Assembly: GCA_015231405.1 (NCBI GenBank)
Contig: JADGBR010000009.1
Coordinates: 25,423 to 89,422 of the forward strand
DNA: 64,000 bases
DNA from: Candidatus Omnitrophota bacterium
GTDB taxonomy: Bacteria > Omnitrophota > Gorgyraeia > Tantalellales > Tantalellaceae
Direction: 5' to 3'
Shown here: positions 1 to 64,000 of the stretch, piece after piece
How positions within the stretch are numbered: position 1 is the first letter of the stretch
Layout: every line of letters begins with the position of its first letter
The notes under the pieces: model-generated
Told to the model about the DNA's origin: nothing
What the model saw: only the letters and a program-made list of their open reading frames with translations
Databases searched by the model: none
Program-made: the position numbers and the translations under genes

Positions 1-210
1 AGCCATCTTCATCTCCAGAAGCGACCCTGCCCTTATTACCATAATATCTCCTGGATGAGATGTTCTGGCGTATTCCAGCGCTGTTTCACCGATATTCTCA
101 TCGGTCATCATGTTGTCCTTCGTGAGCTCGGAGATATTCATATTGTAAAGGCTGAGGTCACGTATCACCGGGACCATCACCGGCAGATCTATCCGGCTGA
201 GAAAATCCCC
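1..210 (-). other. Start of the shared C-terminal domain in D (the remainder lies beyond the window start)
   Basis: Translation of 300-1 gives IRRISANTSRPVTALTPRKIREIKAGMSDLGDFLSRIDLPVMVPVIRDLSLYNMNISELTKDNMMTDENIGETALEYARTSHPGDIMVIRAGSLLEMKMA. This matches the C-terminal domains of A (FLPVIMPLINDLGLYNMNFSEI), B (LPALPDVSGLKDNGMYYNLEM) and C (LPVMMAEINDLSMYNFNLCDI). Confidence 0.6.
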
Positions 211-3200
211 GAGATCGCTCATTCCGGCTTTGATCTCTCTGATCTTACGTGGGGTCAGCGCCGTGACGGGACGGGAAGTGTTAGCGGAGATACGTCTTAT
301 ACGATCGGCATTATTTTTCATGAATCTCTGGGTTTCCATGCTTTCGAGTTTCTGGATCAGGGCTATCACCGCCTCCATGTGATCTCCACTGTTCTTGTCC
401 AGATCTTCGGCCTTCAATATTCCTATAGAAAAGGTGTTAACCGAACGCGCGCATCCCAAAAGACTTTCCATATTCCTTAGCCTTGCCCTTTCATTTTCCG
501 GGACCGGCAATGGAACAAATAACACACTCGGGACCATATTTAGTTTTTCCGCGGCGTCCGTTGTGAGGAGATCATACCCTTCGACGCCTATGACCATATC
601 CTTTTCAAAAAACACTTCGGGAGTCTCGCTACCCGGAACCTCAGGGCGCCTTTCATCTTTTTCCTCAGGTTTTACCACTCGTTCTCCCGCGAACCGTTTA
701 CCGACAATGATCACCAAAACGGCCAAACTCAAAGCTACGCACAATATCACTAGGGGAAGATGGTTCGAGGCCAGGTTCGCGAATAATCCCGCCGCGTTAT
801 CACTTGCCGCCTGTTTCAGTCCCGCATCCTGGCCAAATAGGAGTGTTGTGAAAGCGTCGGCTACAGGCCCTGCTTTAGTTGCCGATAGCCCGAAATATTT
901 CTCGGCGTAATACAGCGGCATCAGGAAGCATAGATACAGTATGGTAAAGAAAGCTACCCCATATGTCCATAATTGCCTGAACCCGGAATGCCTCATGTAT
1001 AAATACGCCTTATCCCATTTTTCAGCCAGAAAATGCCTGAGCTCATTAAGCGGTTTCAATTCCTGCCGGGCGTATATTCTCTGAGGCAGACGGTCCAACC
1101 CGACCGGAAGTACCTTTTCGGTATATGGCCAGACATTATCGAGCCGCCACCTGATCTGGAACCACATTATTCGCGCCGCCGCGTTCAGGTTAACGAAATA
1201 AAGCGGCATATAGAACGATTTTGACAGATGGTACACGTAATAATATGGGATCAGCCCTATGCGGAGGTGTACTTTAAGCATATTTGACACAAGGACCGTG
1301 GCCATGAGCAATATACCAGAGAGCATCACCGGCAGAAAGACCGATGTTTCGATCATGAAAAAAGCCGTTAACGCTAAAGCGAAGCCAATGACAAAAGTGA
1401 GAAGACCGGGGCGGAAATATCCGTACAGGAATTTATCCCTCTCGGCTTTCAGTGTCTCTATACGGACCTTTATCGCCTCGGCGATAAGGATCCTTCCCCT
1501 GGTGACGGCCCCGTCCAACGGCCGAGACGGGTCCCCATAGTAGTCGGATAACAGGTCCGCGAAGAATACCGGCCTCCCGCCGTCATTTTTTTGTTTATCA
1601 TAATCCCTGTCACCGTGAATAAGCCATTCCCTGAACCTGGATATTACCTCACGGCTCATCCTATCTTTCTCGCGGGGTCCTATGATAGCCGCGTCGGCCC
1701 TTATGGCGTTGATCTCATTTACGGCGTCCTCCAGGTACTTCAAATCCTTGGTTACCCAGTTCGAAACGTCATCCTGTTGGAAATTTCCGGTCGCGCCGGA
1801 TCCTACTTTCAGAAGATCGGCTTCGAATTCATCGATCCTGTCGCCGTAAAAATCCCTTATACCCCTTGTGATCTTCTCGCGGCCTCCTAGCTTATTCTTG
1901 AAAAGCGCGGTCACATTGTGGTAGACCTGATAGAAATAGAACGTCATCATTATGGAAACTCCCACCGAGGCGGCGGCTATGAACCAGATATCCCACGGCA
2001 GCCATGTTTTCATGCTCTCGCTGAAAACGTGTACCATCCCGGATAGCCCCGACGGGTCTCGCGCCAACATGCTCGAAAGAGGCTTTCCGGCCCACAACGC
2101 GGCCCTTTGAAGTATCTCAGCGCCTACAAAAGCCAGGAAGTAGAAAAATGTCACGGCGAAACTGAGTGCCGTAAAAATAGTCGAAGTGAAACCCGAATCC
2201 AGCATTATGTTTATGAAGAAATTCCCCCAGCCGATCTGTTTTATCCTGTCCTCGACCTTTTCGGGCTGTTCTATGAAACCCCGGCGGGCGAGGAATAAGG
2301 TGAACGAACGGCTCAGCCGGTAGCTTAGCAATGCCCCTAGTACGGCGCCAATGGATGTCCCAATGAGCCCCAGGACGATCCCGTTCCTTAATCCCAGTAA
2401 ACCGCCCGCAATGCCCGCTAAGCCGAACGTAAAGAGAGGGATACAGATACTTAGAGACGCGCCGAGTATTGCAGAAGAGGAGACTATCATTATCCACCTT
2501 GACCGCTGCCCGTGCCAAGCGAAACCCATAGGACCTGCCTGTTCCAGTACTGAGGCACCCATGTCTGTATAATAATAGACTCTCTTCCCTCTCTGGCTGA
2601 CTCTCATACCCAGGGCCTTATCCTCGGTAGTATCGTCCCTGGGATGCATACCTAAAGGCTTGAGAATATTCAATTCCGCCATGATCTCCAGCATACGGCC
2701 CTTTGTTTCACCATCCAGATCCTCATGGACGTTTATCCTCGCTTCTTCGAGTATGTCCTCAACCTTACCACGCGCTGTCCTCGTTCCGTCATGTTCATAC
2801 CCTGTCATCGACCTCGACTCGAACCAGTTCGAAAGTCCGTCCAGATGGAATACCGTATGTGTCTTGGATAAACGCATTATCGCTCCCCACCCTCTTTCCC
2901 TCCCCATTCTCACCAGGGACGACGAAAGGATGAAAGCGCCGTAATACCCTATGACCGGCATGAGGATCGTAGTGGCCATCACTATAACGCTCGGGCTGAA
3001 CGCCATAATGGTCTCAACTGAACCCGCTATACCCAGGACCATGCCCACTAATGTCGCGACAAGCGCGATAGGGCTTCTCGGAGCCACCAGGCCGAATTTT
3101 ACCGGTCCCCAGCCGTTATAATCCAGATGAAAGGACTTATTGAGCCCGTAAGGGAGCTGAACCGGCATGCCCTGCATCACGGACGGTCCTTCTCTTTCTC

Positions 3201-6200
3201 TCATCTCCTCTATTATGTATTCCTCCCTCGTGGGATAAACCCCGGCACCCGGCTTAAAGATCTTTTTCATCATATCGCCTACAGGGTCACCGTCCTCGGC
3301 CAGAAATGCCATCTCAACATACCTGTCATATTCTTCCGATATTCTCACGCCCGCGTACAGGTCAATGTTCCACCTTATAGCCTCGTTGTAAAGAGTTCTG
3401 TTCCTCCTTATAAGATTCTCCGGAAGTATATTCTCGGGACGCGCCGTATATGTACCATCATCGTTCCTCTCCATTATCTCACGGGTAAGGCATCCGACCA
3501 GGTTCTTAACGCGTTCATATCCGGCTGAAACCGTCCAATAATGGAAGAGCTGGGGTTCATTGTCCTCGTCAAGTATCTCCCAGATCTCCGGCATGGCCTT
3601 AAGCCCTTCCTGGAAATCGACCAGCATATCCGTGTAAGCCATATTCGTCCCGCTGGGTTTTGATAAAGGCTGGTTCTGCTGGCCCGGCTGGTTCGGTATA
3701 GGCACAGGCTCTGGATGCGTCCTCACGCGCATTGGGTCCATGCCTATTGCCCTGGCCGCCTGCTCTCCGGACGGCACTATATTCATCGCGCCAAGCGTTA
3801 ACGGTATTATGGTCGCGAGCGAAACATTGAACCTGTCGGGCGGGTAATGCCCCTTGGTCACCGCGTGGTCTATACTCCGGGCGGCGCAGCTGGCGGCCGT
3901 CGGCCCGGGCATGGTAGGACGCATGACGTCGATATCCGTAGCCAGTTTCCTGGCCAGGTCCACCACCCCGTTATGTCCCAATTCGTCGTGAATGGCCCGG
4001 AGAATAGCCCTGTTATCAACAACCCCAGGGTCAGCGACAAAACCTGAATAATCAGGCATGCCATCCGCGCCGTTAAGGATACCCGTGCCCGCGAGCAGCC
4101 TCAGGGTCTCTTCCCTTAAAGGAGTGGGCGAAGTTCTGGTTCCTCTTAACCGCCTTATCACGCTGGCCAGAACGGCCGGACCCAGCGAAGAGTTCTTGTC
4201 CGCCCAGGTCGGGTTGTTGAAGAACTGCGGCGGTGTATCCAAAAGATTGAACAGGCTCATCACAAGTTTCACCTGATCGATCCCGTTCAGGTATACGTAA
4301 TGGTAATTCCTTATGGTCCTCCCTTCCGCCCCGGTCTCAGCCTCTTCCGGGGTCTGCGCTTCCACTCCGGCTATTGATTCCGCCACCTGATACTCGCTGT
4401 CGGTAACGAAAGTACGTGTCTCTTTCCAGAAGAACCCGTTCGATTTCAACCAGGGCTTGAGGAACATCGTCGAGATCATGAACGCCGTGCCGCCCGTCAC
4501 AAGGAACATCTTGAAACCCATATTGAGCCATGTCGCGCTTTTGTCTATACCTATCGACAACGGGCCCAGCGTCAGGACCTCAGGCAATAAAGGTATCACA
4601 AACCAGTATAAAGCATGGCTGATAGCCACCAGTATGCCTACCGCGACCAATACCGTCCTCCCATGCCTTTTCAGAACGGTCTCGAGCGCTGACAATGAAC
4701 CAAGCCTACCGTGCTCCACGCTTTCCCTGGCAGCTACATGAGCCCTGTTCCTTTTAGCGTCAAGCGGATCAACGAAACCCTTGATGTTCTCCAAGAGCAC
4801 CGCTGTCTCCCATAATTCGTACGGCACAGTATGGGCGAACAACTCCTTGCTCTCTCTTTTAGTACCAGAAGGCCAGGTCATAACCCTGCCCATCCGGTCT
4901 GTCTCGAGCCCTCCGGCATAGACACCCGACCCCGGCACAATGGCGTCATCGCCGAAGCCTGACAATACGAACCCCCCGGATGTTCCGGCGTTAACGTTAT
5001 TATCATCCTGATTGAACGACAGTTTCCGCCATCCGCCGCCGTTCTTTTCAGGGTACATGTCTTGCACGAGTATCCGCTTATACCGCATCTCGTCAACCAC
5101 CCATACACGCCATCTAAAGTCTGTTTCCCCGCCAGAATCGATCACATGCTCGGCGTCGCCTTTTAGAGCTTGTGCCTCTATTCTGGAGATCGTTATCGTA
5201 TCGAAAATAGCCTGGTACGCCGACAGGTCCGTGGTCAGGCTGTTCACGTCCGGGAGGGGCACTCGCATCGGGATGCCGACTATACTATCGGCCACAAGCT
5301 GTCTCATCCTCGATGTCACGGCGTCATCAGCGGCGTCGGGAGCGATAAGCTTTTTTAACGTTTTTTCGGCTTCGTCAAGATTGTCCAATACCATCTGCAT
5401 GGCCTCGGATTGCGCGCGAGCGTATATTAGCCTTTTCCGGGATACAGACCGGAGAACCTCGTCCCTCAGCCAGAAAAACATGGGAAACCACCGGCGTTCC
5501 AGAGACTTCCATTCTTTTTTGTTGACCGTAATCGTCTTTCTCTCGATCTTCGCCGGCCAGATAAGGCTTATCCCCATTATTATTATCCCTGTAAGCCATA
5601 GATTATTGTTCGGAAAATTCAGGATACCGGCTAACCCCATTGCCCATAACCCAAGAGCGGCTAGCCCCGTGACCATCACACAAAAAGCGGTCCCGGGCCT
5701 GGTGGATTTTCCGGTTTCCCACAAGAGCCAAATGGGTTTGGCCATATTTCCCATATCGGTGGCTTTCTTTGACCGCCTCCCGACATATTTATCTATTATT
5801 TTCACGACCTCGCCTACTCCTTTTTTCCGGGCCTCAAGATCTATCCCGGCCGCTCCAGGGACAGGTGCCGGAGCGGGTGCAGGTGCCCGTGCCGGCGGAA
5901 CTACGGGAGGCACAGGGTCACTATAGGGATGATCTTTACTCCACCGCCATTCGGTTATCTTACGTTTAATAAGCCCCACGCTGAATATTAAAAGCGCCGC
6001 GGCCAGACCGTAAATCGTCATATTCATCATGAAAACTTTCCTCGAGTTGACCTCGTCGGAAATATATGTCAAAGCACCCGGGCTATGGAGGTTAACCATC
6101 GTCACCGCCTGGTCAATTGCCTGGTCCCTCCTCAGGCTTTTCACCTTTTTCGCGTAAACTGTGTCTCCCTTCTCTACCGATACCGCCAGCTCGTAGAGTA

Positions 6201-9200
6201 TCGAATAGATCCTGTCAACGCTTTCTTCCGTTTTCCCGTCAAGATCGTACTTTTTCATTAAGACTTTCACCGCCGATTTAATTCTGTCGTTCCCGGCTAT
6301 TGCCCTTACCTCGCCCTTCAGATCCCCGTATCTCGAATTCGCGGTCTGATCGCCCCAGGCCAGAAGCTTGTATATGACCCGATCCACTTTGACATCCTTT
6401 TGATCCAGCCCCGCCAAGCTGGCTATCATCTCCCTGACAAAGAACACCGTCTCCAGCGCTTTCCTTATTTCGGGACTTTCGCTTGGATCAACTACCCCCT
6501 TGGCCATCATCATCTCATGAACGGCCGCCAACAGATCCTTATTATCATGGCGACCAAGATCGTTATCCGGGTCCATGCCGTTAAGAAAAGCCTGTATCAT
6601 AGAGCCGGCGGCTTCTTCCGGCATGACCTCGAACATGGTCTTTTTATTATCTCCGGGCACTAGCGCCGTTACTCCGTCGGGTACCTCTCCAAGTCTGATC
6701 CTTCTCCCTCCAACGACCATATCGACCCATCTCTCGGCGCTATCCACAAGAACCGTCCTTTCCACTCCTTCCGCTATCCTCTGGAGCGCCATCCCTTTTA
6801 TGAAAACGTCCCCGTCGAACGTGCTGGATGAGCCCCTGCCGATCGATATCCTTATACCGAGTTCGGATATCTTCCGCGGATCGACCTTTTTCTGGAACCC
6901 GGGCCTCACCCTCACCGTTATCCAATTCTCTCGGTTGTTCTCGCGGTTCCCCTCAGTTATGTTTATGGTGAATCCCGTACTCAGCTCGCTCTCTCCGGTC
7001 TTTATGTTCACCCAATTCCCTTCATGTCTCGCTTGATCGCCATACCAGCCTTTATTAGCGCATGACGCCTCCAGACCGTTGGATATTATCCTGTTTTCTC
7101 CCAGAAAGTCGACATCCCCCTCTTTGCCGTCGAACCTCAACTGATAAACGAATTCCCAGTTCCTCAGGTCAAGCGTCCCGTCAGGGTCTACTTTTAGTTC
7201 ATCGTGCGTATTTTCGGCGCCGGCTAATAATTCCGACAACGGCATGTACAACGAGGCGCAGCGGGTCTTCTCGCTCCCACCTATCCGCACATGATATCTC
7301 AGCACGCCTCGGTTCGCCTGGGGATCCCACCCCGGGACCTGTTCCATATTGTCCATGTTTCCGGGTCCGGCTTCGCTAAAACCCTTTAATTCGGTCCGGT
7401 CCGTATATACCGCCGAATCGAAATATGGTATGGGGGTCTTAATACCGCGCCACGCGACGAGACTGGCGAGTTCGCTGTTTATCTGATAGTATTTATCGTC
7501 GGCTATTTCCCTGCTTATTTTGCCTTCCTTGACAGCCTCATCCAGTATATTCCCTATGGCGATCATCTTCGCCGTCACTATGAACGGCGCGGAAAGTTTC
7601 ACTTTGCGCCATTGCTTCATGACGTAGTCCTCGCTCTCCCCTTCGTACATCGCCCTGAAAGCTCCGTCCGGTTCTTCCCTGCCCATCATATTTATCTCTT
7701 CGCTCACCCATCCCTTGAGATAATCGACATCCCAGTTATTCTTCAGCTGCTCGATAAGGTAGTTCAATACCGCGGCGTACGAATGCCCTTCAGCATACTG
7801 AACGAGGCCAAGAAGAGCCAGGGGAGCCCTTACCAGATACTGGATCTCGGTCCGTTTCACCCCTTCGGACACCTCCGAGCTTATGATCTTATATATCTCT
7901 ACTACTTCGTAACGGTCGATCTCGGTCACCTTCCTCCCATCCCTTTCCGTATCCCTCGTCGACCCCTTTATTTTTATCCGGATGTCCGGAGAGATCAGGG
8001 AAACCCCGTAAAAATATCCGGATCTCCCCGGAACACAGTCTCCGGGAACGCTTATACTGAATTTTTTCCCGTCATGCTCAATAACGCAGAAATACTTAAC
8101 CACTATCTCTCGCGATGTATCTGCGGCCAACCCGTTAAAGTCAACACCCTCAACCTCACATTCCGGATCGGCTTCCATTTTCCCTCTGGCGACCCTTATC
8201 CTGAAAATTTTCCCTTTATCGGGCGAATTGTCGTCGTCGATACGCATGTACGCCGTTTTTGGGTCGTTAGGATCATCGTAAGCGAATGTCTCCAGCCATC
8301 TCTCTTCACCCTGAGAGAGCCCTTCCGGCGAATACGTGATGCCGAAAATACCTCCCAGTATCTTCTTATCTCCTCCGGGAACGGGCGTCATTACATCCCG
8401 GAACTTCTTGAGAGGGGTAATTCCTTCTATATCGGTGCCTTTAAGCACCGCCCTTACTTTCATTTTCACCCCGGGTTCGTTGACACTCGAGCCAAAGAAC
8501 TCGCTCTCCCTGTCGTGAGGGGCATCGGCAGGAATTACGAACCTATACTTTTTTCCCGCGACCGTGTGCGGCTTAAAATATCTGACCGCCTTTTCACCCG
8601 AAGCGTCAACCTCACCGTTACCTTTAAATACAACTCCCGTGACCTCTCTTTCGGCCTCCGGCTCCATTTTCCTGCCCAGGACATCAATGCGGAATATCTT
8701 ACCTTTATCGGGGGATAACTCATCGCTGACAATGACATATGCTTTGGAAGGATCCGCCGTATTGTCATAACCGAATTTCCTGAGCTCCTTAGCCGTGCCG
8801 GAGACACTGCCGTCGAGCGCGTATGTCAATCCCGAGAATTCCCCTATCGTGAGGGTCTTCTCATCGCCTTCTTTTTCCGGGAAGAACAGAGCGGCGAAAG
8901 TGGTCTTACCCGCCTCCATGGTGTACTGGATCTTCGGGTCCCTGATATCGTCATACCCGATCCATTTAATGACCGCGTCCTTATCGGGCGTGCCTTTAAC
9001 CATGCTTGTCACGCCGTCCGTCTCAAAAAGAGACAGCTCTCTTATGACAAGCCCCGTCTTACCGGCATTCATATCGTAAAATGCGAGATAATAACTCCCG
9101 GTCTCCTTGTCCTCTATGAACTGGAGGGTAAGATCGGCGTTATAGCCGTAGTTGACAAGAACATCCCCCTCGTCTTTCACCTCACCCTCTTCCAGCTCGG

Positions 9201-12200
9201 CTGAGGCGAGTTTTTTTATGGTTATTGGCTTACCGTCCACGAGGATATACACGAACACCTCGCCGGCCTTCACCTTATTCGCTTCGACCTCGGGGGAACC
9301 CGTTCCGTATTTTTTGTAGTAGTGTATTACCTCCAAGCCGTCCTTGGCCATTTTCTTCGCCGCGAATTGATAGATCACCTTCCTGTCAACGTCCTTGACC
9401 CCGCCTTTCCCGTCAAGCTCAACGCCTTTTAACTGGGCGATCACCGGCCCGCCGAAGGAAGACGACAGAAAAACGTCTCCGGCGGCATTCTTCCCCTGGA
9501 TAACCTCGGGAGAATTCGCCGTCATTTCCTTGTAATAACCGGATGCGTCCCATCCATAAAGGTATATTGTCTTCTCAACCGACTCCACGGTCCCGTCAGG
9601 TTTGATCTTCACGCCCGCGCATTTCCTTATAAGTGAACTCTCGTCGTCCTTGTCCAGATATACGAAAGCTTCTCCTTCCCGGATCGAAGCGTCCGGCCCG
9701 AGGACATACGGGGATCGCGCGCCGTGGACAACTAAGAACAGTTTTCCGTCCGGGCTCTTCGCGAAAAGATACATCGTCTCTTCATTTATCCCTATACATT
9801 CCTTCCAGTCCTTTGTCGGGTCGTAATACACCTCGGCTATTGTCCGGCCGGGGACCAACACGTCCGGCTGGTACATTTTATAGATGGGCCTCGCCTCCGG
9901 CTTATGTTCCCGATCGGTCTTTTTGTCGATGAACTCATGCCTGTATATGTAAGGCGAAGCTTCGGCCTGTCTATATTCGGCTACAAGTACGCCGAGCCCG
10001 TCGGGAAGGACCCTATTGACGCTGTTCATCTTCATGTTGTATCTTTCCGCGGATAGTTTCGTGAATTTTTCGTCCACCATAAGGAGGTTGTCGTGTTCCT
10101 TTACGACGATATCATAAACGTACCAGACTTTGTCTCCGCTCATACGTTCACAGCGTTTAACGGGTATCCCGCTCGGGCCGTTTATGTACGTGACCTCTAT
10201 CTTCTTCGCCTCTTTTGTACCGTCGGCGTAGGTTATTTCTACCTTTCTGTTATGGACAAGGCCCGTCACGACGTCTTCCTCATAATCAACAAGAGTTATT
10301 CTTCTTATCTCTTTTGCCGCGGCGCCTCTTCGTACGGCAGGGATACCCGCCGCTCCACCGGCGGGAGGGACCCCTATGACCGGTGTTCCCGGCACCCTGA
10401 CCGCTCCCGGAGCCGGCTTCAGCGCGGGAGCCGGCGCTCTACCCCCGGTGGCTTGTCTTAAAACCGCCCGGAGCGATCCCAGCCACGCCTCCCTTTCGTC
10501 TTCGTTCCTCCACGTACGGTCATCGAGCCCGGTGTTCCAATTCCATACCGCTATCCCTTCGATACCGTTATCCGATGCGAGGCTCAAATACTCATCTATT
10601 CCGGTCGGATCCGAACCCGCCGCGGTCGAAAGCTCCTCGATCCTTACGGGAACTCCCTCGTCCTTGAATGTTTTTATCGTCGCCAGGAGCGCCGCCCTCG
10701 CCTCCCTCCCGAACCTGTCGGCGTAATGGTGTATGGCCGCGTAATCCAGCATCCTCACTTCCTCGCCGTTCACCGTTCCCGTCCGTTTAAAAAGTGCGGC
10801 GATAAGGTCGATATATTCCGAGGTCCCTTCCTTTTCGGTATTAACGCTCATCGTAATAAGCTTGCCGGGGGCCAGTTCTCTGATGGTTGCGGCCACTTTC
10901 CCGGCGTATCTCTCAAAAAGGTTTACAGGAAGCTTCGTTTGTTCTATCTCGTTGAACAGGTCGAACCCTTTAAGGGCTTTATGCCCGCCAAACTCACGAA
11001 GGAACGGTTCAAGGAAATCCGAGACAAAAGCGTCAAGCGTCGCCTCGTCCTTCAAAAGCGCGTCCCTGCCGAAAATACGCACTCCTTTGTCGTTCTTCCC
11101 CGGGAACGCCGATTGGTGGTCCAGCACACAGAATTCTATTCGCATACCCAGGCTATCGGCAATGTCCAGGAGCGCTTTCATGTCTTCCTTGAACCTGATA
11201 TTCAGCCCATACGGTACCTTGAGCTTCCCGTTCTCGTCCAACAAAGCGCGCCCGTCGGCGACAAGGTTCATACGCACAAAAGTCATCCCGCTCTCTTTCA
11301 TCGCGGCGAGGTCCCTCCTTACTTCGACTGTATGCCTTGATATCCCGTTCCCGTTCTTATACCAGAGGGTCGTTCCGAAATTCTGGCCGTACCCCGCCGG
11401 CCCGTTATAATTCACCCCTACTTCAGGAAGAGCGGCGCCGGAAGCGGCGGGGGCCTGTAGCATAGCAACGGACATCTGGGGCATAAAGAGCCCTATGAGA
11501 CCCATCCCGAGGTTAACTCCGTTATCGAATTCCCTCCTAATAGAAGAGCGCCTAGCCTCCGACAGCATTTCCTCCGGGACATTTTCCGAAACACCTCTTC
11601 TCCCCGGGAAAGCCCTCATATCGAGGCCGGCACTCTTGTTCCAGAGATCCTCGATCCACGTGTTCCTGGCGGGCGACACCTCATGGCACCTGTCCCTGAA
11701 ATCATCTTTCCACGGCTTTTTAGTCACTTTCCCGGGAACAGACGGGTCATATTCGAGATCAACGGTCTCTACTACAATGAATTTTCCTTTATATACTATG
11801 CCGGTCGATATCTTCATGGGTTTACCTTTGAACCGGCTGGTCTTCGAATACTCGAATTTTTTGTATTCATACACCGTTGTCCCGTCCGGAAGCGTTACGG
11901 GTATCTTCTCGAGGTCCGTAACAACACTCCCGGTCTCCGCGTCTTTATGTTTGAAGAACTCATGAAGCCGGTTGGATTCAATGGTGTGGAACCTTGTGAA
12001 AAGAGTATGTATCTCGGCCGGAGACCCGGAACCGAGTATTATCTCCCGTTCATCCTTATCTCCCTCGTAATCGAACGAAGTGGTCTCGGTTTCGTCCACC
12101 CAGTTCATATCGTATTTGTGTTCTTTTTTGTTCACATGGTCGGGAATAATGTGCTGGCTGAGATATTCTATGGCGTAATCTATCGGGTTCTTCCCGTTCT

Positions 12201-15200
12201 CGTAATATCTCGGCAGGAAACCGTCATGGTCTCTCATGGCGTCGGCTATCTCGCCGAGTTTGGCTATGCCTTTGGCGACCTTAGCGTCAAATTCGCGTTT
12301 TTGGTCTTCGGTAGCGTTGTTATTAAGAATAGCCTTCCCCATCGTCTCCTCGCGTTTATAAACGTCCCGGACGAGAAAAATCGCCTTGTAAAGCATCTTT
12401 TCGTACATGCGGCGCCTTAAAAGCATCTCCTCGCGTTTATGTTTTGCGTCCCAGAACTCCTGGTCGGATCCCACGCCTTCCGCTTCGACGGCCCTCATCC
12501 CCTCGCCGTCGGGCATATACCTCAAATACTCATCGTATGGCAGCCCGAATTTATCCTCGGCCAATTTCGCCGCTTCGAGCATGTGTTTCCTGAACAGTTC
12601 GAGGAGTTTAATGTCGATCTGGTTGCTTGTCATGAAAGCCTTCAGACCCATAAGGGTATAAAGGTCGTCCTCGTAAGCGACCCTTTTCTGTTTCGTGTAC
12701 ATACCGCTATCTTTGAAAGCCGCGGAAAAAGGCTGGGTTCCGTCAAGGTTAAGGGGCGCCGCTGTGACAGGGGGCCTGAAATTATTGATATCCTCGAGAT
12801 GCTCGGTACCGAAACTCGCGTCCCACTTTACCGCGTTCGGGCTGTACTGCCTGAAAAGTCTCATCCCTATGTTATACCAGCCTTCTTCGACGAATCCGTC
12901 TATGGTCCTCACATAATGAGCCCCGATATGCTCGCGCCTCAATAACCCCTTCATAGTCGGCGTCAGTTCCCCTATCCCCTCCATAGCCACAAGAGCGTCT
13001 ATGAACTTCCTGGAAAGACTCCTCGGCATGGCGGCTTCCATCTCTTTCTGCCATCTCATATAATCTTCTCTGTTCCTGACCTTTAAAAGATCGTTCTCGC
13101 ATTTTTTCTCCCATTCCCTCATCTCCCGTTCATCAGTGGTCTGCCACTTGCGGTCCATGGCGATATTTACCCTAAAAAGGAGGGTTTTCCTAGCCGAAGC
13201 GAGCATCTCTAGCCTCTTCTGGAGCTCGCCGGCGAGTTTCTCGTTCTTTTCATCCACCGCTTTCTTTATTCGGACCTTTAGTTCTTCTATATCCGCCTTC
13301 AATTTCTCGGCCTCCTTCCTCTCCTTTAAACCCCCGAAATACGCCGAGAATTTTTTTACTTCTTCCCAATCCCTGGAAGTCATGACACCGGGCTTTAAAC
13401 CCTTCACCCGGTAATATTCGTTCCGTGACTGGAGGTATAAAAGCTCTCCAAGTTTGTTCCCGAAATCCTTGTCGATGGCCGATAGCTCGGCGTTCTCGGC
13501 GCTTGAAAGGAGACCCGAGGCGAAAGTCCCGAGATAATGATGCGGCGGAACTATCTCAGCCGCTATTGTAGTTGCCATTTCGGCCATTTTCCTCGTATTG
13601 AAACCTCTCGACGGATTCATCTTTATATAATCCGAAAGGAACCTGTTCCACCTTTCTCTCGAAAGTTTGGACGCCGCGTCCTTGTTGAATACCTGCATCG
13701 CGGCGATCAGATAATCGACGTCCTCGGCGTTGACAGGAACATTCGGGAGTTTCGGAACTATTTTTCCCCCGGCCGCCATGACCCCTAGCTCCCTTGCTTT
13801 TTTCACCTGAAGCGCCGTCAGTTGTTCCTTCCTATCCGCCGGAAGCGAAGCTATCTTACCCCGAAGGTATTCAGTCACCGCAGCCAGCCATTTTTCGTTC
13901 ATCCTATTGTCCTTAACTTGAAGCATCTTCTCGAGCTCCTCCAGCCTGAAGGCTTTTTTCGTGGCGGCATCAAGAAACTCATTCATCGCGGCCATGGCCG
14001 CCTCTATCTTTCCTATCGCCTCCTTGGCTCGCTCCTCCTGGTTTATTTTTTTGGCGTTAAGCTCGGTTATTACCGCCTTGAGCCATGGGATATTAAGCTT
14101 GTTAGCGCCAAGAGCGTTCCTCCTTGCCTCGACAATGTCCCTGTCTACACCGGCCGGAAGCGTTTTTTCCAGATGGGCTATAAGTTCTTCGGCCTTTTTC
14201 TGGACTGCTTCAAGCTCTTTTTTAGCGAGTTCGTCCGAAAGCATCTTAACTGCTTTTTCCATCTCATCCCTTTTACCCTTAAGGCCCCTTATCCACTCGG
14301 TCCATGTATCAGTCTGTTCCTTGGGATAAAATTTTTTCAGACCTGAGATCAGACGGGCGGCGTCGGCTACCAGCCCTTTTGTATCGTCTACCCCAAGTTT
14401 GTCCTCGGCTTTGACTTTCGCCGCTTGAGTCGCTTGGACCTTATCTTTAAGGGCGAGACTTGAAAGAGTCCCTTCAAGCCTTATTTTTATGGTATCTATG
14501 GGAGTTTTGCCCACGGCGTCCTCTAGTGCCGCTATTTCGGACGCCGAATAGGGCCGCCCCGCGAGTTCCCTCTCCTTTTTCATTGCAGCCACATAGGCCC
14601 GCCTTATTCCCTCCTGCGAACTCGCGAAACTCAGTCTCTTTTCCCTAATTATCGCCTCAGCGTCGAGAAGGGCCTTATCCGACGTTCTAATGAATTCCCG
14701 GATAGCTTCATCGTCCTCATGTTTTACCCAGTCCTCTATCTTCCTGCCGCGTCCGATTATCCCGCCGACACCCTCTGCTCCAAGCTTATTGCCGCTAACT
14801 ACGGCTTTTTTCTCCAGGTCCAGCCTCTGCCTGACGGCGTTCTCAGCTACCGTAACCGCCACTTTCAGCTTGTCCTTATCCGTGAATTTTCCGGCTTCCG
14901 TTTCCAGGGCCAGCCGTGCCTCATCCGTGCATCCGGGGATAAGAGCGGCTCTTGCTTCTACCCATCGCCTGACTAGCGGCCTCATCTCCGCCTCAAATTG
15001 TTTCTGGGGGAGGCTCTCCTCGAGAGCTTTCGTCTCAGCCCTTCCTTTAATGAGCGTTTCTAATCCATTAACAGCCTCACGAAGCCTGTCATAGGTCATC
15101 TCGTCAGCTATTTTCTCAAGATCTTCCCGGCTCTTATCGCCGTAAAGATCATTAGCGTCGGGGGCAAGCTCGACGAATTTCTTAGCGAGAAAGGTTTTCC

Positions 15201-18200
15201 ACTGAACATTTGTCCGGAGCTTTCCGATCAATTCGTCCAGGAACGACGTCTCTTCGACCGGAGTTCTTGTCCTGGCGTTTTCGGCAAGGTATTTCATATA
15301 CTGTTCCACAGGTATTTTATGGATTTTCTCTACAAGAGCCGCCGCTTCATCCCGTTTAGCCTGGATCCCATTCATTATTCTTATTTCTTCTAAAAGCTCA
15401 TCCAGGCTCATGTTCAGAGATACGTCATAAACGGCACCGAACTCCTTGCCATATAGCCGTTCCTGTTTATCACGGTACTCTACTCTCGCCGCTTCCGCTC
15501 GCTCGACATTTTTTGCCAGTTCCCTTTCTTTATCCCGAAGGGACTTAAGGTCACGAAGCTCTCTGAATATTTTTTCCCCCAGTGCCTCATGTCCTTTCGG
15601 ATCCGTCTTTTTCAGGGATCCGGTTATGGATCTCTTGACCCTTTCCACAGAAAAATAATAAGTAATACCTTCTTCCAGTTCTTTCTTATCGAACCCCGCC
15701 GCTTTCTCTTCCAATTTCTCTTTTGTCGTATCGGGAAAAGCCGCCAGACCGCCTCTCACGAATGAGTGCCTGGCGATATCAGTTTCATGCTCGGTTATGG
15801 ACCTTTCCAGGCCATCCTTGTCCATTGTTTCATATACTCCCAGATCGGTCATCTTGAAATCGGCATGAGCTCTTACATGTTTATTCCTGGCGTCAGCCCT
15901 CAAGGCCTTCATCTCCTCGGTATCAGGAACGGCCTCTTTGACCCCTTCATCCGGCGGTCCCGCTCCCCCGGCGCCCTCAGGCTCCGGAGCAGCTTCTCCC
16001 AAGTCCGCCATAGCTAACATTTCATCGAAGACATCCTCTTCGACGCTGTCCGCCAGTTCCGTCGCCGCTTCCCGAGTTCCGTCGAGTGGAGCTAACGGGT
16101 CGGCCTCCGTGCTGACCGGTGTCACTACCGGCACAGCCAGTATGTCCGCGACCGTTACCTCTTTACCCTCCCATATCCTCCTAAAATTATCCCGGACCTG
16201 AGCCACCGCCCCTTCTTCATAAACGTGGCTCACATATCTCGAACTCGCCTGTTCCACCATACTCCCGGAGGCGATCGACGGGATAGCCATTATTATGCCG
16301 GCTTGCATTACAAGCTGGGTCATTTTCCGCGAATCCGCTATTACCCCCGCTATCTTCCCCGAAAATCCGGTCAACTCTTCGCCGCTGGCAAGGCGCCTTA
16401 CAAGCCCTTTCCTGTACGAAATGATGGCCATGACAATTCCGGCCACGGTAAGGATGAAAGCGCCAACGCTCCCGGCCAAAACCGCGATCGAAGTCCCCAG
16501 GGCCATTGTTTTAGCGACCCCTGTGACCGTTCCGAGAATAGCCGCTAAGCCTAAAGCCCCGAGAACCAGCATCCTCACGTCAACCGCTCCTGACCACACC
16601 ATGCGTTTCCCGACGCCCAACAATTTGCTCCCGCCGAAAGTTTTGTGCTCAATTTCAGAAAAACGCGCCGAAACATAGGGTAGGCCGACGAGATAGAGAA
16701 GCGCGAGAGTGAACGTCACTATAGAACCCAAAAGCATTACGAGGCTTACAGCGCCGATGAACTGTCCGGTATAAATGGCCGTGCCGTAGAGAAGGGCTAC
16801 AGCTACGCCTGAAGCGAGGAGCCCCTCGGCCCTTTTCAGCCTGGCCGCGCTTGAATCCTCGAGCACTCTGTCGTACTGGCTCCTTTCCAACTCCCTTATC
16901 CCTATTCCGATCAAAGTTATCGCGCCGGCGCCGATCATAAGGCCGGGAACATTCGTGAACATAAAGAGAAGCGCTATCCCCGAGATGACCGTCATACCTG
17001 TCGTAAGAGCGGAAAAGAACCTTTTCATATCATCCGTTTTAACTAGTTTCGGAGTTATGACTTCGCGCCGTGATATCATCCTCGCCTTGGCAACGGCCAA
17101 AATGATGGATGATATTACACCGGCACCGGCCATAAGCGCGATTAGAGGTAAAAGCACCGGGACCGCTCTCGGAAGTGCTACCGCCGATATCATGGCAAGG
17201 ACAGACCCTACGGGGGCGAACGACGACACCATAATTAAAGCCATAGCCGGGACCGCTTTCACCGCTCCCAGCCAATCCTTTGCATCCAGAGAGCCTTTCA
17301 AAACAAGCTCAATATTTTCTTTACCTTTATATATCTCGCCAAACTTGGCCACATGACTCCGGTAAATAGAAAAAGCCAGGAATATCAACCCTACAGCCGC
17401 CACCACCCACAGACAGGCAGGCATCACGGTGTATATATCCGTTATCAGGAATTTTACATGCCCGCTCATCGCAGTTTCGCCTATCCCACTACCATCCGAA
17501 ACAAAGCTCATGACGCTTGTGAGCTTCATGGCTAAATTCATTACCTGCCATGAAAGGGCTATTATCACGCCGCCGAAAACTAAGCCCGGAAGGACTTTAA
17601 GCACTCTTTTCCCTCTTTCAGCGGCCGTCTTTGGCTCGAGTTCGCGTTTCAACATATCGGATATACTCAGATCCTCTCCCCTCACTCCGGCCCCTATCAA
17701 TATTTCCCTTGAAAGATCGGCGTTCATATAAGCCACGGCATATTTGAAAGCTTTTTCCGAAGCGCTACTGAACTCCCCGAAGACCTTTTCCTGGGACCTT
17801 GCGGCAACAGCCCTCCATCGGGCGTTCCTTACCTCAAGGCTGAGTCTGTGCTTGACCTCGGAAACCTTATCGAAATAATAGCTCGAAAAAGCGTTGTCCA
17901 TTATCTGTAAAAGCCCTTTACGAAAATCTGCCATATTGTTTTTCGCAACTTTAGCGGCTATAAGGTCTAAATCCTTTATTAAACTCTTTAGTTTCTGGTC
18001 GTTAAAACGCCCCTCGACTACCGCGGCCCGAATATCCAGAAATGCAGCTTTTCTGGCCTCAACCTCGGCCTCAAAACGCGCTTCCTCGCCGAACCCTCGT
18101 ATCCTTGAATCCATTATCGCCCTTCTTATCGAGCCGATAAGGCTTTCGACCTGGCCGGGCCTTATCCCTACCTTCGATGCTATGAACCCTGACTCAGGTT

Positions 18201-21200
18201 GACCGTTGAACAATTTCCCGAGCGACGCTCGCGCGGTCTTTACGCCGCTATCTTCTTTGTATTTCGCGAATATCGGATCGCCAAGCGACCAGTACGCCGT
18301 CCACCTGCCCATTTCTCCCGGTCGCCTCGCGACACGGCGCCTGAACTGAAGGTCGGTAGCCATAACCTCGTCAATATAGGTCGAGTACGCCGAGATGCCT
18401 TCCCTCGCGGATATGACGCCCCTTAGCGCGATATCCATGCCGCGGCTTCCGCGGTTGGACACGATCGTTATCATCCCGTCGTTTCCGCCTGTATCCTCTA
18501 TCCTTTTAATATCCGCGTCCGAACCGGACGCAAAAATATTTATCCGCTCCTTTGCGATAGCCGCGCCTAAAGCCTTCTCGATGCCTTTAATTATGACCTC
18601 TATCTCCCCGTCCATAGCCTTTATAAGGATAGGCGCGTTGCTATTGACCTTTTCCGCTATATCCCGTAACATGGCCTTTTCTTTTTCTTTTTCGTTACGG
18701 AATAACATTATTGTATCCTCGCCAAGGCTCATATATCTGTCCGGTATGACAGGCTCGACGACTTCCTTATTATGTACCCTCATCATGAACTCTTTGTCCA
18801 TAGTGCCGCTAGCGCCCGCAAAATCGGCGATAATGTCCCTATTTTGTAGAAATGACTGAAGCATGCTGACGTTCCGCGTGGCGTGTTCGAGGTTCACTTC
18901 AACATTCTCTTTAGCCTCTATCGCCGCGTGAAGGCCGAAAGACCATCTTCTTCCTTCCATTTCTTTTCCTTCGGTCGCGTCGATAAGCACAACCTCGCCG
19001 TTTTTTACCATGTAATCCCTGCCGCGTTTGTAACAAACGGCCGCGGTTAAAGCCTGCTCCACGAGATATTTCCAGCCGAGGAGATCATTATGATCAAGAT
19101 CGGTCTCGCCCACTTCCCCGGGGTTGGCCCTGAGTACATTCCTCAGGCATTCCTCGCCATCACCCGTCAACGTCACTGTTTGAGACGCGGCTTTGGAGAG
19201 ATCCACTAGTCCGGGCACGGTCTTGGCCCGCTTTATGATAAACTGGGCCATCTGTCGGGCCACGATAAAACTCTTTCTTATCTTTTCGGCTTCCTTTTTA
19301 TCCCCACCGGAAATGACAAAAGGCGTCATGATCTGGTATATGAGCGCGGAGTCCGCCTCGTCGAAAAGCGCGAACCATTTCCTGGCGGAGAAAGCTATTT
19401 CCCCTTTTTCGACAGCCAGTTCTTCGGATTGGCGCCTGTGCACGAATTTGTCGATCTTTCCGTAAATAATATTGGCTTTCCGATAAAGCTCCGTAGCCGG
19501 CACGGGATCCTTGCCCATTTTTCCCGTTAATGGATCATATAAATACCCTATATCCCGCCCTTCCTTATTCCGGCCCGCGGCGTACCCGCATACAAGCCCG
19601 AACGGCTCGAGCATCTTCGCCGCCGATTCCGCGTCCCTAGCCGCAAGGTCGTCGCTTGAGGTAACGACAAGAACGCCCTTGTCCATCGCGCTATATCCTT
19701 TTTTAACGGCCAGCATATAAGCACAGAGCCTGAGAGCAAGTGTCTTCCCGAATCCCATCGGTATCTGGTACATCTTCCCTTCCGCCATGTTTCTGGCCGC
19801 ATCCGCCTGTATGGCGAGTTTACCTATATCGGGAGTGCCGCCCGTAGCTTGAAACATGTCTATTTCCCGTTCGAGCATGATCCTCAGGTCTTTTTCCCTG
19901 CTTAACAGCTCGGTTTTAGTTATGTCAGCGTTCAATGGAATTATCGGGCTTCTCCCTAGGAGAGGATTAATAAAGGCTGACAGAAGGGTTGCGACCAGTA
20001 TAAGCCTGGCCACGATCCAGTTCTTTCTCGGAGCGGGCGCTTTCGTCAGATCCTGAGCCGGCTCTTCTTCCGGTACGGCGATCTCGAAGGTTTCGGCCAT
20101 AACGGGTTCCTCTATCGCGGCGGGGACAGCTCCATCGGAAGTATTCGGCTCAGGCGATATGGCCGCGACGGTCCCACTTTCGATTAGACTTGCATCCGGT
20201 ATATCCGCCGTAACAGGGGCCGGTGATCCTATCTCGGGATAGACCACGGCTTTAGCCTTTTCCGCTATGATCTCGCCGGCTCTATCGATCTTCCGCTGTC
20301 TTAAAGCGGCCAGCTCTTCCCTTATCGAATCCGGATCTTTAGCCATCCAGGCTTTAAGCTCAGTCACTCCGGGTTCTTCGACCTTTGGATGATCAGCGCC
20401 GAGTTCCGCGCCGTAGGTTCTTTCCATATGATCGTTGATCCCCTGTATCGTCCGAGCTGCAAGAAGCATCCTTTCGAACCTGGGCTTCCAGTTCCTGCCG
20501 AAAGACATGAGAGACCTACCCCTCCCCTTATAGATGTCTACCCCGGCATCGGAGAGCATATTTATCTGTTCCTTAAGGAATTCCAGGTCGAAATCCGAAG
20601 ATATGATCTTTTTGATCGCGGCCGTTTCTTTTATACCCAGCGCCCTGAATACGTCTTGTTTGGTCAGGGCTTCGGCAACCCAAAGTTTACGGACCATCAC
20701 AGTAATATCCTCTGTTACGTTCCCTGTGACTAGAAGTTTAGGGTGTTTCCTTATAATATACGCCTCGTCGGTCTTTGTGACATACCATTTGAGGCTGCTT
20801 TGTATCGACCGCGAGAACACCGTGCCCGAAGCCAATTCCTCTCGGGTAACAGTTGTTCCAAGCTTTTCACCCGCGTCCTCGACCGCTTTCAGGAAAAGCC
20901 CGAGAGCTTTCCTTAAAACGCCGTCAAAATTGGCGATATCGACGACATTGCCATGCCTTGTCCTCATTAAAGACAGCAAGGCGTCCTGATGGATCTTTCT
21001 CATGAGAAGAAAGTTATACACATCCTTGGTAGAAACGGCCGTCTCTTCGACTCGCGGATCGGCCATCCCCGAAGCTAAAACCAGGTGCCCGATCTCATGC
21101 CGTAGGGCCCATGCCACCGCCGGAGCGACGCACATGTACACATCTTTCCTTTTAAACCTGGTTATATTTTCAGCGACATATATCGCCTTCTCAAGGAACC

Positions 21201-23538
21201 TGGCGTCTATTTCGACAACACCCCTCACGGAGTCTATGCTCATAACTTTCTGTTTGACCGTTCCATATTTGATCTCTAAGGCCTTACCGGCGAGGAACAT
21301 CTTTTCTTCCGCGCTTAATAGGCCCATCATATCCCCGACAACGGCGATCATTTTAGCGTCGAGCCCTGTTCCGGACAGCGAGATCCGTCCTCTGTCGTCG
21401 AACCGGCCGCTAAAAACACTTGTGCCGGCTCCCTTAGCCATTGCTACAGCGTTACCCTGGCCGGCCGCCCGCGCTTTTAATTGCCCGTGCCTTTCTTTTT
21501 CTTTAGTCGCCATTGTCCTGAATATATATTCGTTCCCCTCCTTATCCAAAGCTATTTCATCGGGCGAACCCTTGTCATCGTTCGATATCGTAGCGGTGCG
21601 GCCGAGCGCGAAAACACTTATGCCCCCGAGATAAGCTGCGAAAATCTCCGGAGTTACCCGGGCCATTGCACCTTCCTCGCTATAGGCACGTTCATAAGCG
21701 CGGGCCCACTCCGCCTTGGCCTCTTTTATATCCTTTCCTTCCAGCACCGCCGCGCCAAGCGCGCGGTATATCGCCCTATTAATTTTTGCGAATTCCCCGT
21801 CCCACTGGTCGAAGAACGCCGCTAGCGCCAGTTGATACTTTCCCGACTCAAGCACCTTCTCATAATCGCTTTTTTTCTTAGTCAATATCGCGATGTACGG
21901 CCTTTCCTTTCCGGGACCGTATTTGGGAACGACAACGAGATACGACAACCCGTTCTTTTTCATCAGCGACGTAAGCCCTTCCGAATGGAACCCGCCGCTT
22001 ACAAGCGCCGCTATCTTTTCACCTTTCGACCTCATTTCCTTCAAAGTGTTATTGAAGAGGACCTTGTTCCTCTTTTCGGCGTCGATGTAGAACTTCATCG
22101 CTGTCCCGAGAGCGCCGAATATTTCGGCGAGGTCATAACCCTGAACTATTCCCGCTCCAAGCTCCCGGCAATTCCTGTTTATATACTCCGCCCATTCTTC
22201 GGGCTTTAACCTTCCGAGTGAGGCGTTAATGCGCCTGAACTCGGGCTCGCTTATCTCCATCTCATACAGCTGCAAGAGGAGCCTCGCGAGCTCAAGCTTC
22301 TCGAACACCTCGCGTTCCCTGGCGCTCTTCATCAGCTTATCCCCGAGACCCGATTCAAGGCCGGCTATCTCGGAGTAAAGCCCCAGAAAATTAATCGATT
22401 CGTAAACGCCGATGTACTCGTTGAATTTCATCATATTCGCGTACCCGCAGAGCGAAATGCCCGACCTATTCGAGAGGTCGACGAGATAACCATGGAATTC
22501 GCTTTGCGCAATTTTTTTCTGTTTAAAAGCGACGGACTTAAGGACCAGCGTCTCGAGGTCCGTCCGCCCTATGGCCTTTGAAAGCGCATTGATAAGGGCC
22601 AGACGTTCGATATTCGCCTTTTCAAAATTTATTAGCTCTTCAAGCTCTACTGCCCTTATCAATTTTGATATCTGGACATACGGTGAAATGTCATATCCTG
22701 ACTTTTCGATGACGGGATATAACGCCTTCCAATACTCCTTGAAGCCCATATCTCCTTTTCTGTGAAGGAAGGCGGCATTATCGACCGTACTCATGTCAGC
22801 CGATAATATCCTTTCCCCGATCCCGGATATCTGCTCAACCAGTTTTTCCAGCTGAAAGCTCAATTTTGCCCTTTCCTCGACGACAGCACGGAAACTTTCC
22901 ACATTCTCCATATACAGCTCATTATCTTCGATGCCGTATAGAGCGATCTTCTTATCGCTGATTATCTGATAGAACTCGCAAGCGCTCATTAACCCTTCAT
23001 TCATGAGATGAGCGGCGGTCTCCTCTTTGATCTTCTCGTCCGGGAAAGTTCTCAGTATAGATGTATCGATATATCCCGTTGATCCCTCGATGGCGACCAG
23101 TGAAAGGTCATAATCCGTAACCAGCTTATCGACGAGAGCCGCTATTGAATACTGGGCCTCTATAGATGAATGAGCGTCCTGAATATTGACTATCGTCTCG
23201 CCGCCAGCATTAAGCGCCCTTTCCTTTATACTAGAGAGATCGTCAGGCAGGGATATGTCATATTTTTCGCGCCTGTCGATCTCTCCCGTCACTTTCGACC
23301 CTGATACTACCCACACGGGTTTACCATTCTCTGTCCAGCCGATCTCATTTTCAACGAATATTACCGATAAAATAATGGATACGATCTTAATAAATTTTTG
23401 ATTCCGGGCTTTCCATGTGCTGATAAGTATATTGTCGTTCTCCTCATCTCTACCTTCGATAGGTTTATCATGGAAGGGAATATTGATCTTTGAAAAAAAG
23501 ATCTTCAGAAGCCCTTTCTTTTCACAAATTGTTTTCAT
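1..23538 (-). CDS. Giant multidomain membrane protein (gene D). At least 7846 codons lie in the window and the 3' end lies beyond the window start
   Basis: The start is ATG at 23536-23538 on the minus strand. An AAGGAAG Shine-Dalgarno sits 7 nt upstream and an in-frame TGA lies at 23566-23568. The frame (codon first bases at coordinates divisible by 3) stays open down to position 1. The ORF track omits it, presumably because there is no stop in the window; only short antisense plus-strand ORFs cover this span. Hand translation was checked at more than 15 sites. Motifs recovered include [22 protein letters not shown] (start), [10 protein letters not shown] at 23190-23160, [13 protein letters not shown] at 22002-21961, [91 protein letters not shown] and [21 protein letters not shown] at 186-121. 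Confidence 0.85.
   Translation of the reverse strand, partial: [7846 protein letters not shown]
7900..9300 (-). repeat. Tandem ~160-aa protein repeats in D (motif YD(D/N)xxDPxxAY...[10 protein letters not shown]). The same repeat begins the visible part of C
   Basis: Translation of 8760-8701 gives [20 protein letters not shown] and of 8280-8221 gives [20 protein letters not shown]. C residues 7-35 read YDDLRAPSFAYVRIRDPLSRDTGKIFRVDV. Confidence 0.55.
10550..11400 (-). other. Domain in D: clan GH-A (GH5-like) glycoside hydrolase (beta/alpha)8-barrel-like domain
   Basis: [40 protein letters not shown] (11340-11221) matches the GH5 strand-1/2 signature GFNxVR(I/L)P. [11 protein letters not shown] was found in translation of 11160-11101 (about 11145-11113). 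[11 protein letters not shown] at 10968-10936 matches the GH5 acid/base region (L/F)ELxNEP. AIHHY and IAVWNWN follow downstream as expected for the family. Confidence 0.5.
12900..16000 (-). other. Long Lys/Glu/Ala/Arg-rich alpha-helical region in D, a predicted coiled coil of about 1000 aa
   Basis: Translation of 14220-14161 gives [20 protein letters not shown] and of 13620-13561 gives [20 protein letters not shown]. There is heptad-like charge periodicity and almost no Gly/Pro runs. Confidence 0.45.
16300..17850 (-). other. Polytopic transmembrane block in D, about 515 aa with roughly 10-12 hydrophobic helices, immediately after the SecA-like core
   Basis: Translation of 17160-17101 gives [20 protein letters not shown]. 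The surrounding translation is dominated by 18-25-residue hydrophobic stretches separated by short charged loops. Confidence 0.5.
17660..20060 (-). other. Domain in D: SecA-like preprotein-translocase ATPase core (NBF1, NBF2 and helical scaffold-like region)
   Basis: Direct translation gives Walker A PMGFGKT (19761-19741), [24 protein letters not shown] (19374-19300) and [40 protein letters not shown] (19020-18901). It also gives [24 protein letters not shown] (18480-18421) and an arginine-finger segment [12 protein letters not shown]. These match in order the SecA signatures [85 protein letters not shown] and RGRSGRQGDPG. Confidence 0.7.
21085..21099 (-). other. HEIGH (HExGH) zinc-metalloprotease-type motif in D, in a hydrophobic context
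   Basis: Direct translation of 21120-21061 gives [20 protein letters not shown]. The motif fits the HExGH of M50/S2P-type or M48-type intramembrane zinc proteases. A carries HELAEH (not canonical) at a roughly comparable position. Confidence 0.3.
21979..23331 (-). other. Domain in D: conserved N-terminal domain shared with A and B. It is tentatively TIKI/TraB/GumN-like and follows a signal-anchor helix
   Basis: D residues ~70-520. The stretch [45 protein letters not shown] is about 75% identical to A residues 86-130. The second His motif GGFHSEG (D) corresponds to GGYHADG (A) and GGFHTGG (B), matching the G-x-x-H-x-x-G pattern described for the TIKI/TraB/GumN superfamily. The family assignment is tentative. 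Confidence 0.45.
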
Positions 23539-23639
23539 ATGACACTTCCTTTTTATTACCTTTATTCATTAAATGTTTTAATAAGTTTTTAATTATTTTT
23601 AGCCTTAATTTTTCCTTATTATTGGAATTTATAAGGTCA

Positions 23640-23668
23640 TTATACTCCTTAGGCGATAAAAAAGTCAA
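23640..23668 (-). promoter_or_regulatory. Candidate sigma70-type promoter for gene D, TTGACT-17 bp-TATAAT
   Basis: On the minus strand the -35 TTGACT is the reverse complement of 23663-23668 and the -10 TATAAT is the reverse complement of 23640-23645, with a 17 bp spacer. The predicted start site near 23633 would give a ~95 nt 5' UTR to the ATG at 23538. The region 23539-23740 is strongly AT-rich. Confidence 0.4.
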
Positions 23669-23741
23669 AATAAATATTTCAACTTTTTTATTTTTTACTT
23701 CAACACGCCGATTATTAAAATACCTCAGTTCTTTTCTGAGT

Positions 23742-23769
23742 AGCGTCAAGAGACTAAGCCTGTCATTTT
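23742..23769. repeat. Left terminal inverted repeat (IR-L)
   Basis: gtcAAGAGACTAAGCCTGTCATTTTTCC. The core 25 nt are the perfect reverse complement of 25663-25687. Confidence 0.7.
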
Positions 23770-23845
23770 TCCCTGTGCTGCACGTCTGCACCGAGCGGGG
23801 TACGGACATCCTCTCCAAGCCTTCCCCCGGGAATTTCTTAACGCA

Positions 23846-24010
23846 TTTCACATGCCGTTTTTAGACCTTGCAAATTCACCCTCCTCCGTCTTCGGCTTCG
23901 GAGGGCGAGCTGCAAGCAAGGAGGTTGTCATAAAAACGGCATGCGAAATGCTAAAATTCCCGAAGGGGCCCCTTTGCTCTCCGAGGCTGTCCGCACCCCG
24001 TTTGATGCGT
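23846..24010. repeat. Nested-palindrome element, copy 1 (about 165 bp)
   Basis: A 13-bp perfect inner inverted repeat CATGCCGTTTTTA / TAAAAACGGCATG flanks a central hairpin CCCTCCGTCTTCGGCTTCGGAGGG, followed by TAAAATTCCCGAAGGGGCCCCTTTGC. The element is about 85% identical to the reverse complement of copy 2. Confidence 0.6.
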
Positions 24011-24065
24011 TTGAGAAGTTCGGTAAGGATCGCGTTAAGACCCTCTGGGATCCGCTATGTTCGTT

Positions 24066-25427
24066 TTACGAAGAGTCTACTATCCCCGCAAATGGATTAT
24101 CATTGCAAAGTAATATCGTTTTCAGCGTATCAAGTACATCCATCCCGTTCAGTTTGGCCGTCTGGATCACGCTCATAAGAACGCTATGGTATCTAGCTCC
24201 CTGTTCCGATCTGTTGCCGTATGTTATCTTTCTCCGGATAACTCCCGGCCTTATTTCCCGTTCCGCACGATTATTGTGAGATTCGATATCTTTCACGTAA
24301 AAAATGGTGAATATCTCGTTCTTGTGCCTCTCCAGCCTTTTAGCGATTCTATTTAATATTTTCTTATTCGGGTCAGGGAACCTGAAATCCTCAAGACTTT
24401 CTACGATCCGTTTTCGTCTCCTTATATACTCCTCATCCCATTCCTTATTTCGATGTTCGTCGTATAATTTAATACCATCCTTCAGTATCTTTACTAGCCG
24501 CCTGGCGTATCTTATAACCCCCTTATCCTCCCTGTCCCAGAATTCTAGTACCTTTGACAGGTCCCTTAATAAGTGTAATAAACACCGCTGCTTCTTCGCG
24601 GCTATCTTGTTATATGCCGATAAAAAGTCCGTTATCAATACCCCCGTCATAGTGGTCTCCAAGGATACTTTGAACGACCTTTTGCCCCCGGCTAAGGTCT
24701 ATGTGTATCACACTGACGAACCTGGTAACGAATTTCCATAACCACCCCGTCTTTCCGTTTATCTTCCAGCCCGTCTCATCACCGTTGTTAAACGGGCTTT
24801 TTCTTAATTCCGTCATCAGTAGGGAGTATATCCTTTCAGCCTTAGCAGCTGCTTGTCTCCTGAAATCCGTAATAGCCGAATGACATAGCTTAAGTCCAAA
24901 GATCTTATCAAATACTTTACGTATATCCCCGTCGGAGACTTTAACGTCATATTTCATGTATATGGCCAGAGCCTTGGCGATGGGTCCGATGCGACTGTTG
25001 TCCAGCTCGTCCTTACCCCGGCCGGTGACCGTATCCCGGCACACGGGACAATAGTATTTCTTCTTGTCAAACCTGGTCGTTATTATCCCGGGCATGATTA
25101 TGTCCTATGAGTGTGCTGGATGGTTCCCTGGCATTGTCGCAAGTCGCTTGAACCGCAGACCGGACATTCAGTTATCCGGACCTCTACGATCTTGTCTATT
25201 TTGTCTGGTGTTTGCCTGAACCAGCCGATGTGACCGAACAATCCGCCTATTTTAGACTTGGATCTTTTAGATGTTTTCTTCTTTGATTTGGATCTCGGTT
25301 TTTTCTTTCGGTTGAAGAAGTCCGATTTGAATTTATTAAGTTCGAATCGCAAGCAGACTATTTCACCGCGTAATTCCTTAACGGTCTTTTCATAGTCAGA
25401 GCAATCTTTACAACCGGTAATTTGCAT
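24066..25427 (-). pseudogene. IS66-family (single-ORF, ISBst12-like) transposase broken into three frames
   Basis: ORF 25427-25098 ends CPVCGSSDLRQCQGTIQHTHRT. Two bases later, in a different frame, ORF 25095-24610 begins MPGIITTRFDKKKYYCPVCRDTV, so the N-terminal zinc finger is split. That ORF contains DETGWKINGKTGWLW, matching the IS66 DETPxxVxGKxGYLW motif. ORF 24662-24066 overlaps in a third frame and contains HNNRAEREIRPGVIRRKITYGNRSEQGARYHSVLMSVIQTAKLNGMD, matching the IS66 DNNxAERxIRP...GRKNxLF...TAKxNGxDP motif. The two frameshifts indicate a pseudogene or a sequencing error. Confidence 0.65.
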
Positions 25428-25662
25428 AAAGTTTATTGACGATTTATGATATTGCGAGTTTTCATACTTGTTTTCGTGTGACGGGTAAGATTCGCGAGCG
25501 GACGGGGGCGGGCGAGCACTGCAGCAACTCGCCGCCGGAAGGATAACAATAATTTACACATCTCTGTGAATCAAACAACTGCAGTTTAAAAATAACAGGC
25601 GAATTGTGAAGCGCTCGAGAACGCATGCGGTCGATCGCGAATCTCGGTTGTCGGACGGTTAA

Positions 25663-25690
25663 GGAAAAATGACAGGCTTAGTCTCTTAGC
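25663..25690. repeat. Right terminal inverted repeat (IR-R)
   Basis: GGAAAAATGACAGGCTTAGTCTCTTagc. The core 25 nt are the perfect reverse complement of 23745-23769. Confidence 0.7.
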
Positions 25691-25835
25691 TAACGTCTGA
25701 AAATGTCTGAGGTGTTACTTATTCTTTGGATCTGTCTGCCAACTGTTGGTCGCGTGGCATGCTTAGGTATGCCATCGTAATATTACACGTACAAATATTT
25801 TGTAATAACTACTATAAGCGTGAGGTTACCGGGAT

Positions 25836-26060
25836 CGGACGGGGTGTGGACGCACTCTTCAAGCAAAGGGGCCCCTTAGGGAATTTTAGTCTTCCACATG
25901 CCGTTTTTATGACAACCACATTACTTGCGACTGAGCCCTCCGAAGCCGAAGGCGGAGGATGGGTGAATTCGCAAGGTCCAAAAACGGCATGTGGAAGGCG
26001 TTGTTAAATTCCCGTGGGGAATGCTTGAAGAGTGCGTCCGCACCCCGTCCGGCACCCCAT
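25836..26060. repeat. Nested-palindrome element, copy 2 (about 225 bp), inverted relative to copy 1 and carrying an extra outer stem
   Basis: The outer arms GACGGGGTGTGGACGCACTCTTCAAGC (25837-25863) and GCTTGAAGAGTGCGTCCGCACCCCGTCC (26023-26050) pair with 2 mismatches. The inner stem is CACATGCCGTTTTT / AAAAACGGCATGTGG and the core hairpin is CCCTCCGAAGCCGAAGGCGGAGG. Confidence 0.6.
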
Positions 26061-26150
26061 TGACGAGAGGAAATTGTAAAATACTTGAGTCATTATTTCT
26101 GGGATTTTCCGCAACGTGTCTGGTACCAGCTAAACATTTACGGGAAAATA

Positions 26151-29100
26151 TCATGCGGAGATCAGAGCGCGCCTGTAACCTTCTATGGCTTCCCGAAGTT
26201 CCAAGTAGTCGATCTTAATGATCCTAGGAATGTATTTAAGAAGACCGCCCGCTATATTGAACCCGAAAAGCTTTTTATCTTTTAAATATGCCATGAATCT
26301 GTCGTTATCGAATTCGGAGTGTCCGATCGACGCCCAGTACGCGATAAAATTCAAAGCGGCGTCGTAGATCTCGCCGGTAGCGATGGCGGACGAATCATCT
26401 CCGTTCTTATACGCTATGACCCTTATATTTTCAGGAAGGGCATCTTCGGAACACATGGCGTCCGGGTCGAATACCGTTATGTATGTTTCAGCCGGAAATA
26501 GCTCTACGGCTATTGCAGCGGCAGTTCTGGCCTTAGCCTCATCAATTGTTAAAAGCTCTATATTCTCCTCTTTCAGATATTTTATTCCCATTTCCTTGAG
26601 GAGCTTCGCCTTCCCGGTTCTCCGCGATACCCGAACGAGCTGTTCTTCCCCGGCAGTTACCGGAGCGAGAACTATCCTGATATCATGTTTCGCTCCTCTT
26701 TTTCTATATGCCTCGGCTATCATTTTCAACTCTCCGAAGGTCCTTACTTTAACCATCAAAGCGTCCTTTCTTCCATCGGCCGTTTTTATCTCCCCGGCCA
26801 TATAATTTACGGCGTCTTTTGTAAGCGAATCCTGCGGCGTCGAGTCCGAACTTATTTCAGAGAAATTCATATTGTAAAGCCCGAGATCGTTAATGAGCGG
26901 CATTATTACCGGAAGGAACATCTTTTCCATTATTGAACTGACGCCCGCATATACTTCTTTGTATTTACCCAGCCGAAGGCTCGTGAACGGGGCGGTTCCA
27001 CCGTCTTTACCCCGCATTAGGGCGTCTAACGCCTCGCTTTTATCCAGGACTTCCATCCGCGCCTCATGTGTTTCCAACTGAGAGACGATCGCCTTTACCT
27101 GTTCGGACACTCCTCCCTTTACGCCGCTGAGCGCCTCAGCCTTGACTATGCCTGTCAAAGCTATTCCTCTGGCTTCGGCGATCTTCGAGATCGTATCGAT
27201 ATTCTTACTCGCGTCAAACGCATTCTGCGTCTCCGGAAGAACAATGAATACGAACTCATCCCTTGGGAACTTTGCCAGCTCCGCGTCTATATCGGCTTCC
27301 TCGAACCCCTGGAATTCCTCTATGCCTATCACGAACCTTTCCCTGACCGGTTTTATATCACCGATCTTTCCCGTTTCGGCCGCAAACCTGGCGTTAGCGA
27401 TGAACCTGGCCCATTGCCTCACGCTGAAAAAAGGATGTTCTCCGCCGGGAGTAAGAGCCGCGGCGAGCTTTTCGGGAAAGCCCGCTATCCTGGCGTCCCC
27501 GGCCGTAGCCTCCTCATCCTCCTCAATAAAGAAAATTATTTTTTCGCCGTCTTCCAGGTCAAGCTTGTTCCAGTTCGAAACAATTCCCGCATTACCTATA
27601 AATGTTTTTGACTTGATCCCTACCCTGATGAACAGCTTAGTATCGCCTTTACAATACCCGGCGCATAAATTTGCCAATGCCCTGCAATTACTTATGTCCC
27701 CGAAATCCAGTTTATTGCTCAACACGAACTTATACGAGATCTTTTTCATACCCAGGACCATATATGGCTTGATCTCATCAAGCAGCGCCCCGGCTCTTTC
27801 ACCCTCGGTCAGGATGAGCATTTCCCTGGATAAGCCCGTATTAATTTCCGAAACGCCGCCTTTATCGTATTTTTTTCCGTCATTTATGATCGCGAACCTC
27901 ACATCCGGATACTTTGGCAATATTTCCTCGACCGCTGCCGCAATATCCTTCCAATCGATCCCTTGGGGAGTAACGATCTTATCTGTCCCGGCTCCAACGG
28001 TAAAACCGTGTATGACCCTGATATCGCTTGCCTGTATCGTGGCTTCGGCGATAGGCGCGCCTTTTTCGCCGTAGACTCTCGGCTGATCCTCACCCTTCAC
28101 CCTGACCTCGAACGCCCTGGCATCGGTAGGTTCCGCCCCGGGATGTTCGCCAAGATACCCGTCATCAAGAACGCCGGCCAAAAAATCTATGAATTTCTCG
28201 ACGTCCGTCTTTGCGCCTTTGACATCAAACCCGACTTTACTGCCGCATTCCATGGCGTATTCCAATAGAACGAGCATGCTGTCGCATTCCATCGAAAGAC
28301 TAGTTCCGTCCTTTAATATCCCGTTCACTTTCATTTTTAATTTCAGCTCCATCAGCTTCCTTATTATAAGATCGCTCACTCGCATGTGCACTCCGTTAGG
28401 GGTCACTACCAAAAGTTCCAGCGGCACTTCGACCTCTCGTTCGTCACGGATCTCGGGCATTATAGGGCCAGCCGTCTCTTTCATCCCGCTGGCTTTGGCC
28501 GGGGAAGGCTCTTCCGCCCGAACATCCTCTACGGGTCTTCCCTCCAGTTTTCTTGAAACATTAGTCATGGATTCGGCCATCAGCCTGTTAAATTCGGGAG
28601 ATCCTCTCATCCTATCGAACCGCACACGGACTTTTTCAAGGATCTTCGCCTCTATTTCTTTATCGGGGATCCCCTCCCATCCTTTAAGAAGCTCAAAAAC
28701 ATTTTCGGCGCTGGTGAACCCTATGTTGGTCTTGACCTTAGTGATAAGTTCCGGGAGCACGCCCTGAAAGAGCGGTATCCCGTATTTCTTAAGGAAATAC
28801 ATGCTGAAAAAGAGCGTTTTGTCCAGTCTCGCGTAATCCCCGCATATCGAAACGGAAACGCCGTTTTCGGAAGCGGCCGCCATGACCTGATCGATCTTCT
28901 CCAACACGGTTTTATTGAAATCGGCGTCAGAAATATCCGTCCTGGGCTTACCGGAAACGGCGGAGGTCAGATCGTTAGATCCTACGCTAAGGAATTTCAG
29001 ACGTTTTCCTTCACCAAGGTCAAAAGTTAATATGTCACGTATGTCAGCCGCAGCTTCAAGCGTTTCTACCATTATACCTATCGCAAGCCCATCTATCCTG

Positions 29101-32100
29101 GCGACGTCGAGATCGCTGATCTTATCAAGGAGCTCCCTCCGGCATTCGGCGAGAACGCTCTTTATGAACTCCATATCTTTTATGGTCTTGACCATCGGGA
29201 ACATCATCCTTATGTTCCCGTATCGGGAACGGACATTAGCCGTCATTATAGCTTTGACCTGGTTCTTAAGCGCCCACCGGCCCGGCTCCGTCCGGTAATA
29301 ATCAAAACTGTTTATCTCTCTTCCCTCATCATCTTTTACGGAAGGGAGAGCGGAACAGATCTTGTCATTCTCCCTGTCGAAAGTCCTTAATGTCACGGGT
29401 TTATCCGCGACGTCGGCAATGGACCTGAAAAGCTCAGACATACTGGCTATACCGGGTTCGACTCCCTTGACGCCGTACATATATTCCGTCCGCCCGAGAG
29501 CGATGCCCGAAGCGCCGTACCGTTCGTACATCTCGCGGACAGCTCTCACCGCTTCTTCCTTGTTCCCGTAAAGGTTTATGTTGCCGTAAACCTTGACGTC
29601 GGCTCCGTCCATTGTTTTCGCCGAATCATCCGCTTTGCGTGAGGCCGCTTCCATCGACGCATAGAAACCCGACATGACCCTTCCTTCCATGTAATCCTGG
29701 AATATCTCCGTCGTGGGCTCCCCTAAATGGACCTTGGCGACGTCGGTCTCGCTGCCCGTGACTTCCTTGTAAATTATCGAGACCTTCTCGCCCATTCTTA
29801 TTTTTTCGTCGAAAAATATCTCGGGTATACCCAGGACGAGAAGAGCTCCCATACCTGTGGCGATTATGGCCACATGCTCGGTCGTGGAACCGTGGGAACT
29901 CACGTAAAATTTTACCCCGTATTTCTCTGTGAGCGCCCTTAAAAGCAGGTCGTCCCTTATGAGCGTCCTTGTCATAACCACCGGCGGACGGGATAAAGCT
30001 TCCGCTTTCTTCATCTCGGCCTCTACTTCGCCCAGAACAACGTCCTCGAGGTCCATCTCCTCCAGAAGAAGGTCGATTATTCCGCTTATTATCGCTTTGA
30101 TCGCAAGCGCTTTGAACATGAGCTCTTCCGAATGCAGTTGCGCTACGGCGTCGACCGAAAAATTCATCTCATACCACAGGCGCAAAGCGAACCGCGCGGT
30201 ATAGCCCTTATCTCTCATAATATCCGAAACTCCGGCAAAAACTATCTCCGCGTGTTTTATCGTTCCGGGGCCTAACGCTTCCAGCTTATCACCATTTTTA
30301 GCCCTTTCGAAACAGGAAGATAATTTAGCCTGTTCCAGCTCCTTTTCGCGTTCCCCGGCAATGTATCCGCGGTCCAAAGTCCGTACCAAGTTAACCATAA
30401 GGTTATTGGTGCTGTCGCCGTTGTCGACCCCGAGCCGGTTATTCCTGTACAAACGGTAGACTTTCGAGAAAACCTGGCGGGCGGCGCTGGGCTTTGGCGT
30501 CCCTTCTTCCTTGAGATCCACCTCCCGATAAATTTCCATGAGAGCGCCGTACATCCCCTGGGCTATGCTCCTTTCTCTTTCATCATGGGCCATATCCATT
30601 GCTTTGTCATAATATTTGATCCTTGAACCCAGGACGCTTTGAAGATGCATCCTTTCCTTGTCAAGATCGTCCTCGGGCACCACGGCCTTGCCGGTAAGTT
30701 CGTTCTCTTCTATCGTTTCCCTGCCAACGTCAAGGACCACGGCATACCCGTCGAGAATAGCTCCCGGGATACCGTTAGAACGGCATATTACGGCTCCATC
30801 CATCAGAGCGCGGTATTTGCGGATCGTTCCGGCATATGCCTCTCTTTCTTTTTCCAAAGAACCCACTATCTCAAACACGCCTTCGGAAGCCGTTGGGCCC
30901 GTTTTCCTGTATGAATCATAGAGTCCGGATAATTGTTCGTCGCTAAGCTCCTCTTTTTCCGATAATGATCTCTGGAACTGGAACAAAGAAAGGAATATTT
31001 CGGCCTGGTTCCCGCTTTCTAGCGGCCTCGCGGGATAAATATGATGGTACATGCCTCTTGTCTCGATCAAAGGCAGGATACCTGATGATGATATCCTGTC
31101 GCTTATGGCTCTAAAATCTCCGGCCCTGTCGGTCGTCGAGATCATTATCTGCGTCATTGGCCCGGCCCCTTCGAGCCCCTTTTCGACGTCAGAGGGTATG
31201 TACCTCCTTCTGTCGTTCAAGACCACAAAATACTTTTTCACGCCTTCCGAAGCGGCCTTCTCAGACATCCGGTAAGCCGTCCAGAGGTCGAATATCTCAT
31301 CGTAGAGATAGTCCGCGTGCCTGACTATGTGGTAAGGTACGAACATCCTCTCCATAACGGCCCTGGCGAACTCGAACGGTATGGGTTCGGCCGCTTTAAG
31401 CTCCTCGGGCAGGTCGGACAAACTCTTTAGCGAATTTATCAGGTCAGCTTCTTTTGATATCCGATCAAGGACGGCTCCCGAGGCGCCCTCATAAAGTCCC
31501 GCCGGAACCACGGGCGCGCCTGTCTTTTGAGGTTGCCGCTGGGGAGTGACTTCCTCCCGCACAAACTCCTTTGGTATACCCACAAAGAGATTTATCGCGG
31601 GCAATAATACCAGCATCCCCAGAAAATGAGCTATGCCCGCTCTCACACCGGGATCGGACGGAATATTCAGGCGCTTCATGAGTTTAAGAGCCCTGTGCTC
31701 GGCGAGCTCGTGACTGAGGATATTTCGCCGTACCCATTGTTTATTTATCAGCCAGAAAGCCGCGTGCGGCCTTTGTACGCCTTTTAGAGTCACGCCTGCG
31801 AGATGAACGCCCTTAAGCCCCTCTTTCTCTTCTGATGTAAGATAAGATCTCCCCTCGGAGGCCTCTATCTCCGAGAGTTTCCAGCGGGTAAGCGCTCTGT
31901 AAGCCTCCCCTTTTATCAGGTAAAATCGGATGGAAGCGTATCCCGCGTAAAACCCGGCTCCCATTATAGCGGCTGAGCACCAGGTTAAACCATGTGCGGC
32001 CGCCATATTGCTCAACCCGAAATAAACAAGCGCCCAGGCCGTAACCAGGCTAATACCGTACCACCTGACGCCGGAAATGACGCGGAACGAGTGAGCCGGC

Positions 32101-34625
32101 TCACCCGGAATGTCCCCACCAGTAGCGGATGTCTTAATGACCGGTACGGGCACGGCTTCCGGAACGGCGGACGGCGCTGCCACATAGACAGCTTGTCTGG
32201 CTGCTATTTCCCCGTAAGCGCTCCTTACCCTCACGAAAAACGCGTTTAAACGTTCCGCTATAGTATCGCCGTTCGATCCTTGTAAAGTTCCATAGAGCGC
32301 CGCGTAATCGTAGGGTATCTTTATTCCCTTGATGTCCCTGATCAGCCCGATGATATTCCGGTCGGAAGGCTCGGCCTTATCGTGATAGATCTTTTCGGCC
32401 ATCTGCTTTACCACAGCATCGTTGTCAGCCAGTCCGTCAAGAACCGGCTCAAGTTCCATACCGGCAACTACGGAACGCTGTATGAGAGCGCGTATCTCAG
32501 GCATGGCATGGCCTTCATCCGTCACGCCATCTAAAGTCCTTAACGCTTCTGCGAAATCATCCGGAGTTCCGGGCTTAGACGGTTCCATGGGCACTTTCAT
32601 TCTGGCGTTAAAAGCCCTTCTCTCGGCCGGGGAAGTTATCCTGAACTCATATTTAAGAGGCTGACCGTTCTTAACGGCCTCCCGCACTATGGTAACGAAA
32701 GTCACGACCGGAGAATTACCGTCATATATCACCGCGCATCCGCTGACCTTTCTGACGGTGATATTGTCGATGAACCGCCCGAAGGTTTCCGCAGCGATAA
32801 CCGGCCTTCCGGGCCCGGCAGAATGAGCGTCATAGTGAACGGCATAATCGGCTTTCCATTTTGCCTTTAACGACACGGTATCAGCTCCGCGAAGCGATGC
32901 TTCACCGAGAGAATAGAAAACAACGGGCCTTACGATATCAAAAGCATACTCGGGATCTTTAGACAGTCTTTCGGGGGTCAGTTCGTCAAAAAAGCCTTTT
33001 AATGCCAGCTGATACCTGCCGGCATCAAGCACTTTTTCGTACCGGCTCTTTTTATTAGTGAGCACCGCGATATACGGTCTTTCATTCCCTTCCGCGTATT
33101 TAGGTATAACTATGAGATACGATAAGCCTTTCTTACGCATGAGCTCGGAGAGACCGTCGGCGTGATATCCACCGGTAATAAGGGCAGCGACGTTCCTTCC
33201 CTCCTCCCTCATCCTCTTTACCGTGTTATCGATGATAGACCTGTTCCTTATCTCCGCGTCAAGATAGAACCGCATCGCCGGGTCTATCCCGCTCTCGATC
33301 GCGTTAAGATCGTACGCTCCGGCTGCCGGCACGCCGTATTTGGCGCTCCACTTCCTTAAAAGACGCGCCCATTTGCCCGCTCCAAAGTCCCTCCTCCTCT
33401 CTTCTATCGCCTGGAACTCTCCGCTTGAAAGCTCCATGGAATACAGCTGCTTTAACATCCTGACGTCGTTCATCATCGAGTATAGCTCGCGCTCGTCAGA
33501 GTTCCTGTAAAGTCCTTCCATGACCCTTGACTCGGCGAGCGCCGCGTCACGGTAAAGCCCGGCCACATTGATAGAGTTGTATATCGAGACATATCTCGTG
33601 TATTTTATGAGATCGCCGAACCCTTCGCTATCTATCCCGTTCGATCCCGCGAGTTTTAGCAGATATCCGTGGAACTCCGCCTCGGCTATGCGCCTATTCT
33701 TAAACGATACTGATCTAGAGACGAGCTCTTCAAGCGACCTTTTATCCAGTACTCCGGCAAGGCTGTCTATGAGCCTTTTCCGCTGGGCGTTCGCGAGTGA
33801 AAAATCTATGGAATCCTCAAGCGTGACGGATTCCACCAGTTTATCAAGCTCCTTGTATTCCCCGATATCCACGCCGGACCGCCTGAGCATAGGCCCGGTT
33901 TTTCGCCAATAGCCCTTAAAGCTTTTTTCGCCCGAACGGTGCGCTATGCAGTTCGCGTGAAATTCCCTGAGTTCCTCCGACGAACACTTAGCCTCGAACG
34001 CTTCCAGCTGAGCTAGAAGCGAATCGATATTAGAGCGTTCCTCCGACATCATGCCGGCGAGTTTTCCGAAACTCTCAACGTTCTTCGCGTATAGATCCTC
34101 ATCCTCTATACCGTATAGCGCTATATCCTTAGAGGAAGTCACGTCGAAGAACTCTCCGGCGCTCATCCTGCCTTCACTCATAAAATGACCTGCCGTATCC
34201 CGCCTTATATCCTTATCCGGAAATGTTTTCAAAACGGAAGTATCGATATACCCGGTAGAACCCTCTACCGCCACCAGAGACAATTCGTAATCATTGGCCA
34301 GCGAATCGAGAAGTTCAGCTATGGAATACTGCGCGGATAGCGACGAATGGGCGTCCTGGATATTGACTATGAGCTCTTTTCCGCCGGTCGAATTCACTTC
34401 GCTTACACCCGCTAGGTCGTAAGGGATCGCAATATTTCCCCGTTCAGGATTATCCCCCGGAAAGGTTGTCCTTTGTATTTCGGCATATTCCCACGATGAC
34501 GAGACATCGGCCGTAAAGCCGCTTTCCTGCCAGAAGAAAACGAAGGCAACGAGAAGTGCAATCGTTCGGATAAATAACGGATAAGAGCTGTTCTCTTTCT
34601 TACCGCGTGAGAAGTTTTTTGACAT
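26151..34625 (-). CDS. Giant multidomain membrane protein (gene A), 2824 aa. Domains are the N-terminal conserved domain, a PTS Enzyme-I-like phosphoHis domain, a PEP-utilizing TIM barrel, an HPr-like domain and the shared C-terminal domain
   Basis: Complete ORF from the track, ATG at 34623-34625 and TGA at 26151-26153. Hydrophobic signal-anchor at residues 20-32, further helices at 857-905 and 996-1018. It shares N- and C-terminal domains with B, C and D. Confidence 0.9.
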   Translation of the reverse strand: MSKNFSRGKKENSSYPLFIRTIALLVAFVFFWQESGFTADVSSSWEYAEIQRTTFPGDNPERGNIAIPYDLAGVSEVNSTGGKELIVNIQDAHSSLSAQYSIAELLDSLANDYELSLVAVEGSTGYIDTSVLKTFPDKDIRRDTAGHFMSEGRMSAGEFFDVTSSKDIALYGIEDEDLYAKNVESFGKLAGMMSEERSNIDSLLAQLEAFEAKCSSEELREFHANCIAHRSGEKSFKGYWRKTGPMLRRSGVDIGEYKELDKLVESVTLEDSIDFSLANAQRKRLIDSLAGVLDKRSLEELVSRSVSFKNRRIAEAEFHGYLLKLAGSNGIDSEGFGDLIKYTRYVSIYNSINVAGLYRDAALAESRVMEGLYRNSDERELYSMMNDVRMLKQLYSMELSSGEFQAIEERRRDFGAGKWARLLRKWSAKYGVPAAGAYDLNAIESGIDPAMRFYLDAEIRNRSIIDNTVKRMREEGRNVAALITGGYHADGLSELMRKKGLSYLIVIPKYAEGNERPYIAVLTNKKSRYEKVLDAGRYQLALKGFFDELTPERLSKDPEYAFDIVRPVVFYSLGEASLRGADTVSLKAKWKADYAVHYDAHSAGPGRPVIAAETFGRFIDNITVRKVSGCAVIYDGNSPVVTFVTIVREAVKNGQPLKYEFRITSPAERRAFNARMKVPMEPSKPGTPDDFAEALRTLDGVTDEGHAMPEIRALIQRSVVAGMELEPVLDGLADNDAVVKQMAEKIYHDKAEPSDRNIIGLIRDIKGIKIPYDYAALYGTLQGSNGDTIAERLNAFFVRVRSAYGEIAARQAVYVAAPSAVPEAVPVPVIKTSATGGDIPGEPAHSFRVISGVRWYGISLVTAWALVYFGLSNMAAAHGLTWCSAAIMGAGFYAGYASIRFYLIKGEAYRALTRWKLSEIEASEGRSYLTSEEKEGLKGVHLAGVTLKGVQRPHAAFWLINKQWVRRNILSHELAEHRALKLMKRLNIPSDPGVRAGIAHFLGMLVLLPAINLFVGIPKEFVREEVTPQRQPQKTGAPVVPAGLYEGASGAVLDRISKEADLINSLKSLSDLPEELKAAEPIPFEFARAVMERMFVPYHIVRHADYLYDEIFDLWTAYRMSEKAASEGVKKYFVVLNDRRRYIPSDVEKGLEGAGPMTQIMISTTDRAGDFRAISDRISSSGILPLIETRGMYHHIYPARPLESGNQAEIFLSLFQFQRSLSEKEELSDEQLSGLYDSYRKTGPTASEGVFEIVGSLEKEREAYAGTIRKYRALMDGAVICRSNGIPGAILDGYAVVLDVGRETIEENELTGKAVVPEDDLDKERMHLQSVLGSRIKYYDKAMDMAHDERERSIAQGMYGALMEIYREVDLKEEGTPKPSAARQVFSKVYRLYRNNRLGVDNGDSTNNLMVNLVRTLDRGYIAGEREKELEQAKLSSCFERAKNGDKLEALGPGTIKHAEIVFAGVSDIMRDKGYTARFALRLWYEMNFSVDAVAQLHSEELMFKALAIKAIISGIIDLLLEEMDLEDVVLGEVEAEMKKAEALSRPPVVMTRTLIRDDLLLRALTEKYGVKFYVSSHGSTTEHVAIIATGMGALLVLGIPEIFFDEKIRMGEKVSIIYKEVTGSETDVAKVHLGEPTTEIFQDYMEGRVMSGFYASMEAASRKADDSAKTMDGADVKVYGNINLYGNKEEAVRAVREMYERYGASGIALGRTEYMYGVKGVEPGIASMSELFRSIADVADKPVTLRTFDRENDKICSALPSVKDDEGREINSFDYYRTEPGRWALKNQVKAIMTANVRSRYGNIRMMFPMVKTIKDMEFIKSVLAECRRELLDKISDLDVARIDGLAIGIMVETLEAAADIRDILTFDLGEGKRLKFLSVGSNDLTSAVSGKPRTDISDADFNKTVLEKIDQVMAAASENGVSVSICGDYARLDKTLFFSMYFLKKYGIPLFQGVLPELITKVKTNIGFTSAENVFELLKGWEGIPDKEIEAKILEKVRVRFDRMRGSPEFNRLMAESMTNVSRKLEGRPVEDVRAEEPSPAKASGMKETAGPIMPEIRDEREVEVPLELLVVTPNGVHMRVSDLIIRKLMELKLKMKVNGILKDGTSLSMECDSMLVLLEYAMECGSKVGFDVKGAKTDVEKFIDFLAGVLDDGYLGEHPGAEPTDARAFEVRVKGEDQPRVYGEKGAPIAEATIQASDIRVIHGFTVGAGTDKIVTPQGIDWKDIAAAVEEILPKYPDVRFAIINDGKKYDKGGVSEINTGLSREMLILTEGERAGALLDEIKPYMVLGMKKISYKFVLSNKLDFGDISNCRALANLCAGYCKGDTKLFIRVGIKSKTFIGNAGIVSNWNKLDLEDGEKIIFFIEEDEEATAGDARIAGFPEKLAAALTPGGEHPFFSVRQWARFIANARFAAETGKIGDIKPVRERFVIGIEEFQGFEEADIDAELAKFPRDEFVFIVLPETQNAFDASKNIDTISKIAEARGIALTGIVKAEALSGVKGGVSEQVKAIVSQLETHEARMEVLDKSEALDALMRGKDGGTAPFTSLRLGKYKEVYAGVSSIMEKMFLPVIMPLINDLGLYNMNFSEISSDSTPQDSLTKDAVNYMAGEIKTADGRKDALMVKVRTFGELKMIAEAYRKRGAKHDIRIVLAPVTAGEEQLVRVSRRTGKAKLLKEMGIKYLKEENIELLTIDEAKARTAAAIAVELFPAETYITVFDPDAMCSEDALPENIRVIAYKNGDDSSAIATGEIYDAALNFIAYWASIGHSEFDNDRFMAYLKDKKLFGFNIAGGLLKYIPRIIKIDYLELREAIEGYRRALISA
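26154..26918 (-). other. Domain in A: shared C-terminal domain
   Basis: KMFLPVIMPLINDLGLYNMNFSEI ... ending YLELREAIEGYRRALISA. It is homologous to the C-termini of B (ELESRRQALWSA), C (NEFKRYQEILTRA) and D. Confidence 0.6.
28146..28418 (-). other. Domain in A: HPr-like phosphocarrier domain
   Basis: VVTPNGVHMRVSDLIIRKLMELKLKMKVNGILKDGTSLSMECDSMLVLLEYAMECGSKVGFDVKGAKTDVEKFIDFLAGVL aligns with HPr (APNGLHTRPAAQFVKEA ... SNGKSASAKSLFKLQTLGL ... EGEDEQKAVEHLVKLMAEL), including the active-site His. Confidence 0.55.
28776..29528 (-). other. Domain in A: PEP-utilizing enzyme C-terminal TIM-barrel domain (Enzyme-I-like)
   Basis: IALGRTEYMYG matches RTEFLFM. VTLRTFDRENDK matches IRTLDIGGDK. YGNIRMMFPMVKTIKDMEF matches GNLRIMFPMI. 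IGIMVETLEAAADIRD...FLSVGSNDLTSAV matches IGIMVETPAA...FSIGTNDLTQY. Confidence 0.7.
29751..29903 (-). other. Domain in A: PEP-utilizing enzyme mobile (phospho-histidine) domain
   Basis: SSHGSTTEHVAIIATGMGALLVLGIPEI (residues 1576-1603) matches the GGRTSHAAIIARELGIPAVVG signature of PTS Enzyme I, PPDK and PEP synthase, including the catalytic His. Confidence 0.6.
33096..34373 (-). other. Domain in A: conserved N-terminal domain (tentatively TIKI/TraB/GumN-like)
   Basis: IVNIQDAHSSLSAQYSIAELLDSLANDYELSLVAVEGSTGYIDTS at residues 86-130 and ALITGGYHADGLSELMRKKGLSYLIVIPKY at residues 482-510 are closely similar to D and recognisably similar to B. Confidence 0.45.
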
Positions 34626-34697
34626 TATCTTATATCTATCCTGTGAACAGCGGCTTCTAACTCCGCCATTGAAATCCTAATTTCATACATCAAAACA

Positions 34698-37600
34698 TTA
34701 CGCTGACCATAGAGCCTGACGTCGGCTCTCAAGTTCCGCCCGGGCGTCAACCGGCATAGCCGGCATGTTCATGAGCAGTCCCTTTATGAAATTGACCACG
34801 GCCTGTATCGACCGTTGGTCCGCGGGAAGAAGGTTGGTATCCTTGACCTCGTCGAAGCTCATCATAAAATATATATCGGACGGGGACACCCTTCTGCCGG
34901 TGAACTGCGTGAACAACACTTCCAATTGGTCCAGGTCTTTTTTATCCACTTGTTTATCGACAACCCGTACCGCCGAGAGGACCGATCCGGCGGCCAGCAT
35001 CTCAAGATTGTAATACATACCGTTATCCTTGAGGCCTGACACATCGGGCAATGCCGGGAGTTTGACGGCTTTTGAAAGGATCGCGCTTTCAACGCCGGTT
35101 TCGGTATCAGCGTTCTCATAATTTGCCACTGTTCCGAGTAAAACCTGGCGCGCGTCAGCCCTTAAAGAGCCGGCCCTGATCTCCGAGAAACCGACTTCCG
35201 AGTTGAACGTGATTATTCTGGCATCTATCCCAAGTTTCGTCCTGAGTACCTGCTCCAGCTCCCTTTTCTCATCGCCCGTGAAGGCTTCTTTGGGCATTAT
35301 ATAATCTATCTTTTCACCGTTGAGTTTAGCCGAGTAGGCCTTGGCTGTCTGGAACGCCTTAACTATGGTTTTTTCAGGACCCATAGGGATATGCCCGGTA
35401 TATACCCTGGTATCCTCGTCGGCTGACACGAGAGTATATTCCCCTAAACCCGCTGATACCATTTTTCTATCTCCGGATTTCAGGGTAATGATATTCCCAT
35501 CCCCGTCCCTGAGAAGTTTTCCCGTACGGTCCACTATTCTGATCGCTCCTTTCTCAACGGAAAGGATATGGTCAGAACGACTCGCCAACGCGTCAACTTT
35601 CACTGACCCGCCCATAGTCATTGTATACCCGGTCCTCATAAAATTGTCGCCGATCCCGATGATCTCGACCTTCGCGTCCCGCGCGTCAGAAGTGATAAGC
35701 GGCACCGGTGCCGCTTCAAGGGTTTCCACAGTGCGATCGCCCGCGGCGAGCTCACCGGAGGCGTCAATATCCAGAAGATACTTAGTTCCGTCGAGCGCCT
35801 CACCGCTATCGTCAGCCATGACCGCCTGGGGGAAAACCTCTCCCGGAGTTAATTCGCCCTCGCCGGGCATAGCCGCGTCATCGCCGAAGCGCGCCGCGTC
35901 CTGTACGGGAAGTCCGGCCAGGCGTGACCAGTTCTTAGCGACAATACCGCTAAGCCCTTTCGGGTCACCGACTTCAGGCCCTGGGTGGCTATCGCTAAAA
36001 ACGGAAATAGTCCCGTCGCTCATGATACCGAACCCTAATTCTTTGAACTGGTTAAGCTGCAAAAGCGCCCTTATGAGGGGAGGTGCCAGATATCTGCCCT
36101 TTGACGACATCTTCGGGTCCTCGACGTCGAGACCGACGGCTGAAACCCTGTCGCCCGTCCTCTCCCTGACACCTGCCCTGTCGGCCGGTATATAGTGCGA
36201 TTCATAAGCGGTGTAAAGAGAAGGCTCCCTTAAAAGCACGTACGTCATGTAATCCGCTACCATCTCCCAATCGGGTTCCGGTGATCCCTTCTCAGCCTGC
36301 AGATCCGCCCTGTGCTGCACCGACATGAACCTGTAAAGGTCTTCCATCATTGTCGCGGCGGTCGTTCCCGGAGGATCGTTCTCGAAAAGGGCGTTGTGGA
36401 TATAGATCATTAGAGCTACCTTATTATCCCTGATGGCGGCCCCTATCTCCGGTGTTATTATCGCCGAACCGATATTCGATACCAGCGTCGTTGGGAACAT
36501 AAGAAGAAGCCTGGAGTTCCTTATCGCCATTTCCGCGAGCGGATTAGAGGCTACTTTTTCGCTCGGCACAAGGACTTTTATCACTCCCTGGATGTCGCCT
36601 TCGTTTATTGCTTTTCTCAACGCCTCTTTTTGAGCCGCGTCAAGTACCGGGCGTTCCCTTATGACCGTCTTCTGGAACGGCCCCACCTTGGAGATCTCAT
36701 TGAAAGCGTCTTCGGATGGAAGGAACTGTATCCTTGTCGTGGGAACACCGTTTTCGTCTGTCTGGTAAGCCAGACCCGCGAGATGATATCTCCTTAACGT
36801 CACCGGATGTACCCGTCCCTGAACGTCAAGGAAAGTCTCCATTTCCCTTATGGTAAGATACCACGCGATATCGGCGCTGGTAGATCCCGCCTCGATCAGT
36901 ATCGATATTTCACCGTCTATCGCCGCCCTTTCCTCCGTCGAGAGAAAACCGTCCGGGTGGTCAGGAGCGGGTTTCGAAAGAGTAAGGAGCGCCGAACTTG
37001 GCACTGTCCCGCCAGGAAGCGCGTCTATCGCTTCATTGAAACATATCTGTGCGCCCACAAGGGTCATACTCCTCAAAGGCATGTCATATTTCGGGATCTC
37101 CACATTGGCGCAGAACTCCGCGTAAAGAAGGTCCCTAACTATCTGATCTTTCCCGTCCCTGATCAATTGATTGAGGACATGCTCGAGTTTTTCCTCAAGC
37201 GCGAGCACCCTCTCCTCGGGGTCGAGTTTAAGATCGCATAAAAGATGTCCCTGGTTTCGGGTAGGGTTCAGCATCTCCCAGAGCGTATTATCGGTAAGGC
37301 CGATTATGGCGCCCTCGGCGTCCCTCTTCGTCATTTCCGGGTGGGACTTCGCGAAATAAGCGAGTATATTTCCGACGAACGCCCCCCACACCTTTTCAGG
37401 TTCAGCCTTGGTCTTATCCTGTAATATACATTCCCTAAGTTCCGTAAGCGTATGTACCAATATCTCCTTGGCTTCGGCTACGGCCATACCGCCTCTCCTC
37501 ATATCATCCAGACGGCGATTGAACGCGGCTACATAGCCGTTAATAGCTTTAACCTTGGGAGCGTTCTTCGGCGAGACCTGCCCATACTGGGCCATGCGTA

Positions 37601-40600
37601 TCGCCGACGGCACCACCTCACCCTGGGCAGCTTGGCCCGCGAAAGTCTTATTGAAATTGGAGAGCGAAGCGATATTGCTGAACCTCGTGCCTCCGAGTAT
37701 AGCGGCCAATTCCCCGTCAAGAGCGCCGTCCATGAGACATTTACCTATGTCAGGCATGCCCGGAGAGTGGAACATAAGACTGGCCAGAAGCCAGCTCCTG
37801 CCGTCGTCCGTCGCTCCCGGGAACATGTTCATGGCAAGATCATGCCCCCCTATCCCCATAAGCCCCAGCTGTCGCCTGACTTCCTTCAGGAACCAGTTCG
37901 CGCCGCGGCCGCCTCTAAAACATCCCAGGTCAAAAGGCATCTGGTTGCGTAAAGTAACGCCTATGTACGATTCGGGTCCGAAAGCGGCAACGTACAGCGC
38001 CACTATCTCCTCGTCCGATAACCCCTCGCCTCTTTCCGGGGCGATTAGCGCGCCTAAAGCGGCTTTCTTATCGTCAAGATCTCCGCGTCCCAGGGCCGGG
38101 TTCTTGACATAATTCACATACTCGCCGTAAGCGCCCAATAGCGCGAGTATCTGGTCAGGCGCCTTTAACAGAGAATAACGCTGTATCGCCATACCCATCT
38201 CGAACCAATCTCCGTAATCCGAAAGAGCTACCATTTGCCTTGTGTAATTCTTACTTTTTCTGTCGTACGTACTTCCGTCGGTGTTATGCATCTCGACTAC
38301 CGGCCGCTTTACGACCATCAGTTGAGGTTTGATACCTTCGGCCGCGAGAGAAGCTACCTTGTTATAAAGCTCTCTATACCGGCTTTCCTGGCCGCGCACC
38401 GTAACTTTAAGCTGCGCGTAACTGGTCTGATTGGCGGTTGGAGGCCTCGCGCTTATACCCGACTTGACGAACCAATCCCTATACACGGTTTCCGGATCGA
38501 CCACCATGGATATAACTTCTGTCCTATTAATGAGCGCGGTATATAATTTAAGATCAGCTTCGGCATCTTTGGTCCTTTCTCCCACGGCGTCTTTTCTATC
38601 CGAATCGACCTTTAGCATGTCTATGAGAGTCTTGGCTCTTTCGGGCTGTCCATCCTGAACCAGGATACAAAGCGCCGTAGCTACGCTCGTGAACCTGCCG
38701 GCCATAGTAAGGCCCGCTTTTTCTACCGCTGCTTCATCTCCGGATAAAATACTCTTCATCTGCTTATAAGCATGCCCCTCACTATACATGATCAAAGACT
38801 CTGACAAAGTCTCCTCTTCATCCCTTATACCCTGGAAAGTCCCTTCCTTTATATCAGCCCCTTCAGGAATAATAGCCGCCTTTCCTTTTATTTTAACGTT
38901 CTTCAGTATCTTACCGCGTTCCGTGTGTTTCCCATCTTCCAGCCACTGCCCCGCACCGGCCCCGATATATGCTCTATCAGCCAATATCGTACAGTTCCTC
39001 ACCAAAGTCAGCGAATTGATCTGACCGTCCTGGGCCGGCTCATAACTCGTTACCCTACGGGCCATGACAAGTTTATGGTCGCCGAGGATCACCGCCGAAT
39101 CCTTTCTGGGCACAACCAACCCCTGCACACCCCAGCCGTTGCCGATATACAGGCGCCCTTCGGTATTTACCCCGTCGAGATATGTTCCGTTGCCGATCCT
39201 CGTGAATTTGTTCTTGATATCGATCTTACCGGCAAGCACTATCTGGTCTATTATGCGCAGTATCTGTTTCTTTTCCATGTCATACTGTTTCTTTCCGAAC
39301 ATGGAAAGAACATCCTGAACCGTACTTTCGGTAGCCTCTTTAAGGGTCCCGTCAGGGTTATAGCTCAATTTGATGTCTCCCGGCGCGAGCGGAAGAGTGA
39401 GCGGCTGACCGACTATCGCTGGATCCGCGTCAAGAAGGGTGATCAATAAACCCATATTCGCGACGAGCTGCCTTATGACATACTGCGGTTCTTTCGCCCT
39501 GGCGAGGTCTATCGTCTTATCCTCCTCACCGGTATCCTGCTCCCGAAGCTCTTTGAGGTCGCTTAATATCCTTTCCCCGTTCCTGACCTCCTGCAAAAGC
39601 ACTGATTCTATCTGCGATAACTCCTCTCCAAGCAGCACCTCTTTCATTTCCCCGTAAGAGCCGGCATTATCATAGCCTTCATCCTCGCCGGACTTACGAT
39701 AAACATACTCCATGACCTCTTTTCTTTTCTTACGGGCTTCTACGCTGCCCGCGTCCTTCGGCATCCTTTTTTCGGCGACGAATCTGGAATTATTCGAAAG
39801 AGGCAAATTATCCATGAGAAAACTGTCAAAGATCTCGGAATCCCGTCCTATGGTCCTAAGGGAGTTGTTCGCGCCTTTCACTCCCCGTATCGTGGAACCA
39901 TATACCTTACAGTTCCTTCCTACGTGACAGTATCCCAGTATGGCGCTGTTCTTTATTTCGGTAAATTTATTGTCGCTCCCGGAACGTATCTTTGACGTGA
40001 GATCAAGATGCACTTTACCCGAAAGTTTTATCCCGCGCGCCCTACCTTCCGCGGCGTCCTGGAAAACACCACCCGGACCGAATAAACTCTCTTTCACGGA
40101 GGCCAAAGTGAACACCTTCGCCTCAGGCCCGGGATTAAGAGAGATATAGTCCAACCCGCTTATATCCACCCCTCCTTCTTCAAGTATCTTTCTCAGCTCG
40201 AGCTGCCAGAACCTGTTGAACTCGTTCTGGCGCCATGTGTTCTTTATACCGTCCGGAGCGGCCGCGAAACGGGTATAGCCTACGGGTATACGAGCTCCCG
40301 GCTTATTAATGGCGTACCAGTCCCATAACGGGACTATCGGATCGGCCGGAGTACTTTCAAGTATCCCTTTCTTGCTGTCTACCTGTCCCTGCAGGTCCGG
40401 ATGATCATCCACCATCTCTATGAACGTCGACTCGGCCTGCGCTGTCCCGTTCGCCGCCTTTCTCCACGGATTGGAATGTTTTATTGTAGCCATGTCCCTG
40501 TGCATAACGACCACATTGGCGTTTATCGGCACGGTATGTCTCTGCCCGGCCGTAGTATCGGTATGTATGGTCTCGATGAGCGCGTCAACTTCCTCCTCAG

Positions 40601-43600
40601 CCAGATGTTCTATCTTGGAGACAAGGTCCCTCAACTCTTTATTTTCAGGAAGATCCCTGAGAAGCATTAAAAGCGCGCGTTTTTTTGCGTCGATGGGTTT
40701 ATTCCGCCAGTCCTGCAGATGCCTGACGCCACCTCCGAAAAGTGTAAGATCCGCCGGAACTCCCTTATCCGCGACGGCTATCTCATCCTTAAGACCTATC
40801 GTCATTAGATTGTTCTCAGCGACTGCCTCCATCCATGTGACAAGAACCACATCCGCTACCGACTGGTCCTGTATGCCGCAAGCCTCAACGTCGAACCTGA
40901 TATGGTAAGGCACATCGGGCATCTCGCCCGCTCTCTGCATCTCGATATTCTTTTCGACCTGACCGGTAAAACCGCCGCCATAGCCGTGCACGTTCTGGCC
41001 CTCGAGAACGGAATTGGGAGGAAGATTACGCTCCACCCTTCCTTCCGACAAATGTGCGGGGTCCAGAACTTTCGTTATGGGCGACTCTTTATCCGGAGGC
41101 CTTAAGTCCTGAAGGTCCCTGTCATATTTTACCGCCCCGGTCATCAGCCCGTATCTAACCTCATCCGAAAGGTTCTGAAAAACCGAAAAATCGCTTACGC
41201 TTATGCTTACAGGCGCGTCGGCAAGAGTTTCCGTAGCCCCCAGCAAAGTTGTAGCGGTGTTCGATATACCCGTACCCATAGGGCTGACATGCCCTTTGTG
41301 GTTAAGCCCCATCGGGGAATAACGCGCCCCGAACCCGCCGCCAAGGCTGACTATGATGAAACCGAAATGTTTATTGAACACACTGTAAAAACCTCTCTCG
41401 TCATATTCAGATAACGGTTTCTTATCTTCTCTGGCCAGCTTATTCGCCACGGCCCTGAGAAATCTCAAAGAGAGTTCTTCGGCTCTGTCCGAGTCGGTCC
41501 TCTGCCCAGCGATGATATCTTTCTTGATCACTTTCTCTGTCTCTGAACGAAGCGACGGTCTCCCGTTAACGGTTTTGGCTAAAAGCAGGTTCTTAATGGC
41601 CATTTCCTCGGCTTGGCCTTTATCCGCTATCGAGTCTGACACTCTCTGGACCTCGGCGCTGACGACATCCGCGCCGTAAAGAATGTTCAGGCTTTTCAGC
41701 GTCCACGCCCTGTCGGTCGCCGCTTTTCTCGGAGCGAGATAATTCCTCGCCTCGTTGTATTCCCTGTCAAGAAGCCCCTTGGCTTTCTTAAGGTCCCTGT
41801 GTGATTTCCAGTCTATATCCACAACGGGAGGCCTCTGCATGAAAGCTATGTGCTGATTGACGAGCGACGAGAAATACCCGAACATAATATCGTCTTTCGT
41901 CATCTGAGCGGGATTCGTGTCAGGGTGCGACAATGCCTGCCTTACCGCGTCCATGCGGATGGCCACAAGGAGCGGGTCTACAATGGCGTCTTTATCAAGC
42001 CTTTGGAGATCTTTTTCGGTTCCCGCCATAGGCCTGAATATCTTGGATATTATCCTGTCAAGGCTGTCCTGTTTAGCCTGGATCAGCTCATCCGCTATCT
42101 CAAGCCCCTGCTTAAAGGCAACAAGCGGCCTGGGGTCGATCCGGTCCTGGTGAGGTATCACAAAATCCCAGGCAGCTTTCGCGCAGTCGAGACATTCTTT
42201 GAGGTCGCGGCCTTCCACCATGCTTATCATCTGCGGATCGGTAAGAGAAGCCCTGAAAAGCACCCAGGCTCTGTCGGCGCCATGCGAGGGTTCGGTAAAC
42301 CCAAGCCTTACCCCGGACCTCTCATCGAGCCCGCCGTTCGCATTATCCTCCGCCATGAAGATATCGCAGGTGCCTTCGCCGAACCCGGACTCTTTTCTTT
42401 CTGCTTTTCCGAGCGCGCTGTCCCGCATGACTTTTGGGATAACGGCTTTATCTCCGTCGACGAGGTCCATATCAGCCCTATCGACCGGTTTTTTACCTAT
42501 TTCTCCCGGGAGGCCCATCTCGTTACGCACCTCAGAGCATATCGTACGCCGGTATAAACCGACTATCTCGTCAAGCGTCTTGCCGCTGGCCGCCACGGCT
42601 TTTAAGACCTGGCTGGCCGTATACATGCCGTCATCTATGAAAGCATTGTCCCTGAACATGATATGCCCGGATTCTTCTCCGGCTATGATCACGTTCTCGC
42701 CTCTTCCAACCCGTTTTAAGGCCTCGTTGCGGACATAGACGTATCCGGTATTAGCCATGGCGAATTTCGCCCCTTTGGAAACTATACCTTCGCGGACTAT
42801 CATAGAGCTCTTGTTGTTACCTATTATAGTGACGTTCGCCAGATCCGCCGCGTTGGCGCCATCTGTGATCATCTGATCCAGAGCCGCCTCACCCAGAAGC
42901 CTGAGTAAGGCCTGCCCGTTAAGCCTGTTGCCGAACTTGTCAATGAACGCCACCCTGTCCCCGTCTGAATCGAAAGCTATTCCAAGATCGGCTCCTGTCT
43001 GGCGGACCCTGGAGACAAGATCGTTTACAGCTTCTTCCTTGTTAGGGTCCGCGATATGGTTCGGGAAACGCCCGTCTGGATCGCAATAAAGGCGGTCCAC
43101 CGTCACTCCAAGGGCTTCAAGCACATCCGCGTAAAATCCGGCGGTACCGTTACCCGGGTCCACCACGACCTTTTTGCCCCTTAGCGATCCGGCCAGGGGC
43201 TGGAGATCATCTAACAGGAATTGTTTGTAATCTGTAAGACATTTCTTCTCGATGACGCGTTCACCGGCGGGAAGAGGTTCGGCTTTTGTTATGTCGCCGT
43301 CATAAAATTCCCTTTTATTGGCTCTTCTCAGAACCGTCAATAGTTCGCCGCGGGTTATGTCCTCACCCTTGATCGTGAATTTTAGCCCGTTGAACTGCGA
43401 TGCGAGATGACTGGCCGTTATCATGATGGTCGCGTGGATAGGCATCTCCTCTGTCGCGTAATTGTGGTATGCCCATGAAACCATCGGCGTAGTATTGTAT
43501 TTAACGCCCAGGTTCTCCTCTCCTATATATACGACCTTCGCGCCGTTGTCCGTAAGCGCTTTCTCGACCGTCGCCCTTATACGGGGGGAAGTAAGCCTTA

Positions 43601-46600
43601 TATCGTTACCAAGGACTATTGTCGGGTTCGGTACATCAGTGCCGGTAGAGGCCTTCAGCTTTTCCCTTATCACCCTGAGGAACGCCAGAGACATATCGTA
43701 CACGACATCATAGGGAAGCTCCGTCGCGACTTCACCTCTCAGATCCTGCCCGGCGAATATCATCGACCCTTTCCCTTGCGACTCGTCACCGAAGGCCCTG
43801 ACCCTCGCCTTTTTCACTCTCCCTTCCGCTTTTTTAGCGGCGTCCTGGATAACAGCGTTGGGATGAAGTTTTAACTCGCCTAACTCTGCCAGAGATCTGG
43901 TCGAATAAAAGAGTTCCTGCAAAGAGTCTATCTGCTGTTCCGGAGTTCCCTGGAGGATAGCGTTCTCCTCAGGCGTAAGCTCCAAAGTCGACGCGGCCAG
44001 GGTTTGACGCCCGGATTGCCCGTATATGCTCTTACCTTTATACACCGGGGTCGGAGCATCCGGCACGTTCCGGTCAAGGAAGAACTTCCTGTTAATATTA
44101 AGCGCTAGCCCTACTATAAGCGCCCTCATCCTCGGGTCTGTCGTCACAAGGCGCGGGAACTCATACCCGGCGACTTCGCTGTCCAGGACCGTTTCAAGAT
44201 ATCTCGCTAAACGGAGCTGATCCATCCTGATAGATCTGTCCGGGTACGCGTACGACGCCTTGTACCACAACATGACAACATCATCGATGAACCTCGCCGC
44301 CTCGCTCTTGCCAGTTTCCGTCGAGTCTAAAATGAGGCTTCCCTTCTCTGGGGCATAGGCGTGCCCCGGGCTCCTTCCGGCCCAGTGCATCTCGTGAAGG
44401 GCCAGTTTGAAAGCGAGCGAATCCGCCAGATTAACGGTCCGCGTTCGTGGTTCGCCCCTGTCATTCGTATAACTCAGGTCAAAAACCACATTATTTTCCG
44501 ATATATGATCGAAATCACGGTCAAAAGATCCGTTGAACTCGACTACAAGCTGTCCGGGATTATCCTCGTCTCTTCCGGGAAATATCTGGCAGGTCGGAAC
44601 GGTATTAGGTTTGTGCTCATAATCGACATTGTGCCTGATATTAAGATTCGGACGTCCCCCTTCGTCAGCTATGCCGGCTTTTATGGCTACAAAAGCGAAA
44701 ACGTCGTCTATCGACGTCATCCCGCCTGAAAGCCCCACTTGCGCGGAAGGAGATCCCAACCTTATACTGCCAGGAGCTATGCCTGAGGCGACGGTCCGTT
44801 CGAGCGTTTCTGCACCGGCGGCGTCTATCATGCTCCTTTTGGGGACCTGTCCCGCTTCCGGCATCGCTGCCTCAGCCCCAAAACTGGCTACTTCGGCTGA
44901 TCGCCTGATGGCTAGAGCGGCCGCGGCCGAGATCGCATCAAAACCAGCCGGGTCCGACAACTGTGCGACTATAAAATCAGCGCCTTCCCGAGTCCTGGGG
45001 TCACGGCTATTCGCCCTGAACCTGTCAAGAACCGCTTTCTGTAAACGCGCGCGTCCTTCCGCGGTGTCGAGATCATATTGTCCCTCAGAGGCGAAAGCCG
45101 TCACTAAAGCCACCGCCAACTCCTGTAGGAACGTTAAACCCGATGCTCTTATTTCAACATTCCGTATCTGCGGGTCCAGGCACATACCGCTTATCATGTT
45201 GGCCACCTGCAGCGAAGCCGTCTCTACAATAGGAATGAACGGCTGATAAGGCGTCTTTATGCCTGTCAATACCGACATGTACCTGTCATCGCCTTCGATC
45301 GCCATGGATGGAACGATAACGGCATATGAGATATCCCTTTCCTTAAGATATTTCGTCATACCGCCCGTGTGAAAACCCCCGGTGATCAAAACTCCGGTCC
45401 TGGTCTTTTTCCCGGCCATGCCTTTGAAAGTGTTCTCAAGGAGTATCTTGTCGCGTTTCACGGCGATCGAGTAAAAATCGAGCAGTTTACCGAACGCGCG
45501 CCCAAGCTCGGCACCCGGCAGGTCTGCCGTCAACGCCAGGCCGTACTTTTCGCTCTGGGCGTTTATGAACCCCGTGTAAACCTCCGCGGAGAATTCAGCC
45601 TTGTTGTCGTTATAGTATTCGTATTCCCGGTTCGTTATCCTGAGGGCCATGAAATCCAGTGTTATACCTGAATTTTTCCATAGTCTGTCGAGCCGCCTCT
45701 GGTCATCCCCGGCGAACATCCTCGCCTTTATCTCCGATATGAGAGAATCTATTTCCGTAAAAAGACGTTCGTTATCGACCCCGGAATAAGTTGTCAAATA
45801 GGCCATATACCTGAAAAGGTCAGGATAAGAACGCTCGAGGGATATACCGCTTTTTTTCGCCAATTCCGAAAGAAAAACATAGAAGCTGTAATTGGATATC
45901 CTGCCGTTCTTGAAATCCGAGCTTTTGGCGACTAGCGACGCCAGTAATTTCTGGTCTACCTTCCCGCTCAGCTCCTCGATAATAGCCGATCTCTCCTTGT
46001 TCACCGTTTCGAAATTGATCCCCTTTTCAAGGGCCAGCGTCGACAAAAGGAGTGAATAGCTGGGATATTTATCCAGAGATATCCCTTTCGCCCAAGCGAG
46101 TCCATTAAGGTAGGACGCATGGTCCTCCAGCTTTATCTTATTGTCCCCGTAATTCGATATGTGTTCGTCAAGGTCCCTGAGTTCCTGGCTGTAAATAACC
46201 GATTTTAATCTGCCGAGCGACTGTCGGATATTAGCGTAATATTCACCGAACTGACCTCTGTACGCGTATCCCTCAAGAAAAGCGTTAAGGTTCTCTATAT
46301 ACTCCTTCCTGTTCTCCGCTCCATAGAGGGTAAAAGGCTCGCTACCGGTAATTGATAAATACTCGGGTCCCGTTAAATTCCCTTTTCTTAGAAAATGGTC
46401 GGCAGCCTGTTCTCTGAGGCTGTCGTTGGGGAAGGCATTGAACCACGTCGTCTCTATGGTCGAATCCGCTCCCTCGACCGCCACGAAATTGACGTCATAT
46501 TTTTTTATGAGCTCATCGATTATCCGGGCTATATTCATCTCGGCGCTGTAATTACAATGCGCGTCCTGAATATGAATGATAGAAATATCCCCTTTGCCGG

Positions 46601-46808
46601 AAAACTTTTCTTTGATAGTTCCGCAGTTAAGCGGTATATCGAGTTTGTCTATGGAGACCTTTCGAGACACAGGCTCGAATGTCTGTTGAAAACTCCTGCC
46701 TATATCGGCATTCGCGAAACTTATGTTAGATATTAAAAAGATCTGGGCAATTGATAGACTAACTATTCGATGGAAAAATTTCCATTCTCTTATCAACTTA
46801 ATACTCAT
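34698..46808 (-). CDS. Giant multidomain membrane protein (gene B), 4036 aa. Domains are the N-terminal conserved domain, an alpha-D-phosphohexomutase (PGM/PMM), a sugar-nucleotide pyrophosphorylase-like region, left-handed beta-helix repeats and the shared C-terminal domain
   Basis: Complete ORF from the track. ATG at 46806-46808 with an AGGAG Shine-Dalgarno 6 nt upstream, TAA at 34698-34700. Signal-anchor at residues 13-32. Confidence 0.9.
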   Translation of the reverse strand: MSIKLIREWKFFHRIVSLSIAQIFLISNISFANADIGRSFQQTFEPVSRKVSIDKLDIPLNCGTIKEKFSGKGDISIIHIQDAHCNYSAEMNIARIIDELIKKYDVNFVAVEGADSTIETTWFNAFPNDSLREQAADHFLRKGNLTGPEYLSITGSEPFTLYGAENRKEYIENLNAFLEGYAYRGQFGEYYANIRQSLGRLKSVIYSQELRDLDEHISNYGDNKIKLEDHASYLNGLAWAKGISLDKYPSYSLLLSTLALEKGINFETVNKERSAIIEELSGKVDQKLLASLVAKSSDFKNGRISNYSFYVFLSELAKKSGISLERSYPDLFRYMAYLTTYSGVDNERLFTEIDSLISEIKARMFAGDDQRRLDRLWKNSGITLDFMALRITNREYEYYNDNKAEFSAEVYTGFINAQSEKYGLALTADLPGAELGRAFGKLLDFYSIAVKRDKILLENTFKGMAGKKTRTGVLITGGFHTGGMTKYLKERDISYAVIVPSMAIEGDDRYMSVLTGIKTPYQPFIPIVETASLQVANMISGMCLDPQIRNVEIRASGLTFLQELAVALVTAFASEGQYDLDTAEGRARLQKAVLDRFRANSRDPRTREGADFIVAQLSDPAGFDAISAAAALAIRRSAEVASFGAEAAMPEAGQVPKRSMIDAAGAETLERTVASGIAPGSIRLGSPSAQVGLSGGMTSIDDVFAFVAIKAGIADEGGRPNLNIRHNVDYEHKPNTVPTCQIFPGRDEDNPGQLVVEFNGSFDRDFDHISENNVVFDLSYTNDRGEPRTRTVNLADSLAFKLALHEMHWAGRSPGHAYAPEKGSLILDSTETGKSEAARFIDDVVMLWYKASYAYPDRSIRMDQLRLARYLETVLDSEVAGYEFPRLVTTDPRMRALIVGLALNINRKFFLDRNVPDAPTPVYKGKSIYGQSGRQTLAASTLELTPEENAILQGTPEQQIDSLQELFYSTRSLAELGELKLHPNAVIQDAAKKAEGRVKKARVRAFGDESQGKGSMIFAGQDLRGEVATELPYDVVYDMSLAFLRVIREKLKASTGTDVPNPTIVLGNDIRLTSPRIRATVEKALTDNGAKVVYIGEENLGVKYNTTPMVSWAYHNYATEEMPIHATIMITASHLASQFNGLKFTIKGEDITRGELLTVLRRANKREFYDGDITKAEPLPAGERVIEKKCLTDYKQFLLDDLQPLAGSLRGKKVVVDPGNGTAGFYADVLEALGVTVDRLYCDPDGRFPNHIADPNKEEAVNDLVSRVRQTGADLGIAFDSDGDRVAFIDKFGNRLNGQALLRLLGEAALDQMITDGANAADLANVTIIGNNKSSMIVREGIVSKGAKFAMANTGYVYVRNEALKRVGRGENVIIAGEESGHIMFRDNAFIDDGMYTASQVLKAVAASGKTLDEIVGLYRRTICSEVRNEMGLPGEIGKKPVDRADMDLVDGDKAVIPKVMRDSALGKAERKESGFGEGTCDIFMAEDNANGGLDERSGVRLGFTEPSHGADRAWVLFRASLTDPQMISMVEGRDLKECLDCAKAAWDFVIPHQDRIDPRPLVAFKQGLEIADELIQAKQDSLDRIISKIFRPMAGTEKDLQRLDKDAIVDPLLVAIRMDAVRQALSHPDTNPAQMTKDDIMFGYFSSLVNQHIAFMQRPPVVDIDWKSHRDLKKAKGLLDREYNEARNYLAPRKAATDRAWTLKSLNILYGADVVSAEVQRVSDSIADKGQAEEMAIKNLLLAKTVNGRPSLRSETEKVIKKDIIAGQRTDSDRAEELSLRFLRAVANKLAREDKKPLSEYDERGFYSVFNKHFGFIIVSLGGGFGARYSPMGLNHKGHVSPMGTGISNTATTLLGATETLADAPVSISVSDFSVFQNLSDEVRYGLMTGAVKYDRDLQDLRPPDKESPITKVLDPAHLSEGRVERNLPPNSVLEGQNVHGYGGGFTGQVEKNIEMQRAGEMPDVPYHIRFDVEACGIQDQSVADVVLVTWMEAVAENNLMTIGLKDEIAVADKGVPADLTLFGGGVRHLQDWRNKPIDAKKRALLMLLRDLPENKELRDLVSKIEHLAEEEVDALIETIHTDTTAGQRHTVPINANVVVMHRDMATIKHSNPWRKAANGTAQAESTFIEMVDDHPDLQGQVDSKKGILESTPADPIVPLWDWYAINKPGARIPVGYTRFAAAPDGIKNTWRQNEFNRFWQLELRKILEEGGVDISGLDYISLNPGPEAKVFTLASVKESLFGPGGVFQDAAEGRARGIKLSGKVHLDLTSKIRSGSDNKFTEIKNSAILGYCHVGRNCKVYGSTIRGVKGANNSLRTIGRDSEIFDSFLMDNLPLSNNSRFVAEKRMPKDAGSVEARKKRKEVMEYVYRKSGEDEGYDNAGSYGEMKEVLLGEELSQIESVLLQEVRNGERILSDLKELREQDTGEEDKTIDLARAKEPQYVIRQLVANMGLLITLLDADPAIVGQPLTLPLAPGDIKLSYNPDGTLKEATESTVQDVLSMFGKKQYDMEKKQILRIIDQIVLAGKIDIKNKFTRIGNGTYLDGVNTEGRLYIGNGWGVQGLVVPRKDSAVILGDHKLVMARRVTSYEPAQDGQINSLTLVRNCTILADRAYIGAGAGQWLEDGKHTERGKILKNVKIKGKAAIIPEGADIKEGTFQGIRDEEETLSESLIMYSEGHAYKQMKSILSGDEAAVEKAGLTMAGRFTSVATALCILVQDGQPERAKTLIDMLKVDSDRKDAVGERTKDAEADLKLYTALINRTEVISMVVDPETVYRDWFVKSGISARPPTANQTSYAQLKVTVRGQESRYRELYNKVASLAAEGIKPQLMVVKRPVVEMHNTDGSTYDRKSKNYTRQMVALSDYGDWFEMGMAIQRYSLLKAPDQILALLGAYGEYVNYVKNPALGRGDLDDKKAALGALIAPERGEGLSDEEIVALYVAAFGPESYIGVTLRNQMPFDLGCFRGGRGANWFLKEVRRQLGLMGIGGHDLAMNMFPGATDDGRSWLLASLMFHSPGMPDIGKCLMDGALDGELAAILGGTRFSNIASLSNFNKTFAGQAAQGEVVPSAIRMAQYGQVSPKNAPKVKAINGYVAAFNRRLDDMRRGGMAVAEAKEILVHTLTELRECILQDKTKAEPEKVWGAFVGNILAYFAKSHPEMTKRDAEGAIIGLTDNTLWEMLNPTRNQGHLLCDLKLDPEERVLALEEKLEHVLNQLIRDGKDQIVRDLLYAEFCANVEIPKYDMPLRSMTLVGAQICFNEAIDALPGGTVPSSALLTLSKPAPDHPDGFLSTEERAAIDGEISILIEAGSTSADIAWYLTIREMETFLDVQGRVHPVTLRRYHLAGLAYQTDENGVPTTRIQFLPSEDAFNEISKVGPFQKTVIRERPVLDAAQKEALRKAINEGDIQGVIKVLVPSEKVASNPLAEMAIRNSRLLLMFPTTLVSNIGSAIITPEIGAAIRDNKVALMIYIHNALFENDPPGTTAATMMEDLYRFMSVQHRADLQAEKGSPEPDWEMVADYMTYVLLREPSLYTAYESHYIPADRAGVRERTGDRVSAVGLDVEDPKMSSKGRYLAPPLIRALLQLNQFKELGFGIMSDGTISVFSDSHPGPEVGDPKGLSGIVAKNWSRLAGLPVQDAARFGDDAAMPGEGELTPGEVFPQAVMADDSGEALDGTKYLLDIDASGELAAGDRTVETLEAAPVPLITSDARDAKVEIIGIGDNFMRTGYTMTMGGSVKVDALASRSDHILSVEKGAIRIVDRTGKLLRDGDGNIITLKSGDRKMVSAGLGEYTLVSADEDTRVYTGHIPMGPEKTIVKAFQTAKAYSAKLNGEKIDYIMPKEAFTGDEKRELEQVLRTKLGIDARIITFNSEVGFSEIRAGSLRADARQVLLGTVANYENADTETGVESAILSKAVKLPALPDVSGLKDNGMYYNLEMLAAGSVLSAVRVVDKQVDKKDLDQLEVLFTQFTGRRVSPSDIYFMMSFDEVKDTNLLPADQRSIQAVVNFIKGLLMNMPAMPVDARAELESRRQALWSA
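34701..35321 (-). other. Domain in B: shared C-terminal domain (short variant)
   Basis: AVKLPALPDVSGLKDNGMYYNLEMLAAG ... GLLMNMPAMPVDARAELESRRQALWSA. Confidence 0.5.
38829..39971 (-). other. Region in B: hexapeptide-repeat (left-handed beta-helix) segments
   Basis: LGYCHVGRNCKVYGSTIRGVKGAN (2292-2315) and IGNGTYLDGVNTEGRLYIGNGWGVQGLVV ... VRNCTILADRAYIGAGAGQ ... LKNVKIKGKAAIIPEGADIKEG (2538-2656) show the [LIV]-G-x-x-x-x periodicity typical of GlmU or acyltransferase left-handed beta-helix domains. Confidence 0.4.
40704..41360 (-). other. Region in B: putative sugar-1-phosphate nucleotidylyltransferase-like (UDP-sugar pyrophosphorylase-type) fold
   Basis: FIIVSLGGGFGARYSPMG (1817-1834) resembles the L(N/A)GG(L/Q)GT(R/S)(L/M)G loop of UGPase, UAP and GlmU-type enzymes. 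FGGGVRHLQD lies at 2024-2033. Weak evidence; a profile search is needed. Confidence 0.3.
42549..43631 (-). other. Domain in B: alpha-D-phosphohexomutase (phosphoglucomutase/phosphomannomutase) domain
   Basis: MIFAGQDLRGEV is GTDGIRG-like. The active-site Ser loop is TIMITASHLASQFNGLK (TASHNP-type, Ser 1133). The metal-binding loop is GIAFDSDGDRVAFID (1276-1290). The sugar-binding loop is IIAGEESGHIMF (1374-1385). Confidence 0.7.
45294..46586 (-). other. Domain in B: conserved N-terminal domain (a more divergent copy)
   Basis: ISIIHIQDAHCNYSAEMNIARIIDELIKKYDVNFVAVEGADSTIET (residues 75-120) and VLITGGFHTGGMTKYLKERDISYAVIVPS (residues 473-501). Confidence 0.4.
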
Positions 46809-46893
46809 GTCATTCTCCTGTTTTTAAATAGATGTAGTGATTTATTCACCTATCAGGAACATATTGCCTTTTTAAAACTTTACATTAGTCTCT

Positions 46894-46921
46894 ATTATAT
46901 CACAATTGCTAAAAAAAACAA
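46894..46921 (-). promoter_or_regulatory. Candidate promoter for gene B, TTGTTT-16 bp-TGaTATAAT (extended -10)
   Basis: In the 162-bp AT-rich C-B intergenic region the -10 TATAAT is the reverse complement of 46894-46899, with TGA immediately upstream (reverse complement of 46900-46902). The -35 TTGTTT is the reverse complement of 46916-46921. The 5' UTR would be about 75 nt. Confidence 0.4.
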
Positions 46922-46970
46922 CAGTTACATGTTAAAATTTAAACACCTAACATTCATCCTATATGTTATT

Positions 46971-49900
46971 TTACGCTCTTGTCAAGATCTCCTGATACCT
47001 TTTGAACTCATTTTTGAGTTCCTCAATATTTATGGCCTCTATCTTTCTGACAAAGATAAAGTGTCCAAAAGCGTTCATGGTCAACCCCTTGATCGTCACC
47101 TTAGCCTTATCCCCTTTGACCGAAAGGAGTTTAAGCGTGGCGTCAAGCACTTCGCTTGTCGCGATATCGTTATATTCCATGTATATCGCGCCTTCGGGCA
47201 TACGCCTTTCGCGCCTTGTTTTTGATATCATATCCACAACAGCCACATTACCTTTTCCGTATTGCTGAACCCTCTCGATCATTTTATTTTCGACCGCCTG
47301 ATCGTGTTCACTTCGCTTAATGATAGTCAGGTCATCCTTACGGAGAATGCTGTCTATTCCCATTTTCTTGAGTATAGCGTCTTTATCCGAGTTCAGCTTC
47401 GCTATATCCGCGTCAAGTGCCGCCGCGTCGACGGGGCTAAGACCGCTGTCTTCCATGGCTACCGTGAGGACCAGCTTGAGCTTCTTCGGATTTCTCAGCC
47501 TGAATGACTCTGCCTGTATCCTGGCTTCACCAAGGGAGCCGACCGTCATTTCAACGATACCCGGTTGCTTATTGACGTCGTCAATATAATTCATCGTCCC
47601 GGTATCCAGTTTTGTCAGGGTCTTATCGGCGATATCACAGAGGTTGAAATTATACATACTGAGATCGTTTATCTCAGCCATCATGACGGGAAGTTTTATC
47701 TCCCCGAGTATTTCTTTCCACACTCCCTTAGCCCGGGCTATCTCCTCCACGGTCTCGGGTGTCATAATGGTAAGGGCTTTAATATCCTCAGCCCGTTTTT
47801 TGAGGAAAAGCCTGGTCTCATTTATCTCTATCTGGCGCACAAGAGCACCTATGGCCTGCCGGAGCTTCCTCCTGCCCCCTATCTCCTGCTGGTCCGCCAT
47901 ACCCGCCCATAACAGATTATGCTGTCTCCTGTACGTGTCCAATATTCCCATGTTCTCTTCTTTCTCGTTCCCTTTCGGGAGCGCGAGCACTTTAACGCTG
48001 CCCAATCCGGTCGAAGCCATATACTTATCCAATTCCGCCTGAGTGCTGTCAGTCTCCACCCCTATGACCATGCTCTCTACGCTCGTTCCAGCGAGACCCT
48101 GAGCCTGCTCAGCGTTGCGAAGCCGCGTCACTTCCTGGTTCGCCAGATATGCCGCGCCCATGGCCTGAGCGAAAGCGTTGACCGACGGGTCGTTCCCCGC
48201 AAGCTCCTCCGCAAGCATGATCTCGAGATCCGCTATTTCCGGATAGGAATCGTTAAGCACCCGGTGGATCCTGCCCTTATCGCGTCCGTTCCCAAGCATT
48301 ATGCGGTTGCCCTCAGGGCTTTCAAAACACCGCCCGGTCACGACAACAGTACGTATGAGGTCCCTGTGGTCGTAATAATCGCTTATCTCCGCGAGAAAGG
48401 AAGCCATATACAAACCCATTTCGTCATATATCTCCCTGACGATGTCGGCGCCCGGGAGATTCTCGTTCAGGATCTTCTGCACGTATTTCAGCTGCTGCGC
48501 CCTTCCCGCGCTCTTAACGGGTCCGAGGTCCAACCCTTTTTCCTTGGCCAGTATCATTATATTTTTCTGCGATAGATACAACGCCGCTATGCCGGTCGGC
48601 GTGCCTGGAAATTTCTCATACGAAACCTCGTTATCTTTACGCATATCTATTATCATCCTGCTCGCGTAAGTCCGGAGGTTCCCCAGAACACCCGAATGAG
48701 GCACATATCCCCCGGCAAGCGAAGTCCCGAGAGCCAGCGCCAGGACATTGCCGCGGTTGAGTTCCACGGAAGCCCAGAAAGCCCCGACATCTCCGTCATT
48801 CTTGATCACTACGGGAACTCCTCCCAGAGAAATTTTTAGAGTATCCGCCATAGGCGTAACTATTTCGTTGAATTCCTCCTTCGTAAGTCCTTTGGTCTTA
48901 GCTGTGTCGCCACCTACGATGAGATTATCGACTATTATGTCCGGCCAGCTTATCCCAACTCCCGCCAATATCTTCTGTTTCTCTCCCGATGCCGAATACA
49001 GCCTGCTCTTTATGTACTCGTTCTCCCCGGCCCGTTCTATGATGCTTCTGATCTTCACGATCGACGCTTCGGAAGCGGCTTCATTCTCAGCCGATGACAC
49101 ATCGGAACGGTAGCTTACGCTGTCTATCTCTTTTTCAAGAACATCCAGCTCCTGGTCAGGCTGGGTCCGCTGGCTAAGTATGGCCTTTAGTTCCATGATA
49201 TAGATCAGATCTCTCATGGTATCGACGTGCTCGGTGCTGCCTTTCGTGAAATTTTCCGGAGCCCAGTTGTATTTTTTATAGAATATGATGTCCTTACCTT
49301 TGTAAAGGAGAAGTTTCACATCCGATCCTCCGACATCAACTCCGGCCATGAAATCGCCGGGGGCGATATTTTTTAAACCTTTGAGGTTCAGGTCGCGCGC
49401 TTCCTGCATATTCTCCCTGCGTACCTTTATTCCTTTAGCCTTGATACTATCCATCCTGGACAGTTCTTCCCGGGTGACGGCGCGTATGAACTGGAACTCA
49501 TACCCGCCCAGGTTGATCTCGGCCTGGGCCTTCAGATTATCGCTCTCATCCTTCGTCAATTCGCCCTTCGAGGCTCGGTCGCCCGACAGGTATTCTCTCT
49601 CCAGCCTTTTGTACTCCTCGGATATGAATATTTGAAGCTCTTCCTCGCTATTTATGCCCATTGCCTTCCTGCGAACCACCCTATACGTGTTATTTATGGC
49701 GTCTATCGTCGGGAAGAAATCGTCCGTATACATGGCGTCTCTCGCTTCTTTGACCATGTCCGCCACAGAGTCATCGTATTTAAGGTAAACGTACTGCGGC
49801 CCTATAGCCTCCATCCTGTTCCTGAGAACTATTGTAAGATATCGGACAAGAAGTTCCCGGATTTCGGGCATTTCGTTCGAATTCACGGGTAAAGGGACAA

Positions 49901-52900
49901 CGAACCGCTGAGAACCATCCTTGCCCATATCAAAAACTATCTCGACATCTTTCATATATTCCCGATAACGTCCTCTGGCCTCGCGCATGACCGAATGCCA
50001 GTACGTTACCGGCTTGAAACCCTTGCCGTATCTCTGATCGTAAGTTCTCAACCTGTCGCTAAAGAATTGCCGCATATTGGCCTCGCTTGAAAGCTCTATG
50101 CTGAGATGCAGAGCCTTGACATAATCCCATATCATGGTGTACATCGCCTTGATATGGGTGAGCAATCCCATACCCATGAAAGAAGGAGCCATTTCATGCG
50201 CCAAAATGGACCTGGCGAGCGAATTATGAGTGTTTGTCATATCGACGAGCGCGAATATCTGGTCATCGCTGAGAAGAGAGGTCGTTCCGACCTCTGCGGG
50301 CTGGCCCAGATACGCTCTTCCCGAGGCGGCCGTCCGGAGCATATTGACCTTCTCCGCCCTGTCTTTCGAGTTACCGACAAGATCATTTATTTGTTCATGG
50401 GTCAGTTTCAGTTTCGACGTCATTATGGGCGTGACCATCGCGTCCTTTAAATGGGTCATCCATCGTACTTTGCCGCCGGAGAACTCGCGGTCATGCTCCC
50501 ACATCTTTGCAAATACGATAATTGCCGCGTACGCGTGGAATAAGGCGGGAAGCACGAAAACCGGTATCCCGCCCCATAGAGCTATATTAACAAGAGTGTC
50601 GTCCTTAGCGGCTATGGCCCCCAATATCAGCAGAATATACGCCGTTATCCCGGCCGCCGCGTGGACAAAAGCCCCGAGCGCCCTGAACGGATGTACTGCG
50701 GACGCCGGACCCTTTCTTCCATCGGACATATTTTCTATCGCCCGGTCCAGATAGCTTCCAATTTCGTCGAATTCCCCTCCGAGATAATATAGGCCTTCGA
50801 TCTTATCAGGAGCCATTCCGCCGCGCGCCAGATCGGCATACAAGACTTCCGCTTCACGATACGCCGCTTTTCCGTGCATACCGCCGCCGATATATCTTTC
50901 GGCGACTATCGTGGCTTTAGCCAACTCCTCGGGTTTATTCAGATCGGCGGCCACGACTTTCAGATCTATCCCTGGAATGGGATTTTGCATCAGGCGCTGA
51001 GTTACCGCCAGGCCATTACCTGCCAACGCCTCGTTGTCATGATACGTTATATCGACATACCCCTCTCTGGCCTGGTGTTCTATGGCGCGGTCTTTCTGTA
51101 TCCGCTGGTAAGTCCCTATCTCGAGCGGAGCGAACGGTTCATGTCTCATCGCAACGGGATACGGGGTCCGTCCGAGGACCTGTACCATATTGAGGTCTAT
51201 CGCGTTCTTACCCGCCACTACGGGTATTATCGAGATATCGCCAAGCTCGTTCCTTTCATGCATTCCCTCGAACAATTTGACGAGAACTTTCTCGACCTCT
51301 TTACGCGCCTCCAGAACAGCCTCGTATTCTGGAGTTTTCTTTTCAGGCTTGGGTTTGTATCCAAACGGCCGGTAAAGCAGCTTGGTTATGACCCGCGGCC
51401 CGCATTTAGCCCTGAGAGGATGCCCCTCGGGCAAATCCATGGCGTAAATATTCATCTCCGGAAGGTTGGCGTATCCGCCGAAACCTTTCGCCGTTAATAT
51501 TTCCCGCTGTCTGGCAAGTGCGTGATTTAGCTCCATATACGGCTCGTGTGCCCCGTGATATGTAAGCAGATCCATGATCTTAGCAGAGACATCCGACGAA
51601 AAGCCGGCCTGAAAAGAGGGCTCGATATCCAGCTCGTATTGGCTCCTCGCGCCGCGTTTCGGCACAAGCTTTGTCGCGCTTGTATCCAGAAAGAGGTCAA
51701 AAAGGTCCGTGAGGATGTCGTCGGCGACATCCTCAATGGACGCGTCCCAATTCTCGGTCGAAACATTGGCTATCATGGCGTCCCTTAAAGGGGTGTACAG
51801 CTCAAGGCCCGTTTCGCCCGTGAGCGAATTTTTTACCGTCCTTAATTCTTCAAGAGCTTTGGCGGTATTAATGCCGACTTTCCTGCCAAGCGCTATCATC
51901 GCGGCTAGCCGCCTTGCCGAATCATCGCTAAGGCTGGTTTCGCCTTTATCGAGAGTATCGTCCTTGTCAAAATCAAAAACAGGCGTCGCGGCGTTGATAA
52001 GCTTACCCCGTTTCCCGTCCTCTTTAACGAACGGGACACGGCCATAATAGGTCTTCTTACCATCTCTATTCTGGCGGAGGTCCGGAGCCCCCGTGAGCCT
52101 AATGATACGCGAATAGAACCAGTGGTCCTCTTCGTCTTTCAGCCCCTTACCGAGTTCTTCCAGAATAGCACTGATCGTCTCTGGATAGGTCCCTAAGCCC
52201 TCAAAACGGCCGCTTATCAAATCCAGATCTTTTTCCGCAAAACGGAACACACCGGAAACGGACCTCGATCTCGGCGTCTTAGGTTTTTCCGCGAACAGAC
52301 TGGTAGCGGCTGACCACCCTTTGCCTCCTTCGTGAAGATACCTAAAGCTCTTGACACCGAGGACCTCCATCCCGGAATCCTCGACAAACTCCTGAAAGCG
52401 CGGCCCGCTGACATGCTGGACAACGGTCTGTATGCTAACGATCCCGGCGTCAAGCGCTTCCATGAACTGATCAGCCGTATAGGATTTTTCGGTAAAGAAC
52501 TCATCATATGTCATATCCCTTATTACGTCCGGCACGGCGGCTTTTGTCTTGGAAAATTCCCAGTCCTGCCGGCTATAGTTCCTTTTCTGGAGGATTATCA
52601 AAGCGTCCTCGTTGCGTGATAGATCGGCTGAGGCGACAAAGTTCCGCATTACCGTATCCGCGTTTAAATATTCCGGTAAAGTGCCTCTTTCATTCATCCT
52701 TCTCAGGACTTCGGCGTGTACCGCGTATCGTCTTGATATCGCCAGGTTCCTCAATTTCACATTCTCGTCCTTTTCGGATAACTCAGGAGCTATCTTAAGA
52801 AAATCCAGGCCTGAAAAATATCCGCCCGGCTTAAGTACCCTGTATATCTCGCTGAGAACCTTTCTTTTCATGTTGTCATCAAGGAGAGTGCTGTATACCC

Positions 52901-55900
52901 TGTGAATAGTGACACCGTCGACGCTGTTATCTTCCAACGGTATACGCCCGTCTTCCTTTATAAGGCTGTATACCACGAACGGCTTTTTTGTTTTGCTAGC
53001 AATGGCTTTCGCCTGGTCGATCCATTGTTTAGTTATGTTCTCGACACCGGTCGCTAAGCTCCTCAATCCGTAAATTTTTGCCATTTCGGAAGCTTTAGCC
53101 AGATACCTGACTGAAATGTCGACCCCGATGCAGTTCACACCCTTTGAGACGAGCCAGTTGCTTTGTTCACCCGAACCGCAGCCGAATTCGAGAACGACAT
53201 TGGAAGCGCCTTTTTCACGGCCAAAAAGCCGCCTAAAGAACCTTTCAATAGGATCGCCAGCCAACCTGCTAAGCATTTCAAACGGCCTTGCCTGGACGGC
53301 GTCCTGTATCCCCGCCTTGTCCTCTCCCACGGCGGCAAGTTCCATTTCTCTTCCCTTTAATGTCATGTCAGGCTCAGGCCTTTCAGGACGGAAAGAACGA
53401 TTGGTGGTCTTTTTTATCCAGCGCTTAATGTCCCTCGCGGCGCCTTTCGGATCACTTTGTATTTTTTCCCACATCCGAGGAGAAGAACAAATGCCATTAC
53501 CATAGTGATATGACACCGCCCCGGATTGCTTTACTCCAAGGACGGTCATGGTGCTGTTATCCGTCACGGGCTTGAAAAATACCTCGTATTTCCCATCCCC
53601 CTTTACCCTGAAACTTATTATGTAAGGCTTGACAGATTCGTTAAGTTCGTCGATCCAATATGAGAGGATACCGGCGATCTGGGTCTTGCTCCAGCCCGTC
53701 AGTAACACACCTGCGTTCCAGTTATCAAGTTCGCTCACCTCGACGTCGCCTATCTCCCGGATATTCTTCTTCCTTATCTTCCCCGCGGCTCCGTCTTCCG
53801 CATCAAGTCCTTCCCAAATGGACGAGCTTTTTCGGTAATAATGCGCGTGAAAATGCCCCACTGAGCCGTGAGGCCGTGTATTGAAGAAGCCCTCGAATTC
53901 GGGACCAAGATTATCAGCGAACGTGAGTGAATCCACCAGCTTATCCCTGTTAAGGGTCTGGGGTGAAGCCTCTTCCGTGGCAAGCAGGATATGGTCCCGG
54001 AAGGTCACGTTCATATTTATCCAACTGACGTATTTTCTCGGAGTAGGGACCCCGTCCTCGCTGAAACTTGACTTAAAAAGCGCGTAATCGCTGAATTTTT
54101 TCAACTGGCAGGCCCAGCATCTTCTTGCGCCTTTCTGGGTAAAAGTAAATTCCTGGTGATCACGGAACATTTCTTCCGTCATTTCGGTGGGCCGGGCCGG
54201 TTTATATTGTCCTCTCCCGGGAATATATGTTATTGACGTTTTCGCCCCGTTACCCATATCCAGCTGGATAGTTTCGGGATCATAAGGGTATGGCATGACT
54301 CCCGAATCGTAAACTTGTTTCACCCTCATTGACACGAAATCGGCTAAGGCATTATCCGGCGGGCCTCTTGAATCCACCCCAAAATTGAATTCTTTAAGGC
54401 TTCTGGTGATCTTCTCCCGGCGGTAGTATTCGCTGACCTCGTTGACCGCGGCATCTTCATTCCCGTTGATATTCGCTACCAGGTAATGGAAGTCTTTCCA
54501 TCTTCTCAATTCCCTGACACCGCGGCTCATCCTTTCTTGGATGCCGCGATTAGCGGCTATGACAGCTTCTCCGGGCTCTGCGCCACCGTATTCTTCTCTC
54601 ACCAACCTTTCTTTAAGGACCCTTGTCGCTTCTTCAAGTGCTGCCGGCTCAATACGACCGGTATCGGGCATCCTTCTTGTCAGGCGATCTATAGCTATGG
54701 GCGATACATACACGTCGACGATATTTCCCGGGTACGTTTCCCTGACGACCTTGGCGCCTTCCACATCGATATCCACGATCACGTCTTTACCGGAGCTGAT
54801 CGCGCTGTCTATTTCATCCTTAACTATACCGTATCTCATGTCCCCGAACTTGACCGTATGGAAGAATTTATTTGTGTCCGCCATTTTCTCGAACTCGGCT
54901 TCCGAAATAAATTTATGGTCTCGACCTTCGACCTCGCCTTCCCGCGGCGCCCTTGTGGTGTACGAAACGACCCTAACGGCGTTTGGATGAGTTTCGGCGA
55001 ACCTGTTAAGCATCCTCCTTTTTCCTACTCCTGATGGTCCGGAAAAAACGAGTATTATAGGGTTACTTTTTATCTGCTCTTCGGTTGGCGTGGCCAAGGC
55101 GCGTTCAAGCTCAGGCGCTATTGTAATTTCTTTAGGCTCAGGTTTTGCCGGGACCTTCTTCAAAGGGAAAGCCACCCTTATGAACTTATAAACGACCAGT
55201 ACGACGATGACCAGTAATATTCCCGTCAATAAACCGGACCCGAAAAATGGGATCACACTGCCGGATAAGATCTCCCCGCTTGTCTTTTTCATTGATAATT
55301 CAGCTATTTGAGAGATCACCTCTCTCCTACCGCCCCCTCTTGCCACGCCGGCGGCGAAATATACGCCCAGGCCGGCCAATAAACCTATCAGCCGCCTTAT
55401 GATCCTTGTCCTCCAGGCGGCCCTGTTCATGTCCCTCTCCTTAAGCTCGGCTTTTTTAGCTTTGATCTCAGAGATAAGACGGTCTATTATAGCGGCCTGG
55501 TCCCAGAATACGTTCGACATGACTATCGAGAACTCGCCGAACTTTTTTGTCTCGTTTATTACGGAATCAAGCCTGGCCCCGATATTATCGTCCACGAGGG
55601 GCCTTATCGCTTCCGGCAGAGCGCCTGTTTCGTTAAGGGCTTTCTCTATTACTTCCGGCTCTGGGATGTCTTGATTATCAGGAAACGTTCTGGTCAATAT
55701 CCTGTAAATAAGCACTGCCCTGACAGCGTTCTCCGACTCTTTGGACAAGGTGCCGGCCGTATCTCCTTCCTCGAGTCTATCAGTCGCTATCGGAGATATG
55801 AAAAGGTCAACTATCCTGTCAGAATAGGTATTCCTTACCGCTGCGGCGCCTGCGGCGTCAAGGTCGATAAGCGCGTCCTTGCCCTCGGCAAGTATCTCAT

Positions 55901-58900
55901 CGATAGAGTCACGGGTAACACCGTAAAAGTTCCCTCCGAAATCGATCCACTGGAGGAATTTTCCCTCATCTCTCATCTTCTCGAACTCGGCCCTATCTAT
56001 GAAACGATGTTCGCGGCCGTCTTGTTCGGTTGGTCTTACGGTACGGGTCGTATAGCTGACCACCCTTTGAGCGTTAGGATACCTTTCAAAAATGCCCTTT
56101 ATGCCCCTCCCCGGGTGCCCATCGATGACAGTGCCTTTTCCTACGCCTGAAGGGCCGGATACCGTTATCACAACAGGGCAGTCCGGATCGCCTTGGATTT
56201 TAGAGTGCCTGCGGGTGCGTTCCCCCGAGAATCTCTTGTTAACAAGGACGAGGACCAGAGCGAACAATACGGCTCCTCCTAATATCACGAGCGGCAGATG
56301 GTTTTGGGCTATTTGTGCCAGCAATCCCGAGGATCCGCCGGATGCGGCCTGTACGGCGCTCATGTCCTGGCCTGTAATAAGCGTCCTGAACGCGTCAGCC
56401 ACCGGCGCGGCTTTTACGGCGGAAAGCCCGAAATATTTTTTCGCGTAATACGCAGGCATCAAAAAGCACAGGTACAGTATAGTGAAGAATGCGAAACCGT
56501 ATGTCCATAACTGCCGGAACCCGGAATGCCTCATGTACAGGTAGAACTTATCCCACTTCTCGGAATAGAAGTGCCATAACTCCTTATCGGGTCTCAGCTG
56601 CTGCTGGGCATATATCCGCTGAGGTAAGCGGTCAAGCCCGACTGGAAGGACCTTTTCGGTATACGGCCAGACATTATCGAGCCTGTTCCTTATCTGATAC
56701 CAGACCAGGCGCGCCGCGGCGTTCAGGTTGACAAAATACAGCGGCATGTAGAACGCTTTTGAAATGTAATAAATATAGAAATACGGCATTCGCCCTACAG
56801 GCAGATACCACTTGAAAAGCTGGAACAGTATTACGGTGCCAATAAGCATAACGCCGGGTACCATGAGCGTTAAGAACATATATGTCTGGACCATAAAAAC
56901 CGCGTTAAGCACGAGGACCGCGCCCAGGACGAAAGTCAGGAGCCCGGGACGGAACTGGCCTCTAGAGAATTTATTCATCTCGGCTTCAAGAGTTCCTATC
57001 CTGGTCCTGATAGACTCGGCGATAAGCGCCCTCCCCCTCTGAACGGCGCCGTTCACGTTAAGGGCCGGACTTGAATAATAGTCGGAGAGAAGGTCAGCGA
57101 AGAAGGTAGACCTTCCTCCGTCCCTTTTTTGTTTGTCAAAATCCCTGTCGCCATGTAAAAGCCACTTTCTCAGCATGGTAATTACCTGCCGGCTCGATCT
57201 TTTCTTCTCGGCGGGGGTAATATCACCTCTCAGGTTAATTGCCGTTATCTCAAGAGCTGCGTCTTCCAGGTATTTCAGGTCTTTAGTGACCCAGTTGGTC
57301 ACATCGTCCTGTTGAAACCCACCGGTCGCGCCGGACTCCACCTTTGCCAGGTCGTTTCTAAACTCTTCCAGCCGGTCGCTGTAGAAATCGGATATACCTT
57401 TCGATATCTTCTCGGTCCCTCCCAGCTTATTCTTAAAAAGCGCCGTCACGTTGTGGTATACCTGATAAAAATAGAACGTCATCATTATCGTGACACCTAC
57501 GGACGCGGAGGCTATGAACCATATATCCCACGGAAGCCACGTCTTCATGGTTTCCGAGAAGACATGCACAAGCCCGGACAACCCCGACGAATCGCGCGCG
57601 AGCATGCTTGAAAGCGGCATACCGCTGAATACCGCGACTTTCCCGAGTATTTCAGCGCCTACAAAAGCCAGAAAGTAGAAAAATGTAACGGCGAAACTGA
57701 GCGCCGTGAAGATCGTTGATGTAAATCCCGAATCGAGGAGGATATTGATGAAGAAGTTCCCCCATCCTATCTGTTTTATCCTATTCTCGACCTGTTCAGG
57801 CTGTTCTATGAATCCCAGTCTGCAGAGTAACAGAGTAAATCCCCTCGACGCCGCATAACCCAGTAATAGCCCCGCTATGGCTCCCAGCAATGTCCCCGTT
57901 AGACCTACCGCGATACCCGTTCTTAAGCCCAGTATGCCTCCGACTATACCCGCGAAACCATACGTGAAAATAGGTATTGTCAAACTGAAAGAAGCCCCAA
58001 GGATAGCCGCGGAAGACACGATCATGATCCACCTGGACCTCTGTCCATGCCACGCGAATCCCATAGGCCCGGCCTGTTCCAGGACGGATGAACCCATATC
58101 GGTGTAGTAGTATACCCTCTTCCCCCTCTGGGTCACTCTCATGCCCAGAGCCTTGTCCTCGGTAGTATCGTCGCGCGGATGCATCCCCAGGGGTTTAAGC
58201 CCGGAGAGTTCGGCCATCATGATAAGCATGCGCCCTTTTTCAGCCGTCGCAAGGTTCTCGTGCACGTCAACCCTTGCCGCTTCGAGTATATCCTCCACCT
58301 TTCCCCTGGCCGTCCTGGTACCGTCATTCTCATATCCAAGCATCGACCTCGACTCGAACCAGTTGGAAAGCCCGTCCAGGTGGAACACGGTATGGGTCTG
58401 TGCCATACGCATGATAAAATCCCATCCTCTTTCCCTGGCTACACGAACAAGCGACGATGAGAAAATAAAAGCGCCATAGTATCCTATTATCGGCAGAAAC
58501 ACGGCGTTCGCCAGCACTATGACGCTGAGGCTGAACGCGGATATCGTCAGGGTCGATCCGATAAGACCCAGGACTATGCCAAGGATCGTGGCGATGATCG
58601 CGATCGGCGTTCTGGGCGCCACTAGTCCGAATTTAACCGGGCCCCAGCCGTTATAGTCCAGAAAGAAGGATTTGTTAAGGCCGTAAGGCATCTGTATCGG
58701 GATCCCCTGCATGACGGACGGACCCTCCCTTTCCCTCATTTCCTCAAATATGTATTCCTCTTTGCTTTTGTAAACTCCCGTTTCGCGGTCAAATATCTTA
58801 ACCATCATATCGCCGACAGGGTCGCCTGGCCTCGCTTTCTCCGCCATCTTCGAATATTTATCATACTCTTTTGAGATCTTCATGCCGGCGTACAGATCTA

Positions 58901-61900
58901 TGTTCCAGCGTATGGCCTCGTCATATAGAGCCTTGTTCCTCCTTATCAGGTTCGAAGGGAGAATATTCTCAGGATGCGCGACCACTTCTCCTTCTTCCGT
59001 CTCGTCGAGCATTTCGCGGGTCAGGCATGCAACCACGCTTTTTACGCGTTCATATCCCGTGGTAACGGTCCAGTAATGGAATTTCTGGGGCTCATTATCC
59101 TCGTCGAGTATCTCCCATATCTCCGGCAGAGCTCTCCTTCCTTCTATAAAATCCACATCGATCTCGCTGTAAGCCATATTCGTGCCGCTCGGTTTTGACA
59201 AAGGCTGGTTCTGCTGGCCAGGCTGGTTCGGTATAGGCACCGGCTCGGGATGGGTCATTACCCTCATAGGGTCCATGCCGACGGCTCTCGCCGCCGCCTC
59301 GCCCGCGGGGACTATATTCATCCCGCCCAGCGTCAGCGGTATGATGGTAGCCAACGACACATTGAACCGGTCCGCCGGATACTCACCGTTGGTCACGCCA
59401 TGAGCTATGCTCCGTTCCGCGCAGCTCCCGGCCGTAGGGCCCGGCATACACGGCCTCATCACGTCGAGATCGGTGGCGAGTATCCTCGCGTATCCGACAA
59501 CTCCTTCATGTCCCAGCTCGGCATGAAGAGCCTCTAGTATTTCTCTATTGTCGATAACTCCCCTGTCAGCGGCGAATCCTGAAAGGTCAGGTTGACCAGC
59601 CGCGTCGTTGAGTATCCCTGTCGCCGCGATGAAATCCAGGGCTTCAGGCCGGAGCCGCGCGGGATGGGCCTCTGTTCCCCTTAACCTTTCAATTATCCTT
59701 TTTAGGAGGGCAGCGTCAAAGCCGGAATTCTTATCCGCCCAGGTCGGATTCCCGGCGAACTGCGGCGGAGTGGGTACGGCGTTGAACATGCTCCTTAAGA
59801 GTTCTATCTGGTCATAGCCGTTGATATACACATAATGATAGTTCCGCATCGTCCTGCCGACCGCGCCTGTTTGGGCCTCTTCGGCTGACTGCTGATCCTC
59901 GCCCGCTATCGATTCCGCGACCTTGTACTCATCGTCCGTAACGAACGTCCTCGTCTCTTTCCAGAAGAACCCGTTCGATTTCAGCCACGGTTTGAGGAAC
60001 ATTGTGCAGATCATGAACGCCGTACCGCCTGTCACGATGAACATCTTGATGCCCATATTCACCCATGTTGCGCTTTTGTCTATCCCTATCTCTAAAGACC
60101 CCAGGCTCAAGACTTCAGGGAGCGCCGGAAGACCGAAGAAATATATAGCGTGGCTGACAGCGACCAGGATGCCGACGAGGACCAGCATCGTCCTGGCGTG
60201 CCGTTTCAGCACGGTCTGGAGCGCGGCCATAGACCCTAATCTGCCGTGTTCCTTGCTTTCCCTGGCGGCGATATGCGCCCTGTTCTTTTTGGCTGCCAGA
60301 GGATCGGTATACCCTTTAAGGTTCTCGATAAGTACCGTGGTTTCCCATAACTCATAAGGCACGGTATGCGCGAAAAGCTCTTTGCTCTCTTTTTTCGTTC
60401 TGGAGCTCACCACCTTAAGAGCCCCGTTCGGCTTTGTCTCGAGCCTTTCGGCGTACGCGCCTGAGCCCTGGACAATACCCTCGTCCCCGAAACCGGGGAG
60501 CACGAACCCGCCGGATGTACCGGCGTTAATGTTGTTATCGTCCTGGTTGAACTTTATCTTGCGCCATCCCAGGCCTTCGAGATCCTGTACAAGCATCCTC
60601 TTATACCTCATCTCATCCACTACCCATACGCGCCACCTCAACCGTTCCCGGCCTTTGGAATCCAGGACCCTAAGAGCGTCATTCATAAGCGCGGTCGTTT
60701 CTATCCTGGCTATCCTGATGGTGTCGAATATGTCCTGGTATGCCTGGAGATCCAGGGTTAAGCTGTTAACGTCCGGAAGCGGCACCCTCATGGGAATGCC
60801 CTTGATATTTTCGGCGACGAGCTTCCTCATTAACGCCGTTTCCGGGTCGTCTTCTCCGCGAGCGGCAATAAGCTGGCGAAGTCCCGTCTCCACTTCGTTC
60901 AGATTATCATTGACCAGTTTCATCGCCTCGGCCTGCGCCCTGGCGTATTTCGCCCTTTTGGAGACGGGGCTGGCCAACAATTCCTTAACGAACCATCTCA
61001 GCATCGGGAACCATTGCCGTTCGATAGCTTTCCACTGTTTGTTGTTTACGGATATTGTCCTTATCTCTTTCCTCTCGGGCCAGATCAGACTTATAGCGAT
61101 GATGACAATCCCGCTTATCCAAAGGTTATTGTTCGGGAAGACCATTATCCCCGTAAAACCGGCAAGCCATATCCCGAGGGACGCCATACCGATGACCGTT
61201 ATACCGAATGCGGTCGAAGGCCGTATCGACCTTTGAGCTTCCCATAATATCTCTATAGGTTTTGCCATATTGCCCATATCTGTCGCTTTTTTCGCGCGCC
61301 TGCCAACGTACTTGTCTATCAATTTTATGACTTCGCCCACTCCTTTATTGCGCGCTGTTTTTTCAACGCCCGGACCTGGCGCGGCCGCCGGAGCCGACGG
61401 ACCTTTCGTCGGTCCGACCGGTTTAGCTTCCCCAGATCCCCCTAAAGGAAGGACCGGTTCCGTATACGGCTTGGCCCTCCACTTTCTTAGCGTCCCGACA
61501 TTCTTCCTCAAAATGTTAGCGCCGAACAGCAATAACGCCAAAGCCAGACCGTACATGCTTATGTCCATTATGAATGTTTTCCACTCGTCGACGTCGTCAG
61601 CCATGTAGGTAAGCGTCCCGGGCTTATGGAGGTTGACCATGGTCACCACCTGGTCGACCGCCTGGTCACGCCTCACGCTCTTGGCTTTTGTCGCGAACAC
61701 AGTATCCCCTCTCGCGACCGATACGGCCTGTTCGTATATGACCGAATATATCTTGTCTATACTTTCTTCGGTCACCCCTTCCAGAGCGTATTTTCCCATA
61801 AGCACTTCTATGGCCGCCTTGATCTTGGGGTTATCTGAAATAGCTTTCACCTCATCGCTGATGTCCCCATATTTGGAATTGACCGTCTGATCGGCCCAGG

Positions 61901-63980
61901 ACACAAGCTTAGCGATAAATTCGTCCGTATTGACCGACCCGGGCTCGACACCCGCGAGAGTCGATATGACCTCTTTTACGAGAGTCACCGCCTTCAATGT
62001 CCTCATGATCTCCGGGCTTACTAGAGGATCTCGTACATTCCTTTCCTTCATCAGCGTATATACCGCCGTTAATAGCTCCTTATTATCGTGCGCCCCGAGT
62101 TTGTTATCCGGGTCTATCCCGTCGAGGAACTCCGTCAGCCTCTTACCCATGGCCCCTTCGGGAAAAACCTCGTATATTGTGCTTCTATCCGAGCCGAATT
62201 TAAGTAGGGACCTCTGATCCGGGACCTTCCCTGCGCTGACCCTCATAGCACCGTTGATCACATCAACACCGCCCAGCGAGTTATCGCTGAAAACGGTCTG
62301 CTCCGGATCCTCAACGATCCTTTGCAGCATCATCCCCCGGATGAATACGTCCCCTTCGAACGATTCCGAACTTCCGCGTCCTATGGATATCCTCATTCCA
62401 AGTTCCGCTATCCTCGTGGGGTCGACTTTTTTCTGAAAACCCGGCCGTACCCTTACAGTTATCCAGCCTTCGGTATTGTTCTCTCGGTTGCCCCTGGTGA
62501 TATTTATCGTGAACCCCGTGCTTTCCTCCCCGTTTCCCGTCTTTATGTTCACCCAGTTGCCCTCATGCCTGCCGACATCCCCGGACCATCCCTTGTTCGC
62601 GCAGGACGCCTCGACACCGTTCGCGATTATCCTGTTCTCACCCAGGAACGCCGATCTGCCCTCTTCCCCGTCGAACTTCACCTGGTAAACGAATTCCCAG
62701 TTCCTCAGGTCCACCGTGCCGTCCTGGCCGACCTTAAGTTCATCCTCTTTTACGCCTTCTAAAAGCTCTTCAACCGGCATATATATTGAAGCGCATCTGC
62801 CTTCATCGTTCCCCCCCAGCTGTCTGCCCCGGATACTGATATGATATTTGAGAACGCCTTTCTGTGTGGCTGCGTCCCATCCAAGTACAGGCACCATGTT
62901 GGTCAAATTCCTTCCTGTCGCCCTGCTGAATCCGGGTAAAGCCGTATGACGCTCGTAAACTACGGAATTAAAGTAGGGTATGGGCGTTTTTATCCCGTTC
63001 CAGGCCACAAGACTGGCCAGCTCACTGTTTATCTGGTAGTACTTGTCGTCGGCGATCTCTCTGCTTATCTTCCCGTCCCTGACCGACTGGTCAAGTATGC
63101 GTCCGATGGCTATCAGTTTGGCCGTTATTATGTACGGGGCGGCCTGTTTCATTTTCTTCCATTGTTCCTGTATGTATTTCTCGCTCGCGCCCTCGTACAT
63201 CGCCCTGAATCCCTCGACCGGTTCCTTACTTCCTAGCATATTTATATCGTCGGTCACCCATCCCTTTAGATAATCCACATCCCAGTTGTTCTTGAGCTGA
63301 TCGATGAGATAATCCAGTATCTCGGAATAGGAATGTCCTTCCGCGAACTGGGCAAGACCCAAGAGCGATAAAGGCGGCCTTAACAGATACTCGATCTTAA
63401 TGGTCTTCGCCCCCTCGATCATTTCCTCGCTCAATACCTTGTATATCTCTATGACTTCGGGCTGGCTTACCTCAAGGTCTCTGGCGCCGTTCCTCTCTAT
63501 CTCATTAACGGTACCCCTGATCTTCATCCGCACATTGGGGTCTTTGGCCGAAACCCCGTAGAAGTATTTGAACACCCCGGGCTGTGAATCCACTGGAACA
63601 GTGAAAACATAATCTTCCCCGGCCTCTGCCGTCTCACCTTCCGGGCCCATCTGACCCGCTTGTCCGGACTCTCCTTTGGCACCTTGGGCTCCTTCTTTTC
63701 CCTCTTCCGCTTTAGTGACCTTAGCCTGGCCGCGATCCCGGGACGGCACAACGATCTTTTTTACGCGGAAGAAAAGTACCGGTTTCTCGCCGCTATTATC
63801 GATACGTCCGTTGCCAAGAAATTTCACGTCTTTGACCTCGCGCTCCGCTCTTGACGCCATACGCTCGTCGACCACATCGACGCGAAAGATCTTACCGGTA
63901 TCCCTGGACAGGGGGTCCCGTATCCTCACATATGCGAATGACGGGGCCCTCAGATCATCGTACCCTATATCGGCCAGCAC
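46971..63980 (-). CDS. Giant multidomain polytopic membrane protein (gene C). At least 5669 codons lie in the window and the 5' end lies beyond the window end. Domains are tandem repeats, transmembrane-rich modules, two guanylate-kinase domains, a HIT-like region, a SAM methyltransferase, a ROK-like sugar kinase domain and the shared C-terminal domain
   Basis: ORF from the track, open to the window edge. TAA at 46971-46973. Multiple hydrophobic helices at residues 806-822, 925-970, 1262-1330, 1785-1845, 1985-2170, 2345-2400, 2480-2510, 2560-2582, 2860-2940 and 4430-4490. Confidence 0.9.
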   Translation of the reverse strand: MLADIGYDDLRAPSFAYVRIRDPLSRDTGKIFRVDVVDERMASRAEREVKDVKFLGNGRIDNSGEKPVLFFRVKKIVVPSRDRGQAKVTKAEEGKEGAQGAKGESGQAGQMGPEGETAEAGEDYVFTVPVDSQPGVFKYFYGVSAKDPNVRMKIRGTVNEIERNGARDLEVSQPEVIEIYKVLSEEMIEGAKTIKIEYLLRPPLSLLGLAQFAEGHSYSEILDYLIDQLKNNWDVDYLKGWVTDDINMLGSKEPVEGFRAMYEGASEKYIQEQWKKMKQAAPYIITAKLIAIGRILDQSVRDGKISREIADDKYYQINSELASLVAWNGIKTPIPYFNSVVYERHTALPGFSRATGRNLTNMVPVLGWDAATQKGVLKYHISIRGRQLGGNDEGRCASIYMPVEELLEGVKEDELKVGQDGTVDLRNWEFVYQVKFDGEEGRSAFLGENRIIANGVEASCANKGWSGDVGRHEGNWVNIKTGNGEESTGFTINITRGNRENNTEGWITVRVRPGFQKKVDPTRIAELGMRISIGRGSSESFEGDVFIRGMMLQRIVEDPEQTVFSDNSLGGVDVINGAMRVSAGKVPDQRSLLKFGSDRSTIYEVFPEGAMGKRLTEFLDGIDPDNKLGAHDNKELLTAVYTLMKERNVRDPLVSPEIMRTLKAVTLVKEVISTLAGVEPGSVNTDEFIAKLVSWADQTVNSKYGDISDEVKAISDNPKIKAAIEVLMGKYALEGVTEESIDKIYSVIYEQAVSVARGDTVFATKAKSVRRDQAVDQVVTMVNLHKPGTLTYMADDVDEWKTFIMDISMYGLALALLLFGANILRKNVGTLRKWRAKPYTEPVLPLGGSGEAKPVGPTKGPSAPAAAPGPGVEKTARNKGVGEVIKLIDKYVGRRAKKATDMGNMAKPIEILWEAQRSIRPSTAFGITVIGMASLGIWLAGFTGIMVFPNNNLWISGIVIIAISLIWPERKEIRTISVNNKQWKAIERQWFPMLRWFVKELLASPVSKRAKYARAQAEAMKLVNDNLNEVETGLRQLIAARGEDDPETALMRKLVAENIKGIPMRVPLPDVNSLTLDLQAYQDIFDTIRIARIETTALMNDALRVLDSKGRERLRWRVWVVDEMRYKRMLVQDLEGLGWRKIKFNQDDNNINAGTSGGFVLPGFGDEGIVQGSGAYAERLETKPNGALKVVSSRTKKESKELFAHTVPYELWETTVLIENLKGYTDPLAAKKNRAHIAARESKEHGRLGSMAALQTVLKRHARTMLVLVGILVAVSHAIYFFGLPALPEVLSLGSLEIGIDKSATWVNMGIKMFIVTGGTAFMICTMFLKPWLKSNGFFWKETRTFVTDDEYKVAESIAGEDQQSAEEAQTGAVGRTMRNYHYVYINGYDQIELLRSMFNAVPTPPQFAGNPTWADKNSGFDAALLKRIIERLRGTEAHPARLRPEALDFIAATGILNDAAGQPDLSGFAADRGVIDNREILEALHAELGHEGVVGYARILATDLDVMRPCMPGPTAGSCAERSIAHGVTNGEYPADRFNVSLATIIPLTLGGMNIVPAGEAAARAVGMDPMRVMTHPEPVPIPNQPGQQNQPLSKPSGTNMAYSEIDVDFIEGRRALPEIWEILDEDNEPQKFHYWTVTTGYERVKSVVACLTREMLDETEEGEVVAHPENILPSNLIRRNKALYDEAIRWNIDLYAGMKISKEYDKYSKMAEKARPGDPVGDMMVKIFDRETGVYKSKEEYIFEEMREREGPSVMQGIPIQMPYGLNKSFFLDYNGWGPVKFGLVAPRTPIAIIATILGIVLGLIGSTLTISAFSLSVIVLANAVFLPIIGYYGAFIFSSSLVRVARERGWDFIMRMAQTHTVFHLDGLSNWFESRSMLGYENDGTRTARGKVEDILEAARVDVHENLATAEKGRMLIMMAELSGLKPLGMHPRDDTTEDKALGMRVTQRGKRVYYYTDMGSSVLEQAGPMGFAWHGQRSRWIMIVSSAAILGASFSLTIPIFTYGFAGIVGGILGLRTGIAVGLTGTLLGAIAGLLLGYAASRGFTLLLCRLGFIEQPEQVENRIKQIGWGNFFINILLDSGFTSTIFTALSFAVTFFYFLAFVGAEILGKVAVFSGMPLSSMLARDSSGLSGLVHVFSETMKTWLPWDIWFIASASVGVTIMMTFYFYQVYHNVTALFKNKLGGTEKISKGISDFYSDRLEEFRNDLAKVESGATGGFQQDDVTNWVTKDLKYLEDAALEITAINLRGDITPAEKKRSSRQVITMLRKWLLHGDRDFDKQKRDGGRSTFFADLLSDYYSSPALNVNGAVQRGRALIAESIRTRIGTLEAEMNKFSRGQFRPGLLTFVLGAVLVLNAVFMVQTYMFLTLMVPGVMLIGTVILFQLFKWYLPVGRMPYFYIYYISKAFYMPLYFVNLNAAARLVWYQIRNRLDNVWPYTEKVLPVGLDRLPQRIYAQQQLRPDKELWHFYSEKWDKFYLYMRHSGFRQLWTYGFAFFTILYLCFLMPAYYAKKYFGLSAVKAAPVADAFRTLITGQDMSAVQAASGGSSGLLAQIAQNHLPLVILGGAVLFALVLVLVNKRFSGERTRRHSKIQGDPDCPVVITVSGPSGVGKGTVIDGHPGRGIKGIFERYPNAQRVVSYTTRTVRPTEQDGREHRFIDRAEFEKMRDEGKFLQWIDFGGNFYGVTRDSIDEILAEGKDALIDLDAAGAAAVRNTYSDRIVDLFISPIATDRLEEGDTAGTLSKESENAVRAVLIYRILTRTFPDNQDIPEPEVIEKALNETGALPEAIRPLVDDNIGARLDSVINETKKFGEFSIVMSNVFWDQAAIIDRLISEIKAKKAELKERDMNRAAWRTRIIRRLIGLLAGLGVYFAAGVARGGGRREVISQIAELSMKKTSGEILSGSVIPFFGSGLLTGILLVIVVLVVYKFIRVAFPLKKVPAKPEPKEITIAPELERALATPTEEQIKSNPIILVFSGPSGVGKRRMLNRFAETHPNAVRVVSYTTRAPREGEVEGRDHKFISEAEFEKMADTNKFFHTVKFGDMRYGIVKDEIDSAISSGKDVIVDIDVEGAKVVRETYPGNIVDVYVSPIAIDRLTRRMPDTGRIEPAALEEATRVLKERLVREEYGGAEPGEAVIAANRGIQERMSRGVRELRRWKDFHYLVANINGNEDAAVNEVSEYYRREKITRSLKEFNFGVDSRGPPDNALADFVSMRVKQVYDSGVMPYPYDPETIQLDMGNGAKTSITYIPGRGQYKPARPTEMTEEMFRDHQEFTFTQKGARRCWACQLKKFSDYALFKSSFSEDGVPTPRKYVSWINMNVTFRDHILLATEEASPQTLNRDKLVDSLTFADNLGPEFEGFFNTRPHGSVGHFHAHYYRKSSSIWEGLDAEDGAAGKIRKKNIREIGDVEVSELDNWNAGVLLTGWSKTQIAGILSYWIDELNESVKPYIISFRVKGDGKYEVFFKPVTDNSTMTVLGVKQSGAVSYHYGNGICSSPRMWEKIQSDPKGAARDIKRWIKKTTNRSFRPERPEPDMTLKGREMELAAVGEDKAGIQDAVQARPFEMLSRLAGDPIERFFRRLFGREKGASNVVLEFGCGSGEQSNWLVSKGVNCIGVDISVRYLAKASEMAKIYGLRSLATGVENITKQWIDQAKAIASKTKKPFVVYSLIKEDGRIPLEDNSVDGVTIHRVYSTLLDDNMKRKVLSEIYRVLKPGGYFSGLDFLKIAPELSEKDENVKLRNLAISRRYAVHAEVLRRMNERGTLPEYLNADTVMRNFVASADLSRNEDALIILQKRNYSRQDWEFSKTKAAVPDVIRDMTYDEFFTEKSYTADQFMEALDAGIVSIQTVVQHVSGPRFQEFVEDSGMEVLGVKSFRYLHEGGKGWSAATSLFAEKPKTPRSRSVSGVFRFAEKDLDLISGRFEGLGTYPETISAILEELGKGLKDEEDHWFYSRIIRLTGAPDLRQNRDGKKTYYGRVPFVKEDGKRGKLINAATPVFDFDKDDTLDKGETSLSDDSARRLAAMIALGRKVGINTAKALEELRTVKNSLTGETGLELYTPLRDAMIANVSTENWDASIEDVADDILTDLFDLFLDTSATKLVPKRGARSQYELDIEPSFQAGFSSDVSAKIMDLLTYHGAHEPYMELNHALARQREILTAKGFGGYANLPEMNIYAMDLPEGHPLRAKCGPRVITKLLYRPFGYKPKPEKKTPEYEAVLEARKEVEKVLVKLFEGMHERNELGDISIIPVVAGKNAIDLNMVQVLGRTPYPVAMRHEPFAPLEIGTYQRIQKDRAIEHQAREGYVDITYHDNEALAGNGLAVTQRLMQNPIPGIDLKVVAADLNKPEELAKATIVAERYIGGGMHGKAAYREAEVLYADLARGGMAPDKIEGLYYLGGEFDEIGSYLDRAIENMSDGRKGPASAVHPFRALGAFVHAAAGITAYILLILGAIAAKDDTLVNIALWGGIPVFVLPALFHAYAAIIVFAKMWEHDREFSGGKVRWMTHLKDAMVTPIMTSKLKLTHEQINDLVGNSKDRAEKVNMLRTAASGRAYLGQPAEVGTTSLLSDDQIFALVDMTNTHNSLARSILAHEMAPSFMGMGLLTHIKAMYTMIWDYVKALHLSIELSSEANMRQFFSDRLRTYDQRYGKGFKPVTYWHSVMREARGRYREYMKDVEIVFDMGKDGSQRFVVPLPVNSNEMPEIRELLVRYLTIVLRNRMEAIGPQYVYLKYDDSVADMVKEARDAMYTDDFFPTIDAINNTYRVVRRKAMGINSEEELQIFISEEYKRLEREYLSGDRASKGELTKDESDNLKAQAEINLGGYEFQFIRAVTREELSRMDSIKAKGIKVRRENMQEARDLNLKGLKNIAPGDFMAGVDVGGSDVKLLLYKGKDIIFYKKYNWAPENFTKGSTEHVDTMRDLIYIMELKAILSQRTQPDQELDVLEKEIDSVSYRSDVSSAENEAASEASIVKIRSIIERAGENEYIKSRLYSASGEKQKILAGVGISWPDIIVDNLIVGGDTAKTKGLTKEEFNEIVTPMADTLKISLGGVPVVIKNDGDVGAFWASVELNRGNVLALALGTSLAGGYVPHSGVLGNLRTYASRMIIDMRKDNEVSYEKFPGTPTGIAALYLSQKNIMILAKEKGLDLGPVKSAGRAQQLKYVQKILNENLPGADIVREIYDEMGLYMASFLAEISDYYDHRDLIRTVVVTGRCFESPEGNRIMLGNGRDKGRIHRVLNDSYPEIADLEIMLAEELAGNDPSVNAFAQAMGAAYLANQEVTRLRNAEQAQGLAGTSVESMVIGVETDSTQAELDKYMASTGLGSVKVLALPKGNEKEENMGILDTYRRQHNLLWAGMADQQEIGGRRKLRQAIGALVRQIEINETRLFLKKRAEDIKALTIMTPETVEEIARAKGVWKEILGEIKLPVMMAEINDLSMYNFNLCDIADKTLTKLDTGTMNYIDDVNKQPGIVEMTVGSLGEARIQAESFRLRNPKKLKLVLTVAMEDSGLSPVDAAALDADIAKLNSDKDAILKKMGIDSILRKDDLTIIKRSEHDQAVENKMIERVQQYGKGNVAVVDMISKTRRERRMPEGAIYMEYNDIATSEVLDATLKLLSVKGDKAKVTIKGLTMNAFGHFIFVRKIEAINIEELKNEFKRYQEILTRA
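46974..47723 (-). other. Domain in C: shared C-terminal domain
   Basis: IKLPVMMAEINDLSMYNFNLCDIADK ... NEFKRYQEILTRA. Confidence 0.6.
48231..49373 (-). other. Domain in C: ROK/glucokinase-like ASKHA sugar kinase domain
   Basis: PGDFMAGVDVGGSDVKLLLY (4874-4893) is the phosphate-1 loop, cf. GIDIGGTKI. VLALALGTSLAGGYVPHSG (5079-5097) is the phosphate-2/adenosine loop, cf. LTLGTGIGGGIV. The ROK CxCGxxGCxE zinc motif is absent. Confidence 0.45.
52701..53303 (-). other. Domain in C: class I SAM-dependent methyltransferase fold
   Basis: Motif I is NVVLEFGCGSGEQSNWL (3594-3610), followed by an acidic motif II loop. Motif post-III is VLSEIYRVLKPGGYFSGLD (3708-3726). Confidence 0.6.
53781..54383 (-). 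other. Region in C: HIT-like (histidine-triad) nucleotide hydrolase/transferase-like motif region
   Basis: RPHGSVGHFHAHYY (3370-3382) fits the H-phi-H-phi-H-phi-phi triad. The assignment is tentative. Confidence 0.3.
54561..55073 (-). other. Domain in C: guanylate kinase-like domain 2, preceded by a transmembrane helix
   Basis: GSGLLTGILLVIVVLVVYKF (transmembrane), then PIILVFSGPSGVGKRRML ... RVVSYTTRAPREGEVEGRDHKFISEAEFEKMADTNKFFHTVKFGDMRYGIVKDEIDSAISSGKDVIVDIDVEG. Confidence 0.7.
55641..56183 (-). other. Domain in C: guanylate kinase-like domain 1, preceded by a transmembrane helix
   Basis: HLPLVILGGAVLFALVLVLV (transmembrane), then VITVSGPSGVGKGTV ... RVVSYTTRTVRPTEQDGREHRFIDRAEFEKMRDEGKFLQWIDFGGNFYGVTRDSIDEILAEGKDALIDLD. 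These are the Gmk P-loop and TTR...E.G..Y.F signatures. Confidence 0.7.
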
Positions 63981-64000
63981 CGTGAAATTGTCCTCGCCAA

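Follow-up and report, generated by a model that had tools for sequence, protein, structure and literature searches.

A predicted ten-helix membrane domain co-inherited with a divergent SecA-like motor in a giant Omnitrophota protein

Giant proteins of Omnitrophota that carry divergent SecA-like domains with adjacent transmembrane (TM) regions have already been published (West-Roberts et al. 2023, 10.1101/2023.11.21.568195). That work proposed that the TM regions act as an anchor for these domains, and that the SecA-like domain may serve in the export of its own giant protein. Normal SecA and SecYEG are encoded elsewhere in these genomes, and the SecA-like domains lie on long branches. The TM regions were left out of structure prediction there, and the membrane block described below was not defined. 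Each giant protein contains dozens to more than 100 TM helices (West-Roberts et al., 10.1101/2023.11.21.568195; 2026 Omnitrophota preprint). Tethering to the membrane is known to be important for SecA function (PMC9418451). How Omnitrophota proteins of tens of thousands of residues are exported or inserted is the wider question, and the published work left their membrane regions unanalysed. Canonical SecA contacts the membrane reversibly, through its amphipathic N-terminus, SecY and lipids. ABC/PCAT type I exporters and EssC/EccC of type VII secretion are export systems in which ATPase and membrane domain are covalently joined.

The window, that is, the whole 64-kb stretch of DNA analysed here, contains four giant ORFs and a broken IS66 element, and nothing else. 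The ORF scan places all four giant ORFs on the same strand, head-to-tail. One of them, D, encodes at least 7,846 aa, and its C-terminus lies beyond the left window edge; it contains 25 strong hydrophobic segments. The plus strand has only short ORFs in the table-11 listing. The locus resembles the archaeovorin-type giants of West-Roberts et al. (2023). Like them, D is giant, is rich in TM helices and carries SecA_DEAD and SecA_PP_bind domains of divergent sequence, and its scaffold/wing region likewise goes undetected by Pfam (SecA_SW, PF07516). The closest relative with a name is P0001, annotated as Candidatus Omnitrophica, with 44% identity across 98% of the module. The adjoining giant ORFs carry PEP-utilizers_C, PGM_PMM I-III, guanylate kinase and methyltransferase domains. 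The features that mark the type are all present: a giant ORF, SecA domains, an inferred Omnitrophota origin and embedded enzyme domains (methyltransferase, PGM/PMM and pyruvate-phosphate-dikinase-like in the published giants). One difference is that D seems to retain, weakly, the scaffold and two-helix-finger region. The features of the module are listed in Table 1.

Table 1. Features of the motor and membrane module in ORF D. Helix limits are approximate and combine a Kyte-Doolittle (KD) scan with a 19-aa window, the alignment and AlphaFold2 secondary structure.
Feature	D residues (aa)	Window position	Strand	Basis
ORF D (giant; hosts motor and membrane module)		1..23538	-	Stop-free frame 1..23565, first ATG 23538
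Hydrophobic helix just upstream of SecA-like core	1175-1193	19960..20016	-	KD 2.0-2.26
SecA DEAD-like motor domain (NBD1)	1242-1584	18787..19815	-	Pfam PF07517 (SecA_DEAD) 7.9e-20
Preprotein cross-linking domain (PPXD), inserted in NBD1	1450-1541	18916..19191	-	Pfam PF01043 (SecA_PP_bind) 3e-17, 5.9e-18
Second P-loop domain (NBD2)	1611-1711	18406..18708	-	Pfam PF21090 (P-loop_SecA) 3.8e-07, 30.4 bits, cutoff 27
Helical linker	1760-1960	17659..18261	-	Collinear hhalign to canonical SecA
Predicted ten-helix membrane block	1979-2375	16414..17604	-	KD scan, positive-inside alternation, constant loop lengths
TM1	1982-2004		-	KD scan
TM2	2034-2058		-	KD scan
Basic cytoplasmic TM2-TM3 loop, motif V-K-K-F-S-Q-x-Y-K-G-Q	2059-2091	17266..17364	-	Alignments
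TM3	2092-2122		-	KD scan
TM4	2129-2151		-	KD scan
TM5	2174-2194		-	KD scan
TM6	2199-2215		-	KD scan
TM7	2240-2258		-	KD scan
TM8	2266-2286		-	KD scan
TM9	2323-2342		-	KD scan
TM10	2351-2374		-	KD scan
Weakly hydrophobic segment, consensus (D)SRKMxQxxMQSAxLAxAGPSLGAGA	2406-2428	16255..16323	-	KD, alignment

Residues 1242-1711 of D are a divergent SecA whose ATPase motifs are all intact. NBD1 with Walker A and Walker B, the PPXD inserted in it, and NBD2 with the arginine-rich motif VI are all found. Walker A is GFGKT (residues 1262-1266), Walker B is FDEAD (1392-1396), motif V is SNRGSRGMD (1694-1702) and motif VI is QFRRRVARR (1731-1739). Walker A, Walker B and motifs III, V and VI are kept in all homologues that cover them. 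SecA chains in the PDB match D at about 1e-37, and the Pfam matches of all three domains (Table 1) agree with the SecA-like core that a preliminary description of this DNA had placed upstream of the membrane block. In hhalign the module aligns with 42 canonical SecA sequences at an E-value of 1e-63 and stays collinear up to SecA position 841 of 856. The NCBIfam SecA model gives D 179 bits against a cutoff of 814, and SecA2 models match at 1e-29 to 1e-44. The helical linker that follows is probably a divergent SecA helical scaffold that includes the two-helix-finger region and has a reduced wing domain; the signal is weak, and the linker alone keeps the same register on SecA but reaches an E-value of only 0.07 in hhalign. 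The first TM helix starts about 20-40 aa past the linker.

The preliminary description had proposed a polytopic block of about 515 aa at 16300-17850, directly after the SecA-like core, with 10-12 consecutive helices. The block is real and lies on the minus strand, where the proposed interval corresponds to D residues ~1897-2413. The count of 10-12 holds: the KD scan finds ten strong helices and one borderline segment. Its size has to be trimmed, as the membrane part covers about 400-450 aa and the remaining ~80 aa belong to the helical linker. No other strong hydrophobic segment was found by the KD scan at D residues 1194-1978 or 2430-5838. The lysine plus arginine counts of successive loops in D are 7, 2, 6, 1, 7, 0, 5, 0, 6, 1 and 7, and this alternation is seen in each homologue too (nine sequences including D). 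Loop lengths are nearly constant across the homologues (33, 6, 17-25, 4-8, 24-32, 7, 36-37, 4-8 and mostly 29-31). The ten helices are predicted to pair into five hairpins, and the lysine/arginine pattern places the N and C ends alike on the cytoplasmic side. The AT skew also changes sign locally at the block, as expected because hydrophobic codons are T-rich and the gene lies on the minus strand. The isolation of the helix cluster, the charge alternation, the constant loop lengths and this skew change together indicate that the block is not a product of chance.

The two faces of the block differ in length and in conservation. On the periplasmic side, four of five loops measure no more than 4-8 aa; the TM1-TM2 loop is the sole longer one, with 20-30 aa, and is Gly/Ser-rich. 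On the cytoplasmic side, the TM2-TM3 loop has 33 aa and six K/R in most homologues (35-39 aa and 7-8 K/R in P0092 and P0093) and a mean column identity of 0.365, and the TM6-TM7 and TM8-TM9 loops have 24 and 36 aa. The cytoplasmic loops and the segment after TM10 reach mean column identities of 0.35-0.46 versus 0.22 for the periplasmic loops, which are the least conserved class in the block. This fits an interface facing a cytoplasmic motor. Averaged over the whole block, mean column identity is ~31%, as against ~46% for the motor core. The family alignment has no conserved column of polar or charged residues inside the block helices. An internal duplication of hairpins or halves (5+5) was not significant, with an E-value of 0.0034 for the best of 11 hhalign comparisons.

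The best-conserved element of the block is the weakly hydrophobic segment after TM10, with a mean column identity of 0.46, the same as the SecA core. Its hydrophobicity is borderline, with KD values of 1.45-1.75 in all homologues and about 1.5 in D. The segment may cross the membrane as an eleventh TM helix, lie in its plane as a helix, or act as an internal signal-like element. The membrane side of the downstream 3,400 aa depends on whether it spans the membrane; in this downstream part of D, Pfam gave nothing usable at E<=1. A cleavable internal signal peptide was also considered but is speculative. The n-h-c layout is suggestive of it, yet homologues disagree on where the putative cleavage would occur, and signal peptides are usually far less conserved than this segment. 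Similarity between the giant proteins ends at D residues ~2456-2475, just past the segment, which marks where the conserved head ends.

Eight relatives with 19-44% identity were recovered (P0001, P0090-93, L002, L004 and L006), and all statements on conservation rest on this small sample together with D. All eight are fragments of giant proteins, and P0001 is the only named one. Motor and block are collinear in every one of them. An exhaustive profile search of 1.84e9 representative proteins found the block in only five, each with a SecA-like domain upstream, and not once without the motor. Three more loci with the same collinear module came from metagenomes, where a DNA pattern for the giant-type motif FDEADxxLxY[QN]xx[TN]PF was used. 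The four giant proteins of the window contain no paralogue of the block elsewhere. Judged by this distribution, motor and block form one inherited, lineage-specific module that occurs only in giant proteins. By alignment the unit comprises ~1,250 aa (D residues ~1195-2440) and ends the conserved head just before the variable cargo. It is a concrete unit for modelling and expression. What is new here is the delimitation of the block: a domain of ten helices followed by one conserved segment, loops of fixed length, and co-inheritance with the motor.

Compared with canonical SecA-SecYEG (PDB 3DIN), D has the same NBD1, PPXD and NBD2 with intact ATPase motifs, and a ten-helix membrane partner with cytoplasmic ends and basic cytoplasmic loops. 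It differs in that motor and membrane part are on one polypeptide, that the block has no detectable sequence relation to SecY and only minimal periplasmic loops, that no SecE or SecG is encoded nearby and that the NCBIfam SecA score is far under the equivalog cutoff. The SecA2/SecY2 pair is similar as a second, divergent SecA beside housekeeping Sec that serves particular large or unusual substrates. Its channel, however, is a recognisable SecY paralogue from a separate gene, whereas the block of D is fused and not SecY-like by sequence. The ABC/PCAT exporters and EssC/EccC share the principle of the D module by analogy only; their ATPases have ABC or FtsK-like folds with unrelated membrane domains, and no similarity to D was found.

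The helix number does resemble SecY, as the preliminary description had pointed out, and so does the topology. E. coli SecY also gives ten helices in the same KD scan, and ten helices with both termini cytoplasmic are predicted for the block, although the possible eleventh segment leaves its C-terminal side uncertain. The periplasmic loops of E. coli SecY are longer, 11-35 aa against 4-8 aa for four of the five in the block. SecY is an hourglass of two five-helix halves with a lateral gate (TM2b/TM7) and a pore ring; it carries a plug helix in the external TM1-TM2 loop and binds SecA or the ribosome through long, conserved cytoplasmic loops at TM6-TM7 and TM8-TM9. In the block, conservation is highest in the TM2-TM3 loop and the region after TM10. 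That description also saw no SecY signature by eye, and the profile methods agree. The SecY family PF00344 has no match in D, nor in six family members at E<=10, and the family profile has no match among PDB sequences at E<=10. A direct hhalign comparison of the block with E. coli SecY gives a probability of 0.2% and a P-value of 0.28, and this single match pairs a periplasmic turn of the block with a cytoplasmic SecY loop. No match to any Pfam, PDB, channel or transporter family was obtained in profile searches, which included the 1.84e9 proteins. AlphaFold2 models were unusable (pLDDT 35.6 and pTM 0.22 with two sequences; pLDDT 42.3 and pTM 0.29 with six) because eight relatives give too shallow an alignment. 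A Foldseek search of the PDB with the low-confidence model of pLDDT 42.3 was at noise level (best E 0.83, TM-score <0.2) and returned no SecY. Homology of the block to SecY is thus not supported by sequence comparison.

We favor, with a probability of roughly 0.55, a lineage-specific integral-membrane domain that forms a module with the SecA-like ATPase and serves as the permanent membrane base of the motor. The motor would be welded to its own membrane domain and so held permanently at the membrane, and the basic cytoplasmic loops and the post-TM10 segment would be its probable docking surface. With ATPase motifs and a preprotein clamp, it would act on a polypeptide. Its substrate would most plausibly be the variable stretch of its own giant protein, which begins where the module ends, and this could cross the membrane through the SecYEG of the cell or by a route beside the block. 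The conserved coupling of motor and block is consistent with the two working jointly. A counterpoint to a simple anchor is that a single helix or a pair would suffice for one; ten conserved helices with constant loop lengths suggest a function beyond tethering. Should the block be an anchor only, SecA would be able to work as a permanently tethered, cis-acting motor.

The preliminary description went further and proposed a self-contained translocon of motor plus channel. Its first part stands, in that motor and block adjoin, are coupled and are conserved together. The cis channel has gained no positive evidence: SecY profiles are negative, most periplasmic loops are shorter than those of E. 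coli SecY, and the helices offer no conserved polar column. In such a translocon the block, possibly with the eleventh segment, would be a protein-conducting channel analogous but not homologous to SecY, and the cis motor would push downstream cargo or other proteins through it. Several observations would suit it. The strict co-occurrence of the two parts and the SecY-like topology would be expected, helix number and loop lengths are conserved far past the needs of an anchor, the TM1-TM2 loop falls at the position of the SecY plug, and the two-helix-finger region is possibly kept just before TM1. The cargo that starts right after the module includes, in L002, GH88/GH76-like domains, for which extracellular action is expected. 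Against it, the similarity searches extend to channel families other than SecY/Sec61 and are equally empty there, the window encodes no SecE- or SecG-like partner, though such genes could lie elsewhere in the genome, and the motor could use the normal SecYEG of such genomes (West-Roberts et al., 10.1101/2023.11.21.568195). We consider a channel in cis unlikely, and quite improbable in its fullest form, in which motor, ten-helix domain and post-TM10 segment would be a SecYEG-independent, single-polypeptide translocon of a new channel class unrelated to SecY that threads the cargo following it. Such a translocon would account for the membrane passage of proteins of 10,000-100,000 aa, and a conducting block would mean that protein conduction across the bacterial membrane has been solved a second time, independently.

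A motor-channel gene fusion in which a true SecY has diverged past recognition would account for the equal helix count, span and orientation, and the neighbouring SecA-like domain is itself very divergent (179 bits versus 814; long branches, 10.1101/2023.11.21.568195). Yet that domain can still be identified as SecA-like, at 1e-20 to 1e-63, while tools of the same kinds find nothing between the block and SecY, and the lone hhalign match joins loops from opposite sides. The conserved motifs of the block are in the TM2-TM3 loop and after TM10, which are not the equivalents of SecY C4/C5. The 5+5 repeat signal is missing as well, a point of little weight since SecY's own internal repeat is likewise invisible by sequence. 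A remote SecY homologue is hardly credible on this evidence. The block may also be independent of the motor, as a membrane pin for the giant protein or a small-molecule transporter, with the adjacency being architectural only. D and its paralogue A have ~15 further hydrophobic helices outside the ten-helix block, and the published giants are rich in TM helices throughout (West-Roberts et al., 10.1101/2023.11.21.568195; 2026 Omnitrophota preprint). Unlike the other TM clusters, however, this block is conserved with the motor in 8/8 relatives down to 19% identity and is never separated from it; it resembles no transporter family, and its membrane core has no conserved charged or polar residue of the kind needed for a coupling site. 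We regard an independent block as rather unlikely.

D has one more hydrophobic helix, just upstream of the SecA-like core (Table 1). It is not conserved in L004, L005 and L006 and is therefore not a defining part of the module. For the same reason, a double tether in which TM helices flank the motor was discarded. In D itself, this helix may provide an N-terminal tether.

The membrane block of the giant open frame D consists of ten helices (TM1–TM10) arranged as five hairpins. Helices were called by combining a Kyte-Doolittle (KD) scan in a 19-aa window, the family alignment and helix boundaries from AlphaFold2 models. In the KD scan the strong hydrophobic segments are tightly clustered, and no such segment occurs in the 780 aa preceding the block or at D aa 2430–5838. 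Two types of loop alternate, one K/R-rich and 17–39 aa long, the other K/R-poor and 4–8 aa long; the first external loop is longer (20–30 aa). The K+R counts of successive loops in D are 7, 2, 6, 1, 7, 0, 5, 0, 6, 1 and 7, and both the alternation and near-identical loop lengths are found in every homologue. This is a textbook positive-inside pattern, which predicts both ends of the block to be cytoplasmic; for the N-terminal end this is consistent with the ATPase directly upstream. The preliminary description had proposed 10–12 helices over ~515 aa (16300–17850, D aa ~1897–2413). The helix number is correct, with ten strong helices and a further segment after TM10 in the KD scan; the span was too long, and the block occupies 400–450 aa.

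The post-TM10 segment (consensus SRKMxQxxMQSAxLAxAGPSLGAGA) has KD values of 1.45–1.75 in all homologues. No other element of the block is as well conserved: the segment has a mean column identity of 0.46, equal to that of the SecA core, and homology among the giant proteins stops right after it. The segment may form an eleventh TM helix, lie as a helix in the membrane plane or act as an internal signal-like element, and whether it spans the membrane decides between inside and outside for the 3,400 aa downstream.

The SecA-like core suspected ahead of the block is confirmed by three Pfam domains and by PDB SecA chains at ~1e-37. NCBIfam SecA and SecA2 models match the motor at 1e-29 to 1e-52, far under their cutoffs (for example, 179 bits vs 814), and by sequence it is classed as SecA-like and divergent rather than orthologous. 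All relatives covering the respective ATPase motifs keep Walker A (GFGKT), Walker B (FDEAD), motif III (GASGT), motif V and the arginine-rich motif VI. The motor is probably active. The SecA scaffold/wing domain is not detected by Pfam in D. Aligned by hhalign with 42 canonical SecA proteins, the eight-sequence module of motor, linker and block is collinear to SecA position 841 of 856 (E 1e-63 overall), and the alignment passes through the two-helix-finger region. Taken alone, the linker (D aa 1785–1980) reaches no better than E 0.07, although in the same register. The linker is likely, though with weak support, a divergent SecA scaffold that was retained while the wing domain was reduced.

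Features of the giant open frames and of the SecA-like module in D
Feature	Window position	Residues or length	Strand	Content or score
ORF D	1–23565 stop-free, off left edge; first ATG 23538	at least 7,846 aa	minus	
ORF C	26151–34625	2,824 aa	minus	PEP-utilizers_C, weak HPr match
ORF B	34698–46808	4,036 aa	minus	PGM/PMM I–III, CofD
ORF A	46971–63980 and beyond	at least 5,669 aa	minus	guanylate kinase, SAM methyltransferase
Shared N-terminal domain	~21700–23250	D aa ~100–610		IVNIQDAHSS, EGSxGxID, GGFHSEGL
HExxH motif	21085–21099	D aa 814–818		HEIGH
Upstream helix	19960–20016	D aa 1175–1193	minus	strongly hydrophobic
SecA_DEAD		D aa 1242–1584	minus	Pfam 7.9e-20
SecA_PP_bind		D aa 1450–1541	minus	Pfam 3e-17
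P-loop_SecA		D aa 1611–1711	minus	Pfam, 30.4 bits with region scanned alone
Block, strong segments	16414–17604	D aa 1979–2375		
Post-TM10 segment	16255–16323	D aa 2406–2428	minus	
Stretch similar to A	~630–8295	D aa 5082–7635 (A aa 2–2602)		65% identity
IS66-family transposase, broken	24066–25427		minus	

That the block is a hidden SecY homologue is highly improbable, and the earlier remark that no SecY signature is visible was borne out by Pfam, PDB profile, hhalign and exhaustive searches. Pfam gives no match to the D block at E≤10, and PF00344 is matched in none of six family members, where only unrelated noise appears. No PDB sequence is found at E≤10 with the family profile, and none with D alone. 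Against E. coli SecY, hhalign of the block family gives a probability of 0.2% (P 0.28), and the lone short match sets a turn on the external side of the block against a SecY loop that is cytoplasmic. The likeness is one of topology class only: E. coli SecY in the same scan also has ten helices with both ends inside. However, its external loops are 11–35 aa long compared with 4–8 aa in the block, and the best-conserved parts of the block (most of all the post-TM10 region, but also the TM2–3 loop VKKFSQxYKGQ and the loop that follows TM8) are not equivalent to the TM6–7 and TM8–9 loops of SecY. Nor is a conserved polar column seen within the block helices in the homologue alignment, or an internal repeat detectable in the block.

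The block could also be functionally unrelated to the motor, which its inheritance makes quite unlikely. The sole close relative from the module query is P0001, a 1,483-aa partial protein annotated as Candidatus Omnitrophica, with 44% identity over 98% of the query, membrane block included; the remaining matches are ordinary SecA proteins, aligned over the motor alone. An exhaustive block-only profile search of 1.84 billion representative proteins matched no member of a widespread family and returned five at E≤0.001, P0001 and P0090–P0093. All are fragments of very long proteins, with a SecA-like domain upstream and collinear in all five. Scanning metagenomes with a DNA pattern based on the giant-type Walker B region yielded five loci; the motor-plus-block module is complete in three (L002, L004 and L006), and the other two are truncated ahead of the block. 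Identity to D is 33–49% in the motor, 19–42% in the linker and 20–37% in the block.

We favor, with a probability of roughly 0.55, a role of the block as the membrane platform to which a cis-acting SecA-like motor is fixed. This active-looking motor, with its preprotein clamp kept, would be attached to the membrane through the ten helices of its own protein. Canonical SecA function needs membrane tethering (PMC9418451). Canonical SecA makes reversible lipid and SecY contacts, whereas here the protein's own ten-helix domain would take their place. Column identity is 0.35–0.46 in the cytoplasmic loops and post-TM10 segment vs 0.22 in the external loops, and this stronger conservation on the side where the motor lies is consistent with an interface there. 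The motor would act on the variable portion of its own protein, which starts just past the module, by way of either the SecYEG of the cell or a path along the block. It is rather unlikely that the block itself is a non-homologous channel. The idea survives mainly because the family keeps ten helices and constant loop lengths, though one helix would anchor. AlphaFold2 models of the block from two and then six sequences reach pLDDT 35.6 and 42.3 and pTM 0.22 and 0.29; a Foldseek search of the PDB with the latter, low-confidence model (best E 0.83, TM-scores <0.2) is uninformative either way.

Similarity among the giant proteins covers the N-terminal domain (D aa ~40–640) and the module (~1200–2456/2475) and then ends, so that the module closes a conserved head and the sequence beyond is variable. 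Pfam finds nothing recognisable in the variable part of D, the 3,400 aa that follow the block. In L002 the variable region (aa ~2280–2900, plus strand), ~1,000 aa past the module, has GH88/GH76-like glycoside hydrolase matches, in line with a cargo outside the cytoplasm and with the cell-wall degradation proposed in the literature. D has a strong hydrophobic helix immediately ahead of its SecA-like core, but L004, L005 and L006 lack it and have one N-terminal hydrophobic segment only; the homologous N-terminal domain would accordingly be predicted on opposite membrane sides among members. A similar topology paradox was noted by West-Roberts et al. (10.1101/2023.11.21.568195).

According to the same study, most giant Omnitrophota proteins have divergent SecA DEAD and preprotein-binding domains without scaffold/wing, their genomes also encode normal SecA and SecYEG elsewhere, and the SecA-like domains may help export the giant protein itself; it also proposed that the neighbouring transmembrane regions serve these domains as an anchor, and its structure predictions left out transmembrane regions (10.1101/2023.11.21.568195). 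A 2026 preprint describes a SecA_DEAD architecture cluster of 20 proteins among 916 long Omnitrophota proteins (10.64898/2026.06.07.730766). The neighbouring giant genes, with PGM/PMM, PEP-utilising, guanylate-kinase and methyltransferase domains, match the ‘Archaeovorin’ type, and the window is therefore a further case of a described kind. Added here is that the membrane region beside the motor forms a conserved domain with defined limits, private to the family; it is inherited with the motor in every case and marks where the conserved head ends.

By stop-codon scan, four very long open frames, all on the minus strand and head-to-tail, fill window positions 1–63998. The plus strand has short ORFs only at 10–22 kb, and GC skew is negative over the entire window. 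The enzyme domains in A, B and C are of kinds normally at work in the cytoplasm; their requirement for ATP, PEP or SAM is an argument for a cytoplasmic location of much of the giant proteins. An N-terminal domain of ~600 aa is common to B, C and D (27–41% identity), and a C-terminal region to A, C and D. D aa 1–1200 have no Pfam or NCBIfam match. The motifs of the shared domain, which itself has no library match, presumably recall a Tiki/TraB/ChaN-type fold, as judged by eye. Between this domain and the SecA-like core, the HEIGH motif could be a zinc-protease site. The stretch shared by A and D, which includes ~15 hydrophobic helices, has the appearance of a recent, large segmental duplication involving two giant genes, and the N-terminus of A, outside the window, might carry a second SecA-like module. 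The gap between D and C has low GC (0.45 vs about 0.52) and holds the IS66-family remnant, at least two ORFs of which each match a different half of Pfam DDE_Tnp_IS66.

Follow-up and report, generated by a model that had tools for sequence, protein, structure and literature searches.

A predicted TIKI/erythromycin-esterase-like module at the N-terminus of giant proteins from an Omnitrophota bacterium

RRSP is metal-independent and catalysis by EreB and Bcr136 does not need a metal (PMC6254334). In the module described here, the residues D91-x-H93, E121, R460 and H488 (numbering of giant protein A) are spaced like the catalytic residues in RRSP and Bcr135, and the first motif, Q-D-A-H, resembles RRSP's E-x-H more than the G-x-x-H form of TraB/TIKI proteins, present in YbaP as GSIH. 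The designation 'metalloprotease', given in a first-pass annotation, is not implied, and the protease activity and self-processing of polyprotein precursors suggested there are hypothetical.

Giant proteins and their common head

The stretch of DNA analyzed (the window, 64,000 nt) holds four giant open frames, all on the minus strand, as are the features below: D (1–23538, more than 7,846 aa, starting at 23538 and continuing past the left edge), A (26151–34625, 2,824 aa), B (34698–46808, 4,036 aa) and C (46971–64000, more than 5,669 aa). The N-terminus of C lies past the right edge, and the presence of a head module is not visible there. The remaining three start with a module of ∼550 residues in which a membrane helix leads into a domain. 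With the anchor counted in, it occupies 21811–23538 in D (residues 1–576; alignment with A and B, motif coordinates and conservation profile), 32988–34625 in A (residues 1–546) and 45186–46808 in B (residues 1–541). BLAST bore out the proposed shared module (E from 1e-58 to 1e-136): identity was 40.7% over 624 aa for A/D (E 9e-136), and 27% for both A/B (E 3e-58) and B/D (E 1e-60). B is the most divergent copy, with 24–37% identity to other family members. The boundaries first assigned (residues 85–510 in A, 75–505 in B and 70–520 in D) include the motifs but end short of the conserved module, which extends from about A66 to A546 in the conservation profile.

The payloads behind the head contain a divergent SecA DEAD/PP-bind/P-loop region (residues ∼1242–1711) and 24 hydrophobic segments in D, a PEP-utilizers_C domain (1664–1933) in A, and phosphoglucomutase domains I–III (1017–1419) with a weak CofD match in B. 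The hydrophobic-segment scan found none beyond the anchor in B.

Architecture, motifs and predicted fold

In D the head opens with an N-terminal tail and an anchor helix; a TIKI/Ere-like core with a helical insert within it follows, and a conserved tail (RPYIAILT to QLA, 21826–21903) closes the module. The hydrophobic helix expected ahead of the domain was found in all three copies and follows the positive-inside rule; in D (23350–23394, residues 49–63; hydropathy and flank charge count) it is flanked by three K/R on the N side versus one on the C side, and in A it spans residues 16–39 of the model (34509–34580). DSSP of the A model gave an all-helical insert of ∼300 residues (176–475, ∼13 helices, 33201–34100) that divides the alpha/beta core into an N-terminal and a C-terminal half; the B model has the same layout. 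The tails of A and B are conserved in sequence, yet modelled with low confidence.

The motifs IQDAH, VA[VI]EG and GG[YF]HxxG are, as had been noted, invariant in A, B and D. Positions are motif coordinates; for these three motifs in D, the alignment with A and B is further evidence. IQDAH, a putative acid-x-His catalytic motif at a beta-strand end, lies at 23170–23184 in D (D121, H123), 34347–34361 in A (D91, H93) and 46557–46571 in B (D82, H84); its Asp and His are invariant in 159 of 159 family members. The putative catalytic Glu, 28 residues past the IQDAH His, belongs to VAIEG in D (E151, 23083–23097) and to VAVEG in A (E121, 34260–34274) and B (E112, 46470–46484). An invariant Arg precedes the second His by 28 residues: AEKRN in D (R490, 22066–22080), AEIRN in A (R460, 33243–33257) and AVKRD in B (R452, 45450–45464). 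The second His motif, G-x-x-H-x-x-G, is GGFHSEG in D (H518, 21976–21996), GGYHADG in A (H488, 33153–33173) and GGFHTGG in B (H480, 45360–45380). All five residues are invariant in ∼160 cluster representatives.

The predicted fold and these invariant His, Asp, Glu and Arg residues suggest that the head domain belongs to the TIKI/erythromycin-esterase/ChaN/TraB hydrolase superfamily, an assignment for which only structure gives support. The earlier TIKI/TraB/GumN-type reading is partly supported. It fits in predicted fold and invariant residues but not in profile matches: no family member had a significant match to PF01963, the check proposed with that reading, or to the remaining Pfam and NCBIfam models, and neither the search of PDB sequences nor hhalign against a YbaP-family alignment gave a significant match.

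Divergence and distribution of the module

Recent gene conversion between A and D had been proposed from identities of 75% in protein and 85% in sampled DNA. Overall protein identity is 41%, and a single block of 40 residues around IQDAH attains 78%. The sampled windows (34321–34380 and 23160–23220) are offset by 17 nt and 23% identical as written; the best 60 nt in register are 72% identical. Identity at third codon positions was 0.21–0.54 along the module, versus 0.26 expected from composition. Synonymous sites are thus largely saturated, which refutes recent gene conversion; the blocks of high identity are explained by purifying selection acting on the active-site motifs, with the synonymous sites saturated.

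The head family is large, comprising 9,608 clusters at 50% identity, is restricted to Omnitrophota and was N-terminal in all matches inspected; its module comes after a helix that follows the positive-inside rule and contains the helical insert of ∼300 residues. Two natural gene splits directly after the module show that it can occur as a protein of its own. The same module, without annotation, stands at the N-terminus of thousands of large Omnitrophota proteins.

The N-terminal module of the giant proteins and its family

Four giant open frames lie on the minus strand of the window: A (34625-26151; 2,824 aa), B (46808-34698; 4,036 aa), C, which starts past the right edge and ends at 46971 (>5,669 aa), and D, which starts with an ATG at 23538 and runs off the left edge (>7,846 aa). 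Pairwise protein comparison showed that A, B and D have the N-terminal region in common and essentially nothing besides. A common module in this region (~550 residues, here called the head; residue numbers are those of A unless stated otherwise) with the motifs IQDAH, VA[VI]EG and GG[YF]HxxG had been recognized in a first-pass annotation made from the sequence alone, and all three motifs were found unchanged in A, B and D. The coordinates proposed there for the heads include the motifs but end too early, as conservation within the family spans about residues 66-546.

The heads of A and D are 40.7% identical over 624 aa (E 9e-136), those of A and B and of B and D 27% each (E 3e-58 and 1e-60, respectively), and the B head is 24-37% identical to every other family member. 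The A and D heads had been described as ~75% identical in protein and ~85% in sampled DNA, and their likeness had been ascribed to recent gene conversion between paralogues. Such an event would be in line with the heads being the sole region common to A, B and D, and with a single 40-residue block in which A and D are 78% identical. Over the whole head, however, the protein identity is just 41%, and the 60-nt DNA samples proved to be 17 nt out of register, giving 23% identity as written and 72% in register. The nucleotide identity does not exceed 72% in any 40-codon block, the identity at third codon positions varies from 0.21 to 0.54 along the module (0.26 is expected from composition), and the blocks most alike between A and D are those conserved throughout the family. 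The probability of recent gene conversion is thus negligible, the codon-position identities ruling it out. With third positions near the composition expectation, the heads are to be regarded as old paralogues under purifying selection.

The size of the family (all proteins with the head module) was determined by a profile search of 1.84 billion cluster representatives (clusters at 50% identity), which yielded 9,608 representatives at E≤1e-3 and 6,436 at E≤1e-30. Among the best 150 of the 9,608, the start of the module lies no further in than about residue 130 in every case and no further than residue 75 in 149, and protein lengths range up to 7,834 aa, many being cut by contig ends. Matches with a source name are from Candidatus Omnitrophota, save one labelled Planctomycetota. 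A scan of one genome per species gave 187 loci with the module, and the best 80 of these are all in MAGs titled Omnitrophota or "uncultured Planctomycetia"; a genome often has several of them, and a contig sometimes two. The "uncultured Planctomycetia bacterium" MAGs carrying the module (L006, L008, L032 = CAYSJU01, and other contigs with CAY and CAZ prefixes) have Omnitrophota as nearest relatives; these titles are probably placeholder taxonomy labels and do not reflect a wider host range. In 74 of 79 loci the open frame does not close before the fetched DNA ends. Of the 55 loci with enough upstream sequence, 40 have an open frame of ≥500 aa on the same strand in the upstream flank, so that tandem arrays like the one in the window appear to be common.

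Predicted fold and putative active site

The relationship of the head to known proteins was assessed by (i) family scans; (ii) profile searches of PDB sequences; (iii) profile-profile alignment; and (iv) structure prediction. Pfam and NCBIfam scans of the A, B and D heads returned no significant family, nor did Pfam scans of 31 and then 53 homologues aligned with A, B and D. PF01963, the profile by which the first-pass annotation had proposed to check its assignment to the TIKI/TraB/GumN proteases, was not matched within the E limits applied (1 or 10), either by A, B and D or by any Omnitrophota homologue scanned, so that the assignment fails the check that had been proposed for it. PF05139 (erythromycin esterase) was matched in none of the Pfam scans of A, B, D and homologues. 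An hmmsearch of PDB sequences with the whole-module profile gave only weak EF-hand-like noise on a helical insert (see below), and with the C-terminal core alone nothing relevant; EreC and Bcr135 were not retrieved. The family alignment (34 and 161 sequences) was compared by hhalign, globally and locally, with E. coli YbaP, an annotated TraB/GumN protein, and with a YbaP-family alignment, without significant result. For the latter the probability was <3%, its 91 sequences being YbaP and 90 relatives from close Enterobacteriaceae only and therefore of low diversity. The sole echo of the superfamily in sequence is faint: 2 of 56 members match PF04187 ("Haem-binding uptake, Tiki superfamily, ChaN") below threshold, with a best E of 0.064. 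In member P0183 the match, which at 12.8 bits is far below the cut-off of 27.7 bits, coincides precisely with the segment of the Arg-Asn and GGFH motifs (residues 484-528) and falls at the C-terminal end of the profile. As none of the sequence and profile methods was significant, homology rests on the predicted structure.

An AlphaFold model of residues 1-560 of A, built from 34 sequences (pLDDT 81, pTM 0.71), has a helix at 16-39, strands at 72-78, 85-91, 117-120, 124-126 and 169-173, an all-helical stretch at 176-475 and strands at 479-485 and 502-508, with low confidence from 516 onwards. The B head was modelled separately as a replicate (pLDDT 84.8, pTM 0.76), and showed the same order of secondary-structure elements. 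Members of the TIKI superfamily fill seven of the eight top places among the structural matches of the A model and the top six of the B model (seven different members). For B these are HopBA1 (9.5), Bcr135 (9.2), Bcr136 (8.8), EreC (8.4), ChaN (8.3) and TraB (7.9), the best match outside the superfamily scoring 7.3. Foldseek against the PDB ranked EreC first, with a non-significant E of 0.1. By these matches, the head has the alpha/beta fold with parallel-sheet core of TIKI proteins, and the Ere fold as well. The TIKI/TraB/GumN-type fold proposed at first pass is thus supported by the predicted-structure matches but not by the sequence and profile evidence.

In the models the head is built from a short basic N-terminus, a hydrophobic helix, an N-terminal half-core with D91-x-H93, E121 and E174 each at the C-terminal end of a strand, an insert, a C-terminal half-core carrying R460 and G-G-x-H488-x-x-G, and a tail. 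The insert is an all-helical stretch of ~300 residues (A 176-475, window 33201-34100) that splits the alpha/beta core. It has invariant residues of its own (E270, R282, Y345 and E365); the weak matches that it gives, of EF-hand and TorS-sensor-like type, are probably noise of the kind common to helical bundles. The tail, RPYxAxLTxKKxPYE...GxYxLA (ending in ...QLA), is located at A 509-546 (window 32988-33101), at 45186-45284 in B and at 21811-21903 in D. It is almost invariant throughout the family (R516, P517, Y518, T523), yet has a pLDDT <50 in both the A and the B model, which suggests that it is either a linear motif under conservation or a segment dependent on a partner.

Residue conservation was determined from an alignment of 161 sequences, comprising A, B, D, the first matches and cluster representatives (50% identity clusters). 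Invariant are D91, H93, E121, G122, G172, E270, R460, M472, G485, G486, H488, P508 and Y518; D91, H93, E121, R460 and H488 are each present in all 158-159 of the 161 sequences that cover the column (the first-motif His in 159 of 159, E121 and R460 in 158 of 158), and the motif G485-G-x-H488-x-x-G491 is conserved. The spacings H93-E121 and R460-H488 are both 28 residues, alike in A, B and D. According to DSSP of the A model, D91/H93, E121, E174 (a further invariant Glu at a strand end) and H488 directly follow strands 85-91, 117-120, 169-173 and 479-485; the B model is equivalent. The C-terminal ends of parallel strands are where the TIKI-type fold carries its catalytic centre.

The first motif, Q-D-A-H, has Gln for the Gly of G-x-x-H, Asp at position -2, where the E-x-H of RRSP likewise has an acid, and the His after strand 85-91. 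A conserved Glu after the next strand, an Arg-Asn motif and a second motif, G-x-x-H-x-x-G, are present in the head as in TraB/GumN/TIKI proteins (PF01963: E. coli YbaP, Enterococcus PrgY/TraB, vertebrate TIKI1/2, Tetrahymena TraB 8BQS_DQ). The head differs from these proteins in having Q-D-A-H and not G-x-x-H as first motif, in a core that is broken by a large helical domain, and in giving no significant PF01963 or hhalign match. In YbaP the first motif is GSIH, and the spacings are 26 (H41-E67) and 24 (R228-H252).

A further comparison is provided by RRSP (the Ras/Rap1-specific endopeptidase of the Vibrio vulnificus MARTX toxin, 5W6L), a TIKI-fold peptidase that, like the head, belongs to a very large multidomain protein. 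RRSP structurally resembles the TIKI-superfamily proteins HopBA1, Bcr135, ChaN and PMT, to which the Ere family has also been linked (PMC6254334). Its essential residues are E3900-x-H3902, E3930 (+28), R4001 and H4030 (+29 from R4001); all four His/Glu residues and the Arg are required (PMC6254334). In order and spacing the head mirrors this site of two His, two acids and a basic residue with D91-x-H93, E121 (+28), R460 and H488 (+28), although its first acid is Asp and that of RRSP Glu. The His-Glu pair of Bcr135, H85/E113, is also spaced by 28 (PMC6254334), and both residues of the head pair are at strand ends, the comparison being one of spacing and secondary structure. The equivalence of the head residues to the RRSP/Ere catalytic residues, and their clustering in one pocket, are likewise suggested by spacing and strand ends and not by superposition. 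Compared with the Ere family (EreC, 6XCQ; Bacillus cereus Bcr135, 2RAD/3B55, and Bcr136, 2QGM), the head gives no PF05139 match, and has the ~300-residue helical insert, the N-terminal membrane helix and payloads (the protein portions behind the head) of thousands of residues. HopBA1 (a Pseudomonas syringae type III effector, 5T09) and ChaN (Campylobacter, 2G5G; PF04187) lack the helical insert and are small proteins that stand alone; ChaN is a haem-binding lipoprotein and not an enzyme. TIKI is metal-dependent, whereas RRSP works without metal and EreB and Bcr136 do not need it for catalysis (PMC6254334); the designation metalloprotease therefore does not follow from the fold.

Overall, we consider it quite likely that the module is in structure a member of the TIKI/Ere/ChaN/TraB superfamily, with a His/acid/Arg centre that is still functional. 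It is a large, phylum-restricted family without a Pfam model, and a new architecture in a known superfamily.

Membrane topology, payloads and natural gene splits

The charges flanking the hydrophobic helix are strongly asymmetric, with on average 3.0 Lys+Arg per 15 residues before the helix and 0.59 after it, and the N side is the more basic one in 99 of 104 sequences. By the positive-inside rule we infer that the module faces away from the cytoplasm. TIKI, PrgY/TraB and ChaN also face away from the cytoplasm. The helix may be a cleaved signal peptide or, alternatively, a stable anchor.

The payload domains differ widely among head-bearing proteins. In A, a PEP-utilizers_C domain was found (window 28827-29636, residues 1664-1933). 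B has phosphoglucomutase domains I-III (window 42552-43760, B residues 1017-1419) and a weak CofD match (window 36306-36854, B residues 3319-3501), and besides the N-terminal helix no hydrophobic segment above threshold. In D, divergent SecA_DEAD, SecA_PP_bind (preprotein cross-linking) and P-loop_SecA domains are located at window 18406-19815 (D residues ~1242-1711), and there are 24 hydrophobic segments; SecA domains are absent from A and B, which are both shorter than D. In its very long open frame, many transmembrane segments and divergent SecA DEAD domain, D is like the Omnitrophota giant membrane proteins (West-Roberts et al. 2023). A Pfam scan of homologues showed HEAT repeats and HAD, HD and APH domains in the payloads of head-bearing relatives. 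Cytoplasm-type enzyme domains (phosphoglucomutase, PEP-utilising, SecA-like) thus follow an export-type helix, which fits awkwardly with export of everything behind the helix; a 2026 Omnitrophota preprint raises the same puzzle of export versus cytoplasm-type payloads.

Other regions of the giants are also shared. A block of about 2,600 residues with many hydrophobic segments is common to C (residues 2-2602, window 56175-63977) and D (residues 5082-7635 from the ATG at 23538, window 606-8265). At 65% identity it is far more alike than the heads of the giants are to one another, and points to the duplication, at a more recent time, of a large segment between giant genes. Weak similarity (identity 22-31%, E from 1e-9 to 1e-15) is also seen among the C-terminal regions of A (2429-2824, window 26154-27338), C (5302-5669, 46974-48077) and D (7648-7845, 4-597); by this similarity the giants may share a tail module in addition to the head. 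The gap between D and A, of low GC (0.45), holds an IS66-family transposase (window 24066-25095, minus strand), broken into two overlapping ORFs, one matching positions 4-128 and the other positions 126-283 of the Pfam profile DDE_Tnp_IS66. Probably this is what is left of an insertion sequence after decay.

On two independent contigs an in-frame stop was found 12-25 residues past the module, followed by an ATG in frame and a long open frame. At locus L035 (SLID01000071.1, 4540-4720) a TAA lies 12 residues past the conserved end and the ATG three codons further on, opening 991 codons; at locus L083 (ENA ERZ27248937 k141_777265, 1838-2125) a 562-aa module-only gene is followed, 22 nt on, by the next gene in the same frame. 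These stops may reflect gene fission, readthrough or sequencing error. If the splits are real, head and payload need not be covalently joined. At a further locus (L009, P0001) the module ORF overlaps a continuation in the +2 frame, an arrangement that looks like a frameshift.

A possible role in the maturation of giant proteins

The explanation that we favour, on balance and on the basis of the models, is that the heads constitute a very divergent, new family of the TIKI/Ere/ChaN/TraB-GumN fold, in which a putative membrane-anchored hydrolase head has a shared role in maturation or release. The module itself, its invariant residues and N-terminal position, the size and taxonomic range of the family and the match in fold are established by the data; topology, residue equivalence, catalytic activity and substrate we infer along the following lines. 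The helix would insert N-in/C-out, which would place the head domain on the outer face of the cytoplasmic membrane. The head would act as a hydrolase with a His/acid-activated water, as has been proposed for Ere enzymes and RRSP. Since the head is constant and the payload variable, it would serve a biogenesis step shared by the giants, and a payload-specific reaction is less likely. The likeliest step would be cleavage of a peptide (or ester) bond that matures or releases the exported chain, be it its own (in cis) or that of a sister giant. The more specific version, in which the head is a self-processing device whose TIKI-like centre cuts the chain in cis after the helix has engaged Sec and so frees the payload from its anchor, is tentative and, taken by itself, rather unlikely; in its most concrete form the RPYxAxLT...QLA tail could be the cut site, acting as a built-in substrate or pseudosubstrate. 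If true, one N-terminal hydrolase head would be reused on thousands of different payloads, and the natural stops just past the module would be the genetic equivalent of the cut.

In principle, the same fold could serve an Ere-type esterase or other non-peptidase hydrolase that acts in trans on a small molecule or an envelope component, for instance of a prey or host cell, and has no part in the processing of giants. We consider this doubtful, as a payload-independent head on thousands of proteins better fits a shared biogenesis role, many copies per genome of one trans-acting enzyme are less easily explained, and the scans of A, B, D and homologues gave no Ere Pfam match. The domain could also be non-catalytic, binding a ligand or forming a scaffold like haem-binding ChaN or the inactive C2 domain of PMT, and serve as an anchor or docking platform. 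However, D-x-H, E, R and H are invariant in ~160 cluster representatives, as one would expect if they form an active site, and inactive PMT does not have the 2His/2Glu motif (PMC6254334); a purely binding function is therefore very unlikely. Even less probable is that the resemblance to TIKI/Ere proteins is convergent or an artefact of modelling, and that the head is a three-layer alpha/beta domain unrelated to them, which has a helical bundle and uses its His residues for another purpose. This would have to account for seven superfamily members occupying seven of the eight top places for A and the top six for B, in separate models of copies that are 27% identical, and for the agreement of four motif positions and their spacings with known catalytic residues.

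Omnitrophota giant proteins range from thousands to more than 100,000 residues. West-Roberts et al. (2023, bioRxiv 10.1101/2023.11.21.568195) state that their N-terminal regions "generally lack identifiable domains", the exceptions being C39 and S8 peptidases, for which a role in cutting the giants into smaller products was proposed. Like the head, these peptidases are putative hydrolases beside an N-terminal signal or anchor (bioRxiv 10.1101/2023.11.21.568195), but they are unrelated to it in fold and catalytic type. A literature search yielded no papers linking Omnitrophota to TraB, and neither of two Omnitrophota giant-protein preprints (2023, 2026) mentions TraB, TIKI or the head module. 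The head represents one conserved N-terminal module, present in several copies per genome, where surveys report mostly no identifiable domains. It would add to the TIKI/Ere/ChaN superfamily a large bacterial branch with an anchor helix, a split core and a large helical insert, and provides a concrete candidate for the processing or anchoring step of the giants, with few residues to mutate.

Follow-up and report, generated by a model that had tools for sequence, protein, structure and literature searches.

A probable PEP-driven phosphorelay cassette with a divergent Enzyme I and an HPr-type domain in a giant protein of Candidatus Omnitrophota

Giant ORFs of the window and the cassette in ORF A

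The window analysed here, a stretch of 64 kb from a Ca. Omnitrophota contig, consists of four giant ORFs lying on the same strand and encoding 2,824 to at least 7,855 aa each (Table 1). Metabolic domains (PGM/PMM, SecA-like, methyltransferase, kinases) are scattered over these ORFs, together with TM segments, and no tRNA genes were found in the 64 kb. In ORF A, the region of aa ~1041-2154 is probably a single mobile cassette for a PEP-driven phosphorelay, composed of a conserved domain referred to as domain X, a complete, deeply divergent Enzyme I (EI) and an HPr-type domain. The initial annotation had placed a PTS-type phosphotransfer chain at 28146-29903, which indeed corresponds to aa 1575-2160 of ORF A; its boundaries were too narrow, though, as the conserved unit already begins at ~aa 1041 (window position 31505). 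The order it gave, His domain, barrel, HPr-like domain, is correct, and all the motifs it quoted are found (TTEH, aa 1581-1584; GRTEY, aa 1711-1715; NIRMMFPM, aa 1804-1811; IMVET, aa 1851-1855; GSNDL, aa 1882-1886; PNGVHMR, aa 2076-2082). Its description of ORF A as a membrane-anchored giant protein is likewise supported, by hydropathy: hydrophobic segments lie at the N-terminus and just upstream of the cassette, where aa 849-903 probably form a hairpin.

Table 1. Positions in the window of the four giant ORFs and of the features within ORF A
Feature	Residues (ORF A)	Window position	Strand	Remarks
ORF A	2,824 aa	26151..34625	minus	stop codon within coordinates; houses the cassette
ORF B		34698-46808	same as ORF A	flanks ORF A
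ORF C		46971-63998+	same as ORF A	flanks ORF A
ORF D		1-23565	same as ORF A	flanks ORF A
N-terminal hydrophobic anchor	13-35	34521..34589	minus	Kyte-Doolittle scan; preceded by the basic stretch KNFSRGKK
Hydrophobic segments	849-903 and 997-1017	31575..32081	minus	hydropathy; just upstream of the cassette
Domain X	1041-1275 (~230 aa)	30801..31505	minus	conserved upstream of the EI part; no family match
EIN-like domain	1276-1638	29712..30800	minus	beta-hairpin, helical subdomain, alpha/beta swivel subdomain
His1584 codon	1584	29874..29876	minus	predicted phospho-acceptor; equivalent of EI His189, matching the active-site His of EI structure 2hro in alignment
EIC-like PEP-binding TIM barrel and C-terminal helices	1664-2027	28545..29636	minus	
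Linker	2028-2063 (~35 aa)	28437..28544	minus	charged, Pro-rich; pLDDT <50 in both models
Divergent HPr-like domain	2064-2154	28164..28436	minus	His2080 and Arg2082 in GVHMR

The Enzyme I part and domain X

The PEP-binding barrel proposed initially is borne out by a PF02896 match of 108 bits (E 5e-31), above the Pfam cut-off, and by the presence of all aligned catalytic residues of EI (R1712, E1714, R1747, D1750, K1755, E1854, N1884, D1885, R1895 and C1928). We take R1712, R1747, K1755 and E1854 to be the counterparts of R296, R332, K340 and E431 in E. coli EI, and N1884, D1885, R1895 and C1928 those of N454, D455, R465 and C502. These ten barrel residues and the phospho-His are invariant over the 12 members of the cassette clade (see below) and seven canonical EIs. 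Set against an identity to canonical EI of only 19-32%, such invariance of the residues that bind Mg and PEP, and of the Cys that donates the proton, is what selection for catalytic function leaves behind. The predicted phospho-acceptor, His1584, is invariant in the same 19-sequence alignment and stands at a helix N-terminus in both structure models; this alignment points to a phospho-His swivel domain of EI type, the PF00391 score of ORF A by itself (14.9-19.7 bits) being below the cut-off of 23.1.

According to the initial annotation, the canonical N-terminal HPr-binding domain of EI was absent. This has to be corrected: the helical subdomain of EIN is present, but expanded and too divergent to be recognised by Pfam (no match of PF05524 in ORF A). 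Homology to EIN extends over the ~300 aa that precede the His domain, with an hhalign match covering residues 1-242 of canonical EI (98.2%, E 3.3e-13). The EIN-like domain comprises a beta-hairpin with CRSNGIPGA (aa 1279-1297), the expanded helical subdomain (aa ~1318-1543) and the swivel subdomain (aa 1548-1634). In Foldseek, the AF2 model matched full-length EI (2hwg) with a TM of 0.67 over ~737 aligned columns and, separately, the isolated EIN (1zym, E 5e-5). Scores for the cassette are nevertheless far under the EI equivalog cut-offs (TIGR01417, 112.6 vs 341.7 bits; PRK11177, 75.8 vs 824), and we therefore regard it as a homologue, not as an annotatable PtsI orthologue.

Domain X is kept in the nine relatives whose sequences extend that far, and contains the motifs EIFDLW (aa 1110-1115) and TQIMISTTDR (aa 1158-1167). 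No Pfam, NCBIfam or PDB-profile match was obtained for it, nor a P-loop or ATP-grasp match. Its AF2 model (pLDDT mostly 80-94) consists of five helices followed by a beta-alpha-beta-beta-alpha-beta unit, which by the order of its secondary-structure elements would be ferredoxin/ACT-like.

The HPr-like domain and the cassette clade

The domain following the linker had been described as HPr-like, with a His in PNGVHMR. Sequence and position in the protein indeed point to an HPr-type domain with the His/Arg signature kept, while the modelled fold has a pLDDT of 50-74. PF00381 gave 22.9 bits (E 8.8e-5) on the excised domain and 17.6 bits in the whole protein, at a cut-off of 23.0, and TIGR01003 16.4 bits vs a cut-off of 47.9. 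Of the three Pfam profiles suggested at the outset, PF02896 passes, and PF00391 and PF00381 stay below their cut-offs; both weak matches have independent support, PF00391 from the invariant His of the 19-sequence alignment, PF00381 from hhalign and from the HPr domains of two relatives, P0010 and P0011, which lie at the equivalent position and score 51-52 bits. In hhalign, the HPr-like stretch matched an HPr profile built without it (E 1.8e-5, 78% probability), pairing His2080 with His15, Arg2082 with Arg17 and Ser2116 with Ser46. A custom HMM made without ORF A gives the domain 15.4 bits, and the profile of all four HPr-like members matches PDB HPr at 5.6e-10. After the His, ORF A reads HMRV, the usual RPA of HPr being missing. 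The AF2 model runs beta-alpha-beta-beta-(beta)-beta-alpha, an order compatible with HPr, although a strand occupies the place where helix B of HPr is expected; among the 50 Foldseek matches listed, which reach E ~4e-3, there was no HPr chain.

In the barrel alignment, which comprises the top-scoring matches (the best of 4,278 proteins from the search), the cassette sequences form an exclusive clade (n=12) apart from all 132 other sequences. Members share 36-64% identity, and every one lies within a protein of 987-7,326 aa. The cassette was located in three genome loci, two from Ca. Omnitrophota MAGs and one from a MAG labelled Planctomycetia. An HPr domain directly follows the cassette in four of the 12 members, each with G[ILV]HxR, and passes the Pfam cut-off in two of these four, P0010 and P0011. 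With no HPr fused in the other eight, the cassette does not depend on one; the basal position of the HPr-bearing members in a rough NJ tree suggests that the fusion is ancestral.

Known systems and rival readings

Among characterised proteins, PtsI (TIGR01417; structures 2hwg, 2wqd, 2kx9) is the best match in sequence and structure, sharing all aligned catalytic residues as well as the three-part build of a swivel with phospho-His, an inserted helical subdomain and a C-terminal TIM barrel. The cassette differs in a helical subdomain about twice as long (~225 vs ~110 aa) and unseen by PF05524, in its His signature (GSxx[EQD]H vs GGRTSH), in the additional conserved N-terminal domain of ~230 aa and in its location inside membrane-anchored proteins of 1,000-7,300 aa, PtsI being a soluble protein of ~575 aa. 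PtsP (EI-Ntr), an EI paralogue, has an N-terminal GAF sensor domain and, paired with an HPr paralogue, forms a regulatory relay without sugar movement. It resembles the cassette in having an extra N-terminal domain on an EI-type protein with an HPr-type partner, but aa 1040-1269 of ORF A gave no GAF match, and PtsN (EIIA-Ntr) was not found within the 64-kb window. Multiphosphoryl transfer proteins (MTPs), namely FruB from Pseudomonas and Rhodobacter, PtsA and FryA from E. coli, and DhaM, usually contain EIIA as well and are encoded in PTS or dha operons. Like the cassette, they combine EI and HPr on one polypeptide, and phosphoryl groups can pass between the tethered domains (PMC2405797). The cassette, in contrast, has the order EI then HPr and a giant multi-domain membrane protein as its host, with no EIIA, EII or Dha component found around it.

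ORF A further resembles the multi-enzyme giants of Omnitrophota (West-Roberts et al. 2023; 2026 complete-genome preprint), very long TM-bearing ORFs with scattered metabolic domains. The text and the accessible supplements of both preprints mention neither a PTS nor Enzyme I nor HPr, and no published account of a PTS in Omnitrophota was found. The PEP-utilising domains of the Omnitrophota 'Archaeovorins' were labelled 'pyruvate-diphosphate kinase domains' (West-Roberts et al. 2023, bioRxiv 10.1101/2023.11.21.568195), and the cassette recurs in other giant proteins, where earlier work seems to have recognised nothing but a domain of pyruvate phosphate dikinase. To call the arrangement highly unusual, as was done initially, was therefore an overstatement, both EI-HPr fusions (PMC2405797) and PEP-utilising domains in Omnitrophota giants (bioRxiv 10.1101/2023.11.21.568195) being on record.

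The published label raises the question whether the module could be a nucleotide-using pyruvate/PEP interconverter similar to PPDK or PEP synthase (PEPS), in which domain X would join with the helical region to bind nucleotides in a new way, and which would regenerate NTPs for the nucleotide-kinase domains of neighbouring giants. PPDK and PEPS have the phospho-His swivel (PF00391) and the PEP/pyruvate TIM barrel (PF02896) in common with EI, the cassette co-occurs with nucleotide kinases, domain X is conserved with no function assigned to it, and most clade members are without HPr. All the same, this appears distinctly improbable. EI ranks first in every sequence and structure comparison (profile, phmmer, Foldseek): it reaches 112.6 bits against ~38-41 bits for PPDK/PEPS profiles, so that matches to PEP synthase or PPDK only, the outcome the initial annotation had reckoned with as adverse, did not occur, and in phmmer against the PDB EI is found at 1.8e-18 and PPDK at 0.007. 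ATP-grasp (PF01326) has no match in ORF A, domain X, which gave no P-loop or ATP-grasp match, is modelled as helices with a small beta-alpha-beta unit, the sequence preceding the His shows homology to EIN, and a fused HPr makes sense solely for EI.

Doubt can also be directed at the HPr-like domain, which might be a decayed remnant serving as a structural or regulatory appendage of an active EI that acts on free HPr or NPr encoded elsewhere. By PF00381, only one of the four copies scores lower than that of ORF A (22.9 bits vs 51-52 in P0010 and P0011), phmmer with this domain alone found no PDB HPr, the model is of low confidence and the domain was lost in eight of the 12 clade members. Yet all four copies keep the Gly, His, Arg and Ser46-equivalent, the domain aligns to HPr end to end, and His2080 is the first residue (N-cap) of the first modelled helix, as in HPr; decay is thus in our view unlikely. 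Regarding the cassette as a whole as a catalytically inert pseudoenzyme scaffold, or as extracellular and without PEP or a phosphotransfer role, is highly improbable. Scores far under the equivalog cut-offs would fit such a view, hydropathy leaves the topology of ORF A ambiguous, and according to published topology predictions some of the enzyme domains in Omnitrophota giants lie on the outer side of the membrane (bioRxiv 10.1101/2023.11.21.568195; 2026 complete-genome preprint), where PEP would be absent. On the other hand, neither the phospho-His nor any of the aligned catalytic residues varies, in spite of the low identity to canonical EI, and an N-in orientation would, if the TM passes that follow are even in number, leave the cassette in the cytoplasm. 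Neighbouring and related giants moreover carry PGM/PMM, guanylate, cytidylate and uridine kinases, NDK, PRPP synthetase and a domain of the 6-phosphogluconolactonase/GlcN6P-isomerase family, enzymes acting on phosphorylated intracellular metabolites, which is consistent with a PEP-accessible compartment.

A possible relay and its output

If the cassette works as characterised EI and HPr do, the barrel, probably dimeric, would bind Mg-PEP and phosphorylate His1584 on the swivelling alpha/beta subdomain; the helical subdomain of EIN would dock the HPr-like domain of its own chain or of the dimer partner, and the phosphoryl group would pass on to His2080 and from there to an acceptor. The relay would lie on the cytoplasmic side of the membrane, where PEP is present. 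Profile searches of ORFs A-D and the small ORFs gave no EIIA, EIIB, EIIC or HprK domain in the 64-kb window, a point against the relay, and aa 2161-2420 of ORF A have no family match. As no EIIA or sugar permease is identifiable, we read the relay as regulatory or enzyme-directed, similar to PTS-Ntr or DhaM, not as one for sugar transport; such an output is much less certain than the EI-plus-HPr-type cassette itself. Domain X, which occupies the position of the GAF domain in PtsP, is a possible input sensor. The initial suggestion that the module energises or regulates the remaining enzymatic cargo of the protein is a possibility.

A more far-reaching and doubtful proposal is that the cassette forms the PEP-fed phosphoryl hub of a membrane-tethered multi-enzyme assembly, in which X would sense a metabolite, EI would charge the tethered HPr (or free HPr in the HPr-less members), and phosphoryl groups would reach the enzyme domains of the giants, for example priming the active-site Ser of phosphoglucomutase or replacing ATP at kinase domains. 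If this were true, metabolism in Omnitrophota would be driven or gated in cis by a relay of PTS origin.

Enzyme I identity and composition of the cassette

The initial annotation had read a PTS-type phosphotransfer chain from sequence motifs at aa 1575-2160 of ORF A, and all of these motifs are indeed present in this giant protein. The PEP-binding barrel is matched by PF02896 (108 bits, E 5e-31), and the His domain reaches 14.9-19.7 bits with PF00391 (cut-off 23.1). Models of PEP synthase and pyruvate phosphate dikinase (PPDK) also match the module, at ~38-41 bits, but the PTS Enzyme I (EI) family model TIGR01417 scores 112.6 bits and a phmmer search of the PDB gives Enzyme I at 1.8e-18 versus PPDK at 0.007; the matches are thus not confined to PEP synthase and PPDK, both of which EI outscores, and the module is therefore of the EI type. 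Invariant in the alignment with canonical EIs are the phospho-His and ten barrel residues (R1712, E1714, R1747, D1750, K1755, E1854, N1884, D1885, R1895, C1928), eight of which correspond to E. coli R296, R332, K340, E431, N454, D455, R465 and C502.

The EI N-terminal domain (EIN), which binds HPr, had been described as absent, a statement contradicted by the structure model, by Foldseek and by profile-profile matches. BLAST of ORF A against its relatives delimits a common unit from aa ~1045 to 2025, starting far upstream of the region annotated initially. An AlphaFold2 run with a 10-sequence alignment (mean pLDDT 63, poor N-terminus and HPr part) was replaced by a second run with 19 sequences (mean pLDDT 81, pTM 0.68), in which a beta-hairpin, an all-helical subdomain, an alpha/beta subdomain carrying the predicted phospho-acceptor His1584, a linker helix and the barrel follow one another; as modelled, this order is the EIN layout. 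The top Foldseek match is phosphorylated full-length EI (2hwg, E 2.3e-22, target-normalised TM 0.67, 737 columns), and isolated EIN (1zym) is matched separately (E 5e-5). Comparison of the aa 1271-1639 region, as a profile of the giant-protein copies, with 60 canonical EI N-termini (98.2% probability, E 3.3e-13) covers canonical EI residues 1-242, including the helical HPr-binding subdomain, to which PF05524 is blind because its length is about twice the usual.

Upstream of EIN lies domain X, conserved in the nine relatives long enough to include this region, with the motifs LP…VP.EF…C…MF…H…LY.EIF.LW and TQI..A..DR.G. It is modelled confidently as five helices, an extra strand and then beta-alpha-beta-beta-alpha-beta, which may represent a ferredoxin/ACT-type order, a reading based solely on how the secondary-structure elements succeed one another and on similar motifs. 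Neither the Pfam and NCBIfam libraries nor profile searches of the PDB and of a 5.8-billion-protein set gave a match for domain X; serpin matches (E ~0.01) were taken as noise. Its position mirrors that of the GAF sensor of PtsP.

At the other end of the cassette, a low-confidence linker leads to the HPr-like domain. Overall, PF00381 gives 17.6-22.9 bits (cut-off 23.0), the excised domain falling 0.1 bit below the cut-off (22.9 bits, E 8.8e-5), and TIGR01003 gives 16.4 bits. An HMM of other HPr sequences, that of ORF A left out, scores 15.4 bits and hhalign against a seven-sequence HPr profile yields E 1.8e-5 (78%, HPr positions 7-83 covered), both of them including five canonical HPr/NPr sequences; hhalign pairs His2080, Arg2082 and Ser2116 with His15, Arg17 and Ser46 of HPr. 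A G[ILV]HxR domain also occurs at this position in three relatives (P0010, P0011, P0018), two of which pass the Pfam HPr cut-off (P0010, 52 bits; P0011, 51 bits). A profile of the four domains matches solved HPr structures at 5.6e-10; phmmer with the ORF A domain alone found no solved HPr. The domain is modelled at pLDDT 50-74 in the order beta-alpha-beta-beta-(beta)-beta-alpha, with a strand in place of HPr helix B. No HPr chain occurs among the best 50 Foldseek matches of the whole model, a search that cannot expose matches of small domains (X, HPr) because TIM-barrel matches fill the lists. Taken together, homology to HPr is quite probable, and a role as putative phosphocarrier is plausible. 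Tandem HPr repeats were considered and rejected, as aa 2161-2290 and 2291-2400 reach only 0.3% and 1.6% in hhalign against the HPr profile and have no Pfam match. A word-index search found no relatives of the HPr-like and downstream region (aa 2030-2420), and the ~270 aa past the HPr-like domain have no match by word index or Pfam.

Recurrence in giant proteins

An HMMER scan of 1.84 billion representatives returned 11 matches at E ≤ 1e-30, each in a protein between 987 and 7,326 aa long. Below them comes a sharp score drop, from 285 to 100 bits, and ordinary EIs of ~575 aa begin at the lower value. A neighbour-joining tree of 144 sequences (404-column His-plus-barrel alignment) groups all 12 giant-protein copies in a clade of their own; they share 36-64% identity with one another and 19-32% with canonical EI. 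Within the clade, this rough distance tree places the four members with HPr at the base, which suggests an ancestral EI-HPr fusion with later loss of HPr. Hydrophobic helices follow the cassette in most HPr-less members that reach past the barrel. Three MAGs contained the cassette in the one genome scan: two assigned to Candidatus Omnitrophota and a third labelled Planctomycetia. Of two metagenome contig scans, the first found none and the second only canonical EI genes (~25% identical), because the patterns were generic EI motifs.

The giant ORFs and their surroundings

All four very long ORFs of the window lie on the minus strand (see table) and hold only scattered Pfam domains: phosphoglucomutase/phosphomannomutase (PGM/PMM) I-III and a sub-threshold CofD-like match in ORF B, guanylate kinase and a methyltransferase in ORF C. 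In their architecture, these ORFs match the multi-enzyme giants described for Omnitrophota (bioRxiv 10.1101/2023.11.21.568195; 10.64898/2026.06.07.730766). In ORF D, DEAD-like, preprotein cross-linking and P-loop domains make up a SecA-like block, and the latter study lists a SecA-DEAD architecture cluster of 20 proteins among long Omnitrophota proteins. Fragments of an IS66-family DDE transposase sit between ORFs D and A in a lower-GC gap (22000-26000); no tRNA genes were found in the 64-kb window, and an exact look-up of the ORF A protein returned no record.

Coordinates of features in the window and in its giant ORFs
Feature	Protein position (aa)	Window position	Strand	Basis or remark
ORF D		1-23565	-	at least 7,855 aa, C-terminus beyond window
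ORF A		26151-34625	-	2,824 aa
ORF B		34698-46808	-	4,036 aa
ORF C		46971-63998	-	at least 5,675 aa, N-terminus beyond window
Transposase fragments		24066-25095	-	two adjacent ORFs, 198 and 161 aa
A, N-in anchor	13-35			hydropathy
A, region shared with P0010	357-672	32610-33557		316-aa stretch
A, probable hairpin	849-903			hydropathy
A, SHELAEH	~966-972	~31700-31740	-	HExxH-like motif
A, helix	997-1017			hydropathy
A, domain X	1041-1275
A, beta-hairpin	1279-1297			AlphaFold2 model
A, all-helical subdomain	~1318-1543			AlphaFold2 model
A, alpha/beta subdomain	1548-1634			AlphaFold2 model, His1584 at helix start
A, linker	2028-2063			low confidence
A, HPr-like domain	2064-2154
C-terminal motif, A		26154-26240	-	ORF ends compared
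C-terminal motif, B		34701-34740	-	ORF ends compared
C-terminal motif, C		46974-47020	-	ORF ends compared
C, hydrophobic segments	~800-2600	~56200-61600
C, guanylate kinase	2307-2441			Pfam
D, SecA-like block	~1251-1720	~18400-19810	-
D, hydrophobic segments	~5840-7620	~700-6040

ORFs C and D share an extended succession of near-identical hydrophobic segments (for example, IFTALSFAVTFFYFLAFVG) in the same order, and both therefore contain paralogous multi-TM blocks. Similar short motifs end ORFs A (…YRRALISA*), B (…RRQALWSA*) and C (…YQEILTRA*) as well as the relative P0001 (…AIAVIRTAA*), and could serve as a shared C-terminal signal or as an assembly helix; ~20 aa before this motif, ORF A and P0001 have …(Y/F)(I/L)PR.I.IDY… in common. 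A stretch in the N-terminal region of ORF A, without family assignment, has its counterpart at the N-terminus (aa 6-314) of the 5,098-aa P0010 (41.6% identity, E 3e-70), which also carries two copies of the EI-like module; this points to possible cassette shuffling among giants. HExxH-like motifs occur beside cassette-flanking TM helices (SHELAEH in ORF A, IHELAHV in P0014, LHEMTHL in P0013), just after the cassette in the relatives P0013, P0014 and P0019; they hint that a metalloprotease-like element might sit near the membrane and process the polyprotein.

Domains found in neighbouring or host proteins include PGM/PMM, PRPP synthetase (in the giant beside the cassette at locus L001), methyltransferases and a glucosamine-6-P isomerase/6-phosphogluconolactonase family domain. 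Kinases of nucleotide metabolism recur in cassette-bearing or neighbouring giants, and the 4,741-aa P0013 contains uridine kinase/PRK, NDK and cytidylate kinase; the guanylate kinase of ORF C and the PRPP synthetase at L001 belong to the same pattern. At a second locus (Ca. Omnitrophota MAG contig JAPLMF010000027), a 584-aa GAF-GAF-HD protein (L002 3033-4784, plus strand; PF13487 HD_5) lies directly downstream of the cassette-bearing protein and is followed by a large PGM/PMM protein, echoing ORF B of the window.

A putative phosphorelay and its implications

By homology with EI and HPr, Mg-PEP would bind the barrel, which would phosphorylate His1584; the swivel domain would then move the phosphate over to the helical subdomain, at whose docking site His2080 of the tethered HPr-like domain would accept it. 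The 64-kb window contains nothing resembling EIIA, EIIB, EIIC or HPr kinase and no canonical ptsI, ptsH, EII or hprK; with the ~270 aa past the HPr-like domain also lacking a match, sugar transport is therefore unlikely. Our best guess for the output is a PTS-Ntr-like relay with a regulatory function or a DhaM-like one acting on enzymes. Dependence on PEP implies a cytoplasmic location. Hydropathy of ORF A indicates an N-in anchor, a probable hairpin and a further helix; four membrane passes would place aa 1018-2824 inside, but the basic loop at aa 904-996 argues against this.

Fusions of EI and HPr are known as multiphosphoryl transfer proteins, in which an EIIA domain is usually present (PMC2405797). 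In an Omnitrophota study, PEP-utilising domains of giants are labelled 'pyruvate-diphosphate kinase domains' (bioRxiv 10.1101/2023.11.21.568195), and the accessible text and supplements of this work and of 10.64898/2026.06.07.730766 yielded no mention of PTS, Enzyme I or HPr; a literature search combining Omnitrophota and 'phosphotransferase system' gave nothing relevant. The EI instead of PPDK identity with its separate clade, the enlarged EIN with conserved domain X, and the tethered HPr without EIIA in a giant-protein host all appear to be new.

For a recurring module of Omnitrophota-type giants, the label 'pyruvate phosphate dikinase' gives way to PTS Enzyme I, with HPr in some copies and not in others. 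The copies constitute a distinct clade of EI that is highly divergent, in which the HPr-binding subdomain is enlarged and a further conserved domain is added at the N-terminus. The ~1,100-aa fragment offers a tractable handle on giant-protein function, through PEP-dependent phosphorylation and the trapping of phospho-acceptors. PEP is an intracellular metabolite, so the cassette, if active, would also be informative on the membrane side that the enzyme-rich parts of the giants face; the main value of the finding lies in being a testable entry to the function and the sidedness of these proteins.

What the first reader, a model, noticed from the sequence alone, without database searches (positions are those of the whole stretch)
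38829..43631. Sugar-nucleotide assembly line in giant protein B: phosphohexomutase, pyrophosphorylase-like region and left-handed beta-helix repeats
A PGM/PMM domain with all three catalytic loops (TASHxx Ser loop, DSDGDR metal loop, GEESGH sugar loop) lies at 42549-43631. About 400 aa downstream is a GGGxGxR nucleotidyltransferase-like loop, at 40704-41360. Further downstream are hexapeptide beta-helix repeats, at 38829-39971. This is the domain logic of hexose-1-phosphate to NDP-sugar pathways (GlmM plus GlmU-like) collapsed into one polypeptide.
Basis: partly seen in the sequence, partly recalled or inferred. Interest (0 to 1): 0.65.

Follow-up and report, generated by a model that had tools for sequence, protein, structure and literature searches.

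The report
Hidden sugar-nucleotide cassette in giant protein

Summary
The finding lies in one 4036-aa ORF (34698-46808, minus strand), the second of four tandem giant ORFs.

**Mutase: confirmed.** The PGM/PMM domain (aa 1017-1545) matches Pfam domains I-III at E 1e-17 to 1e-20 and P. aeruginosa PMM/PGM at E 4e-35. All four catalytic loops are intact.

**Pyrophosphorylase-like region: real, but only at fold level.**
- No Pfam nucleotidyltransferase model is matched.
- An AlphaFold model built from nine homologous giant proteins (pLDDT 70-90 here) hits UDP-sugar pyrophosphorylases (UAP1/AGX1, USP, UGP; Foldseek E 7e-7).
- Seven UAP1 motifs recur in order, and the Arg/Lys/Lys phosphate triad is invariant.

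**Beta-helix: partly confirmed.**
- A short left-handed beta-helix follows at 39789-40037 (hhalign against GlmU, P 1e-6).

**Context.**
- A CofD/YvcK-type domain lies downstream.
- Mutase, pyrophosphorylase module and CofD co-occur in shuffled order in other giant proteins, which argues for a functional cassette.
- An N-terminal signal/anchor suggests a location outside the cytoplasm, which is awkward for NTP-dependent chemistry.

Verdict: partly supported; a new variant of a known kind; moderate interest.

The parts
34698..46808 (-). Giant ORF B, 4036 aa. Contains every feature listed below.
   Evidence: Full-length homologues P0001-P0003 share 37-42% identity over more than 3300 aa.
46707..46769 (-). 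N-terminal signal peptide or signal anchor (aa 14-34): positively charged n-region, hydrophobic core, ANA|D site.
   Evidence: Read directly from the sequence. The hydropathy scan finds no real internal TM helix in B: its single borderline peak, at aa 2448 (score 1.61), is an acidic stretch of the linker. Location is an inference; no signal-peptide predictor was available.
42174..43760 (-). alpha-D-phosphohexomutase (PGM/PMM/GlmM-type) domain, aa 1017-1545, all four subdomains. There is an insert of about 40 aa before the domain IV core.
   Evidence: Pfam domains I/II/III at E 8e-17, 7e-20 and 5e-17. NCBIfam Arch_GlmM 203 bits, below the equivalog cutoff. PDB 1k35/2fkf E 1.5e-36.
43401..43418 (-). 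Phosphoserine loop TASHLA (Ser1133).
   Evidence: Aligned to TGSHNP of P. aeruginosa PMM/PGM. Conserved in homologues.
42954..42971 (-). Metal-binding loop DSDGDR (D1280, D1282, D1284, R1285).
   Evidence: Aligned to DGDGDR of PMM/PGM. DxDxDR is invariant in 4 of 4 sequences.
42663..42680 (-). Sugar-binding loop GEESGH (E1378, S1380, H1382).
   Evidence: Aligned to GEMSGH of PMM/PGM. Conserved in B, P0002 and P0003; degenerate in P0001.
42234..42254 (-). Domain IV phosphate-binding loop RASLTDP (R1519, S1521, T1523).
   Evidence: Aligned to RASNTTP of PMM/PGM. This local alignment is not significant on its own (domain 2). Conserved in homologues.
40038..41552 (-). Cryptic NDP-sugar pyrophosphorylase-like domain with a UDPGP-type fold (aa 1753-2257): N-terminal helices, a Rossmann-like core and a long helix.
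   Evidence: AF2 with the 10-sequence alignment gives pLDDT about 70-90 over these residues. The top 43 Foldseek PDB hits are all UAP1/AGX1, USP or UGP, E 7e-7 to 5e-5, with GlmU and ADP-glucose PPase first appearing at ranks 44-50. hhalign against E. coli GlmU: Prob 91%, P 1e-6 over the last part of the NT domain, the helical arm and the LbH. No Pfam hit.
41295..41342 (-). Gly-rich phosphate loop GGGFGARYSPMGLNHK (R1829, K1838).
   Evidence: G1825, R1829 and K1838 are invariant in 10 of 10 sequences. The loop aligns to the GGxGTR loop of GlgC (P 0.014), GlmU (P 0.043) and AGX1 (P 0.039); none of these is significant alone.
40233..40256 (-). PDGIKNTW motif with invariant K2189, the proposed counterpart of the catalytic Lys of UAP1 (AGX1 PNGIKMEKF; AfUAP1 K437).
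   Evidence: K2189 is invariant in 10 of 10 sequences. The AGX1 sequence was verified against 1jv1. The role of K437 is taken from PMC8386105. The correspondence was made by eye and is an inference.
39789..40037 (-). Short left-handed beta-helix (LbH1, aa 2258-2340), the C-terminal tail of the pyrophosphorylase-like domain.
   Evidence: hhalign against GlmU LbH P 1.1e-6, LpxD 8e-4, DapD 3e-3. Pfam LbH_EIF2B in 8 of 10 members and Hexapep in 4 of 10. The PDB profile search hits only the LbH tails of eIF2B gamma/epsilon, AGPase, GlmU and UGPase. Lag-6 autocorrelation is 0.35.
39252..39788 (-). Predicted helical linker (aa 2341-2519) with low model confidence.
   Evidence: AF2 secondary structure and pLDDT below 50. 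Conserved only among the closest homologues.
38814..39251 (-). Beta-rich 'domain X' (aa 2520-2665) with the motifs IGNGTY, GNGWG, IGAGAG and IIPEG. Possibly a second, diverged beta-helix; fold not established.
   Evidence: This is the most conserved part of the module across all 10 proteins. Only sub-threshold hits were found: Pfam Hexapep in 4 of 10 members and LbH_EIF2B in 2 more. hhalign P 0.016-0.12. Lag-6 autocorrelation 0.21. AF2 pLDDT 30-40.
36294..37946 (-). CofD/YvcK (UPF0052)-like domain with large inserts (aa ~2955-3505). Motifs FRGGRGA, PGATDDGRSW and MFPTTLVSN.
   Evidence: Pfam CofD scores 26-30 bits in B (gathering threshold 30) but 43-71 bits in P0001, P0002, P0004, P0007 and P0008. 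The profile hits YvcK-family structures 2o2z, 2hzb and 2ppv at E 2e-4.

Best explanation
Protein B is a member of a family of giant, N-terminally anchored or exported multi-enzyme proteins. Homologues are annotated as Candidatus Omnitrophota and Candidatus Desantisbacteria. B carries a conserved sugar-nucleotide cassette, which I propose works in three steps.

1. A catalytically intact alpha-D-phosphohexomutase domain interconverts hexose-6-phosphate and hexose-1-phosphate. It uses phospho-Ser1133, Mg2+ held by D1280/D1282/D1284, and a hexose-1,6-bisphosphate intermediate.
2. About 200 aa downstream, a highly diverged UDPGP-fold pyrophosphorylase condenses hexose-1-phosphate with an NTP to give NDP-hexose and PPi. 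Its proposed catalytic elements are the Gly-rich loop with R1829 and K1838, a D/E-aromatic sugar-phosphate motif, and K2189. A short non-catalytic left-handed beta-helix tail follows.
3. The product is presented to a downstream CofD/YvcK-type domain, a family that binds nucleotide-activated substrates.

What is shown: the domain identities, intact mutase motifs, the fold assignment, invariance of the putative catalytic residues, and co-occurrence of the domains. What is inferred: catalysis by the pyrophosphorylase-like domain, the direction of flux, the identity of sugar and nucleotide, any channelling, and the role of domain X and the CofD-like domain.
For: **Mutase.**
- Pfam domains I-III match at E 1e-17 to 1e-20.
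- P. aeruginosa PMM/PGM matches at E 1.5e-36 with the catalytic loops aligned.
- The loops are conserved in homologues that are only about 40% identical.

**Pyrophosphorylase-like domain.**
- The module aa 1753-2720 is collinear in nine other giant proteins.
- The AF2 model has pLDDT 70-90 over aa 1753-2250.
- The top 43 Foldseek PDB hits are all UDPGP-family enzymes, E 7e-7 to 5e-5; GlmU and ADP-glucose PPase first appear at ranks 44-50.
- The profile against E. coli GlmU gives Prob 91%, P 1e-6.
- The few invariant columns include R1829, K1838 and K2189. By eye these match the phosphate-binding R141/K148/K437 of AfUAP1.
- Seven AGX1 motifs recur in the same order with similar spacing (AGX1 sequence verified; B positions).

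**Beta-helix tail:**

**Functional linkage, from domain order in other proteins.**
- PGM, module, CofD in B and P0001-P0002.
- CofD, module, PGM in P0007 and P0008.
- Module then CofD in P0004.
- Module, NUDIX, NAGPA phosphodiester glycosidase in P0005.
- Module ... NUDIX ... PMI type I, PGM in P0006.
Against: - B matches no nucleotidyltransferase or UDPGP Pfam/NCBIfam model. phmmer against 1.84 billion representatives found only giant-protein relatives and no stand-alone enzyme.
- Profile comparisons with AGX1, GlgC and GlmU align the Gly-rich loop only at P 0.01-0.04. The fold assignment therefore rests on one AF2 model from a 10-sequence alignment.
- The canonical Thr of GxGTR is Ala in B and varies in the family.
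- The N-terminal signal/anchor, together with the absence of other TM helices, predicts that the enzyme domains lie outside the cytoplasm, where NTPs and sugar phosphates are not expected.
- NCBIfam equivalog cutoffs are not reached, so substrate specificity is unknown.
Confidence: 0.55

Rival explanations
1. Pseudoenzyme or scaffold. The pyrophosphorylase-like domain, and possibly the whole cassette, has lost catalysis. It would serve as a ligand-binding or structural module of a surface-exposed giant protein, much as eIF2B gamma/epsilon keep the NT+LbH fold without making sugar nucleotides.
For: - The best Pfam and PDB sequence matches of the beta-helix tail are to eIF2B epsilon/gamma.
- No NT Pfam model is matched.
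- The Thr of the GxGTR loop is not conserved.
- The predicted extracytoplasmic location lacks NTPs.
- P0001 has a degenerate mutase sugar loop, GARTGN.
Against: - R1829, K1838, K2189, E1975 and K2015-G2016 are invariant across proteins only 21-43% identical. This is what purifying selection on an active site would give.
- All four catalytic loops of the mutase are intact in B.
- The module repeatedly co-occurs with other sugar-phosphate and NDP-sugar enzymes.
Confidence: 0.22
2. Salvage direction. The same reversible enzymes run catabolically on NDP-sugars or phosphodiester-linked sugars taken from a host or prey cell. The route would be NDP-hexose + PPi to NTP + hexose-1-P, then hexose-6-P, feeding an energy-poor episymbiont.
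For: - Both reactions are reversible; pyrophosphorolysis by UAP1 is described in PMC8386105.
- The module is fused to NUDIX and to a NAGPA-type phosphodiester glycosidase in P0005, and to NUDIX in P0006. These are degradative activities on nucleotide-sugars and sugar-phosphodiesters.
- The protein has an export signal.
- The literature on Omnitrophota giant proteins proposes extracellular processing of sugars (10.1101/2023.11.21.568195).
Against: - There is no direct evidence on direction.
- PPi and a route for importing phosphorylated products would be needed outside the cell.
- PMI followed by PGM in P0006 fits a biosynthetic GDP-mannose-type route just as well.
Confidence: 0.15
3. Only the mutase is real. 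The downstream Gly-rich loop and 'hexapeptide' stretches would be chance motifs in an otherwise unrelated region.
For: - B fails the Pfam thresholds for NTP_transferase, UDPGP and Hexapep.
- Single-sequence AF2 gave no fold.
- Domain X shows only sub-threshold hexapeptide signal.
Against: - The motifs are conserved in 10 proteins.
- The alignment-based model hits 40+ UDPGP structures with probability 1.00.
- hhalign against GlmU gives P 1e-6.
Confidence: 0.04

Closest known systems
UDPGP family (Pfam PF01704): UDP-GlcNAc pyrophosphorylase UAP1/AGX1, UDP-glucose pyrophosphorylase UGP, UDP-sugar pyrophosphorylase USP
   Same: - Predicted fold: N-terminal helices, a Rossmann-like core and a C-terminal domain reached through a long helix.
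- A Gly-rich loop with Arg and Lys.
- G-[HYN]-G-G, acidic-aromatic, N-x-N and G-I-K motifs in the same order and with similar spacing as in AGX1.
- UGP and USP also end in a beta-helix.
   Different: - About 10% identity. Undetectable by HMMER, and by hhalign beyond the Gly-rich loop.
- Thr of GxGTR is replaced, and the Arg-to-Lys spacing is 9 rather than 7.
- There is an insertion of about 40 aa, predicted to be helical, before the N-x-N motif.
- The domain is embedded in a 4036-aa protein with an export signal. Activity is untested.
GlmU (bacterial bifunctional GlcNAc-1-P uridylyltransferase / GlcN-1-P acetyltransferase)
   Same: The arrangement NT domain, helical arm, left-handed beta-helix. 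hhalign gives Prob 91% over GlmU residues 159-322, with B N2095 aligned to GlmU N169.
   Different: - The confirmed beta-helix is only about 80 aa.
- No acetyltransferase signature could be shown.
- The N-terminal half of the NT domain does not align significantly.
- Foldseek ranks GlmU below the UDPGP family.
PMM/PGM (AlgC, P. aeruginosa) and archaeal or bacterial GlmM: the alpha-D-phosphohexomutase superfamily
   Same: Four-domain architecture with all four catalytic loops: T-A-S-H, DxDxDR, GEESGH and RxSxT.
   Different: - An internal domain of a giant protein.
- H-L-A in place of H-N-P after the serine.
- An insert of about 40 aa before domain IV.
- Scores are far below every NCBIfam equivalog cutoff, so specificity is open.
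Multi-enzyme giant proteins of Omnitrophota ('Archaeovorins' of West-Roberts et al. 2023; the 'multi-enzyme metabolic cluster' class of Nielsen & Lui 2026)
   Same: - Tandem giant ORFs with an N-terminal signal or TM segment.
- PGM/PMM, PEP-utilising, kinase and methyltransferase domains embedded in long Pfam-dark sequence.
- The homologues found here are annotated Omnitrophota or Desantisbacteria.
   Different: - B (4 kAA) is below the 10-kAA cut used in those catalogues and has no dockerin.
- Neither paper mentions a pyrophosphorylase or a CofD domain (and section 8 of the 2023 preprint).
- The conserved mutase, pyrophosphorylase and CofD cassette is not described there.
CofD / YvcK (GlmR, UPF0052) family
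   Same: The downstream domain matches Pfam CofD and the YvcK-family structures. Members of this family bind nucleotide-activated ligands (LPPG; UDP-sugars).
   Different: Large insertions, a borderline score in B itself, and no evidence on ligand or activity.

Membership tests
alpha-D-phosphohexomutase superfamily (PGM/PMM/GlmM) | Pfam domains I, II and III above gathering thresholds | tested here: met
   61.6, 71.9 and 62.4 bits against cutoffs of 22.5, 29.3 and 20.7.
alpha-D-phosphohexomutase superfamily (PGM/PMM/GlmM) | Catalytic phosphoserine loop, DxDxDR metal loop and GE(x)SGH sugar loop | tested here: met
   TASH (S1133), DSDGDR (1280-1285) and GEESGH (1377-1382) align to the corresponding loops of 1k35/2fkf. 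Conserved in P0002 and P0003.
alpha-D-phosphohexomutase superfamily (PGM/PMM/GlmM) | Domain IV with the phosphate-binding loop R-x-S-x-T | tested here: inconclusive
   RASLTDP (1519-1525) aligns to RASNTTP of PMM/PGM, but that local alignment scores -3.3 bits. PF00408 is not hit.
GlmM / PMM equivalogs (NCBIfam) | Score above the curated equivalog cutoff | tested here: not met
   Arch_GlmM 203 bits against 439; PRK09542 162 against 618; glmM 124 against 448.
NDP-sugar pyrophosphorylase: UDPGP (PF01704) or NTP_transferase (PF00483) | Profile-HMM match above threshold | tested here: not met
   No hit at E up to 5 in B, nor in any of the 10 module sequences at E up to 1. The PDB profile search gave no NT-domain hit at E up to 10.
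NDP-sugar pyrophosphorylase: UDPGP (PF01704) or NTP_transferase (PF00483) | Pyrophosphorylase fold | tested here: met
   The AF2 model (pLDDT 70-90 over aa 1753-2250) gives Foldseek matches to 40+ UAP1, USP and UGP structures, E 7e-7 to 1e-4, prob 1.00, and then to GlmU and AGPase. This rests on a predicted, not a solved, structure.
NDP-sugar pyrophosphorylase: UDPGP (PF01704) or NTP_transferase (PF00483) | Gly-rich loop G-x-G-T-R followed by Lys | tested here: inconclusive
   GGGFGAR...K is present, with G, R and K invariant, but Thr is Ala. Alignments to GlgC, GlmU and AGX1 fall on this loop at only P 0.014-0.043.
NDP-sugar pyrophosphorylase: UDPGP (PF01704) or NTP_transferase (PF00483) | Second catalytic Lys (AfUAP1 K437 / AGX1 GIK motif) | tested here: inconclusive
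   K2189 in PDGIK is invariant in 10 of 10 sequences and resembles PNGIK of AGX1. The correspondence was made by eye, not by a significant alignment.
NDP-sugar pyrophosphorylase: UDPGP (PF01704) or NTP_transferase (PF00483) | Enzymatic formation of NDP-sugar and PPi | not testable with these tools
   Requires biochemistry.
Left-handed beta-helix / hexapeptide-repeat proteins | Hexapeptide profile match, for LbH1 (aa 2258-2340) | tested here: met
   hhalign against GlmU LbH P 1.1e-6, LpxD 8e-4, DapD 3e-3. LbH_EIF2B is hit in 8 of 10 members (best E 3e-5) and Hexapep in 4 of 10. B alone is below Pfam gathering thresholds (16 bits against 54).
Left-handed beta-helix / hexapeptide-repeat proteins | Hexapeptide profile match, for domain X (aa 2520-2665) | tested here: inconclusive
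   Sub-threshold hits in 6 of 10 members: Pfam Hexapep at E 0.03-0.3 in 4 and LbH_EIF2B at E about 0.1 in 2. hhalign P 0.016-0.12. Lag-6 periodicity 0.21. AF2 pLDDT 30-40.
GlmU-type bifunctional enzyme | Catalytic acetyltransferase beta-helix domain | tested here: inconclusive
   LbH1 aligns only to the first turns of the GlmU LbH (residues 267-322). Domain X against the GlmU acetyltransferase region gives P 0.016. No active-site residues could be mapped.
CofD / YvcK (UPF0052) | Pfam PF01933 above its gathering threshold | tested here: met
   B scores 26.4-30.1 bits against a threshold of 30, which is borderline. Orthologous domains score 46, 47, 71, 45 and 43 bits. The profile hits 2o2z, 2hzb and 2ppv at E 2e-4.
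'Archaeovorin' (dockerin-type Omnitrophota giant proteins) | Dockerin / TSP3 repeats | tested here: not met
   No dockerin (PF00404) or TSP3 hit in B or in the neighbouring giant ORFs.

The most novel reading that the evidence does not exclude
Mutase, cryptic UDPGP-type pyrophosphorylase and CofD/YvcK-like domain form a portable three-enzyme cassette that has been shuffled among exported giant proteins of Omnitrophota and Desantisbacteria. The cassette would operate outside the producer's cytoplasm, at the contact with a host or prey cell or inside it. There it would make NDP-hexose, or pyrophosphorolyse it, and transfer hexose-1-phosphate onto an acceptor. The CofD-like domain would act as a phosphoglycosyl transferase by analogy with the phospholactyl transfer from LPPG carried out by CofD.
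Probability: 0.12. Interest if true: 0.75.

Novelty: new variant of a known kind. Interest (0 to 1): 0.45.

Why it matters
Most of the sequence of Omnitrophota-type giant proteins is invisible to Pfam, and their function is an open question. This case shows that part of that dark sequence is a recognisable enzyme fold, a UDP-sugar pyrophosphorylase. It also shows that this fold travels together with a phosphohexomutase and a CofD/YvcK domain through several domain orders.

That gives a concrete hypothesis that can be tested biochemically: sugar-nucleotide synthesis or salvage by an exported giant protein. It also provides a ready family profile (alignment A1) for annotating more of these proteins.

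If the domains are active outside the cytoplasm, that would bear on how these episymbionts exploit their hosts. If they are inactive, it would be an example of enzyme folds reused as scaffolds.

Tried and rejected
- **The search for homologous proteins** with B aa 1780-2700 and with alignment A1 gave no hits, although the relatives are in the collection. The word-index search appears not to reach these giant proteins.
**Metagenome contigs** gave one locus, L001 on Ga0265297_10004014, with no taxonomic information.
- **The look-up of encoding contigs** for B: not on record.
- **Single-sequence AlphaFold** of aa 1780-2367 gave pLDDT 33 and was useless.
- **hhalign of the NT profile** against human AGX1 (sequence verified), GlgC and GlmU aligned only the Gly-rich loop, at P 0.014-0.043. 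Sequence-profile evidence for UDPGP membership is therefore lacking.
- **Domain X** against GlmU, LpxA, LpxD, DapD and GlgC was not significant.
- **A suspected PMI motif** (LSLQIHxFPE) in the C-terminal inserts of P0002 and P0003 was not confirmed by Pfam (protein 1). A genuine PMI type I domain was found only in P0006.
- **The shared N-terminal ~530-aa domain** profile against the PDB gave no significant hit.
- **Direct taxonomic placement** of the window was not possible. The Omnitrophota assignment rests on the annotations of homologues and on resemblance to published giant-gene loci.

Full report
**Setting.** The window holds four consecutive giant reading frames, all on the minus strand:

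| ORF | Coordinates | Length |
|---|---|---|
| A | 46971 to beyond 63998 | more than 5675 aa |
| B | 34698-46808 | 4036 aa |
| C | 26151-34625 | 2824 aa |
| D | before 1 to 23565 | more than 7855 aa |

The finding lies entirely in B. B, C and D share an N-terminal domain of about 530 aa that follows a hydrophobic N-terminal segment. A, C and D share a C-terminal domain. The neighbours also carry embedded enzyme domains:
- C has a PEP-utilising PEP-binding domain plus an HPr-like piece.
- A has two guanylate kinase domains and a SAM methyltransferase.

Proteins of this kind are described for Omnitrophota. West-Roberts et al. 2023 (bioRxiv 10.1101/2023.11.21.568195) list PGM/PMM and pyruvate-phosphate dikinase domains in such proteins. 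Nielsen & Lui 2026 (bioRxiv 10.64898/2026.06.07.730766) define a 'multi-enzyme metabolic cluster' class in which PGM/PMM is frequent. I could not place the window taxonomically by direct means. However, the only relatives of the region of interest include proteins annotated Candidatus Omnitrophota (RKY30123.1) and Candidatus Desantisbacteria (MEK9150035.1).

**The mutase.** This part of the finding is confirmed.
- Pfam PGM_PMM_I, II and III match aa 1017-1419 at E 8e-17, 7e-20 and 5e-17.
- The best solved relative is P. aeruginosa PMM/PGM at E 1.5e-36.
- In that alignment TASH (Ser1133) falls on TGSH, DSDGDR (1280-1285) on DGDGDR, and GEESGH (1377-1382) on GEMSGH.
- RASLTDP (1519-1525) falls on the domain-IV phosphate loop RASNTTP. 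PF00408 itself is not hit, and an insert of about 40 aa precedes the domain IV core.
- The loops are conserved in homologues that are about 40% identical. One homologue, P0001, has a degenerate sugar loop.
- NCBIfam equivalog cutoffs are far from reached (Arch_GlmM 203 bits against 439). 'GlmM' is therefore not established, only membership of the superfamily.

**The pyrophosphorylase-like region.**
- No NTP_transferase, UDPGP or Hexapep model reaches threshold in B, even when B is scanned in 500-aa pieces at E up to 5.
- phmmer of aa 1780-2700 against 1.84 billion representative proteins found nine relatives, all giant proteins of 1418-6199 aa, and no stand-alone enzyme.
- Three of the nine (P0001-P0003) are full-length homologues of B. 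In all nine the module aa 1753-2720 is collinear.

The 10-sequence alignment A1 has few invariant columns in the N-terminal 500 residues. They include G1825, R1829, K1838, G1944, Y1968, E1975, K2015-G2016 and K2189.

With A1 as input, AlphaFold2 gave pLDDT of about 70-90 for aa 1753-2250. Foldseek against the PDB returned UDP-GlcNAc pyrophosphorylases (UAP1/AGX1), UDP-sugar pyrophosphorylase and UDP-glucose pyrophosphorylase as the top 43 hits (E 7e-7 to 5e-5, probability 1.00). GlmU and ADP-glucose pyrophosphorylase first appear at ranks 44-50.

Independently of the model, a profile-sequence comparison of A1 with E. coli GlmU gave probability 91% and P 1e-6 over GlmU residues 159-322. That stretch is the last part of the uridylyltransferase domain, the helical arm and the first turns of the beta-helix.

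I verified the human AGX1 sequence against 1jv1 and compared motifs by eye:

| B motif | B positions | AGX1 motif |
|---|---|---|
| GGGFGAR..K | 1823-1838 | GGQGTR..K |
| HGYGGGF | 1941-1947 | DGNGGLY |
| FDVE | 1972-1975 | CVDN |
| DKGV | 2014-2017 | EPVGV |
| LQDW | 2031-2034 | VVEY |
| PINAN | 2094-2098 | FNAGN |
| PDGIK | 2185-2189 | PNGIK |

- The order is the same and the spacing is similar, apart from one insertion of about 40 aa.
- The residues that AfUAP1 uses to hold the phosphates (R141, K148 and the catalytic K437; PMC8386105) would correspond to the invariant R1829, K1838 and K2189.
- This mapping is an inference. hhalign of the family profile against AGX1, GlgC and GlmU places only the Gly-rich loop correctly, at P 0.014-0.043.

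**The beta-helix.** A genuine left-handed beta-helix follows the long helix, at aa 2258-2340 (39789-40037).
- hhalign gives P 1.1e-6 against GlmU, 8e-4 against LpxD and 3e-3 against DapD.
- Pfam LbH_EIF2B is hit in 8 of 10 family members (best E 3e-5) and Hexapep in 4 of 10.
- A PDB profile search hits, weakly but almost exclusively, the beta-helix tails of eIF2B gamma/epsilon, ADP-glucose pyrophosphorylase, GlmU and a UGPase.
- It is short, about 80 aa, like the non-catalytic tails of those enzymes.

- A low-confidence helical linker, aa 2341-2519.
- A beta-rich, strongly conserved 'domain X', aa 2520-2665, with the motifs IGNGTY, GNGWG, IGAGAG and IIPEG.

In domain X every hexapeptide test is sub-threshold, and the aliphatic lag-6 autocorrelation is 0.21 against 0.35 in the true helix and about 0 in the NT core. 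A second beta-helix is plausible but not shown. Nothing supports a GlmU-type acetyltransferase.

**Context that bears on function.** Downstream, at aa ~2955-3505, lies a CofD/YvcK (UPF0052)-like domain. It is borderline in B (26-30 bits, gathering threshold 30) but clear in homologues at 43-71 bits. Its profile hits YvcK-family structures at E 2e-4.

Across the ten proteins the module keeps company with sugar-phosphate and nucleotide-sugar domains in different orders:

| Proteins | Domain order |
|---|---|
| B, P0001, P0002 | PGM, module, CofD |
| P0007, P0008 | CofD, module, PGM |
| P0004 | module, CofD |
| P0005 | module, NUDIX, NAGPA phosphodiester glycosidase |
| P0006 | module ... NUDIX ... 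PMI type I, PGM |

Co-occurrence that survives shuffling argues that these domains work on a common class of substrates.

**Mechanism proposed.**
1. Hexose-6-P is converted to hexose-1-P at the mutase. The motifs are shown; activity is inferred.
2. Hexose-1-P and NTP give NDP-hexose and PPi at the UDPGP-like domain. The fold and the conserved basic residues are shown; activity, sugar and nucleotide are inferred.
3. The CofD/YvcK-like domain binds or uses the activated sugar. This step is speculative.

**The main difficulty.** B begins with a typical signal or anchor sequence (MSIKLIREWKFFHR, then a hydrophobic core, then ANA|D). It has no real internal TM helix: the single borderline hydropathy peak, at aa 2448, is an acidic stretch of the linker. 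The enzymes are therefore predicted to sit outside the cytoplasm, where NTPs are not expected. West-Roberts et al. noted the same puzzle for glycolytic domains in these proteins. This keeps two rivals alive: non-catalytic use of the folds, and a salvage direction acting on host-derived nucleotide sugars. The fusions to NUDIX and NAGPA fit the second.

**Verdict.**
- The mutase is real and intact. A pyrophosphorylase fold is present but recognisable only through a family alignment and a predicted structure.
- That fold is nearer to UDPGP enzymes than to GlmU. Only a short beta-helix is demonstrable.
- Multi-enzyme giant proteins with PGM/PMM are already described. What is new is the cryptic pyrophosphorylase module and its conserved association with the mutase and a CofD/YvcK domain.
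- I rate it a new variant of a known kind, of moderate interest.

Noticed in passing
window 634-8295 and 56175-63977 (minus strand): A stretch of about 2600 aa of giant ORF A (aa 2-2602 of the part seen) is 65% identical to aa 5091-7644 of giant ORF D. This is a 7.7-kb segmental duplication between two genes about 50 kb apart. Both copies are rich in predicted TM helices.
   Followed up: partly
window 45189-46706 (B), 32709-34574 (C), 21562-23394 (D): B, C and D, and also P0001-P0003, share an N-terminal domain of about 530 aa that follows the signal/anchor. Identity is 27-40%, with invariant motifs IQDAH, VAVEG and TGG(F/Y)H. It has no Pfam hit and no significant PDB profile hit. It may define this giant-protein family.
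   Followed up: partly
window 24066-25427 (minus strand), between ORFs C and D: Two overlapping ORF fragments (24066-24662 and 24610-25095) match the two halves of the IS66-family DDE transposase (Pfam E 8e-17 and 3e-11). This is a frameshifted, probably dead insertion sequence in the low-GC gap between giant genes. A third adjacent ORF (25098-25427) has a CxxC motif but no Pfam hit.
   Followed up: yes
window 28206-29903 (ORF C, aa ~1575-2140): ORF C carries a PEP-utilising enzyme PEP-binding domain (E 5e-31). A weak mobile-domain hit and a weak HPr-like hit flank it. Together these look like an Enzyme I/PPDK-like phosphotransfer unit inside a 2824-aa protein.
   Followed up: no
window 55764-56168, 54648-55052 and 52815-53192 (ORF A): ORF A contains two guanylate kinase domains (E 1.5e-20 and 6e-32) and a class I SAM methyltransferase domain (E 9e-15), lying among many predicted TM helices.
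   Followed up: no
homologue P0005 (1661 aa, Logan assembly) and P0006 (MEK9150035.1): In other giant proteins the same pyrophosphorylase-like module is fused to different partners. P0005 adds NUDIX and a NAGPA-type phosphodiester glycosidase. P0006 adds NUDIX, a GT9 glycosyltransferase and a PMI type I domain directly followed by PGM/PMM. These fusions hint at mannose or phosphodiester-sugar chemistry.
   Followed up: partly
window 22001-26000 and 46001-48000: GC content drops to about 0.45, against about 0.52 elsewhere, at the 5' ends of giant genes D and B and in the adjoining intergenic regions.
   Followed up: no
window ~63620-63705 (ORF A, aa 92-121 of the part seen): A short collagen-like G-x-y run (GAQGAKGESGQAGQMGPEGE) gives a weak Pfam Collagen hit at E 0.004, below threshold.
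   Followed up: no
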